DNA from: Promethearchaeota archaeon | GTDB taxonomy: Archaea; Asgardarchaeota; Hermodarchaeia; Hermodarchaeales; Hermodarchaeaceae | Length of the DNA stretch: 34,417 bases | Assembly (NCBI GenBank): GCA_048939245.1 | Contig: JBHLPR010000011.1 | Location: forward strand, 1 to 34,417 | Reading direction: 5' to 3' | In this document: positions 1-34,417 of the stretch, in pieces | How positions within the stretch are numbered: the first letter of the stretch is position 1 | Layout of the letters: each line of letters opens with the position of its first letter | Made by a program: the position numbers and the translations under genes | The notes under the pieces: generated by a model | Database searches by the model: none | What the model saw: only the letters and a program-made list of their open reading frames with translations | Told to the model about the DNA's origin: nothing

Positions 1-42
1 GGTACATTTGCTGCAATCCTCACTTTGCTCGAAAAAGAGTAA
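1..42 (+). CDS. Possible 3' end of a gene entering from the left edge (GTFAAILTLLEKE*)
   Basis: Frame 1 is open from base 1 to TAA at 40-42 and converges tightly on the Rab-like gene stop at 47. Too short to identify. Confidence 0.35.
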   Translation, partial: GTFAAILTLLEKE

Positions 43-46
43 GGAA

Positions 47-601
47 CTAACTAGTTTGATTTAGAATCAGCCTAGATAACTCCGAGAAGGCGAAATCCAC
101 ATTCGTATCTTCCTTCGCACTAGTCTCGACAAATACCATCGAATGTGCTTCCGCTTTCACCCTCCCATCCCCAAGTGCCACTTTTGCTTTAAGATCGGAT
201 TTATTCGCCACAAGAACTTTGGGAACATCTCCACAAGCCCGTTTAACCTCATTAAGCCAATACTCAACTCGGTTAAAAGACTCCACATTCGATTGATCAT
301 AAACAAGAAGAACCCCCTTTGCCCCTCGATAATACAACTGGCGAATAGGACCAAACCGCTCTTGACCGCCGGTGTCCCACACCTGCATGCGCAATACATT
401 CTCCCCTACAACAATATCTTTAACGTGAAATGCTACTCCTATTGTCAAAATGTATGTCGGATTGAATATTCCTTTTACATAGCGGACGAGGAGACTGGTT
501 TTGCCTACTGCAGCGTCGCCGACGACGACGGCTTTGGCGATGTGGGTGTAGGGACGTTTTGTGACGATTGGTTGGGTGGTGCTTTCGGTTGGAGTGCTCA
601 T
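47..601 (-). CDS. Rab-like small GTPase (Ras superfamily)
   Basis: G1 GDAAVGKT, G2 TIGVAF, G3 WDTGGQE, G4 NKSD, G5 ETSAK. RabF-like motifs RMQVW, YYRGA, LVYD. No C-terminal prenylation Cys. Confidence 0.95.
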   Translation of the reverse strand: MSTPTESTTQPIVTKRPYTHIAKAVVVGDAAVGKTSLLVRYVKGIFNPTYILTIGVAFHVKDIVVGENVLRMQVWDTGGQERFGPIRQLYYRGAKGVLLVYDQSNVESFNRVEYWLNEVKRACGDVPKVLVANKSDLKAKVALGDGRVKAEAHSMVFVETSAKEDTNVDFAFSELSRLILNQTS

Positions 602-1419
602 AGTATTTCCATCACGATTTTTTCGGTTAGGGAGTAGGTTCTAAGACGGTCCTGTTCGGTGTTGATGAGTGGGCTGATGTATTCAAAGACCAGGGAGTGG
701 TAGGTTTGTTTGGGCATAGTTTTGCGGGTAAGTAACATTAACTCATGGAAGATATCAAAAAGAACGTTTCGGAATTTGGTGTAGTTGATTTGTTGGGGAT
801 CAATGGAGTCGTAGGTGACCACGCCAGTTTTATCGATGTAGATGCCGACGAGCTCTGGGATTTTTTTCATGTTAGTGCTGAAGATTTGTTGGATTTCATT
901 GCTATAAGTGCGACGCGAGACATCGGTAAGGAATTGCTGAAGAATGGTGTTGTAAAAGAGGATGAAGACTTCGAAGACATCCATTACCTTGGCAGCCGAA
1001 ACGGTTGTTTCTCCCATCCACCAAGTGAGAACAAGATCGTCGATAAACTCATCAAAACTTTTGAAAAGAGTCGTATTCGTGGTACCGTCTTTATGCAGCT
1101 CGTTGAGTTGTTTCTGGAACATTTTCACGAATTTTTTGTTAAGAATGCCGAGATATTTACGGAACCGTGAAGTGCTTTCACTTACATCGGTTATAAAGAC
1201 GAGGAGGAGACCATTTTTTTCGTCAATTTGAAAGAAGAATCGGCGATCCTTCATATTGACAACGTTGACATGTTGAGCAGCAACTTGTTGTGCCATATGT
1301 TCCATGCTTGCTAGGAATCCAGAGAGGAGGGCACTGTCAACGTCGGACTGTGACCACTTTCTGCTATAGAGTGGAAAGCCTTCTCGTAATCCGACGACAT
1401 AGAAGCTATGCACAGTCAA
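598..1419 (-). CDS. Longin-domain protein with a C-terminal helical domain
   Basis: The N-terminal ~130 aa follow the longin pattern (HSFYVV..G.PLYSR; D..LLSGFL.SM; beta hairpin; LLLVFITD; helix ending F..F..FIDDLV). Its stop overlaps the GTPase start (ATGA, 598-601). Confidence 0.75.
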   Translation of the reverse strand: MTVHSFYVVGLREGFPLYSRKWSQSDVDSALLSGFLASMEHMAQQVAAQHVNVVNMKDRRFFFQIDEKNGLLLVFITDVSESTSRFRKYLGILNKKFVKMFQKQLNELHKDGTTNTTLFKSFDEFIDDLVLTWWMGETTVSAAKVMDVFEVFILFYNTILQQFLTDVSRRTYSNEIQQIFSTNMKKIPELVGIYIDKTGVVTYDSIDPQQINYTKFRNVLFDIFHELMLLTRKTMPKQTYHSLVFEYISPLINTEQDRLRTYSLTEKIVMEIL

Positions 1420-1594
1420 TACCCTAGGACCTCTACACGATTCCCGATTTATCCGAGCGGGTTCAAAGTTCCTCCTTGCACCACGTTACTAAAGTATTGT
1501 GTTCACAACTGATTTGAGAAGAGATTTTATCGGAATTTTGTTGCTGGGTAAAGCTGAATAAGAGAGATGCGGCAGTTTCATTGGGTATACTTTG

Positions 1595-3355
1595 ATGCTG
1601 TCATCATTAATTCAGACCATTGATTTCTGCCAAATAAATCGGCAAGAACACCTTCAACACCTCAAGGACACCATTTGGGATATTCTGATTATTGGGGGTG
1701 GCATCAGTGGTGCTGGAGTTGCTTTGGAAGCAGCGTATCGAGGATTAAAGGTTGCTGTCCTTGAACAGAGGGACTTTGCATTTGGCACATCCAGTCGATC
1801 GACGAAACTAGCACACGGTGGTTTCAGATATATTGGACAGAAAGAGTTTGGTTTAGTCCGAGAAGCGACCACCGAACGGAACTGGCTTCGGGATAAAGGA
1901 TTACCGCACCTGACCCAACCAACCCGTTTTCTGTATCCCATATTTTCTGCAGGGAAAGTGGATGACCAAGAATTAGAGAAAAGTTGGGGATATTGGACCA
2001 TCAGATTAGGTGCCTTTTTGTATGATTTACTTAGCGGTTTTAGAAATTACAAGAGAGGAAAGGGCATTAAAGATGTGGAAAAAATCAAGGCACTTGAACC
2101 TCTATTAGAAACTTCGCGTCTAAAAGGTGCAATCACTTGGTTTGATTCGAACATCGACGATGCACGTTTAGTTATTGAAACCCTCAAAGAAGCAGTATGG
2201 ACGAAGAATACCCTCCCAATGAATTATATCCGCGTTGTTGGAATTTCCCACGATTCTGAGGGACTGATAAATGGTGTTGATGCAATTGACGTTAATGACC
2301 CCAACGCTTCGAAGTTTCGTGTGAGAGGAAAGGTAGTTGTCAATACGGCAGGGGTTTGGGCAGATGAAGTTCTTAGATTAAATGATGAAGCAAAGGAGAA
2401 CGTAATTCGTCCTACGAAAGGGGTTCACTTAACTTATCATCGAAAGGATTTCCCTATCAACGATACGATCGCTGTGAATTCAATTGATGACGGGCGATTC
2501 TTCTTTGCGATCCGCCGGAACGAATGGGTGCTTGTGGGCACAACAGATACCGATTATTCAGGAGATCCAGCAAAAACCTATTGCACTCGTGAGGACGCAG
2601 ATTACCTACGGAATACACTTGGCATTCTGTTTCCTAAGGCAAAAATTGATGACAAACACATTCATGGAACATATGCGGGTCTTCGCCCTTTAGTCGCTGA
2701 GACGGGAAAGGCAGAAAGTGATGTATCCCGAAATCATACTGTACTAAAACGAGATGATGGACTCTACAGCCTGCTTGGAGGGAAACTAACCTCTTTCCGC
2801 AAAATGGCAGAGGACCTGGTAGTTAATCATATTCGAAAAGGACGAGCAGTTCATGATTTACCTAAATTTTCAGGAAAGAAAAACCTCACCAAAATTGCTT
2901 ATGCTATCAGCCTCTCAGAAAAGGAATGGGGATCACTTCCTGAAGTAATTAATTCTAAACTACCTCCGGTTATCCTTCGACACCTCTATCAACAATATGG
3001 ACGGGGTGGAAGTACCATCCTTGGTGAAGTAGAAAAGCATCCGGAGCGGGGAAATCGGTTATTAGATGTCCCGGAATATCCCGTTGAAGTAGCACCCTGG
3101 ATAGAAGCTGAAGTAGATTATGTAGTCCGTCATGAAGCGCCGCTTCATTTAGAAGATGTTCTTTGTCGGCGTATGGAGATAAGTTGGTTAGTCCGCCCGG
3201 AATTCCAGGGCAAGATTGCAAAGAGGGCAGCAAACCGAATGGCAGCAATCCTAGGCTGGCCTACCAAAACTAAGAAGACAGAAATTGCGCGCTATTTAGA
3301 GAATATTCGAAAGAACAGCTTCTTTTTTGAAGGAGAGATTCCAGTTCCTTTATAA
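1595..3355 (+). CDS. glpD: FAD-dependent glycerol-3-phosphate dehydrogenase/oxidase
   Basis: DILIIGGGISG, GTSSRSTKLAHGGFRY, DDARL, RPTKGVH, GTTD, YAGLRPL, GGKLTSFRKMAE, LEDVLCRR. The start is ATG 1595 or TTG 1592. Confidence 0.9.
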   Translation: MLSSLIQTIDFCQINRQEHLQHLKDTIWDILIIGGGISGAGVALEAAYRGLKVAVLEQRDFAFGTSSRSTKLAHGGFRYIGQKEFGLVREATTERNWLRDKGLPHLTQPTRFLYPIFSAGKVDDQELEKSWGYWTIRLGAFLYDLLSGFRNYKRGKGIKDVEKIKALEPLLETSRLKGAITWFDSNIDDARLVIETLKEAVWTKNTLPMNYIRVVGISHDSEGLINGVDAIDVNDPNASKFRVRGKVVVNTAGVWADEVLRLNDEAKENVIRPTKGVHLTYHRKDFPINDTIAVNSIDDGRFFFAIRRNEWVLVGTTDTDYSGDPAKTYCTREDADYLRNTLGILFPKAKIDDKHIHGTYAGLRPLVAETGKAESDVSRNHTVLKRDDGLYSLLGGKLTSFRKMAEDLVVNHIRKGRAVHDLPKFSGKKNLTKIAYAISLSEKEWGSLPEVINSKLPPVILRHLYQQYGRGGSTILGEVEKHPERGNRLLDVPEYPVEVAPWIEAEVDYVVRHEAPLHLEDVLCRRMEISWLVRPEFQGKIAKRAANRMAAILGWPTKTKKTEIARYLENIRKNSFFFEGEIPVPL

Positions 3356-3430
3356 TCTAAGCACAAAACTTCAATTTTTCCTTACCCCACAACTTTTTGA
3401 GCCTAAGACGAGGACCTAAACAAGGGTTCC

Positions 3431-4024
3431 TTGATAATGACGTCACGGTCCTGGCTTCGCACGGATAGAACATGGATTCTCGTCACAATCATTCTCTTTA
3501 TTTTAGCATTTAGCGCACATATTTGGATTCAATTTACAGGTGGGTATAGTGCAGGTTCCTATCTCGATATGATTCCCCACTTTCTCTTTGGAGCAGCAAT
3601 TTGCGCTTTTCTTCTAAATTTTAATCTAGCACAATCATGGAAGAAGGCGCTCCCGCTTATCCCGCCGCTGCTCCTAATAATCCTACCAGCAATTCTATAC
3701 ACGCTTGCAGCAGCATTTGCCTGGGAAATCTATGAAGAATTCCTTTCCATCTTTTTTCCATGGCTTGGTGTTTACTCCAATTTTTGGTGGAATGGCGTCC
3801 GTGATATCATCATGGGGCTCCTCGGCGCTACACTTTTCGCCGGATTGTACCTTCGGCACTTCCCAACACTCATAGAGAAACAAGATGCACTTGTAAGTAC
3901 AAAGCCAAAGACCCGTGAAGTCCAATACATTCCTGGAAAATCATCGATGCAATATTGTGAAAACTGCGGATCAGTAATTGAGCCAGGTTCGAATCATTGT
4001 AGTCATTGTGGCCATAAGCTCTAA
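3431..4024 (+). CDS. Four-TM membrane protein (DUF2238/VanZ-like) with a C-terminal zinc ribbon
   Basis: Hydrophobic helices carry D..pHfl.G, WEIYE and RD motifs. The C-terminus is CENC-x10-CSHC. Confidence 0.65.
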   Translation: MIMTSRSWLRTDRTWILVTIILFILAFSAHIWIQFTGGYSAGSYLDMIPHFLFGAAICAFLLNFNLAQSWKKALPLIPPLLLIILPAILYTLAAAFAWEIYEEFLSIFFPWLGVYSNFWWNGVRDIIMGLLGATLFAGLYLRHFPTLIEKQDALVSTKPKTREVQYIPGKSSMQYCENCGSVIEPGSNHCSHCGHKL

Positions 4025-4162
4025 GCCAGTCATGTTAGCGAGCTCTAAAAAACCCAAAGTTATACAAAGGTTGACGTTAATTGAACACAAACTGCATAAA
4101 CGAGAACCTTAAGGACTAAAGCAAAGAAAGGCTTGACCAAAGTAATCCCGGGGTATAGGACA

Positions 4163-5260
4163 ATGATAGCTGAAGACGTGTATGAAAAATTGCGAGAACA
4201 CCTCAATGATCTTCCTGTTGGGTTTCCCAAAACCAAGTCAGGAGTAGAAATTCGCATTCTTAAACGACTTTTTACTGAAGAAGAAGCTGAAATGGCGATG
4301 CACCTGACATACATTCCCGAAACCATTGAACAAATTGCTCAAAGGACCAATCAAAATCCCAAGGAAATCACACCGTTATTGGAGCGTTTGGCTGATAAGG
4401 GTCTAATTTTCCGCTCACACAAAGCAGGAATTACACAATATCGTGCCGAATGGTTTGCGGTTGGTATCTACGAGCATCAAGTCAACAATATGACCAAGGA
4501 ACTGGCAGAGGATTTAGAACAGTATATGGAGGAGGGGTTGCGAGATGAGCTAATTGCTTCCGCTGATCCTCCACAACTCCGAGTAATACCAGTAGTTGCA
4601 AGTCTCTCACCTTCAATGGGTGTTCTCCCCCATGAAGACGCCCGAGAGATTGTTAAAAAACAAAGTAAAATCGCGGTTGCACCCTGTATCTGTAAGCGCC
4701 AAAAAGAGGCTTTAGGCGAGAAATGTGATAAACCGGAAGAAGTTTGCATGATCTTTTCAACCGGCGCTTACTATTATATTGAAAATGGATACGGACGCGA
4801 AATCTCGGTAGATGAAGCTCTCAAAATACTTGACCTAGCACATGACGCCGGCTTAGTGTGTAGTCCAAGTAATGATCAAAAGGGCTTTGTGATTTGCAAC
4901 TGCTGTGGCTGTCATTGTGAAATTTTGGCCAACCTGAAGAAACTGCCCCACCCAGCAAAACTTGTTGCCAGCAATTATTATACGGAAGTCGATGTTGATA
5001 GCTGTTCAGGGTGCGAAACATGCTTAGATCGCTGTCAGATGGATGCAATTTCTATGGAAAACGGTGTAGCACAAATTGACTTGAATTACTGTATTGGATG
5101 TGGGTTATGCGTCACCACCTGCCCCTCAGAAGCTTTGAGTTTGAAACGAAAAGATGAATCTGAAGTGGCAGTTCCACCTGCGAATGCCTTTGAGCTTTAC
5201 CGCGAAATTGGTGAAAAACGATTACAACGGAGAGCCAGTTCAACAAATCAGATTGTATAA
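4163..5260 (+). CDS. Multi-[4Fe-4S] protein with an N-terminal winged-helix-like region
   Basis: PCIC, ICNCCGCHC, and C-terminal CSGCETCLDRC and CIGCGLCVTTCP ferredoxin motifs. ATG 4163 is preferred over TTG 4133. Confidence 0.8.
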   Translation: MIAEDVYEKLREHLNDLPVGFPKTKSGVEIRILKRLFTEEEAEMAMHLTYIPETIEQIAQRTNQNPKEITPLLERLADKGLIFRSHKAGITQYRAEWFAVGIYEHQVNNMTKELAEDLEQYMEEGLRDELIASADPPQLRVIPVVASLSPSMGVLPHEDAREIVKKQSKIAVAPCICKRQKEALGEKCDKPEEVCMIFSTGAYYYIENGYGREISVDEALKILDLAHDAGLVCSPSNDQKGFVICNCCGCHCEILANLKKLPHPAKLVASNYYTEVDVDSCSGCETCLDRCQMDAISMENGVAQIDLNYCIGCGLCVTTCPSEALSLKRKDESEVAVPPANAFELYREIGEKRLQRRASSTNQIV

Positions 5261-5302
5261 AAAAGGAAGAAGGAAACCCTCCCCGCAATCGGGAGAGTTC
5301 CT
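5257..5302 (-). terminator. Hairpin plus U-tract terminator for the acyl-CoA ligase gene
   Basis: The minus strand reads AGGAACUCUCCCG-AUUG-CGGGGAGGGUUUCCU followed by UCUUCCUUUUUU, between convergent genes. Confidence 0.6.
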
Positions 5303-5310
5303 CATAATGT

Positions 5311-7050
5311 CTATTTGTTTAATTCTTCGTTACGAAGAACACGTCGGAGGACTTTACCCACGGAAGATGTTGGCAGTGAGTCACGAAACTCGATAACCCT
5401 GGGTCGCTTATACCCAGCCATGCGTTCCTTTGCCCATGCCATAATCTCCTCTGCAGTTGCTGTTTGGCCAGGGGCTAAAACGATATAGGCCTTCACTGTC
5501 TCATTCGTCGGGTCATCCTCACGCGGTATGCCAATCACAGCCGCCATCTGAATCTTTGGATTTTCAGTCAACACCTCTTCTATCTCAGCAGGATATGCTT
5601 TGAAGCCAGAAACGTTAATCATGTCTTTCTTGCGGTCAGTGATATGGAGATAACCTTCTTTGTCAAAATGTCCGATGTCACCTGTAAGGAAGAAGCGTTC
5701 ACCAGCTATAGTGCGCATCACGTCTTTCGTAGCGTCAGGTTTCTCCCAATAACCTTTCATGACCTGTGGTCCTGAAATGGCAACTTCACCGTCTTCACCG
5801 ATTTTCTTTTCTTTTTTGCCAGTTTCGATGTCTAAGATTTTAATTACTGTATCAGATATAGGGAAGCCGACGGATCCGAATTTGCGGGTGCTTAATCGAG
5901 AGGGATCGGCACTAGCGAGTGGAGAGGTCTCCGTTAGACCATAACCCTCGAACAGAACAGCACCGGAGGCCGCTTCGAACGCCTTGGCAGTTGCGGGTGG
6001 TAGGGGTGCAGCACCAGAACCGCAAGCTTTGAGACTGCTAAGATCATACTTGCTGATATTGGGATGGTAGGCCATTCCTGCATAGAGCGTGGGAACAGCG
6101 TGGAGGAGCGTACCTTTGTTATCTTGGGTTTCTTTGAGCAGTTCCGAAAGGGGAGGTTTACCGGCGCGGGGGTCAGGTATACAGACACAGGCACTTTGGT
6201 GGTAAACCGCAGCGATCATGGTGAGAGTAAGTCCATAGCTGTGATACCAAGGAAGGGCACCTATGTAGACCTCGTTACCGCAATCAAGTGGTCTAGCTTC
6301 GCCACCTCCTTTGGGTTCGAGTTTTACCCATTCATCGTATTGAAGTACATTAGCATAGAGGTTATGATGTGTGAGCATGGCACCCTTGGGAACGCCGGTT
6401 GTTCCTCCAGTGTAAAGGATAAGGGCAAGATCGTCTTGAGGTTTAATTGTAACCTTGGGAGGGTTAGGTTCGTAGTTTTCCATGATATCGCGATAGAACG
6501 TTGTAATCTCGTCTTTGTAGACTTTACTCTTAGGAATTTTTCCCAAAAGTCCTCCAAGAATCGCTTTGACTTTGGGAAGGAAAGGTTTGATGTTGCAGAC
6601 GATGAGGTCTGTGCATTTAGTACCTTTCATTGCTTCATAGGCTATTGGAACGAACACTGGGTGGTCAAAGACAAATAGTGCTTTTGCGCCAGAATCTTTG
6701 AGTTGATGGTTAAGCTCAAGAGCCTTATACTGAGGATTACAGGTAACGGCGGTTGCGCCTGCTTTGAGAATACCGAAAAAGGCTGGTGGATATTGAGGGA
6801 CATTGGGCATGAAGATGGCGATGTGATCACCTTTTTTGATGCCTTTACTGTGAAGGAAATTCGCAATGCGGTTGGCGCTTTCTAAAACTTGGGAAAATGT
6901 TTGAGAGACGCCGGAGTAGACTGTGTATGGTCTGTCACCGCTTTCTTTAGCTGCTTTATCAAGGATTGCGAAGAGAGGTTCTTCGGGGTATTTGAGGGTT
7001 TTTTTGACCTCTTTGGGCCAGTTATGTTTGTGCCAGAGCATTTCTTTCAT
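5311..7050 (-). CDS. fadD: Long-chain fatty-acid--CoA ligase (AMP-forming)
   Basis: YTGGTTGVPKG, EGYGLTE, GPQVMKGYW, TGDIG, DRKKDMI, GKVLRR. Confidence 0.9.
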   Translation of the reverse strand: MKEMLWHKHNWPKEVKKTLKYPEEPLFAILDKAAKESGDRPYTVYSGVSQTFSQVLESANRIANFLHSKGIKKGDHIAIFMPNVPQYPPAFFGILKAGATAVTCNPQYKALELNHQLKDSGAKALFVFDHPVFVPIAYEAMKGTKCTDLIVCNIKPFLPKVKAILGGLLGKIPKSKVYKDEITTFYRDIMENYEPNPPKVTIKPQDDLALILYTGGTTGVPKGAMLTHHNLYANVLQYDEWVKLEPKGGGEARPLDCGNEVYIGALPWYHSYGLTLTMIAAVYHQSACVCIPDPRAGKPPLSELLKETQDNKGTLLHAVPTLYAGMAYHPNISKYDLSSLKACGSGAAPLPPATAKAFEAASGAVLFEGYGLTETSPLASADPSRLSTRKFGSVGFPISDTVIKILDIETGKKEKKIGEDGEVAISGPQVMKGYWEKPDATKDVMRTIAGERFFLTGDIGHFDKEGYLHITDRKKDMINVSGFKAYPAEIEEVLTENPKIQMAAVIGIPREDDPTNETVKAYIVLAPGQTATAEEIMAWAKERMAGYKRPRVIEFRDSLPTSSVGKVLRRVLRNEELNK

Positions 7051-7313
7051 TTGTCGTCCTACACTCCATTGGAGTCGTTTGTAGTAGTAAATACTAAGTA
7101 GCGGGTATTGTGTGGTTCTAGTTGAATTACCTTTTGGCGCAGTCAGAAAAAGGCGACTAAAATCATTAAGGTCATTCAGTGTTTAGCGGATTATTCTCGA
7201 TGGATTAATATGCCCATTTTAGTTGAACTTGGAACTCGTAAGTCTGATGTTTCATAATCGCCGATTTGGCGTAAATTTCTTGAAAAAAGAAGAGTCAGAT
7301 CTGAGCGATATGC

Positions 7314-8366
7314 TCAGACCTCAACTTTTAGACCGAGTTCACGGACGAGTTCTTTATAGCGATTTCGTACGGTCACTTCGGTAACTCGGCTTATTTCAGC
7401 AATTTCACGTTGAGTGCGTCGTTCGCCCTCTTGAATTGAGGCGATATAAAGACTAGCCGCTGCAAGACCGGTGGGATCTTTACCGGCTGTGATTCCTTTG
7501 GAACGGGCTTTATCCACTATCTCTGCCGCTGTGTGTTGGACATCTCCACTTAGTTCTAATGCTTGAGCAAAGCGTGGGATGAAATCAGTAGGAGAGGCGA
7601 TTGGGATTCGCACTTCAAGTTCTCTTAGTAGGAGCCGATAACAACGCCCTAGTTCCTTACGGCTGATTCGACTGTGATGAGCAATTTCATCGAGGGTTCG
7701 TGGGACCTGGCGGAGCCGACAAGCTGCGTAAACACAGGAAGCAATCATTGCTTCAATACTTCGACCCCTAATTAGGTGATGTTCAATGGCACGACGATAA
7801 AGGATAGCTGCTGCTTCTTTGACTGGCCTAGGAACGCCAAGTTGGCTGGTTAACCGGTCTAGTTCACTCATTGCATAAGCAAGATTTCGATCTATGCTTG
7901 AATGTACCCGGGTTCGGATTTGCCATTTTCGGAGCCGGTAAATCTGTGCTCGTCGGCTAGGTGCTAATTTCTTTCCATAGGCGTCGCGATTTCGCCAGTC
8001 AATCATGGTGCTAAGGCCCTTATCATGTACCGTGTAGGTCATAGGGCTTCCCACTCGGCTGCGTTTGTCACGTTCTTCCGAGGTAAAAGCACGCCATTCA
8101 GGCCCTTGATCGACCATATGGGCGTCAAGTACAAGTCCACAATTTCGACAGATTATTTCTCCACGAGTAGTATCGCGGATTACCTCCTGCCCACTGCAAT
8201 CAGGGCATCGGGTAATTTGTTGAGGGGTTTCAGGCGGACTGGCCCGTAGTTTTTCTTCTACAAAAGGAGCTTCTTCAACCATTACTCTTTCGACCTTCTT
8301 TCTCCGATGAAGAGGGGACGGGGGCATTGAGAGAGTCTGCTCTCTTAGAGCATCGTCCCAGTCCAT
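7314..8366 (-). CDS. tfb: Transcription initiation factor IIB
   Basis: Zn ribbon CPDC..CRNC, B-reader GPEWRAF, HDKGLST, RLRKWQ, two cyclin repeats (GRS, GKDP, EVTVRNRYKEL). The start is ATG 8366 or TTG 8381. Confidence 0.97.
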   Translation of the reverse strand: MDWDDALREQTLSMPPSPLHRRKKVERVMVEEAPFVEEKLRASPPETPQQITRCPDCSGQEVIRDTTRGEIICRNCGLVLDAHMVDQGPEWRAFTSEERDKRSRVGSPMTYTVHDKGLSTMIDWRNRDAYGKKLAPSRRAQIYRLRKWQIRTRVHSSIDRNLAYAMSELDRLTSQLGVPRPVKEAAAILYRRAIEHHLIRGRSIEAMIASCVYAACRLRQVPRTLDEIAHHSRISRKELGRCYRLLLRELEVRIPIASPTDFIPRFAQALELSGDVQHTAAEIVDKARSKGITAGKDPTGLAAASLYIASIQEGERRTQREIAEISRVTEVTVRNRYKELVRELGLKVEV

Positions 8367-8466
8367 TGTTGAATGTTTCAAGCCGTTTTTTCCATCACTC
8401 GCTGGTTGTGACGGAAATAGATGCTATCAAGTTGTGTATTTGTGGTATTTTTCCCCGCGTGGTATT

Positions 8467-8488
8467 GCGAAACCTTTATAAGGTTCGC
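8467..8488. promoter_or_regulatory. Near-palindromic BRE-TATA element upstream of tfb, readable on both strands
   Basis: GCGAAACCTTTATAAGGTTCGC. The minus strand reads GCGAA-CC-TTATAAA toward tfb; the plus strand reads CGAAA-CC-TTTATAA. Confidence 0.65.
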
Positions 8489-8659
8489 CAGTAGGGAACC
8501 GGTTTCCAATCTTTTAAATCTTTCTTCAAGCATATGTGTAAACATAATAATGTTAATGATAGCTTTACACATATCTTTGTATTACCCGACTAAAATCCGT
8601 TTTTCTAAGGACTTTTCATGATTTGAAAAAATGGATGAAAAAAATCTTATTTTCGAGGA

Positions 8660-9661
8660 TTATTTGGTAGTGATTTCAATACCATCCTTGGTGACGAGAA
8701 ATGTGTGCTCTGTTTGGGCTACATAACTGCCTTTTATGTCGGCTAGTACACTATATTGACGCAGAACCTTTTTCGTAGTGAGTTCGCGCAAACCGAGGGC
8801 GAGGCTAAGTTTGGGAATGTGTTTAGCCAGATAACGTCTGCTAAAGGGTAGGCTTTTGAATTCGCGTGAAACAAGTCGAACAATATCACGAGCCCCACGG
8901 GTTCGAACTGGTGTCCTTGTGGGATTTAGACTGTAAGTATAATATTGCCCAGTTTCATGGACACTTCCATTACCTGTGGTGGCAAATGTCTCAAGTGCAT
9001 AAGCCTCTCCTTCTTCCAGAATGGAACCGTGCGGAACAGCAATGTTTGGGAGACTTTTAGATCCATGGAGGAGATATTCATCAAGTTGATGCCCACTAAG
9101 GTCACGAATCGGGCGGTAACCATATCCACGAATGGTGTCTTCGATTATCTTTCCAAGATCTTTACTGTTAGTTTTAGGTCTGATAAGAAGTAATGCTTTA
9201 TTGAGGGCTTCACGACTAGCTTCAACAAGAGATTCCAGTTGGGGATTAAAATTTACAGTGACAGCAGTATCAGCAATGTAACCATCAATATGAACACCGA
9301 GATCGAATTTGACAATATCTCCTTCTTGGATTACTGTCGTATCTTCTTCAGGGCTAGTATAATGGGCTGCAACTTCGTTTAGGGAGCAATTGGTTGGAAA
9401 TCCGATTCCACCGCCTAACTCAAGAATTCGGGCTTCCGTGGCTTCACAGATGTCAAGAGCCCGGGCTCCAATAGTTATTTGGGGTAAGATTTCTGCCCGA
9501 ACTTGGCTTGCGATTTTGCCTGCACGGCGATATTTGTCCTCTGGGGTTTCCTTTTCCTCTTCTTTTTCTTCCGCAGTTTTCTGGGCAGGTTCGTTTTGAA
9601 ATTCAGCAGCTTCTTCCGGTTTTTTTTCATCTTTTTCCGTTGGTGGTTTGGATTTTGCCAT
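8660..9661 (-). CDS. map: Methionine aminopeptidase type II
   Basis: FPTNCSLNEVAAHY, DLGVHIDGYIAD, GHQL..Y.LH, ETF, EHT metal ligands, and the type II helical insertion. Confidence 0.95.
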   Translation of the reverse strand: MAKSKPPTEKDEKKPEEAAEFQNEPAQKTAEEKEEEKETPEDKYRRAGKIASQVRAEILPQITIGARALDICEATEARILELGGGIGFPTNCSLNEVAAHYTSPEEDTTVIQEGDIVKFDLGVHIDGYIADTAVTVNFNPQLESLVEASREALNKALLLIRPKTNSKDLGKIIEDTIRGYGYRPIRDLSGHQLDEYLLHGSKSLPNIAVPHGSILEEGEAYALETFATTGNGSVHETGQYYTYSLNPTRTPVRTRGARDIVRLVSREFKSLPFSRRYLAKHIPKLSLALGLRELTTKKVLRQYSVLADIKGSYVAQTEHTFLVTKDGIEITTK

Positions 9662-9819
9662 AGTAGTTACAGCCTCTCGATATACTTTGCCAGATGAATG
9701 GGGATTCTTTAAGGTTTATGTTTCTTAATTGGTGGGTTTTGAAGCCCTATTCCAGATTTGCACTTTGACCAGAACAATTTTAGCTCTTTTGAGATAAGTA
9801 GCGAACTGGGGTTCATATT

Positions 9820-10194
9820 ATGTCTGCTACAGCGAAGAATCTTCAAGCGCTCCTTCGCCAAATGGAAAGTACTACGCCAGGTATCGAAGCAAGTGCAATT
9901 GTTACAGCACAGGGATTACCCATTGTAGCAGCCATGCCACAAACCATTAATGAAGCCATTGTAGCTGCTATGACCGCAGCACTCTTAGGAGTGGCCGAGC
10001 GGGCACTTACCGAAATTCCCCGTGGGAAACTTATGCAGATTACTGTTGAAGCGGAAAATGGGTATATCATTCTGAAAGGCGCTGGTGAAAATGCGATTCT
10101 AACATCGTTAGTAAAGAAAAGCGCGAACCTTGGGATGATTTTCTTAGTAATGAAGCGATATAGTGCTCAAATCGAATCAATACTACAAGCATAG
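9820..10194 (+). CDS. Roadblock/LC7 (MglB-like) protein
   Basis: 124 aa with GIEASAIVT..GLPI, AAMTAALLG.AER, G.L.QI.VE..NGYI and NLGMIF, the typical roadblock pattern. Confidence 0.9.
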   Translation: MSATAKNLQALLRQMESTTPGIEASAIVTAQGLPIVAAMPQTINEAIVAAMTAALLGVAERALTEIPRGKLMQITVEAENGYIILKGAGENAILTSLVKKSANLGMIFLVMKRYSAQIESILQA

Positions 10195-10248
10195 ATTGGT
10201 TTCGATTATATTCAAAATTGAGGGAAAAATTGATATTTTATGAAAAGG

Positions 10249-10322
10249 TGGCGGCTCTAGTCCGCCCGTCGTTCACTTCATCTATTTATCAGTGAGATCA
10301 GGTTTCCTCTTCATTGCCGCCA
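10249..10322 (-). ncRNA. Box C/D 2'-O-methylation guide sRNA; predicted target 16S rRNA C1402 (E. coli numbering)
   Basis: 7-bp terminal stem UGGCGGC/GCCGCCA; box C AUGAAGA (10314-10308); D' CUGA (10292-10289); C' AUGAAGU (10281-10275); guide GACGGGCGGA complementary to the universal CCGCCCGUC; D-like CUAGA (10260-10256); U-rich tail downstream. Confidence 0.8.
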
Positions 10323-10343
10323 AAGTAAGATGGAGTTAGGGCG

Positions 10344-10943
10344 TTACTTAAGGGTTGTGAGTAATTGCTCAACATGTTCTTGGATTTTATTTTGGACCTC
10401 CATAACTGAGCCTTCGGCATTAATTATCACAAACTCATTTTGTTGAGCTCTTTCAAGAAAGGTTTTTCGCACTTTTTCGAGGAAGCTAACATGCTCAAAT
10501 TTTTCTTTTGGTTTGGGTCGTCTTTTTCGAGCCAAAGCTATTTTCGGGGAAATATCTAGTAAGAAGGTAATAGTGGGAGTGAGTGCATACCGATTGAGAT
10601 TTTGAACCCAGTCAGGGTCAAGTCCTGATGAACATTGGTAGGCGAATGAGGATTCAACATAACGGTCAGTTATGACAATTTTGCCTTGATCGAGACCAGG
10701 TTGGATTTTATTCAACGTGTTATCGATTCGATCGGCTGCGAACAGTAAAGCGTCGATGGCAGGTGAAACCGTGGTATCGGTTAATATTTTTCGAATCAAT
10801 CGTCCAATTCGTTCATCTGTTGGTTCATGCGTCTCAACCACGTTTAACCCTTTTTTTCTGAGCCATTTGCTTAGTAACTTTGTGTGGGTTGTTGTTCCAC
10901 TTCCATCGATTCCTTCAAGTGCAATAAAGAGACCTTGTTGCAT
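10344..10943 (-). CDS. tmk: Thymidylate kinase
   Basis: FIALEGIDGSGTTT, EP, LLFAADR, DRYVESSFAYQ. Confidence 0.95.
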   Translation of the reverse strand: MQQGLFIALEGIDGSGTTTHTKLLSKWLRKKGLNVVETHEPTDERIGRLIRKILTDTTVSPAIDALLFAADRIDNTLNKIQPGLDQGKIVITDRYVESSFAYQCSSGLDPDWVQNLNRYALTPTITFLLDISPKIALARKRRPKPKEKFEHVSFLEKVRKTFLERAQQNEFVIINAEGSVMEVQNKIQEHVEQLLTTLK

Positions 10944-11036
10944 TAACTACACACTCGTAACTAATCGCATAAGTTCAATATCTTTAATGTTTAATGAGTC
11001 ATCAAATAAAAAGGGAATGATGGATAAGTCTTAGTT

Positions 11037-11552
11037 ATGAATGTCCAGCCATTATTTGCTTCTTCAATTTTTACAATTTCACCAGAGCTAGAAGTGTATC
11101 AGGTCATCAATTATGATTACAGGGATCCTGATGGTGTATATGAAAAGCTTCTGAATGATGAAAACGCACTCCAAACGGAAATAGACAAGATTCATTCGAA
11201 TATGGCTGACTTCCTTGCAGCAGAAAAGGTCTATATCAATGAGAAACAAATCGAGCAGAAAATTATCCATGTGGATATTGGATTACGTGGAAATCCTGAA
11301 ATCGTGTATTTTCAATGGGTTGTCCATTTCAAGGGAATTAAACTAAACGAAGTGAATTCCTTAGAAAGTGATGTAGAAGTAGAACGGGCTGAATATGACA
11401 TTGAAGTGTTGTATCTATTTCCTCAAAATACACGAATTCTGGATGTTAAGACACCGATGGACTATGAGATTCGCGGGCCTTTACTTCTTGTTTGGGCTCA
11501 GAAAGGAGATGTTGTAGGAGGATACGAAGCTGTTAAATTTGAATTTCGTTAA
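11037..11552 (+). CDS. Hypothetical protein (acidic, beta-rich)
   Basis: 171-aa ORF filling the gap between genes, with protein-like composition. No motif recognised. Confidence 0.7.
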   Translation: MNVQPLFASSIFTISPELEVYQVINYDYRDPDGVYEKLLNDENALQTEIDKIHSNMADFLAAEKVYINEKQIEQKIIHVDIGLRGNPEIVYFQWVVHFKGIKLNEVNSLESDVEVERAEYDIEVLYLFPQNTRILDVKTPMDYEIRGPLLLVWAQKGDVVGGYEAVKFEFR

Positions 11553-12451
11553 GATTCAAGCAATCGCCCACAGGAATAGCACCATTTAGACCCTGGCGAT
11601 ATTTTTGCTTGGCAGTAAGAACAGCTTTCGGGAGCTATCTTATTTTTTTTCTTGCTAGGGGTTGGGGGCGTTGAGGGTGCTGCAACGACTGTTGATGAAG
11701 CAGCTTCGCTTCCTAAAATTGAGCGTAGTCCAGCGATTACACTTGTTAATTTATTCAGTTCGTCATCAATGACATTAAGCTGTTTCTTGACCTCGCGCTT
11801 TGATACTTCGTCTATACGAGCACGGATTTGTAGCGTTTCTTTGTCAAATTCAAGTTGTTGTTTGCGGGCATCAAGTTGAGCAAGCCATTTGTTAGCCTGT
11901 GTAGTTTCATTTTCAAGTTGTTGATCAATCTCAGTGAGTTTGTCTCCATATTCACCAAATAGACGTTGATAGATTGCATTATCAACTTCTCCCGTTTTCC
12001 GAAGCTCTTCTAATCTTTGAAGACGCCCTTCTTGAACCTTCTTTTCATCTTGAACCTGCTCTAGCGGTGTAAGGGCCTTGTTTTCCAGGTCTGCTATTTC
12101 TTTTGTAATAGGATTCAATCGTGCTTGCATTTTTTCAACTTGGGTTTTAGCCTCACTTTCCGATAACTCGCCGACAAGTTGCTTAACCTTGATTGTTTCT
12201 TGCTCTTCATCTAAAGCCGCCTTTTGGGACCGAAGCCTTTCGAGTTTACCTCGCATAATTAGTGCGGATTCAACTTGAGGTGGAATCTCTTCGACTGCAG
12301 CAGGTGTTTCTTTGGGGGTAGGGCTCGTAGATTGAGACGGCGCTGCGGTAACGTTCTTTCGTCGGGCGTTTAAGGAGACTCCGCAGTAAGAACAGAACTT
12401 GGCATTAGGTTTCAATTGCCGTCCACATTCAGGGCATGTTTGGCTTGACAT
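11549..12451 (-). CDS. CdvA-like coiled-coil protein flanked by two zinc ribbons
   Basis: N-terminal CPEC..CSYC and C-terminal CSYC..CYSC. The central coiled coils turn at KQLVGELSESE, LRKTGEVDNAIY and RARIDEVSKRE. Confidence 0.6.
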   Translation of the reverse strand: MSSQTCPECGRQLKPNAKFCSYCGVSLNARRKNVTAAPSQSTSPTPKETPAAVEEIPPQVESALIMRGKLERLRSQKAALDEEQETIKVKQLVGELSESEAKTQVEKMQARLNPITKEIADLENKALTPLEQVQDEKKVQEGRLQRLEELRKTGEVDNAIYQRLFGEYGDKLTEIDQQLENETTQANKWLAQLDARKQQLEFDKETLQIRARIDEVSKREVKKQLNVIDDELNKLTSVIAGLRSILGSEAASSTVVAAPSTPPTPSKKKNKIAPESCSYCQAKISPGSKWCYSCGRLLES

Positions 12452-12489
12452 TGTCCTCAGTCCTTTCAGCTATCTTGAAAGAGCAGGAA

Positions 12490-12505
12490 CGACCTTATAA
12501 AGTCG
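12490..12505 (-). promoter_or_regulatory. TATA box flanked by an inverted repeat, upstream of the CdvA-like gene
   Basis: The minus strand reads CGAC-TTTATAAG-GTCG about 40 nt before the ATG. An SD-like GAGGA immediately precedes the start. Confidence 0.5.
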
Positions 12506-12526
12506 GGGTATGTGGCGTTCTGATGG

Positions 12527-13816
12527 TTAGATGAAATAGTATATTCCTAAAAGCTGTAGAATTGTCAATATTATTGCGGTGATAATTGGAACAGCAAGAT
12601 TATCATCTAAGCGAAGAGGAAGAAGTTCTATGATGGCTGCAATAAGCGCTGTTATTAGCGCTGAGATTGGAGAAACAACTAGCAGAAGAAGAATGAATGC
12701 TAGCGAGAATCCGATCAGTGTTCCTTCAAGTGTTTTCTTGCGATTGAAGGGGTAGTGGTGGCGACCCAAAAAAATCCCACCTATTGTGGAAAACGCGTCT
12801 CCTATTAAAAACGCAATTACGCTAGCGGCTGCGATAAGTGGGACTCGAAGCAAGGTACCAAAAATAAGGAAAGGAAGAGTCACGCCAGCAGCAAAATATA
12901 GCGGAGAAAGGACATAATTATCTATTTCGTCTTCTCGTCCAGCGGCTAGTACGGTTTTTGATATTAGGGGGATTCGAACTCCAAAACTTCTCAGAATTTC
13001 TGATATAATGAAAAGGAGGGATAAAATTCCAATCAACATGTAAATGGGAATATGCCAAGATGGAGTCCATAACCAAAAGAGGGGAATGAAGACGGCACTT
13101 GCGTGTAAGAGTTGACGAAGAAGCTCTTGCCCGAGTCTTCGAGGAACATGAAGTTGAACTGATGGAGAGGTAACGTAAGGTAAGAGTGCACGTAGGTCGG
13201 GTGTGGTTACTAGAACGCGAACATAACGGCGAGCCACTTGATCCGGTCGAAAACCAATCGCAAGGTTGACGAATTCGAAGAGCGGGATATTATTTCTGTC
13301 ATTGGCTACAGCCACGGTCTCGTAACCAGAAAGTTGGTGAGCCTGTATGATATCCTGTAATCGTTCCACTTTGCTTTGTCCACGACAATCTAATGCCGCG
13401 ATATGTCCGGTAAGGTGATTCTCCTCGAGTTCGACGCGTATCCCACTAGCAAAATGTGCCCCTAGATTCTTAGCAAGCCGAGCCACGGCAAAATCAGGAA
13501 TCCCGGAGCTAAGTAGCACAATGATATGATTCTGATCCCGAAGGATTTTGAATGTCTTCTGTACCCCCCGATGCAGGGAAACCTGATCCGTCATACGAAT
13601 GAGCCAATCTTTCGGCGCGCCTCGAAGTAATCGGTAGGAATACCTCATAAAAGATGCGACTTCCATGATGCGAGCTTCATAGAGAATACCTAATACACCA
13701 AACACAAAGGCTCTAATTAAACCAAGTCGAGCAATTACTTGTGAAAGCCAAAAACCATTGATTATTGTTCCATCTACGTCAAACGCAATGATGCGGTGGT
13801 TATTAGTCTTGACCAT
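12527..13816 (-). CDS. Fusion of a SerB-like HAD phosphatase and a CTP-dependent polyprenol/diacylglycerol kinase (dolichol kinase/phytol kinase/Dgk1 family)
   Basis: N-terminal FDVDGT, LLSSG and a conserved Lys. C-terminal multi-TM domain with ELLRQLLH, GDAFSTIGG..G, KKTLEG and DDNLAVP. Confidence 0.8.
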   Translation of the reverse strand: MVKTNNHRIIAFDVDGTIINGFWLSQVIARLGLIRAFVFGVLGILYEARIMEVASFMRYSYRLLRGAPKDWLIRMTDQVSLHRGVQKTFKILRDQNHIIVLLSSGIPDFAVARLAKNLGAHFASGIRVELEENHLTGHIAALDCRGQSKVERLQDIIQAHQLSGYETVAVANDRNNIPLFEFVNLAIGFRPDQVARRYVRVLVTTPDLRALLPYVTSPSVQLHVPRRLGQELLRQLLHASAVFIPLFWLWTPSWHIPIYMLIGILSLLFIISEILRSFGVRIPLISKTVLAAGREDEIDNYVLSPLYFAAGVTLPFLIFGTLLRVPLIAAASVIAFLIGDAFSTIGGIFLGRHHYPFNRKKTLEGTLIGFSLAFILLLLVVSPISALITALIAAIIELLPLRLDDNLAVPIITAIILTILQLLGIYYFI

Positions 13817-13947
13817 GAATTTCTCTAGATTTCTTCTTTCCTTTTATCAATAGCTGAACTTGGGCTAGTTTTAGTAGATTACTAGGTTGACAATAAAGTT
13901 TTACACATATCATCCCCTGAATTGAGTTGTAATGCTGAGGTGGTGTA

Positions 13948-14448
13948 ATGGTGCGACAATTTCTCTATGCTGATCCCACAGTATGTGTAGGTTGCCGGAT
14001 TTGTGAAGCAATATGTAGTCTGCACTGGGAAAAAACGATTAACCCTAAGAAGGCTCGAAACCGGGTACGTCGTGTGGATCCGGGGCTTGATGTGGTGGTT
14101 GCTTGTCGGAATTGTGATCAAGCTTGGTGTATCGAGGCATGTCCCGAAGATGCTATAAGAAGGAATCGTAAGGGCATCGTAATCGTTGATACGAAAAAAT
14201 GTAGAGGATGTGGGGCGTGTGTCGAAGCGTGTCCCTTTGGAGCCATCTTTTTGCACCCTGATACTCAAAAAGCCATTAAGTGTGTCACCTGTGGATTTTG
14301 TACAAAGTATTGCCCAGTTGACACACTTCAAATTGTGACTGACGAGCAATTGGCGGCTTTGAAGCAGGAAAAGGTGATTCAATACGAGTGTCGAGATTTA
14401 CTTGATGACCTTCGTGTGGATGAGGAGTCGGAGACAGGTGATAAGTGA
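13948..14448 (+). CDS. 4x[4Fe-4S] ferredoxin-like subunit of AOR-1
   Basis: CVGCRICEAIC, CRNC..AWCIEACP, CRGCGACVEACP, KCVTCGFCTKYCP. GAGGTGG SD. Overlaps the AOR start. Confidence 0.9.
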   Translation: MVRQFLYADPTVCVGCRICEAICSLHWEKTINPKKARNRVRRVDPGLDVVVACRNCDQAWCIEACPEDAIRRNRKGIVIVDTKKCRGCGACVEACPFGAIFLHPDTQKAIKCVTCGFCTKYCPVDTLQIVTDEQLAALKQEKVIQYECRDLLDDLRVDEESETGDK

Positions 14449-16370
14449 TGACAAAGAAAGTAAAACTTGGTGGATATGCTGGACAGCATTTGCACGTGAA
14501 TATGACCAAAGAAACGTGTAAGCCAGTTTCCCTTGACAAAGAGTTCGCCCTTATGTACTTGGGTGGACAGGGATTTTCTTCTCGAATTATGTATGATCGA
14601 GTAGGACCAACAACTGACCCACTTGGTCCTGAAAATGTGTTAATTTGGGCAACCGGTCCTTTTACTGGAACACTCTGGCCTCAGGCCGCACGATATGTAG
14701 TTGCAGCCAAATCCCCGCTAACTGGCATTTTCGGTGAAGCCCATTCAGCAGGTCATTGGGGACCAGAACTAAAATTTGCAGGATTTGACACAATCATTGT
14801 GACAGGGCGAGCAAAGAAGCCGCTCTATTTGTTTATTGATAACGGTTCTGCCCGATTACTTGACGCTCATGACCTCTGGGGGCGTAACACAGCTGAAACA
14901 GAAGAGATGATTAAAGAGCGCCAAGGTGACCGAAACATTCGTGTGTCTTGTATTGGACCCGCTGGCGAAAATCTTGTACGCTTTGCCGCTGTCATCAACG
15001 ATTACGATCGTGCGGCTGCACGATCAGGTATTGGTGCAGTCGCAGGAAGCAAGCAACTGAAAGCTGTCGCTGTTCGTGGTGGACAGGACATTCGGATTGC
15101 CAAACCAGATCGCTACCTTGAGGTCATCGAGGAGTTACATAGGAAAATGCTTTCAAGCCCCTTTACGGCTAGTCGTGCAATGTATGGAACGACTAACCTA
15201 GTCGAATTAATGCAAGAAATTGGACGCCTCCCAAGCTATAATATGCGTTCTGGTGTATTTGCAGAATACGAGAGAATTAGTGGTGAAGCTATAAGAAAGA
15301 AATATCTGGTAAAACCGCGGGCTGATTTTGCGTGTCTGCAACGTTGTGGCCGATATACTTGCGTCCGAACCGGGCCTTACGCTTATTGTGGTGGATCACC
15401 TGAATATGAAACACAATCGGCTATGGGAAGTCGATGTGGGAACGCCAATCTTGAATCCATCCTCTATGGACACCATCTAAGCAACTTGTATGGATTGGAT
15501 ACCATTTCGACTGGGGCAACAATTAGTTGGGCAATGGAGGCTTGGGATGAGGGGTTAATAACAGCGGAAGATACTGGAGGGCTAGATCTAAGCTGGGGAA
15601 ACCATGAATCTATAATCAAACTTATCCATATGATAGCACATCGTGAAGGATTCGGGGATATACTTGCGGAAGGTAGTTATCGAGCAGCTAAACGAATTGG
15701 ACGAGGAACCGAAAAATTTGTGATGCACAGTAAAAAACAAGAGATTGCAGGTCAGGAACCTCGAGCGCAAAAATCCATGGGATTAGCAGCAGCTACTGCA
15801 GCACGCGGAGCTGATCATCTGTATGCTTTTCCCGTTCTTGATGAGGTGGGATTTGACGAGGAAATCGGCATTCGCTATGGAGCGAAATATTTGCCAGAGA
15901 TTGGAGATCGGCTTGATCCTACCTATAAGGGTATCATGGTGAAAGAGAATGAAGACTTTTGTGCAGTTGTTGAATCCTTAGGGGTTTGTAAATATGGCAC
16001 ATTGATTCCTCCTGTCCTCTTTTATGAAGACATTGTGAAGGCGTTCGATGTTACAGTGGGAATCCCGATAACAGAGAACCAATTACGAGCAATTGGTGAA
16101 CGAATCGTCAACCTAAACCGTTGTTTCAATGTACGTGAAGGAATTCGTCGGAAAGACGATTCACTGCCTCGACGCCTAACAGAAACCCCTGCGCCTGAAG
16201 GACCATCGAAAGGTCAAGTTGTCGAATTAGATCAAATGCTGGATGAATATTACAAGATGCGAGGATGGCGATTGAAGGATGGAGTGCCAACTAAACGTGT
16301 CCTTCACCGACTAGACCTTGACGATTTGGTCACAGACCTCGTAAAATATGGTATAGAAATACCTGAATAA
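14445..16370 (+). CDS. Tungsten-dependent aldehyde:ferredoxin oxidoreductase family protein (paralog 1)
   Basis: KSPLTG, LKFAGFD, IGPAGEN, GSKQLKA, EYET, GLDTIS, RGADHL, LGVCKY, YYKMRGW. Confidence 0.93.
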   Translation: MMTKKVKLGGYAGQHLHVNMTKETCKPVSLDKEFALMYLGGQGFSSRIMYDRVGPTTDPLGPENVLIWATGPFTGTLWPQAARYVVAAKSPLTGIFGEAHSAGHWGPELKFAGFDTIIVTGRAKKPLYLFIDNGSARLLDAHDLWGRNTAETEEMIKERQGDRNIRVSCIGPAGENLVRFAAVINDYDRAAARSGIGAVAGSKQLKAVAVRGGQDIRIAKPDRYLEVIEELHRKMLSSPFTASRAMYGTTNLVELMQEIGRLPSYNMRSGVFAEYERISGEAIRKKYLVKPRADFACLQRCGRYTCVRTGPYAYCGGSPEYETQSAMGSRCGNANLESILYGHHLSNLYGLDTISTGATISWAMEAWDEGLITAEDTGGLDLSWGNHESIIKLIHMIAHREGFGDILAEGSYRAAKRIGRGTEKFVMHSKKQEIAGQEPRAQKSMGLAAATAARGADHLYAFPVLDEVGFDEEIGIRYGAKYLPEIGDRLDPTYKGIMVKENEDFCAVVESLGVCKYGTLIPPVLFYEDIVKAFDVTVGIPITENQLRAIGERIVNLNRCFNVREGIRRKDDSLPRRLTETPAPEGPSKGQVVELDQMLDEYYKMRGWRLKDGVPTKRVLHRLDLDDLVTDLVKYGIEIPE

Positions 16371-16395
16371 AATTTGATAAAACCGCCTTAGAAGC

Positions 16396-16415
16396 AAGGT
16401 TTAAATTTAAACCTT
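16396..16415. promoter_or_regulatory. Perfect 20-bp palindrome containing TATA-like boxes
   Basis: AAGGTTTAAA|TTTAAACCTT, upstream of the GTPase-HTH gene. Confidence 0.6.
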
Positions 16416-16497
16416 TTAAGTGTGAATTATCCGCGGGGCTTTCTAAGAATGTGCCCTTTCACTGATTAATGCAATGATATTCAAGGAATTTGGTAAT

Positions 16498-17175
16498 ATG
16501 AAAGTGCTTGTAACTGGACCCCACCTTTCTGGCAAAAGTGCCCTCATTAAGAATCTAGCCAAAGATAATGTCATTAACATTCAAGCAAATGGAACCACTG
16601 TGGGTCTTGATCATGGTGTCGCAGAAGCATTTGGAATTCCTATCCGTTTATTCGGAACACCGGGTCTTGCTCGATTTAAGGTATTACGTCGAATAATATC
16701 AGAAGGTGCTGACGGAATTCTCTTTGTAGTGGATGCAAGTAAACCTGATGGCGACGCAGAAGCCCGATACATTTGGACTGAAATCAGCGATCTCTTACCC
16801 AATGTCCCATGCATTGTTGCAGCCAATAAACAAGACCTAAGGGCTGCAAGAACACCTGAAAGAATTCGCCATGATCTTAGTTTTATGGTTGGCGTTCCTG
16901 TAATTCCAATTAGTAATAAAACGGAATATAATACAGAGAAACTTTTGCCAGCTATGGCTATGCTCATCGTCTATGAATGGAGTCCCATTCTTCGCGCTTT
17001 TGGAGCCACTGGAAAAACAGGCTTTTTTGACTTGGCTAAAAACCTCCACATCAGTGAAAGTCAGGTTCGCAACTATATACGTTGGTTTGAACTACGAAAA
17101 CTAGTTTCAGTGGACTGGGAGAGAAAAACCGCACACGTAGCCCCAGGGGTAGCAAAAATTCTTGCCCAACGATAG
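16498..17175 (+). CDS. MglA/CvnD-like small GTPase with a C-terminal winged HTH
   Basis: GPHLSGKS, TTVGLDHG, LFGTPG, FVVD, ANKQD; C-terminal DLAKNLHISESQVRNYIRWFELRKLV. The start is ATG 16498 or 16474. Confidence 0.8.
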   Translation: MKVLVTGPHLSGKSALIKNLAKDNVINIQANGTTVGLDHGVAEAFGIPIRLFGTPGLARFKVLRRIISEGADGILFVVDASKPDGDAEARYIWTEISDLLPNVPCIVAANKQDLRAARTPERIRHDLSFMVGVPVIPISNKTEYNTEKLLPAMAMLIVYEWSPILRAFGATGKTGFFDLAKNLHISESQVRNYIRWFELRKLVSVDWERKTAHVAPGVAKILAQR

Positions 17176-17222
17176 CAAATTTAAAAGCTTGTACGCTGCA
17201 TGCATGAACCGGCGGTATTAGA

Positions 17223-17996
17223 ATGATAAGTCCAGGCCCGACATGGAAAAGCCTCCTCAAGACCATCGAAGAGGCAGGTGTGGCACACCTCACGCTCATT
17301 GATCCTGATCCTATGAAACAATCAGCGGTTGTTGCAGGTAAGATTGCTAAATTTGCGGAGCAGGCTGGAAGTAATGGTATAATGGTTGGGGGATCAACAG
17401 CATTTGGGATTATTGATGAATCAGTGGAAGAAATCAAAAAACAGGTTGATATTCCAGTAATCCTGTTCCCAGGCAACGTATCAGGCCTTTCCCACTCTGC
17501 CGACGCAGTCTTTTTCATGAGTCTCTTGAATTCGCGCACAACCTACTGGATGATTGATGCACAAACTCTTGCGGCACGTCACATTAAAAGTTACAATCTT
17601 GAACCCATTTCGATGGCGTATCTTGTTGTCCATCCTGGAGGGACTGCAGGATTTGTAGGGGATGCACGACTTCTCCCTAGAGACAAACCGGAAATTGCGC
17701 TAGGCTATTCATTAGCAGCTCAATATATGGGGTTTCGACTACTCTACTTAGAGGCAGGGTCCGGCGCAGATAATACAGTTCCCCTCCCAATGATTAAACT
17801 AGTTTCAAGCAAAGTTGATATTCCTTTGGCGATAGGCGGAGGAATCAATTCCCCGGATCAAGCAGCCGCCTTATGCAACGCTGGGGCCGATATTATTATT
17901 CAAGGAACCATTATTGAACAGACAATTTTGGAGGATAAAGGGAAGCTACTCTCTAAGACAGTCGAAGCAATGCAGAACGCGAAAAAGAAAAAATAA
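17223..17996 (+). CDS. Geranylgeranylglyceryl phosphate synthase (group II)
   Basis: LTLIDPD, MVGGST, ILFPG, FMSLLNS, YLEAGSGA, GGGI, and aromatic anchor GGTAGFVG. Confidence 0.93.
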   Translation: MISPGPTWKSLLKTIEEAGVAHLTLIDPDPMKQSAVVAGKIAKFAEQAGSNGIMVGGSTAFGIIDESVEEIKKQVDIPVILFPGNVSGLSHSADAVFFMSLLNSRTTYWMIDAQTLAARHIKSYNLEPISMAYLVVHPGGTAGFVGDARLLPRDKPEIALGYSLAAQYMGFRLLYLEAGSGADNTVPLPMIKLVSSKVDIPLAIGGGINSPDQAAALCNAGADIIIQGTIIEQTILEDKGKLLSKTVEAMQNAKKKK

Positions 17997-18014
17997 TGAA
18001 TATCCCCCTGATTT

Positions 18015-18302
18015 TCACCCACCACCGATTGGTGGAAAAATTGCTACGACATCTCCTTCAGAGAGAGGAGTTTGTAATCCTTGTTGGAGTCTAACATGTC
18101 GTCCATTGACGAGGACATGAAAGTATGATTTGAGTGATCCGTCTGGCTCCAAAACCATTTTGTCAAATTTTTCTCCGAATTGCTTGCTTAGAGTGTTAAT
18201 GACTTCTTGAACATCTTCTGCCTTTAGTTGGGTTTCGCGGATTCCAGTGAGGGCTCTTAAACTAGTAAACATGCGAACAGTGACTTGGGCCTTCTTGGTC
18301 AT
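18015..18302 (-). CDS. moaD: MoaD/SAMP ubiquitin-like sulfur carrier
   Basis: Beta-grasp pattern V.VRMF..LR..G, VLVNG, L.EGD.VAIFPPIGGG*. Confidence 0.88.
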   Translation of the reverse strand: MTKKAQVTVRMFTSLRALTGIRETQLKAEDVQEVINTLSKQFGEKFDKMVLEPDGSLKSYFHVLVNGRHVRLQQGLQTPLSEGDVVAIFPPIGGG

Positions 18303-18317
18303 TTGGATTCATTCACC

Positions 18318-19508
18318 TTATCCAGTCGTCTCGAATGATAGAGCGCGATGGGGGCAGATACTTACGCAAACGCCACAGCCATAACAGAGTTTAGGATCCA
18401 CTTGGGCCTTAGATGTTTGGGGATTAACGGTGATGGCTGAGTAGGTACAGGATTTTGCGCATAATCCACACCCTGAGCAGGCGTCATTATCTACGGTGGG
18501 AGGTAGACTTTCGATTCGGAGAGTTTCAGTAGGCAGATGTTTGAGAGCCGCCCCCTGAACATCGAGTGGTGAATCGTGTCCATGGGATTTGAGGAACTCA
18601 GCCATTTCGTTAGCGATGCGTCCATAAACGGAATTTCCTTCTAATATAGCGGCGGTACAGACTTGCACAGCCGTGGCGCCGCACATAAGAAATTCGATAG
18701 CGTCTTCGCCTGTGCTAACACCTCCAACGCCAATAACAGGTTTAGACGTGCCTCGAGCAATATCAGCGACACAACGAACGGCAAGAGGTTTGATAGCTGG
18801 ACCGGATAACCAACCAACACCACCTGGCCCCCCAAGCAGTGGACGCCCGGTTTCGATATCAATGTGAAGACAGGGACCTAGCGTATTGATTGCTACGAAG
18901 CCATCAACATACCTATCTACCGCTTTAGTAAATACAGTCAAGTCTTTGACATGAGGACTCATTTTTGCAAAGACGGGAATATCTACGGCTTCTTTCAGCG
19001 TTTTTGCTACTTCGTTGAAGACTTTTGGATCAGTTTCAATATAATGGGTGCTAAATTCGATGCCATCGACACCTGCTTGCTCGACAAGTGGTGCAAGTGT
19101 TTTTAGTTCGTCTGGAGTGTAACCAACCGATGCTATGAGAGAAAGACCTGCTTCCTTTGCCCGCGGATATTCGTGCTTGAGCCATTTTTTGTAGGACTTA
19201 TCACTCCACAATTCATGATTTAGTAAACCGTATGCCCCACGCACGTTGATGCGTTCAAAATGTACAATTTTATTTTGCATCGCTGTGGCTAGTATCCATC
19301 GGCTTTTCCCACGATCAAGTGTTTGCATGTTGGGACGGGGAACCTCTGCAGGTTTCACACTGATTGTTTTTGCAACCAACCCACCGACGCCGCCCCGAGC
19401 TGCCTTCAAAAGGATCTCTGCATCTCGACTTGTCGGACCGGCAGCAGTTAATACCGGATTCCGGAGGGCGATTCCAGCAATATCCACACCTAAATTCATA
19501 GTCATCAT
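18318..19508 (-). CDS. Dihydropyrimidine/dihydroorotate dehydrogenase (PreA)-like FMN protein with a C-terminal 2x[4Fe-4S] domain
   Basis: LRNP...AAGP, KTI, N.ELWS, AINT, SGPAIKP, GVGG, VQVCTA; CSGCGLC..SC and CYGCGVC..ICP. The canonical NxSCP loop is absent. Confidence 0.85.
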   Translation of the reverse strand: MMTMNLGVDIAGIALRNPVLTAAGPTSRDAEILLKAARGGVGGLVAKTISVKPAEVPRPNMQTLDRGKSRWILATAMQNKIVHFERINVRGAYGLLNHELWSDKSYKKWLKHEYPRAKEAGLSLIASVGYTPDELKTLAPLVEQAGVDGIEFSTHYIETDPKVFNEVAKTLKEAVDIPVFAKMSPHVKDLTVFTKAVDRYVDGFVAINTLGPCLHIDIETGRPLLGGPGGVGWLSGPAIKPLAVRCVADIARGTSKPVIGVGGVSTGEDAIEFLMCGATAVQVCTAAILEGNSVYGRIANEMAEFLKSHGHDSPLDVQGAALKHLPTETLRIESLPPTVDNDACSGCGLCAKSCTYSAITVNPQTSKAQVDPKLCYGCGVCVSICPHRALSFETTG

Positions 19509-21442
19509 TCTTCAACCAACTTTCCTATTTTCGCAAGGTAATCCGCTACATCGTCTAAACCTAAGCGTACCAGTTCAGACCGTTTCGGAAGTCCATCCTT
19601 TGTCCAGTTTCGAACTTCGTAATATTCATCAAGCATTGGATCGAGATCACACACCTGACCTTTTGCAGGGCCGTCGGGAATAGGTTCTTCGGTAAACCGT
19701 GGATGAAGCTGCTCCTTTTCCCGAGTGACGCCTTCTCGGACATTAAAACAGCGTCGGAGATTACTAATCCGTTCAGCTATTGTTCTTAGCCCTTTAACAT
19801 CGCCAAATTCATCAAAGCCGGTGAGAGGACCTAACATTTCAGCAATGATATCAAAATAGTAGACCGGGGGCCACATAGTCCCATATTTGCAGAGAATTAC
19901 GCTATCGACAATTACGTAAAGGTCCTCTTGATCCTTTATTAGATGTCCTTTGTAAGCGGTGCTGTGTAAATCCATCACTTCTGAGGCGTGTTCTTCCCCA
20001 AATCGTTCGATTGCCACATCAGGAAAACCGAGTTCTTCGTAGCAGCTAAGGCTGCGGAGATGATCAGCGCCACGTACATTGGTGGCATAGGTTAACCCTA
20101 CACTCTGTTGTGGGCGGGGATCTTGACCTGAAGCCTCCATTCCTTTCACATGAATAGCGAAGCGCTCTGCTCCCTTTCCGATTTTCTGAGCAGCCCGCAT
20201 AGACCCTTCAGCCAGTAAATCACCTATTCCCTCACGTTTAGCAATCTTTTCGGTAAGGGCAATTATTGTTTCCTCCTTACCCCAGGAGAGGTCTAAGCCA
20301 TCAGCTTCCTTAGATGTGATAAGCCCATGTTCAGCAGCTTCCATTAAGAAAGCAATAGTACAACCGGTACTAATCGTATCTAATCCATAACGATTGCAAA
20401 GCTGATTCGCATAAAGAATTGATTCGATATTACTATTCAAACAGTTACTGCCAAATGCCATGAGGGTCTCATATTCTGGTCCCCCGGTCATCACCTGATA
20501 TGGACCAGATTTCACCTGGGATGTGAATTTGCATTGAAGAGCACACCCAAAACAGGATTCCCGACTTGTTCGATATTTTTTACGGATAGTTTCGGGTCCA
20601 ATGGCATCAGCATCAGGATAAACTCCAGTAGTATGATTTTTCGTGGGCAGTCGACCAATCTCTCCTATGGTTGTAACAAGGTTTGTTGTACCATATTTTC
20701 CAAGAGATTCCTCGTTCATTTCCCCCCACTTCCCGGTTGTCATCCGATCATAGCCCTTCCGTGCAGCAGCCAAGAATTTTCCGTGCTGGGCAACCTTTAC
20801 CCCACCAAATCCTCGAGCAGCGACCGCTTTTAGATTCTTACTCCCCATCACAGCTCCTCCCCCTGCCCGACCTGCCGCCCGATAATAAGAGCCTATGATG
20901 GCTGCGTAACGGACGCCATTTTCACCAGCTATTCCGATGGAAGCAACCTCGATGTCATTATCACCATGCTCTTCTTTGATGAGATCTGTGGTCTCGGTAG
21001 TATCCCGCGTCCATAGATGGGTCGCATCGTGGATAGTCACGTTCTCATCTTGCACCATAAGATAAACCGGTTTAGGTGCTTTACCTTGAATAATCAGCAT
21101 ATCAAATCCAGCGTACTTGAGTTGAGGCCCCCAATGCCCCCCACAGTGTGCTTCACCCCATACGCCGGTTAGAGGAGACTTAAAAGCCACCATAAAGCGT
21201 CCCGAAGGCGAAAAGAAGGCGCCAGTAACAGGACCTACTCCGAAAATTAATGGATTCTGCGGGTCTAAGGGATCCGTACCCGGTTTTACTCGATCCCATA
21301 AAATCCGGGAAGCAAAGCCGGTTCCACCTAAGTACGTCTTTGCAAATTCAGTATCCAATGCTTGTATTTCTACTTCAGATTTCGTTAGATCGATATCTGC
21401 AATTCTTCCAGCATATCCAAAGTATTCATTGCGCTTTGTCAT
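19505..21442 (-). CDS. Tungsten-dependent aldehyde:ferredoxin oxidoreductase family protein (paralog 2)
   Basis: KSPLTG, LKYAGFD, MGSKNLKA, CFGCALQC, EYET, GLDTIS, RGADHL, ILCKY. Confidence 0.93.
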   Translation of the reverse strand: MTKRNEYFGYAGRIADIDLTKSEVEIQALDTEFAKTYLGGTGFASRILWDRVKPGTDPLDPQNPLIFGVGPVTGAFFSPSGRFMVAFKSPLTGVWGEAHCGGHWGPQLKYAGFDMLIIQGKAPKPVYLMVQDENVTIHDATHLWTRDTTETTDLIKEEHGDNDIEVASIGIAGENGVRYAAIIGSYYRAAGRAGGGAVMGSKNLKAVAARGFGGVKVAQHGKFLAAARKGYDRMTTGKWGEMNEESLGKYGTTNLVTTIGEIGRLPTKNHTTGVYPDADAIGPETIRKKYRTSRESCFGCALQCKFTSQVKSGPYQVMTGGPEYETLMAFGSNCLNSNIESILYANQLCNRYGLDTISTGCTIAFLMEAAEHGLITSKEADGLDLSWGKEETIIALTEKIAKREGIGDLLAEGSMRAAQKIGKGAERFAIHVKGMEASGQDPRPQQSVGLTYATNVRGADHLRSLSCYEELGFPDVAIERFGEEHASEVMDLHSTAYKGHLIKDQEDLYVIVDSVILCKYGTMWPPVYYFDIIAEMLGPLTGFDEFGDVKGLRTIAERISNLRRCFNVREGVTREKEQLHPRFTEEPIPDGPAKGQVCDLDPMLDEYYEVRNWTKDGLPKRSELVRLGLDDVADYLAKIGKLVEE

Positions 21443-21945
21443 CCTTTCGCACCTCCAGTAATCACGTGAAGATAATCAGCAGCTTGTTTTACGCCTTTTT
21501 CACGGAGCCGCTTAGTCAACTCACCTGGTTCAATGTATAACAAGGCCCCTCTAGGACAAAATTGGGCACACATCGCATACCCTTCGCATAAGTCACATTT
21601 GACTGTGCGCCCATCCGTGGGATCTATATGAATTCCACCAAAGGGACAAGCGATAAGGCATTGATGACAGCCAATACAGTTCTTCTGTGTGATGCAAACG
21701 GCATTGGTGTTGGGATCTCGATAAATAGCATCAGCAGGACAACTTTCCATACATAATGGGGTTTCACAATGCTGACAGATTACTGGGATGTTAATTCCGG
21801 TTTTTTCATCGCGTATAATCGTAAGTAGCGCCCGAGCAGGATTGTACTCTTGATTGTGACGGAAGGAGCAAACCAGTGTACAAATCCCACACCCTGTACA
21901 TTTCTCCGGGTCAACGACTAGAACTTTGTGAGATGACTTGTTCAT
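21439..21945 (-). CDS. 4x[4Fe-4S] ferredoxin-like subunit of AOR-2
   Basis: CTGCGICTLVC, CQHC..PLCMESCP, CIGCHQCLIACP, KCDLC....CAQFCP. ATGA overlap with AOR-2. Confidence 0.9.
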   Translation of the reverse strand: MNKSSHKVLVVDPEKCTGCGICTLVCSFRHNQEYNPARALLTIIRDEKTGINIPVICQHCETPLCMESCPADAIYRDPNTNAVCITQKNCIGCHQCLIACPFGGIHIDPTDGRTVKCDLCEGYAMCAQFCPRGALLYIEPGELTKRLREKGVKQAADYLHVITGGAKG

Positions 21946-21976
21946 GGGAATACACGCCCTGAAAAATGGGACATGG

Positions 21977-21991
21977 AAGCCTTAAAGGCTT
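21977..21991. promoter_or_regulatory. Palindromic TATA-like element in a divergent promoter
   Basis: AAGCCT-TAA-AGGCTT lies between the divergent starts at 21945 and 22040. Confidence 0.55.
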
Positions 21992-22039
21992 ACTCGATTA
22001 CCATATTCATCAATTACCCTATGTTGGAAGCGAATACTG

Positions 22040-23371
22040 ATGCGGACATTGATCAAAAACGCGGTAATTGTTACGATGGATAATCAACGCCGGGTCCTAG
22101 AGGACACAGACCTTCTTATAGATGGGATTAAAATTAAGGCGATTGGTAAAAGCCTCAAAGAATCTGCTGACCAGGTGATTGATGGGACTGGGCGAATGGT
22201 GCTGCCTGGATTCATCTGTGGGCACACCCATCTATATGGAATCATGCTCCGGGGAGCCCCATTGGATATTAAACCTACCACTGATTTTCTCCAAATTCTC
22301 GATCGTATTTGGTGGAAGGTGGACTCTGCATTTGTAAATGAAGACGCGTATGCGAGTGCTCTTGCCGCCTGTTATGAGTTTCTTCGCAGTGGAACTACCT
22401 GTTTTGCCGATACCTATTCTGGACCAGGGTCCATTGAAGGTGTTTTGGATGCTATCGCGAAGGGTGTTACTGAAACCGGGATGCGGGGAATTCTTGCATT
22501 CGAAGCCACGGAAAGGAATTCGAAGAAGGAAGGAGAGCGAGGGCTCAAAGAGAATGTCCGATTTATCACGAAACTCCAAAAAACCCCAAACAATTTGCTC
22601 TCAGGGATGTACAGCTTACATGCCTCCTTTACCCTAAGTGATGAGTTAATCATAAAAACCAGGGAGAAAGCAGATGAGCTCCCAGCACCCCTGACGATTC
22701 ATACAAGTGAAGGGCTCATTGATGTATACCACAACATCGAAAGGTATGATAAACGCACGGTCGAACGACTCTTTGACCTTGGAGTACTTGGAACCGATGT
22801 GGTTCTAGCTCATTGTGTTCATGTCAATCACGACGAGCTTGAGTTGATTAAAGGAAGCGGGGCTATAGTTGCCCATAATCCCATGAGTAATATGAACAAT
22901 GCCGTGGGAACGAGTCCTGTGAAGGAAATGTATGAGTTGGGCATTCCAGTTTGTTTGGGGAACGATGGATTCATTTTCGATGCCATGGAAAATATCCGCA
23001 CAGCGTTCCTTGTCCATAAATTACATCACCACGATACCCGAGTAACCACACCTCAGCAAATTATTGAGATGGCAACCATTAATGGGGCCCAAGCATATGG
23101 TCTAGGAAACAAGCTTGGTTCCATCGAACAGGGAAAACTAGCAGACATTGTTATGCTTCACCCCAATCCCCGGGTTACACCGATTCTCCCTAGCGGAATT
23201 TATGGTTATCTTGTCTATGGCTGTACTGCACATGAGGTTGAGCATGTGTTCGTAAATGGTAGACAAGTGGTCGAAGACCACCAAGTAGTGTCGGTGAAAG
23301 CAGAAGTTGTTGAAAAGGCACTTGAACGGGTCGTTCCTAAACTCTGGGAGAAGCTGGGAATTAACGTTTAA
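22040..23371 (+). CDS. SsnA-like amidohydrolase
   Basis: PGFICGHTHLY..LRG, SLHASFTLSD, IHTSEG, AHCVH, HNPMSNMNNAVG, LGNDG. These motifs are closest to the SsnA subfamily. Confidence 0.8.
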   Translation: MRTLIKNAVIVTMDNQRRVLEDTDLLIDGIKIKAIGKSLKESADQVIDGTGRMVLPGFICGHTHLYGIMLRGAPLDIKPTTDFLQILDRIWWKVDSAFVNEDAYASALAACYEFLRSGTTCFADTYSGPGSIEGVLDAIAKGVTETGMRGILAFEATERNSKKEGERGLKENVRFITKLQKTPNNLLSGMYSLHASFTLSDELIIKTREKADELPAPLTIHTSEGLIDVYHNIERYDKRTVERLFDLGVLGTDVVLAHCVHVNHDELELIKGSGAIVAHNPMSNMNNAVGTSPVKEMYELGIPVCLGNDGFIFDAMENIRTAFLVHKLHHHDTRVTTPQQIIEMATINGAQAYGLGNKLGSIEQGKLADIVMLHPNPRVTPILPSGIYGYLVYGCTAHEVEHVFVNGRQVVEDHQVVSVKAEVVEKALERVVPKLWEKLGINV

Positions 23372-23661
23372 CTCAAAAACTGACCACCCGCAACTGGTGG
23401 GAATAGTGCAATGATGTCTCCATCGGAGAGCGCAGTATCAAGACCCTGTAATACGTGTAGTCCACGACCATTCACGAGAACCTTGATGTAGCGATGCAAT
23501 TGACCCTCTTTATCAAAGATTGTGTTACAGAATTTACTCCCTTGCTCTTCACAAAGCTGATTTAACAGATCCAGCACCGTGCGCCCTTTGAAATTAACCG
23601 TAAGTTGTTGAAAACCAAACCGCTCAGAAAAAGGTCCAATGGTCCGAACAATGACATGCAT
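23368..23661 (-). CDS. moaD: MoaD/SAMP ubiquitin-like protein with a short extension after GG
   Basis: TVLDLL..L, VLVNG, L.DGD.IALFPPVAGG-QFLS*. Confidence 0.8.
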   Translation of the reverse strand: MHVIVRTIGPFSERFGFQQLTVNFKGRTVLDLLNQLCEEQGSKFCNTIFDKEGQLHRYIKVLVNGRGLHVLQGLDTALSDGDIIALFPPVAGGQFLS

Positions 23662-23778
23662 AATATAGCTTCTCCTTTCACCGCAAACCTCCTGTAACTC
23701 AAAAACATGCTGGTTTCCTTATTTCCAGATAATCCCAACGCTTAATAGGAGTGAACAGCATGCTCAGTGCTGATTCAG

Positions 23779-25170
23779 ATGGCGGATTTGATAATCGACG
23801 GAGCAACCGTCATAACCGTAGATCCACAACGTCGAATCATTTCTGACGGAGCAGTGGTTGTCGATGACCAAAGAATCATTGCTGTGGGAAAATCCTATGA
23901 AATCAAGCAGCAATACAGCGCGGACACTCGAATTTCAGGGAAAAACAAGATTCTCCTCCCCGGTCTTGTCGATTGTCACGTACACCTTGCTCAAGCCCTA
24001 ATTCGGGGTACGGCAGATGACGTGGACCTCATCCCTTGGCTTCGCGATTACGTTTGGGTTTTACAAGGCAATTTTACTCCCGAAGATGGAAAAGTTAGTG
24101 CCGAACTCTGTATTGCCGAGATGCTCAAATCGGGTACAACCAGTTTCCTGGAAAGCATGATTCACAAACGCTATGGGTTCGAGGGGATTGCACGGGTTGT
24201 CGAAAAAACAGGGATACGGGGGTGTTTATCAAAGCTCTTCATGGATTGGACCGGCTACGCAGACGAAGAAGCCATCATGTATGAAGGAATGATTGAGGAC
24301 CCCGAGGAATGCATCGCTGAAACGCTTTCGATGCATACAAAATGGCAGGGAGCCGCCGAGGGACGGATCTTCATCTGGTGGGGTGCCCGAACACCGGGAG
24401 CAGTTAGCCCGGAATTATATCGCCGGGTTGCAGACCTCTCACAGAAACGCCACATGAGGATTACTATGCATCTGGGGGAAGTAAAGGAAGACGTAGAGTA
24501 TACAAAATCCCAATTCAATCAGCTACCAGCAGAGTTTGCCAATGAAGTGGGTATGATGGGAGAAAACTGCGTCTTAGTACACGGGGTGTGGATTAGTCCT
24601 CAGGAATTCCCGATTTATGTTGAAACAGGCACGCATATGTGTCATTGCCCAGCAAGCAATTCGAAATTAGCCTCCGGAATTGCACCAATTCCGGAAATGT
24701 TAGACGCTGGAATCAATGTCTGCTTGGGATGTGATGGAGGACCGAGTAATAATGCCTATGATATGTTCCGTGAAATGTTTCTTGCAGCAGTAATTCATAA
24801 AGCACGAACCTTAGATCCTTTGACGATGCCTGCAGAAACAGTGCTGGAAATGGCCACAATCAATGGGGCTAAAGCCATAGGATTGGAAAAGGAAATTGGA
24901 AGTATAGAAGTGGGAAAGCGGGCAGACTTGGTTATGGTAGACACGACACAGTTGAATCTCGCTCCCACCTATAATCCCGTCAGTAATATCATATACGCAG
25001 CCAACGGTTTCGATGTATATACAACAATTGTCAATGGACAAATCCTTGTCCACGAAGGCAAGCTTCTAACTTTGGACGAAGAGAAAGTCATTGAGAATGC
25101 CAGGATACACGGACAGAAACTACTGGAGCGAGCAGAGGTTAAGATTCAAAGTCGATGGCAAACAAATTAA
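23779..25170 (+). CDS. Amidohydrolase, COG0402 nucleobase/nucleoside deaminase type
   Basis: DCHVHLAQALIRG, MHLGE, VHGVW, HCPASNSKLASG, GCDGGPSNN. The start is ATG 23779 or GTG 23767. Confidence 0.88.
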   Translation: MADLIIDGATVITVDPQRRIISDGAVVVDDQRIIAVGKSYEIKQQYSADTRISGKNKILLPGLVDCHVHLAQALIRGTADDVDLIPWLRDYVWVLQGNFTPEDGKVSAELCIAEMLKSGTTSFLESMIHKRYGFEGIARVVEKTGIRGCLSKLFMDWTGYADEEAIMYEGMIEDPEECIAETLSMHTKWQGAAEGRIFIWWGARTPGAVSPELYRRVADLSQKRHMRITMHLGEVKEDVEYTKSQFNQLPAEFANEVGMMGENCVLVHGVWISPQEFPIYVETGTHMCHCPASNSKLASGIAPIPEMLDAGINVCLGCDGGPSNNAYDMFREMFLAAVIHKARTLDPLTMPAETVLEMATINGAKAIGLEKEIGSIEVGKRADLVMVDTTQLNLAPTYNPVSNIIYAANGFDVYTTIVNGQILVHEGKLLTLDEEKVIENARIHGQKLLERAEVKIQSRWQTN

Positions 25171-25214
25171 AGGCGCTTTTGATTTTATTCGCAGTTAATT
25201 GAGGTGACTCTATA

Positions 25215-26282
25215 ATGGGTGCTGATATTGTTGGTAAATTCCATGGTCGCGACTGGTTGACTATTCAAGAATGGAACCAAGAAGAGCTACAAACACTAAT
25301 TGATGCAGCAATTGAAATGAAGAAATTACAAAAGGCGCGTGAACCACATGATTATCTTCTTCGTCAAACGTTATTCATGATTTTCTTTAATCGATCCTTA
25401 CGCACTCGAAACTCCTTTGAAGCGGGTATGACTCAGATGGGAGGTCATGCGCACTTTCTTTCCCCACAGGATGTGTATCGACCAGCGTTGCCAGACGATG
25501 AAGAAGCGTACACTAGCGAACGCATTTCTGATGTGGCACGAGTGCTTGCGCGAATGGGTGACGCGATTGCAATTCGAATTTATGGATCTCACGCTAAATG
25601 GATTTATGGTCGTGGTCATCGAATCCTGCGTGAATTTGCTAAGTGGTCCGATGTTCCTCTCATCAACATGGAAGATGATGTATATCATCCATGCCAAGCC
25701 ATGGCTGACATGCAAGCTATCCAAGAGCACACCCCAAAGGTCCAAGGTAAAAAATTTGTTATGAGTTGGGCATACAGTCCCAGCACACAGAAACCTCTCG
25801 CTGTCCCCCAGAGTGGCATTCTAATGGGTACGAAATGGGGTATGGACACTGTCCTTGCACATCCTAAGGGCTTTGAACTAGATCCAAAAATCATTGAGAT
25901 GTGTGAGAAGAATGTTGCCGAATATGGTGGCTCCTTTGAAATCATCAATGACATGGAAGAGGCTTTTACAGGTGCCCATTATGTATACCCAAAGTGTTGG
26001 ACCAGTAAACATCATATTCCTCCAATCGCTCCTGCTGAAGATTGGGAGGGATGCAAGAAGTTATTTGATGCAAATAAGGATTGGATAGCAACACCAGACA
26101 AAATGGATCTGGGTGCAAAAGATGTCAAATACATGCATTGCTTACCAGCTGACCGAGGATTCGAAGTAGCTGACGAAGTTTTGGATGGAAAATGGAGTAT
26201 TGCTTTTGATGAAGCTGAAAATCGACTTCACACCCAAAAAGCCGTCATGGCTGCAATTATGGGTGAACCTCAGAAGCGTTAA
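25215..26282 (+). CDS. YgeW-like (knotted-type) carbamoyltransferase, paralog 1
   Basis: SLRTRNSF, HPCQ, SWAYSPSTQKPLAVPQ (YgeW-like Pro-rich loop), HCLPADRG, EAENRLH. GAGGTGA SD. Confidence 0.85.
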   Translation: MGADIVGKFHGRDWLTIQEWNQEELQTLIDAAIEMKKLQKAREPHDYLLRQTLFMIFFNRSLRTRNSFEAGMTQMGGHAHFLSPQDVYRPALPDDEEAYTSERISDVARVLARMGDAIAIRIYGSHAKWIYGRGHRILREFAKWSDVPLINMEDDVYHPCQAMADMQAIQEHTPKVQGKKFVMSWAYSPSTQKPLAVPQSGILMGTKWGMDTVLAHPKGFELDPKIIEMCEKNVAEYGGSFEIINDMEEAFTGAHYVYPKCWTSKHHIPPIAPAEDWEGCKKLFDANKDWIATPDKMDLGAKDVKYMHCLPADRGFEVADEVLDGKWSIAFDEAENRLHTQKAVMAAIMGEPQKR

Positions 26283-26290
26283 TTGGACCT

Positions 26291-27319
26291 TTAGAGTAGG
26301 TTTTCGTCGCTCATAACTAAGGATAATAGACCTTTCTGTAAATGTAGGCGATTTTCCGCTTGGTCGAAGATAACACTTTGTGGGCTATCTACAACTTCGT
26401 CGGTTGCCTCTTCGCCACGAAAGACTGGAAGACAATGCATATAGATAGCATCTTTACTGGTAAAATCCATTAAATCTGAATTACAAATCCAGTCACGATA
26501 TTTTTCGTGGAGCTTAGCTTCGCGGTCTTCACCCCATTTATCGATGCCAACAGCGGAACATTCAGCGCTCATCCATGATCGAGGATAAACAACATGGGCG
26601 CCATTATATGCTTCTTGGACGTTATTGGTAATTGAAAAATCACCGCCAGATTCGTTGGCATTTTGATGACACCATTCCATAACTTCAGGATCTAGTTCAA
26701 ATCCAGGTGGATGAGCAAGAGTAACATCCATCCCAAACCGAGTAGCAGTTAATATTGCGCTTTGTACACTACACCAAGAGCGGGAATGTCGACTATAGGC
26801 CCATGAGAAAAGGAATTTCTTTCCTTGAATCTTGGGGAAATTTTCTTGAACTGTCATGAGATCTGTTAGAGACTGACAAGGATGAAATTTGTCGTCAGCC
26901 ATGTTGATGATGGGAATATCAGCCCATTTTGCATAGTCCCGGAGCACCTGGTTCCCTCGCCCATAGACATATCCAACAGCCTTTTCGAGAATGCGAATGC
27001 CAATACCGTGACCGTATCGGGCAAGCGTCTTAGCGGTGTCTTTAACACTTTCACCTTCTCCAAGGCGCATCGCCCCAGGTTCCAGGAATTGTGCATGCCC
27101 GCCTAGTTCGGTGAGTGCGGCTTCAAAGCTAGCACGAGTTCGAGTGCTAGTATTATAAAAAAGCATGAAAAAGGTCTTATCAGATAAGAGGTGGGGAGAT
27201 TTTCCCGCTTTGCTTTTTTTCTTTAAATCTTTTGAAAATTTGAGAACCGCATCAAGTTCTTCTCGAGACCACTCTTGGGTGGTTATCATGTCTCTGCCAC
27301 GGAGATCCATCTTACTCAA
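26291..27319 (-). CDS. YgeW/OTCase-like carbamoyltransferase, paralog 2
   Basis: STRTRASF, HPCQ, SWAYSRHSRSWCSVQS, HCLPVFRG, QAENRLH. It lacks the GDxxNN and DxxxSMG motifs of true OTCases. Confidence 0.85.
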   Translation of the reverse strand: MSKMDLRGRDMITTQEWSREELDAVLKFSKDLKKKSKAGKSPHLLSDKTFFMLFYNTSTRTRASFEAALTELGGHAQFLEPGAMRLGEGESVKDTAKTLARYGHGIGIRILEKAVGYVYGRGNQVLRDYAKWADIPIINMADDKFHPCQSLTDLMTVQENFPKIQGKKFLFSWAYSRHSRSWCSVQSAILTATRFGMDVTLAHPPGFELDPEVMEWCHQNANESGGDFSITNNVQEAYNGAHVVYPRSWMSAECSAVGIDKWGEDREAKLHEKYRDWICNSDLMDFTSKDAIYMHCLPVFRGEEATDEVVDSPQSVIFDQAENRLHLQKGLLSLVMSDENLL

Positions 27320-27402
27320 CTACTGAAGCAAATTGTGTGGATGCGATAGAGCCAAAACCTTTTGAAGCTTTCGAGAAGACGCTATCGAGAAGGGATTTAA
27401 TA

Positions 27403-28173
27403 GTGGAGCTTTTTGATACCCATTCACATCTTGAGATGCCTCGTCTCTATTCAAAAGCTGACGCTATCATTCGGCGTGCACAAGAAGTTGGAGTCATTGG
27501 AGTGGTAGTGAGTCCGATAGAGCCAAAGTTTTTTCCCAAAGCGCTTGAGTTGAAAAAACGATTTCCTGGATTCATTTGGCCTACTTTTGGGTTACACCCT
27601 CCACGAGCGACACCGAATATGGTAAAACGGACAATCAATGCTATCCATGATTATGCAGAAGATATTGTTGCAATTGGAGAAGTAGGATTAGATTACTATT
27701 GGGTAAAAAATCCAGAGAAACGGGCATATCAACAAACAGTCTTTAGACAATTCATTCACCTTGCGGATGAATTGAATTTACCGATAGTAATTCATTCACG
27801 TGATGCAGAAGCAGATGCCCTGCAGATTTTAAGGGAGGAGAAAATGTTTGATGTTCAGTTGCATTGTTTTAATAGCCTGGACCATGTTTTGCAAGCTGCT
27901 AATCAACGGATGTTGATGAGTGTTCCCACAAGTGTGGTGTCACGCCAAAGAATGCAACGTATTGCGACAGCTATGCCAGTTGAGAATATGCTTTTAGAAA
28001 CTGATGCACCATATTTATCTCCTGTCCAGGGACAAACCAACGAGCCTGCAAATCTTCCGCAATCAGTAGCAAAGATAGCTGAGCTCAAAGACACTACTCC
28101 AGAAATTATTGCGGCGGTAACTACGACTAACGCCTTGAACTTCTTACATTTACAACAAGCCTATAATAGATAG
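27403..28173 (+). CDS. tatD: TatD family metallo-hydrolase/DNase
   Basis: DTHSHL, GLHP, IGEVGLDY, IHSR, LHCF, LLETDAPY. GTG 27403 is the likely start, because the ORF-track extension runs through the promoter. Confidence 0.9.
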   Translation: MELFDTHSHLEMPRLYSKADAIIRRAQEVGVIGVVVSPIEPKFFPKALELKKRFPGFIWPTFGLHPPRATPNMVKRTINAIHDYAEDIVAIGEVGLDYYWVKNPEKRAYQQTVFRQFIHLADELNLPIVIHSRDAEADALQILREEKMFDVQLHCFNSLDHVLQAANQRMLMSVPTSVVSRQRMQRIATAMPVENMLLETDAPYLSPVQGQTNEPANLPQSVAKIAELKDTTPEIIAAVTTTNALNFLHLQQAYNR

Positions 28174-28198
28174 GTTCAAAGAAAAACACTCAGTAACC

Positions 28199-30025
28199 TT
28201 ATCGCACGGTCAGCGTCTTACTGATGTTACGAGGATAATCTGGATCAATATCTTTGTAAGTCGCTAGATGGTAGGCTAAGAGTTGGAGGGGGATTACTTG
28301 GAGTATTGGACTCAAGTATTGGCTTGATTTAGGCACAGTAAGAAAATCCTCCTCGTTAACATACCGGCGAATCAATGGGTGGGGTTCACCCGTAGCCAAG
28401 ATTCGAGCGCCGCGACATTCCACTTCTGCTAAGTGGTTTACAATGTGTTCCGCATCATTTGGTGCAATGGTAAAAACAACAGGGTAACCTTCATCGACGA
28501 TGCTTAGAGGTCCATGCTTGAATTCGCTGGAATACATGCCATCTGCAACAATATAACAAACCTCTTTGATTTTTAGTGCACCTTCAAGAGCCACACCATG
28601 GGTTAACCCGTGACCTAGAACATAGAAATGTTGGAATTTGGACAAGTAGGGTGCGAGTGCTCGTGCTTTCAATGTCGTTGTCGAGATTGTTTCGTCGATA
28701 AGAGTGGGAAGCTGAGTTTTGAGTTCGTTGATCATGTAAGCTGCTTCTTTTGCTTTTAAGACACCCATTTGTTCACCAGCTTTAGTTGCCAGAAAGTTAA
28801 GGAGGGTAACTTGGCTGGTGTAGGTTTTTGTGGCGGGGACGCTGATTTCAAAACCGGAGCCTATAGGTAGATACAAATCACTGAGGTGAGTTAGGGTTGA
28901 GCCTAATACATTTACAATGCTAAGGATTTTCGCATCGTTTGCTTGTGCAAGATGAACGACGTCGATGACATCTTTGGTTTCACCGCTTTGGCTGACGCAT
29001 ACAACGACATCATTTTTCCCAAAAGAGTCGCCATAAAGTGAGTTGAACTGGCCCCCGATTACCGGTATGGTAGCAATATTAGCTAAATCGTTTAGGTAAT
29101 AGCTTCCGACAATTGTAGCATGGTAGCTGGATCCACAGGCAACGAAAAAGACTCTTTTGGCTTCGACGAGTAATTCAACGAATTGGCTAATATATGGTTC
29201 CCGAATGGCGCTGAAGAGTGTTCGTGTGGCACTGACCTGTTCATGGATTTCTTTGAGCATGAAATGGGGATAGCCACCCTTTTGGGCTACACGGATGTCT
29301 GCATCGGAAGTGTATGGCTTTCTTTCAACCGTGGTTCCGTCGGAAATTCGGAGGATTTCGAGACTTGTAGGAGTAAGAATAAGTAGCTCCCCATCATGGA
29401 TATTGACAATTTTTCTGGTGACAGGTAAAATACTGGGAAGGTCACTACTTACACAGGTTTCACCATCTCCGATGCCTGCAAAGAGGCTCGACCCCATTTT
29501 AACTGCATAGATTTTATCATCGTCTTTATGCATCACTGCAAAGGCATAGTCTCCTTTTAGATCACTACAACCTTTTCGAATAGCGTCCACCAAGTCTCCG
29601 GATTGATCGAAGTATCTTTCAACGGCATGAACGCAGATCTCGCCATCGTTCATACTACGAATAACATGTCCTTCCTCGGTGTATTGCTCACGTAGAGGAA
29701 GGAAATTCAAGATATTGCCGTTATGTGCAGCACACAGGTCTTCGTCACAATCAAGGTGTGGTTGAGCGTTAAGCTTACTTGGTGCCCCAAAAGTGGCCCA
29801 TCGAAGCTGGGCAATTCCTTTTGAGCCACGCATTTCATAAAGACGAAGTTTTTCGGCAACTTCATCAAACTTGCCTTCATCTTTTCGTAGGTGAATGCGA
29901 TTCTTGTATACTGTTGCGACACCTACAGTATCATATCCTCGGTAGGTAAGCTTCTCAGCACACTCGACTAGAATTGCACCGATATCGTTTCGCTTATTAC
30001 TGGTAATTGCGAATATGCCGCACAC
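28199..30025 (-). CDS. glmS: Glutamine--fructose-6-phosphate aminotransferase (isomerizing)-like
   Basis: GTG start MCGIF, YRGYD, RWAT, HNG, MLKEIHEQ, SQSGET, EGALKIKE, EFKHGP, PRNISKTLTV. AAGGAG SD. Confidence 0.88.
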   Translation of the reverse strand: MCGIFAITSNKRNDIGAILVECAEKLTYRGYDTVGVATVYKNRIHLRKDEGKFDEVAEKLRLYEMRGSKGIAQLRWATFGAPSKLNAQPHLDCDEDLCAAHNGNILNFLPLREQYTEEGHVIRSMNDGEICVHAVERYFDQSGDLVDAIRKGCSDLKGDYAFAVMHKDDDKIYAVKMGSSLFAGIGDGETCVSSDLPSILPVTRKIVNIHDGELLILTPTSLEILRISDGTTVERKPYTSDADIRVAQKGGYPHFMLKEIHEQVSATRTLFSAIREPYISQFVELLVEAKRVFFVACGSSYHATIVGSYYLNDLANIATIPVIGGQFNSLYGDSFGKNDVVVCVSQSGETKDVIDVVHLAQANDAKILSIVNVLGSTLTHLSDLYLPIGSGFEISVPATKTYTSQVTLLNFLATKAGEQMGVLKAKEAAYMINELKTQLPTLIDETISTTTLKARALAPYLSKFQHFYVLGHGLTHGVALEGALKIKEVCYIVADGMYSSEFKHGPLSIVDEGYPVVFTIAPNDAEHIVNHLAEVECRGARILATGEPHPLIRRYVNEEDFLTVPKSSQYLSPILQVIPLQLLAYHLATYKDIDPDYPRNISKTLTVR

Positions 30026-30096
30026 GCAGGTTCGCTCCTTATAGTAGGCTTCACATGGAAAAATCGTTTAACTGTGTTTCGTTGTTGTATCTTTTG

Positions 30097-31359
30097 TTAT
30101 TTTTTGAGTCCAAGGGCATTGCGAAGTTGTTTAAGGTCTGGATCAATTACAGGTGGTTTTGAGACTCGTTGAATTACGATATCTTGGTCCTTTAGCCCGC
30201 CCCCAGTTGCCTCAATGATAATTGTTTCTGAAGGGTCTTGAGCTCCAGATTCAAGGTGATTAATTAACCCTGCAAGGCCTGTTACTCCTGAAGGTTCGGC
30301 AAAAATACCTTCATATTTTGCCAATAGTTGCTGGGCATGCAGGATAGCCTCATCGTCTACTGCAAGTGCTGAACCTTTTGAATCCCGTACTGCAGCTAGT
30401 GCAAGATCACCGTCCCAGGGAAGTGGATCACATAATCCTTCCGCAACACTATGAGGTGAAGTATAAGGGATGATTTTGAATGGATCCTGGTTTGTTTGAT
30501 AAGCTTGTACTAGCGGAGGACACCCTGTAGCTTGAACTGCGACCATCTGTGGGTGTTTCTTTACTAGTCCAAGGCTTTCGAAGTCTGTGAACCCACGCCA
30601 TTGCCCACCCAGAAGTCCACCACCCCCCACCTGAACGTAGACGACGTCAGGTACTTGCCATTCTAGTTGTTCGATAATCTCATAGGCCAGGGTCTTGGGA
30701 CCTTCAGCTTGGTAAGGATTGAAAGGTCCAAAGCTTGGACAGGGAGTCCAGCCATACTCTGCACAAGCGTCTCGTAGAAGTTTAACCGTTGGATCGTCGC
30801 CTTTGTGTAATCCCCGAAGACGAACGACTTTTGCGCCATACAAGAGTAATTGGGCAATTTTCCCCATTGGGGCTATATCAGGTACAAAACAATAACATGA
30901 AAATCCAGCACGCGCACAGTAGGCGGCAAGAGCTGCGGCGGCATTCCCACTACTGGCGGAAGCTAAGGTAGTGGATCCTTGTTCGTTAGCTTTGGATACG
31001 CCCACTGTCATTGGTCGATCTTTAAACGACCATGTCGGATTTCGAGTTTCATCTTTGATGTATAGTTCACGAACCCCTAAGTACTCAGCAAGGCGCCTAC
31101 TTCGAAGGAGAGGGGTTCCGCCTTCACCAAGCGTTATTATGCTTTTTCGATCTAATATTGGAAGTAGTTCAAAATAACGCCAAACGCCAACAGGGCGCTT
31201 CTTAAGGGTCTTTTTAGAAATTACTTCTTTTAGCTTTGAAAAATCATAATATATATCGATACGGTTCTCACATTTTGGAGTTTTACAAAATTGTGGATTT
31301 TGAGAGAGGGTATATTTTGCTCCGCATTTAGGGCATCGTAGATGCGTGACATATGACAA
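30097..31359 (-). CDS. thrC: Threonine synthase-like PLP fold-type II enzyme
   Basis: N-terminal Zn ribbon, WRY..LLP, LGEGGTPL, KDETRNPTWSFKDR, ASSGN, EG.KT, EPSG, TGGGLK. Confidence 0.8.
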   Translation of the reverse strand: MSYVTHLRCPKCGAKYTLSQNPQFCKTPKCENRIDIYYDFSKLKEVISKKTLKKRPVGVWRYFELLPILDRKSIITLGEGGTPLLRSRRLAEYLGVRELYIKDETRNPTWSFKDRPMTVGVSKANEQGSTTLASASSGNAAAALAAYCARAGFSCYCFVPDIAPMGKIAQLLLYGAKVVRLRGLHKGDDPTVKLLRDACAEYGWTPCPSFGPFNPYQAEGPKTLAYEIIEQLEWQVPDVVYVQVGGGGLLGGQWRGFTDFESLGLVKKHPQMVAVQATGCPPLVQAYQTNQDPFKIIPYTSPHSVAEGLCDPLPWDGDLALAAVRDSKGSALAVDDEAILHAQQLLAKYEGIFAEPSGVTGLAGLINHLESGAQDPSETIIIEATGGGLKDQDIVIQRVSKPPVIDPDLKQLRNALGLKK

Positions 31360-31361
31360 GG

Positions 31362-32042
31362 TTAGGAATCCTCCTGGTGGATTTCGCGTCGCAAGGCGAT
31401 GAGTCCATCCCGGATTATCGCATACCGTTCAGATAGATCCTGCATATACTCATAAAGGGTAGCATATTCTGATCGACTTCTTAGGGTAGTTTTTGTTTCT
31501 AGTTCATCGAGAGGCCCCAAGGATTTGCGAGTAACAGCACGGCGCAAGGCTATTGCTACTCGGTAGCCATCTTCTCGACTGAACCGTGTTTGTTGTTTTT
31601 TGGAAAGAGATTTGCGGAAGATATCGATATGCTTACTTAAGTTAGCAGCATCAGCGATAAGGGTTAAGCAGGCAGCGAATACGAAGAGACTACCGAGCAT
31701 CTCTTTTTCCCACCAGGTCAAAAGGGATTTTCGAATCAATAGGTCTAAGGCGCCTTGAAGGCACGATTGGCTGGGTTTCAAAGCATCTTGTAAATAGAAG
31801 AGGTCAGCGGCTTCGAGTAATAGACCGGCAGCTCGAGAAGGGTTGTGTTGCCGCCAATAATATTCCCCACTAACAAGGATAAGAACTAATGCAGAGTTGT
31901 ATTCTTTCTTTGCCCGAAATATCTTGGCTTCTTGAAGATATTGCCCTAATTTCGTTTTGGCTACATCAGGTCCAGGTGAAGTCATTAGTCCCGTAAATCG
32001 TAATTCAGCCTCAGTAGCTGATGACTGGCGTTGATTATCCAT
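31362..32042 (-). CDS. Alpha-helical repeat protein resembling alpha-SNAP/Sec17
   Basis: Helical hairpin spacing matches SNAP repeats by eye (see findings). It lies 2 bp upstream of the thrC-like gene. Confidence 0.55.
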   Translation of the reverse strand: [226 protein letters not shown]

Positions 32043-32237
32043 CTCTTGATAAAGGTCACGCCAGAGATTTTGCAGAAAAGCACCTCTTTACGATGTGTAT
32101 CATGTTGCACCCATTCTTAGTTTAAAAAGGTACAAAAACATTGGGTGACCATTCAAACTGCAATATTTTCAATGTTTCTGCATCGAATCTAGCAAAGTTT
32201 ATGTTGATTCAATCTTTGTTTCAGTTGGTGGCATTAA

Positions 32238-34417
32238 GTGGTTTCCAAGCGGTCCATAGTGGCAGCTATCTCCGTCGTTATCATCCTACTGCTAATTCTA
32301 AGCTTTCTTTTACCACTCATATTTGTACCACCAATCCCTCGTCAAAGACCCTACGATGACGTCGAAGATTGGGGAAGCGGAGTGACTGTTGAAGGGGGAG
32401 ACGACACCTTCTTGGACAATATTACACTTGATGATGTCACTTTAGATTTGAATTGGTCCCTTGACCCCTCTTTTATCGTCGCCATCATTTCTCCAGCCGA
32501 ACCGCCTCGTTATTGGCGAAATACAGCCTATGATCGATATACAGGAACCGACTGGGAAAAGAGTACGAATGCAACGGTTCCACTAGCGGGAGTGAATCCT
32601 GGGAGTGAAGTTGTCTACACAGTAACGCAAAATATTACGAATCAGGGTGTAACTGGGTCCTTTTCCCTCTTGTCTTTGTGGCCAGATCCATTGATTATTA
32701 ATCAATCCCTTCAATTTCCTCATCTCTCGGACCCTAATTCCTATAATTTTGAAGTCGACAATTTTGGAACCGCACTTTTCAATGGATTTTTTGATCAAAC
32801 AGGAACGGCAACCCTTCAATACGATGTCACCTATGTTCCCCGAAATTGGACGCTGATCCGTCCTCAATCACTCCAAGCTAGTGCAACCCCCGGAGCAATT
32901 CTTGCCCAATATCAGCAACAAGGACTTAGCTATATGAGCTCAGCCACCCGCTCAGATGTGCAAACCCGGCTATCTATGATCCTTGCTGGCGTACCGAACA
33001 CGGCTTTTGAGCAGGCTTTTGCAATTCAAAATTATTTCAAGGCAAATTTTGCCTTCGATCCGTTTGTCACACGACCTGGGCCAAACGATGAGCATGTTGA
33101 ATGGTTTCTCCAGCAAGGTGGAGGCATCGGCATTGATTTCGCGACGGCATATACGATGTTTCTCCGTGAAGCCGGAATCGCTGTACGACCTGTATTTGGA
33201 GCAATTCTTGGAGAAAACCAAGGAACTCAACGTGTACTCCATCCTATGCACTTACATTTCTGGGTCGAAGTGTATATTCCAACAGCTTCGCAAGGGTATT
33301 GGATTCAATTTGATCCAACACCATTACCTAATTTTATTACCGATGGCAGTCCGCCACCTGTACCCCCACTAAGTAGCATGTCCCCTGAACCGGCAGTGCC
33401 TGATGACGATCCCTATGTCGTGAGTACATACTTCAATCTCAACCTCAGTGTTGTCCCTCAAATTGTTAATCGATTTGCCCAATTCCAAATTACTGCTACC
33501 CTAACCCAGGATGGTATTCCTCAGCCAGGGGAGACCATTGATTTTTACGATGATACAGAACACTGGTTCCTCGGAAGTAATATTACCTCAGTAGTTGGTG
33601 AAGCAAGTATTACTTTTGCGTATAACAATTCGGCTATTGTTGGCGGTCATCTTCTACGTGCGGAGTTTAGTGCCATTAGCTCGTTTGCTGTCGTCGCACT
33701 TCATGGAACGGCAAACCTCTCTTTAACCGTGGTTCCATTAGAGGCAAATCGGAGCACCTTTGTTCAGCTTAGTGGATATTTGATTGACGCAATTAATGGA
33801 AGAGGCATTTCGGCCAATGAAACCGGGTTCACGGGTGTTAGTATACTATTCAACTTCATTTTAGCTACGGAGCCGCTTACAGATGCACTCGGTTACTTTT
33901 CCACGAATTATCCGATTCCGTTGTCTCAGGCGCCTTTAGGTCCCACACTGGTGCAAGCGGCTTTTTCGATTCCTGGTATTATTGACCCAACGGTAAGTAC
34001 TTTTGAGATTCTGAATGTAACCGCGACCTCACAACTCACCGTTCAAGCCATCCCGAATTCTATTCGACTTAATACGAACACAACGCTCCAAGGGCAATTA
34101 CGTTATGATAATGGAACAGGAATTGCAGGACAAGCGATTCAACTATTTTGGAACGGAACACCAGCGGGTGTTGTAATCACTGACAATGTTGGATACTATT
34201 CCTTAGAATATAATGCCACCAAAGTTGGACAGGTTCTGATTGAAGCACAATTTCTGGGCACCCAATACGTCTACGGTTCTCGGGCATCGAATCTCGCTCG
34301 GGTGCATGATCAAGGTTCAATTATCGTGTTTGTTGACGATGATGATGGTGATGACATCACACAGCGAGGAAATACTATCTATTTTTCTGGTTGGGTGGAG
34401 GACTCAAATGGCATTCG
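32238..34417 (+). CDS. Membrane-anchored transglutaminase-like (TgpA-type) protein with Ig-like repeats; truncated by the window end
   Basis: Manually translated. GGTGG SD and GTG start; MVSKRS plus a hydrophobic TM/signal segment; PRYWRNTAYDRYTGTDW; EWFLQQGGGIGIDFATAYTMFLREAGIAVRPVFG; HFWVEVY..WIQFDPTP; Pro-rich linker; beta-sandwich repeats. No stop codon to the end of the window. Confidence 0.9.
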   Translation, partial: MVSKRSIVAAISVVIILLLILSFLLPLIFVPPIPRQRPYDDVEDWGSGVTVEGGDDTFLDNITLDDVTLDLNWSLDPSFIVAIISPAEPPRYWRNTAYDRYTGTDWEKSTNATVPLAGVNPGSEVVYTVTQNITNQGVTGSFSLLSLWPDPLIINQSLQFPHLSDPNSYNFEVDNFGTALFNGFFDQTGTATLQYDVTYVPRNWTLIRPQSLQASATPGAILAQYQQQGLSYMSSATRSDVQTRLSMILAGVPNTAFEQAFAIQNYFKANFAFDPFVTRPGPNDEHVEWFLQQGGGIGIDFATAYTMFLREAGIAVRPVFGAILGENQGTQRVLHPMHLHFWVEVYIPTASQGYWIQFDPTPLPNFITDGSPPPVPPLSSMSPEPAVPDDDPYVVSTYFNLNLSVVPQIVNRFAQFQITATLTQDGIPQPGETIDFYDDTEHWFLGSNITSVVGEASITFAYNNSAIVGGHLLRAEFSAISSFAVVALHGTANLSLTVVPLEANRSTFVQLSGYLIDAINGRGISANETGFTGVSILFNFILATEPLTDALGYFSTNYPIPLSQAPLGPTLVQAAFSIPGIIDPTVSTFEILNVTATSQLTVQAIPNSIRLNTNTTLQGQLRYDNGTGIAGQAIQLFWNGTPAGVVITDNVGYYSLEYNATKVGQVLIEAQFLGTQYVYGSRASNLARVHDQGSIIVFVDDDDGDDITQRGNTIYFSGWVEDSNGI

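Follow-up and report, generated by a model that had tools for sequence, protein, structure and literature searches.

A conserved archaeal gene cluster linking AOR-family oxidoreductases to a probable purine-type degradation module

A 34,417-nucleotide stretch (the window) of a contig from a Promethearchaeota archaeon of the Asgard Hermod group carries a gene cluster that probably encodes an archaeal variant of ferredoxin-linked reductive purine-type (2,8-dioxopurine-type) catabolism. More tentatively, its aldehyde oxidoreductase (AOR)-family enzymes may perform the redox steps at purine carbons; this fuller proposal is possible, and we rate it below the purine-type reading itself. If true, it would predict a new role for the AOR family, with enzymes of the tungsten type acting where other organisms use molybdenum enzymes of the XDH family. 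We know of no AOR-family enzyme with activity on N-heterocycles. Purines and heterocycles are never mentioned in a 2025 review of tungsten enzymes, and no published description of this gene arrangement was found in the literature. A first-pass annotation had proposed a purine-degrading system; a conserved unit, a precedent for the ring reductase, a carbamate kinase and the lack of XDH speak for that interpretation, while its "YgeW-type" transferases hold up as a resemblance only.

Gene content and conservation of the cluster

All genes named in the first-pass annotation were found as open frames with the expected domains:

13948-14448, +, Fd1: Fer4 families; AorA-type poly-[4Fe-4S] electron-transfer subunit for AOR1
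14445-16370, +, AOR1: AFOR_N + AFOR_C; tungsten-type AOR-family oxidoreductase, cluster subclade I
16474-17175, +, small GTPase: Ras/Arf-like family
17223-17996, +, GGGPS/PcrB: PcrB family
18015-18302, -, MoaD1: MoaD/SAMP-type small sulfur carrier
18318-19508, -, PreA-like protein: DHO_dh + Fer4; putative UacX-type FMN / 2x[4Fe-4S] ring reductase
19505-21442, -, AOR2: AFOR_N + AFOR_C; tungsten-type, cluster subclade II, as a rule adjoining the PreA-like gene
21439-21945, -, Fd2: AorA-type poly-[4Fe-4S] subunit for AOR2
22040-23371, +, SsnA-like protein: putative ring-opening amidohydrolase, top match SsnA model NF005540; divergent to the Fd2 operon
23368-23661, -, MoaD2: second MoaD/SAMP-type protein
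23767-25170, +, deaminase-type amidohydrolase: DadD model; MTA/SAH-, 8-oxoguanine- and guanine-deaminase group
25215-26282, +, CT1: OTCace_N + OTCace; knotted-class carbamoyltransferase with a YgeW-like proline-rich loop
26291-27319, -, CT2: carbamoyltransferase, CT1 paralogue (46% identity) with a different substrate loop

Fd1 and AOR1 overlap by 4 bp (GTGA), the start codon of AOR1 being GTG, and ATGA overlaps join Fd2 to AOR2 and AOR2 to the PreA-like gene, with MoaD1 15 bp downstream. The right edge of the cluster lies at about 27319, beyond which are TatD, GlmS and the genome's sole threonine synthase. Unrelated genes had been said to break up the cluster; the GTPase and GGGPS genes do lie between AOR1 and MoaD1, but only in loci of the same genus, and they are a genus-specific insertion outside the system.

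The core, consisting of an FeS subunit, an AOR, the PreA-like protein, MoaD, a second FeS and AOR pair and amidohydrolases, is syntenic, at 50-65% identity, in no fewer than eight archaeal lineages, which include the Hermod, Baldr, Thor and Heimdall lineages within Asgard and, beyond it, Bathyarchaeia, Nitrososphaeria, Korarchaeia-type and Geothermarchaeota MAGs. Synteny of Fd2-AOR2-PreA-like, MoaD, Fd1-AOR1 and the deaminase ortholog was seen in 20/20 sampled Asgard loci from four lineages. A PreA-like ortholog is encoded by 124 of 400 Asgard genomes and found at 415 genome_contigs loci; a cluster-clade AOR was present at 64 of 80 genome_contigs loci, and at 38 of the 80 an AOR abutted the PreA-like gene (<300 bp). 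Moreover, the distribution of the AOR2 clade across Asgard families matches that of the PreA-like protein. The earlier grouping of these genes as one unit is thus borne out by synteny across several archaeal phyla.

The putative ring-reducing, ring-opening and carbamoyl-transferring enzymes

In the pathway that we propose, a purine base would be brought to the right oxidation pattern, possibly after the action of the deaminase-type amidohydrolase, and dearomatised by the PreA-like reductase. The ring would then be opened by the SsnA-like amidohydrolase, the remaining ureido groups would leave by phosphorolysis through CT1 and CT2, and the resulting carbamoyl phosphate would yield ATP via carbamate kinase. 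A search of the genome for the latter, suggested by the first-pass annotation, located it on contig C28.

The PreA-like protein scored 192.6 bits against the PreA model (cut-off 335), and an EFSTHY loop stands where the NVSCP Cys loop would be. Dihydropyrimidine dehydrogenase was ruled out as its identity. An E(F/I)STHY loop is common to the PreA-like protein and a DHODH-family reductase that another Asgard family (f7) encodes in an XDH/SsnA/HyuA/YgeY cluster, and the two proteins are reciprocal best matches. Judged from its sequence, the PreA-like protein, whose gene is translationally coupled to AOR2, is best read as a UacX-type FMN/FeS ring reductase. The place of YgfK is taken in C. difficile by UacX, an FMN protein of family PF01180 that lacks an FAD domain and acts coupled with SsnA; the pair reduces 2,8-dioxopurine and then opens its ring (10.1101/2025.05.19.654654). 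The idea that the PreA-like protein stands in for YgfK therefore has a precedent, as well as the loop shared with the f7 reductase. Family f7 carries a HyuA-SsnA-DHODH-like-XDH-XdhC cluster and a CT-YgeY-XdhD-like cluster, its YgeY being 60% identical to that of E. coli, and the best in-genome matches here to its reductase, SsnA and CT are the PreA-like protein, the SsnA-like protein and CT1/CT2.

The SsnA-like protein scored 382 bits against NF005540 (cut-off 444; next family 288), comparable to the SsnA of an Asgard XDH-type cluster (367 bits), and its clade is sister to E. coli and f7 SsnA (support 88/78). Its orthologs adjoin the PreA-like gene in Baldr, Heimdall, Bathy, Hadarchaeum and Desulfurococcaceae. 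The deaminase-type protein, which falls in a separate clade, scored 425 bits against the DadD model (cut-off 522), and its best solved match is the MTA/SAH deaminase 4f0r; its orthologs (50-54% identity) flank the Thor and Heimdall clusters.

Both carbamoyltransferases had been called YgeW-type. CT1 shares the loop WAYSPSxxKPLxVPQ with E. coli YgeW, and no other proteins of this genome match E. coli YgeW and the f7 CT beside YgeY as well as CT1 and CT2 do. However, at 154-172 bits they stay below the cut-offs of the YgeW family models (453-500), and their top-scoring models are those for N-acetylornithine/ornithine (CT1: 287.6 bits vs 288 for the AOTCase model, YgeW 154). In Desulfurococcaceae (L055), CT1 orthologs (50-65% identity) adjoin carbamate kinase, SsnA-like and PreA-like genes, while in Nitrososphaeria CT1 orthologs (50-65%) flank the AOR cluster, and CT2 orthologs (49-50%) belong to the clusters there. 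The lower pathway is incomplete, given that this genome (88% complete) has no close YgeY (best <= 28% identity) and no YgeX/DpaL ortholog, and that the window holds no HyuA-type gene.

The small sulfur carrier MoaD1 (TIGR01687 75.8 bits, cut-off 49.5; SAMP1 66.3 bits, cut-off 60) ends in GGG and probably serves cofactor maturation. In MoaD2 (SAMP1 62.6 bits, TIGR01687 61 bits) the GG is not terminal, being followed by four residues.

The AOR enzymes, their possible role and the alternatives

Fd1 has 17 Cys in about four [4Fe-4S] motifs, and its orthologs adjoin AOR1-type genes in further lineages. The best solved match of Fd2 is AorA of the A. aromaticum AOR (8c0z_C, 123 bits), followed by the FeS subunit of 9mqx. 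The solved structures nearest to AOR1 are the AORs 9mqx, 1aor and 8c0z; the cluster AORs scored 444-451 bits against 9mqx and 428-440 against 1aor. The aldehyde-oxidising AOR group is the one nearest to them. In a phylogeny, one of the checks proposed at the outset, the cluster AORs form a supported clade of their own. Three conserved subclades make up this clade (joint support 96%): that of AOR1 (100%), with 60-67% identity in Baldr, Thor, Nitrososphaeria and Thermoproteota loci, that of AOR2 (94%), and one more. Another gene of the clade lies on contig C86; the other five of the genome's eight AORs fall outside. AOR2 retains the equivalents of Glu313, His448 and Cys288/291/295/494, and in the cluster AORs in general Glu313, His448, every cluster cysteine and the Thr region are conserved. 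Two insertions and an RGADH signature beside the catalytic His, present in AOR1, are common to them.

Elsewhere, hydroxylation and dehydroxylation of ring carbons are performed by XDH-family molybdoenzymes (XdhA, XdhD). Our leading hypothesis is that the AORs, presumably with W rather than Mo, would take over these reactions. The two AorAB-type AORs of the window and the third on C86 appear to be built into the system, and Fd2-AOR2-PreA-like is one translationally coupled, AorABC-shaped unit, and possibly a complex, in which the FAD subunit is swapped for a ring reductase. The poly-FeS subunit would relay electrons, in either direction, between the AORs and the reductase and ferredoxin. A search for an AOR-PreA fusion protein found none, which counts weakly against this proposal. 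Because the aldehyde-oxidising catalytic residues are intact, the role of the AORs in purine-carbon redox is something we infer.

The supported AOR subclades, their shared signature and insertions and the likeness of Fd2 to AorA speak for this role, and so does the distribution of XDH in Asgard. No XDH-family gene or XDH MoCo domain was found in this genome (88% complete), consistent with the missing XDH assumed by the first-pass annotation. Among the 400 Asgard genomes, AOR2-clade and PreA-like orthologs were present in 14/14 genomes of f1-g1 and in 80-82 of 89 Thor genomes, with XDH in 0/18 (f1-g1 comparison) and 1/89, respectively. Conversely, family f7 had XDH in 29/31 and the AOR2 clade in 0/31. 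Cluster AORs and XDH thus occupy separate families in Asgard, a separation that is not strict outside Asgard. Also in favour of the role, XDH genes were present in 5/5 tested genomes whose module has no AOR close by.

A less probable reading, though the strongest competitor, is that the cluster degrades nucleobases while its AORs are still aldehyde (or acid) oxidoreductases. They might send very low-potential electrons from aldehyde oxidation through the AorA-type FeS subunit directly to the PreA-like protein, driving an unfavourable dearomatisation, or remove an aldehyde that arises later in the pathway. The intact catalytic Glu, His and Thr and FeS ligands, the true AORs among the nearest structures, and a gene order Fd2-AOR2-PreA-like-MoaD that mirrors aorA-aorB-aorC-aorD/E except for a different electron-output subunit all fit such a role. 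Li et al. could not detect 2,8-dioxopurine reduction without SsnA and suggested unfavourable thermodynamics (10.1101/2025.05.19.654654), so a low-potential donor would help. Furthermore, in Desulfurococcaceae and Hadarchaeum the PreA-like/SsnA-like/CT module has no AOR next to it, and 5/10 non-Asgard genomes with AOR-type clusters also carry XDH-family genes. However, no intermediate of the known pathway is an aldehyde (10.1101/2025.05.19.654654), and no conserved aldehyde-producing gene was seen in the examined clusters. A simple electron donor would hardly account for the joint retention of two or three AOR subclades that separated long ago and are each paired with a separate FeS subunit. 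The clade also has its own signature next to the active site, and no enzyme to interconvert oxopurines would be left in this genome or in its relatives within Asgard.

Somewhat less likely still, the same logic of reduction, hydrolysis and carbamoyl transfer may act on another ureido-containing heterocycle, such as a modified base or nucleoside, a pterin/lumazine, an orotate-like or hydantoin-type compound, or pyrimidines. The SsnA-like, PreA-like and CT proteins are 30-42% identical to their XDH-type-cluster counterparts and all score under the curated family cut-offs, so the substrate could differ. The PreA-like protein carries an insertion besides its rebuilt active-site loop; accessory amidohydrolases differ by lineage (deaminase-type, allantoinase/hydantoinase-like, DHOase-like); Thor clusters have an extra PfkB kinase and M24 peptidase; and in family f10 the SsnA-like gene lies beside a pyrimidine-type cluster. 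Against this, the EFSTHY loop recurs in the reductase of a cluster with XDH, XdhC, SsnA, HyuA and YgeY, and adenine deaminase (L053, L100, L152), Bmp-type nucleoside ABC transporters (L051, L054 and four further loci) and purine-type deaminases recur near the module, beside which a PNP-like gene is also found. Pyrimidines, the alternative raised by the first-pass annotation, are disfavoured because a canonical PreA/dihydropyrimidinase/carbamoyl-amidase/aminotransferase cluster on contig C102 (PreA 441 bits, cut-off 335; dihydropyrimidinase 499 bits, cut-off 393) already serves uracil and thymine.

That the genes are neighbours by chance, as the intervening GTPase and GGGPS, the commonness of AORs in this genome and the SsnA-like gene unlinked to the cluster in Thor genomes might suggest, is very improbable and already contradicted by the conserved synteny, and also by the start/stop overlaps, the matching AOR2-clade and PreA-like distributions and the participation of three AOR subclades only.

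Comparison with known systems

The closest counterpart of the proposed purine-type system is the reductive uric acid/2,8-dioxopurine pathway of the C. difficile type, comprising XdhD, UacX, SsnA, HyuA, UacY or YgeW+YqeA, YgeY and YgeX, an anaerobic route of purine breakdown described in gut bacteria in 2025 (10.1101/2025.05.19.654654; 10.1101/2025.04.24.650524). As in that pathway, a DHODH-family FMN/FeS reductase with no NAD(P)H/FAD module is paired with an SsnA-type amidohydrolase, and the genome has a carbamoyltransferase and a carbamate kinase for ATP; the genes of the near-bacterial version in Asgard family f7 are those that match the window best. In contrast to that pathway, this genome has two or three AorAB-type AORs, set in the operon, in place of an XDH-family enzyme, and two carbamoyltransferases; neither a close YgeY nor YgeX/DpaL was found in the genome, HyuA is missing from the window, and the window's counterparts are distant.

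In Aromatoleum aromaticum, the aor operon reads aorABCDE, with MoaD1 here at the same position as aorD/aorE (PMC6365974). The window resembles AorABC (8c0z) and similar multi-subunit AORs (9mqx) in the order of poly-FeS subunit, W subunit, third subunit and MoaD-like maturation gene, in Fd2 being nearest AorA, in the scores of AOR1/AOR2 to AorB (385-395 bits to 8c0z) and in the kept catalytic residues. It differs in that the FAD/NAD subunit AorC gives way to a putatively substrate-reducing FMN/2x[4Fe-4S] DHODH-family protein, in RGADH for RGGCH beside the catalytic His together with the two clade-specific insertions, and in a context of amidohydrolases and carbamoyltransferases rather than aromatic amino-acid catabolism.

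With the Pyd pathway (PreA/PydA, dihydropyrimidinase, beta-ureidopropionase), the proposed route would share the reduction of a lactam C=C, hydrolysis of the ring and removal of the carbamoyl group. In contrast to the canonical Pyd copy on C102, which passes the family cut-offs, the reductase in the window scores below the PreA cut-off and has no Cys loop, and carbamoyl removal would fall here to transferases, where Pyd uses a nitrilase-type amidase.

Gene content and conservation of the cluster

The cluster probably encodes a ferredoxin-linked, ATP-yielding variant of a reductive purine-type pathway. ORF calling together with Pfam and NCBIfam scans recovered every gene named by the first-pass annotation, which had proposed that tungsten AORs replace xanthine dehydrogenase (XDH) in an anaerobic purine or pyrimidine degradation cluster.

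Genes of the cluster in the window
13948-14448, plus strand: Fd1, AorA-type FeS subunit, 4-bp overlap with AOR1
14445-16370, plus strand: AOR1, AOR-family partner of Fd1 (AFOR_N 248 bits, AFOR_C 435 bits)
Between AOR1 and MoaD1: small GTPase and GGGPS
18015-18302, strand opposite Fd1/AOR1: MoaD1, small sulfur carrier, 15 bp beyond the PreA-like gene
18318-19508, strand opposite Fd1/AOR1: PreA-like reductase, ATGA overlap with AOR2
19505-21442, strand opposite Fd1/AOR1: AOR2, AOR-family partner of Fd2 (AFOR_N 264 bits, AFOR_C 424 bits), ATGA overlap with Fd2
21439-21945, strand opposite Fd1/AOR1: Fd2, AorA-type FeS subunit, first of the Fd2-AOR2-PreA-like-MoaD1 run
22040-23371, plus strand: SsnA-like amidohydrolase, divergent from Fd2 with 94 bp between them
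23368-23661, after the SsnA-like gene: MoaD2, small sulfur carrier
23767-25170, after MoaD2: deaminase-type amidohydrolase
25215-26282, plus strand: CT1, carbamoyltransferase
26291-27319, minus strand: CT2, carbamoyltransferase

The genes to the right of CT2 (TatD, GlmS, and the genome's sole threonine synthase) are housekeeping genes, and the cluster is therefore taken to end at about 27319. The threonine synthase (353 bits versus 303) is the PALP gene at 30097-31359, which was thereby ruled out as a YgeX analogue. MoaD1 ends in GGG, its C-terminal glycine being free, as it is in active MoaD/SAMP. In MoaD2 four residues (QFLS) follow the GG, so that its C-terminus would have to be processed in the manner of ubiquitin-type precursors. 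The assembly comprises 2.52 Mb and is 88% complete, and among public genomes it is closest to MAGs that bear Candidatus Hermodarchaeota in their titles.

The grouping of these genes is not due to chance. Of 400 Asgard genomes, 124 have an ortholog of the PreA-like protein. In 20 loci excised from four lineages (members of the same genus, one Baldrarchaeota MAG, Thorarchaeota, and one MAG labelled Heimdall), the deaminase ortholog, a MoaD gene, Fd1-AOR1, and Fd2-AOR2-PreA-like are found again at 50-65% identity. The interruption by the GTPase and GGGPS genes, which had been listed as a caveat, is present in the window but confined to same-genus loci among the 20 compared. Scanning prokaryotes at one genome per species gave 415 PreA-like loci; among the best 80, a cluster-type AOR was found in 64 and directly abutted the PreA-like gene in 38, while none (0/80) had an XDH gene within 10 kb. 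Beyond Asgard, these 80 loci included Bathyarchaeia, Nitrososphaeria-labelled MAGs, Korarchaeia-type Thermoproteota, and Geothermarchaeota. Nitrososphaeria loci carry the whole set: CT1 (65% identity), a hydantoinase-like protein, CT2 (49%), three AORs, PreA-like, SsnA-like, and another amidohydrolase. Thor clusters (L040, Thorarchaeota G312:C3; L108-L157) enclose two or three PAS histidine kinases, a PfkB kinase, and an M24 (creatinase/prolidase-type) peptidase, and also carry an allantoinase/hydantoinase-like cyclic amidohydrolase. Around the unlinked SsnA-like gene of Thor lay nothing but DUF362, an Amidohydro_2 protein, and unknown proteins.

AOR-family proteins and the distribution of XDH

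AFOR_N and AFOR_C domains span the full length of AOR1 and AOR2, placing both in the AOR family. Aligned with P. furiosus AOR, both conserve the [4Fe-4S] ligands Cys288/291/295/494 and the catalytic Glu313 and His448, and both have Asp in place of Cys directly before His448. They score 221-225 bits with the NCBIfam AOR equivalog (cut-off 868). A tungsten (rather than molybdenum) cofactor and aldehyde oxidation are what we infer for them from family membership only. An AorA-like poly-ferredoxin gene lies directly upstream of the AOR, joined by a 4-bp overlap, and the best solved match of Fd2 is AorA (8c0z_C, 123 bits).

In a phylogenetic tree, the cluster AORs form three conserved subclades: an AOR1-type (100% support), an AOR2-type (94%), to which the PreA-like gene is normally adjacent, and a third type (100%) that includes an Fd+AOR pair on another contig of the same genome (AOR at C86:19465-21387). 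The three join at 96% support, with the genome's five other AORs falling outside. All 15 aligned cluster-clade AORs (five per subclade) have RGADH at the catalytic His; the corresponding residues in the remaining AORs of the genome are RGGCH, RGGSH, or similar. The cluster-clade proteins also share two insertions near the active site, a loop of about 12 residues after RGADH and WPP/IPP after the fourth FeS cysteine. The surroundings of the C86 AOR (acyl-CoA dehydrogenase, aldehyde dehydrogenase, Asp-tRNA ligase) were uninformative as a source of context. Fusions of AOR or FeS protein with PreA were absent from the longer proteins searched, which is weak evidence.

The leading hypothesis, which we hold tentatively, is that these AORs may hydroxylate or dehydroxylate purine carbons. 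The main rival, which we consider somewhat less likely, holds that they stay aldehyde oxidoreductases and pass low-potential electrons to the reductase. The nearest solved relatives of AOR1 and AOR2 are true aldehyde-oxidising AORs (9mqx, 1aor, 8c0z). The distribution of XDH bears on the same question. The XDH MoCo domain PF02738 had no match in the 88%-complete genome or in 18 genomes of the same family. Among the 400 Asgard genomes, members of the AOR2 clade and orthologs of PreA-like were present in 14 of 14 members of the window's genus group (f1-g1) and in 80-82 of 89 Thor genomes; XDH was found in 0/18 genomes of the window's family and in 1/89 of Thor. Conversely, in f7, an Asgard family with a bacterial-type cluster, 29 of 31 genomes have XDH and 0/31 have the AOR2 clade. 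Of the genomes in which the PreA/SsnA module lacks a nearby AOR, five were tested, and all five carry XDH genes. Strict complementarity of XDH and AOR holds within Asgard but fails outside, where five of ten genomes with AOR-type clusters also have XDH-family genes. As XDH-family genes have many other functions, neither coexistence nor exclusion is decisive. The distribution argues for a link of the AORs with the missing XDH function, although it covers only a handful of lineages whose members are non-independent kin.

A complete f7 genome (L062, L063; G015:C1:2918000-2952000) has the order HyuA-SsnA-DHODH-like-(ThrC-like)-XDH small-XDH large-XdhC, with carbamoyltransferase-YgeY-XdhD-like nearby. 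This is a bacterial-type uricolytic set, and its YgeY is 60% identical to that of E. coli, a hint of horizontal transfer. At a spot where one might look for YgeX there is a threonine-synthase-like paralogue (217 bits, under the cut-off). The f7 reductase, SsnA, and carbamoyltransferase find their best matches in the window's genome in the PreA-like protein, the SsnA-like protein, and CT1/CT2, respectively.

Candidate proteins for ring reduction, ring opening and carbamoyl transfer

In the anaerobic purine pathway, XdhD converts urate to 2,8-dioxopurine by reduction, YgfK or UacX dearomatises this compound only when coupled to SsnA, HyuA opens a hydantoin, and YgeW with carbamate kinase makes ATP; the C. 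difficile UacX, which takes the place of YgfK, is a PF01180 protein without an FAD domain (bioRxiv 10.1101/2025.05.19.654654; bioRxiv 10.1101/2025.04.24.650524). By its features (a DHO_dh FMN domain with FeS clusters, no FAD/NAD(P)H domain, and linkage to SsnA), the PreA-like protein is of the UacX type. An assignment to PreA/dihydropyrimidine dehydrogenase did not survive the model comparison (192.6 bits vs. a cut-off of 335, NF006183). The catalytic Cys loop (NxSCP) is replaced by EFSTHY in the PreA-like protein, while the canonical PreA and PyrD of the same genome keep NVSCP. An E(F/I)STHY loop and an FxKxSP motif are common to the PreA-like protein, its orthologs, and the DHODH-like reductase of the f7 XDH/SsnA/HyuA cluster, with which the PreA-like protein forms a reciprocal best match.

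Pyrimidine degradation, the alternative substrate in the first-pass proposal, was rejected as the main reading. A canonical reductive pyrimidine cluster lies elsewhere in the genome (C102:1-9024, L058), comprising an M20 peptidase, dihydropyrimidinase (499 bits vs. a curated 393), CN-hydrolase, class-III aminotransferase, PreA (441 vs. 335), and then an FeS protein, so that uracil and thymine are already covered; it showed no recognisable PreT-like NAD(P)H subunit. Neighbors of the AOR/PreA module in other lineages include adenine deaminase, Bmp-type nucleoside ABC transporters, and a PNP-like gene. The window's genome has its adenine deaminase ortholog on contig C38, with the M24 peptidase ortholog 5.4 kb away.

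SsnA is the top family for the SsnA-like protein, 95 bits ahead of any other, at scores below the model cut-offs (NF005540, 382 vs. 444 bits; TIGR03314, 365 vs. 455.5 bits); the SsnA of the f7 XDH-type cluster likewise falls under the bacterial cut-off of 444, at 367 bits. The SsnA-like protein appears to be sister to the E. coli and f7 SsnA (support 88/78), apart from the deaminase clade and GuaD, in a tree with few outgroups and one intruding long branch. Its gene, divergent from the PreA-like operon in the window, adjoins PreA-like in Baldr, Heimdall, Bathy, Hadarchaeum, and Desulfurococcaceae loci. In another Asgard family (L067, G058:C93; L075, G010:C197), an ortholog neighbors a cluster of pyrimidine type (PreA, dihydropyrimidinase, CN-hydrolase, aminotransferase), and in G010 it is immediately next to an XDH large subunit, which makes the SsnA-like gene a mobile module among nucleobase clusters. 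The deaminase-type protein is closest to MTA/SAH, 8-oxoguanine, and guanine deaminases. Histidine utilisation was dismissed for the amidohydrolases, as HutF and HutI model scores are far under those of SsnA and DadD.

The description of CT1 and CT2 as YgeW-type fails as a family assignment (CT1 154/147 and CT2 172/159 bits vs. 453/500; NF005538/TIGR03316) and stands only as a resemblance. Both are the genome's best matches to E. coli YgeW (33-34% identity; the OTCase on contig C100, 25%), and CT1 reproduces the proline-rich second-substrate loop of E. coli YgeW, WAYSPSxxKPLxVPQ, almost letter for letter. CT2 keeps SWAYS and diverges afterwards, and both have MHCLP. Their best models are AOTCase/OTCase (AOTCase 288 and 283 bits, cut-off 288). 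On a metagenome contig and in Desulfurococcaceae, a CT1 ortholog adjoins carbamate kinase (392 bits), SsnA-like (368 bits, SsnA model), and PreA-like. In the cultured Thermogladius sp. 4427co (NZ_CP196893.1, 178839-200038, L146), the genes for carbamate kinase and for CT1-like, SsnA-like, and PreA-like proteins adjoin one another; the module lacks a nearby AOR, and three XDH-family genes lie elsewhere.

The lower pathway is incomplete in the window's genome. The carbamate kinase (arcC) that the first-pass annotation suggested seeking elsewhere was located at C28:5857-6795 (371.9 bits vs. 358; 48% identical to E. coli YqeA). Searches for the other missing genes came up short: the only HyuA-like proteins were the C102 dihydropyrimidinase (37% identity) and PyrC, with none in the window, the best YgeY match was 28% identical, and YgeX had no match at E<=1e-5 in the 88%-complete genome. 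With two transferases and lacking a close YgeY, the organism would presumably clear both ureido groups by phosphorolysis. The carbamate kinase gene is divergent from one for a PLP enzyme (C28:5857-8250, L059) resembling threo-3-hydroxy-L-aspartate ammonia-lyase or serine/threonine dehydratase (428 bits, cut-off 452), which might substitute for the absent diaminopropionate ammonia-lyase.

Implications and comparison with known systems

Taken as a whole, the proposal is that a distinct, ancient AOR supergroup, divided into three subclades that each have an AorA-type FeS subunit of their own, (de)hydroxylates purine carbons instead of XDH, with one AOR complexed with the UacX-type reductase; in this full form we regard it as possible but somewhat doubtful. 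Such a complex would electronically couple purine (de)hydroxylation to dearomatisation. To our knowledge, AOR-family tungstoenzymes act only on aldehydes, acids, acylsulfonates, and benzoyl-CoA, and in the literature library searched we found no paper tying tungsten/AOR enzymes to the dioxopurine pathway or placing the pathway or SsnA in archaea. If the proposal is correct, the family would gain its first N-heterocycle substrate and, in purine-carbon redox, a new reaction class, and the case would exemplify the replacement of a molybdenum hydroxylase by a tungsten enzyme.

A molybdenum-hydroxylase-free, ATP-yielding purine fermentation in widespread sediment archaea (Hermod, Thor, Baldr, Bathyarchaeia, Korarchaeia-type) would give them substrate-level ATP from carbamoyl phosphate. 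It would also carry the anaerobic purine route worked out for gut bacteria in 2025 into several archaeal phyla dominant in anoxic sediments, a setting in which nucleic acids serve as a major substrate. The question is directly testable, given defined genes, published assays for UacX/SsnA and YgeW/YqeA, and a possible experimental handle in the AOR-less module of cultured Thermogladius sp. 4427co.

The conservative reading, in which the AORs oxidise aldehydes, would also make for a new type of enzyme architecture, in which a ring reductase is fed by an AorAB module. The gene order of A. aromaticum aorABCDE is mirrored in the window with AorC swapped for the ring reductase: the FAD/NAD-binding AorC subunit is absent, and in its place the third gene encodes a DHO_dh/FMN protein with two [4Fe-4S] clusters.

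Follow-up and report, generated by a model that had tools for sequence, protein, structure and literature searches.

A compact, basic helical protein of Asgard archaea with a SNAP-like predicted fold and a probable distant kinship to SNAP

A gene on the minus strand of the window, as we call the whole 34,417-nucleotide stretch of Promethearchaeota (Hermodarchaeaceae) DNA that was analysed, encodes a small helical protein which, on balance, is best regarded as a divergent, lineage-restricted SNAP-like scaffold of an Asgard radiation and not as a functional SNAP. A distant kinship with SNAP, by way of this Asgard radiation of SNAP-like proteins, is probable, while the protein almost certainly does not do the job of SNAP, since it has neither the membrane-insertion loop, nor the acidic NSF-binding end, nor the D-L C-terminus, nor detectable SNARE partners in its genome. 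At the core of the recycling machinery for membrane fusion in eukaryotes are SNAP, NSF and the SNAREs, and the initial annotation of the gene, made by eye, had proposed a possible archaeal precursor of that machinery. What is added here is a profile bridge to SNAP, specificity and reversed-sequence controls for it, a fold search with the C-terminal bundle alone, which ended in a tie with Get4, and the observation that the charge of the bundle is reversed.

The gene is an intact open reading frame (ORF) of 226 codons, the stop being included in its coordinates, with the following parts:

31362..32042, minus strand: whole ORF of the SNAP-shaped helical protein (P0001), 226 aa plus stop, ATG start
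31974..32042, minus strand: residues 1-23, N-terminal helix (2-20 in the model, pLDDT 70-88) and the conserved 'ELRLTGLMTSP' segment, from the alignment
31722..31973, minus strand: residues 24-107, three TPR-like helical hairpins predicted by the model (helices 25-44, 48-64, 68-84 and 88-103)
31365..31721, minus strand: residues 108-226, C-terminal helical bundle
31707..31715, minus strand: W110-W111 (invariant) and E112 (nearly so), where the core helix of the bundle starts, from the alignment
31467..31625, minus strand: residues 140-192, conserved basic patch, from a charge count
31560..31577, minus strand: R156-E-D-G-Y-R161 signature, the most conserved motif in the alignments of the core and the broad family

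The gene is real, conserved and restricted to Asgard archaea. A word-indexed search returned 65 homologues of 45-93% identity, which are unnamed or 'hypothetical', carry no precomputed Pfam domain and are labelled Promethearchaeota, Thorarchaeota or Odinarchaeota; in many homologues the position of M20 is the annotated start. An exhaustive, length-unrestricted profile search of 1.84 billion representatives matched 11 proteins, 10 of them 188-261 aa long. Fused forms of the family were looked for among the same representatives and none was found, the eleventh match being a spurious 906-aa repeat protein. The more distant members are labelled Njord-, Frey/Jord-, Ran- and Atabey-archaeal. Among 400 Asgard genomes surveyed, the family is present in 26, always as a single copy: in all 18 genomes of its own taxonomic family and in two other small families (3/3 and 2/3), whereas it is absent from the large Asgard families of the survey (0/135, 0/31 and 0/22). 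In the family alignment 26 positions do not vary, and charged or aromatic residues are frequent among them; they include K31, Y35, R43, W63, R64, H66, E77, D80, W110, W111, R156, D158, G159, Y160, R161, R206 and Y207; in the hairpin region (24-107), G73, A78 and L81 are invariant as well, and D158 is unchanged throughout the whole broad family.

The AlphaFold model computed from the family alignment is confident (pLDDT 91.9, pTM 0.87) and all-helical, and by this model the protein is predicted to have the SNAP architecture, namely a sheet of TPR-like hairpins with a globular bundle of helices behind it at the C-terminus. The bundle begins with a long hydrophobic core helix (110-144), followed by helices 148-154, 158-172, 176-180, 196-206 and 208-223. 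The hydrophobic stretch 115-130 was considered as a transmembrane segment and the idea was rejected, as the stretch has a length of no more than about 16 residues and lies within the core helix of the bundle, which, as in SNAP, is buried and is modelled with confidence. In the Foldseek comparison of the full model, which the initial annotation had envisaged with Sec17 as the target, the Sec17 chains ranked first (E 5.5e-3, TM 0.56-0.58), with alpha-SNAP chains and HAP40, a SNAP-derived huntingtin partner (PDB 6X9O), just behind. The structural alignment begins at SNAP residue 90-112, and for the full model the SNAPs lead the next structural match by 2.4 Z units, which argues against a purely convergent resemblance. 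Scores below those of SNAP were obtained for HAP40 and for the helical regions of PCI proteins (Rpn12, Csn12/Thp3, LENG8), with no winged-helix module and no sequence signal. The bundle (108-226) superposes on alpha-SNAP 195-293 and on Sec17 190-289. Searched alone with Foldseek, it had no significant match (best E 0.6), and only the Sec17 rows superposed well, with TM 0.58 and rmsd 3.4-3.8; in the structural comparison of the bundle alone it was in a tie with Get4/TRC35 and close to the PCI lid subunits.

Get4/TRC35 (PF04190; PDB 7RU9, 3LPZ, 9NS5) offers a different explanation, in which the protein would be an adaptor working with a Get3/ArsA-type ATPase in the handling of tail-anchored proteins. 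Get4 is also among the Foldseek matches of the full model, and the genome encodes a full-length ArsA/Get3 homologue (311.8 bits), but ArsA-type matches were obtained in 14 of 14 control genomes, the full-length match to Get4 is much weaker than that to SNAP, and nothing was matched to the N-terminal half of Get4, which binds Get3. Nor was any sequence signal found: the Pfam GET4 family is unmatched anywhere in the genome at E 10 and does not occur among the Pfam hits of the family members, and the literature searched contained no paper pairing Asgard archaea with Get4. A Get4-like adaptor is thus extremely unlikely.

Eukaryotic SNAPs (alpha-, beta- and gamma-SNAP, Sec17; PF14938; PDB 2IFU, 1QQE, 9CRU, 6MDM) share with the window protein the TPR-like hairpins and the subsequent bundle around a long hydrophobic core helix, although the window protein is about 65-70 residues shorter and has three hairpins, compared with about four and a half in SNAP. 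For sequence comparison, the SNAP reference consisted of vertebrate alpha/beta-SNAP and yeast Sec17, fetched with two short seeds that were 100% identical to PF14938-bearing proteins. With hmmscan at E up to 10, neither PF14938 nor any TPR family of Pfam matched the window protein, the sole match being a sub-threshold Stork_head; with the SNAP profile built in this analysis, the window protein scored 8.4 bits (E 0.35). When the whole genome was searched with PF14938 in six frames at E up to 10, the ORF was missed and other TPR-type loci were matched; matches were also obtained at the same threshold in 11 of 14 control genomes. Weak PF14938 matches occur in 7 of 27 broad-family members (best E 4.4e-5), the listed score being 23.1 bits for P0071, under the gathering score of 25 bits.

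Profile alignment with hhalign gave 1% (E 0.055) for the core family against SNAP and 61% (E 8e-5) for the broad family, in both cases over the hairpins only (family 30-107 on SNAP 40-116), while the bundle halves alone reached 0.1-0.2%. The hairpin half aligned in two registers, on SNAP 38-115 and on 96-184, as is expected of repeats. BLASTP placed residues 36-82 on Sec17 41-87 (E 9e-4 for that single comparison) and found no match between the window protein and alpha-SNAP; a language-model neighbour search listed gamma-SNAP and alpha-SNAP clusters.

The initial annotation had rested on an alignment by eye with alpha-SNAP. The protein segments it quoted (Y35-A51, N67-D86, S91-L101, F120-L135 and F154-V170) are all present in the ORF, and its alpha-SNAP strings were accurate, a 77-residue seed that contains them being 100% identical to database alpha-SNAPs and the C-terminal strings differing only by I/V and M/V species changes. 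Its first two pairs, in the hairpins, have the same register as that obtained by hhalign (35-107 against SNAP 45-116) and by BLASTP against Sec17. Pairs 3 and 4, in the bundle, were not significant in any direct comparison, but their register was reproduced by the chained profile alignment described below and is compatible with the structural ranges. Its statement that internal repeats are missing is a reasonable one, as the intermediate family has a 41-residue gap against SNAP and nothing corresponds to the N-terminal part of SNAP.

The link between the window family and SNAP is indirect and passes through an intermediate Asgard family of SNAP-like proteins with BatD/Ig-like domains (SNAP-like+Ig). 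Its member in the same genome, outside the window, is a 426-aa protein on contig C71 (L002:649-1926, minus strand), which passes the PF14938 cut-off with 31.2 bits and starts with 'MSFLKGLFGGDP' ('MSFLKGLFGG'), resembling the membrane-loop segment of alpha-SNAP. The family alignment was made from the helical domain in 19 genomes. In profile-profile comparison, the core and the distant members of the window family matched each other at 99.8% (E 3e-29), the distant members matched the SNAP-like+Ig family at 97.0% (E 1e-10, 186 columns), and the broad window family matched it at 95.3% (E 2e-8) over 179 collinear columns, residues 24-214 on 28-209, that is, over the full length. The SNAP-like+Ig family in turn matched eukaryotic SNAP at 94.3% (E 9.5e-8) over 164 columns including the bundle, 23-194 on SNAP 69-272, the 41-residue gap corresponding to one hairpin. 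Reversed-sequence controls mostly gave 0.1-1%, the highest being 2.3% for the core against reversed distant members. The HMMER profile of the SNAP-like+Ig family, searched against PDB sequences, had Sec17 as the first match (E 1.4e-9), followed by gamma- and alpha-SNAP, before all generic TPRs.

As judged from sequence, the SNAP-like+Ig family is a relative of eukaryotic SNAP, and the C71 protein is a far better SNAP relative than the window ORF: the PF14938 pass, the loop-like start, the BatD/Ig-like domains, the Sec17 match by HMMER and the wide spread all belong to the C71 family and none to the window protein. Since the SNAP-like+Ig family is widespread (174 of 400 Asgard genomes), the window family looks like a narrow, fast-diverged offshoot beside it; the two co-occur in the window's lineage and in family f26. 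Another locus of the genome, on contig C9 outside the window (L001:1450-2019, plus strand), encodes a stand-alone 190-aa protein with a PF14938 score of 42.8 bits over 3-163, covering the N-terminal sheet only, and with no TPR family at E<0.01; in the six-frame search this locus shows a TGA inside a longer open frame of 211 aa.

Another explanation could be convergence: the protein would be a TPR-type scaffold of the generic kind, resembling SNAP but without specific kinship to it beyond the TPR clan (CL0020). Short helical solenoids with a bundle as their cap are found repeatedly among unrelated proteins. The direct signal, confined to the hairpins and in two alternative registers, is consistent with this, and so are several properties of the family. 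Hairpin repeats of the generic type (TPR_12, TPR_2, designed CTPRs, the PH0952 sensor, Hop) are detectable in the distant members and by the family profile: TPR_12 passes its cut-off in P0068 (E 1.6e-8, 35 bits), TPR_12 and TPR_2 match 7 of 27 broad-family members, as many as PF14938 does, and the broad-family profile matched designed TPRs and the PH0952 TPR sensor among PDB sequences, not SNAP, while the single protein and the core profile gave chance-level matches only. The score of the chain is carried mainly by the TPR-like hairpins (93% for each N-terminal half), repeats in which similarity easily arises non-specifically or by convergence; the C-terminal halves taken by themselves gave E ~0.005, no better than an off-diagonal control at E 0.004, and the core members alone matched the SNAP-like+Ig family at 1.5-6% HH probability. 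In the reciprocal searches proposed with the initial annotation, the link is not reciprocal-best by HMMER inside the genome: the family profile matches a multi-TPR protein on C11 as well as it matches C71, and the window ORF ranks 8th for the SNAP-like+Ig profile and 7th for the SNAP profile. A 2026 preprint on the structural clustering of Asgard proteins, in which SNAP is unmentioned, warns that solenoid architectures converge readily (PMC13734099).

Against convergence stand, besides the lead of the SNAPs in the structural search, the collinear full-length alignments to the SNAP-like+Ig family at 95-97% with reversed-sequence nulls of 0.1%. Among the TPR-type proteins of the genome, C71 was the best and the only near-full-length match to the window protein in a single-sequence HH comparison (42.7%, 168 columns), whereas the ordinary TPR proteins stayed at or below 16% and 116 columns; generic TPRs in general align over no more than 116 columns, compared with 168-186 for the SNAP-like+Ig family. 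The chained register (D131-D217, Y160-C241, V162-L243, L166-L247) reaches D217, which is invariant in SNAP, and reproduces the independent alignment by eye. The window family also differs from generic TPRs in having only three hairpins together with a distinct, highly conserved bundle and the WWE and REDGYR motifs. A convergent origin is therefore rather unlikely, although it weighs more than the other alternatives, and distant kinship through the Asgard SNAP-like radiation is preferred.

Kinship of this kind would not make the protein a SNAP, and it differs from SNAP in several respects. The window protein has a pI of 9.13 and its family a mean of 8.5, compared with 4.8-5.8 for SNAPs. The net charge of residues 140-192 is about +5.7 for the core family and +6.2 for the distant members, whereas the equivalent SNAP region (225-275) carries about -5.6; over the whole bundle the charge is +2 to +6 in the window family and about -4 in SNAPs. 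The C-terminus is D-L-[RKL] in all 19 reference SNAPs, but it is variable in the window family and reads QEDS in the window protein. The alignment, read directly, shows no N-terminal hydrophobic membrane loop of the alpha-SNAP type ('FFSGLFGG'/'FxGLFGG'), the N-terminus of the window family being 'TEAELRLTGLMTSP'. In alpha-SNAP, K122, K163 and K167 are basic SNARE-binding residues of the concave face; in the chained alignment, N162-K163 correspond to A72-G73 and K167 to the invariant E77, in a repeat region where the register is ambiguous.

These differences bear on a further reading, close to that of the initial annotation, in which the protein would be a working proto-SNAP: bound to a coiled-coil bundle, SNARE-like or of another kind, it would bring in an AAA+ ATPase of the Cdc48/NSF type to disassemble the bundle. 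It would be in line with the SNAP-like fold, which covers both the sheet and the bundle, with the probable distant kinship, with the short acidic Q-x-E-[DE] tail of the core family and with the three Cdc48-type ATPases with N-domains found in the genome. Yet the acidic tail is missing from the distant members, the bundle is basic whereas the NSF-binding bundle of SNAP is acidic, the D-L-x end and the membrane loop are lacking, E77 takes the place of alpha-SNAP K167 (with the uncertainty of a repeat region), and Cdc48 is universal in archaea and hence not diagnostic. Of the partners that the initial annotation had suggested looking for, then, only these ATPases were found: in the genome, which is 88% complete, the best SNARE-motif match had 17.2 bits (cut-off 26.8), at the level of bacterial controls, and the best synaptobrevin match had 12.6 bits, not above E. 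coli and other controls. In co-folding of the protein with the N-domains of these three Cdc48 paralogues, the score was 0.01 in runs without controls, a value that counts neither for nor against binding. The narrow distribution of the family (26 of 400 Asgard genomes, and none in the largest families) is another point against such a function, as are the failure to match PF14938 and the presence of C71 as a better relative. A proto-SNAP is accordingly very unlikely, and the proposed precursor of SNARE recycling is not upheld for this ORF. A later preprint cites Neveu et al. 2020 for a report of SNARE-like proteins in Asgard archaea.

The gene neighbourhood was considered as a clue to function and set aside, as the neighbours differ between lineages. 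In the window's genus the order is a divergent gene for a transglutaminase-like surface protein, the SNAP-like ORF, a PALP enzyme after a 2-bp gap, GlmS and TatD. Synteny with the transglutaminase-like protein, GlmS and TatD is confined to the window's own family, and the tightly abutting PALP gene occurs in the window's genus only, the sister genus being without it. In distant lineages the neighbours are Nre, an ABC transporter, LplA and a radical-SAM enzyme, or TnpB and an FGGY kinase. In the lineages compared, no neighbour is kept beyond this family-level synteny, and none of them has trafficking genes near the family members, which again speaks against a proto-SNAP.

Several loci around the gene and its relatives may be described in their own right. 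The PALP gene of the window (30097-31359, minus strand) starts 2 bp past the stop of the SNAP-like ORF and encodes a PLP-dependent, threonine-synthase-like enzyme with an N-terminal zinc-ribbon-like segment (C-x-x-C ... C). On the other side, a gene divergent from the SNAP-like ORF (32238-34415, plus strand, running off the window) encodes a large protein with a transglutaminase core, a TgpA N-terminal region and Ig-like repeats, and this adjacency is kept in both genera of the family. Farther away, the region 22040-27319 holds two amidohydrolase paralogues (22040-23371 and 23767-25170) followed by two convergent paralogues of OTCase/ATCase-type carbamoyltransferases (25215-26282, plus strand, and 26291-27319, minus strand); this cluster is syntenic within the same genus and may be a block of carbamoyl or ureide metabolism. 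Elsewhere, in one distant lineage, at L040:6558-7817 and the equivalent loci of L042 and L044, a family member is divergent from the gene of archaeal Nre, which is associated with DNA repair, at a distance of about 80 bp. The three genomes belong to one genus and are close kin, not independent cases, and the pairing could be a lead in view of the basic bundle.

The preferred reading is that of a soluble, basic (pI ~9), all-helical protein in which three TPR-like hairpins would be capped by a C-terminal bundle, corresponding to approximately the rear two thirds of SNAP, and which would most likely be a fast-diverged member of the Asgard SNAP-like radiation, the widespread branch of which is the SNAP-like+Ig protein encoded in the same genome. 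Its most likely role, as we infer both for binding itself and for the nature of the partners, would be that of a scaffold or adaptor that binds proteins. A partner segment, helical or extended, would lie in the groove of the hairpins, lined by the conserved WR.H and EA.DL positions, and an acidic surface, which may be a protein tail, a nucleic acid or an anionic lipid, would dock on the basic face that is conserved in the bundle (WWE, REDGYR, R143, R167, R188 and R206-Y207). It may be speculated further that a radiation of SNAP-like adaptors took place in Asgard archaea before eukaryogenesis, that the loop-bearing SNAP-like+Ig protein and the compact basic paralogue are two surviving branches of it, that eukaryotic SNAP came from the same stock, and that the compact protein still hands a helical-bundle substrate to a Cdc48-type unfoldase by means of a basic docking face in place of an acidic one; this scenario as a whole is improbable.

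The literature search, which combined Asgard with alpha-SNAP/NSF, Sec17, soluble NSF attachment and Get4, found no paper describing an Asgard relative of SNAP or of Get4. As the window ORF has no SNAP working parts, it leaves this Asgard SNAP gap unfilled when taken alone, and for annotation 'SNAP-like fold' should not be taken as 'SNARE disassembly'. The profile chain nevertheless ties the ORF to a widespread Asgard relative of SNAP with an alpha-SNAP-like N-terminal loop motif. Together, the two families suggest that the SNAP architecture diversified inside the Asgard archaea, and they provide two concrete proteins in one genome, the partners of which could be sought experimentally.
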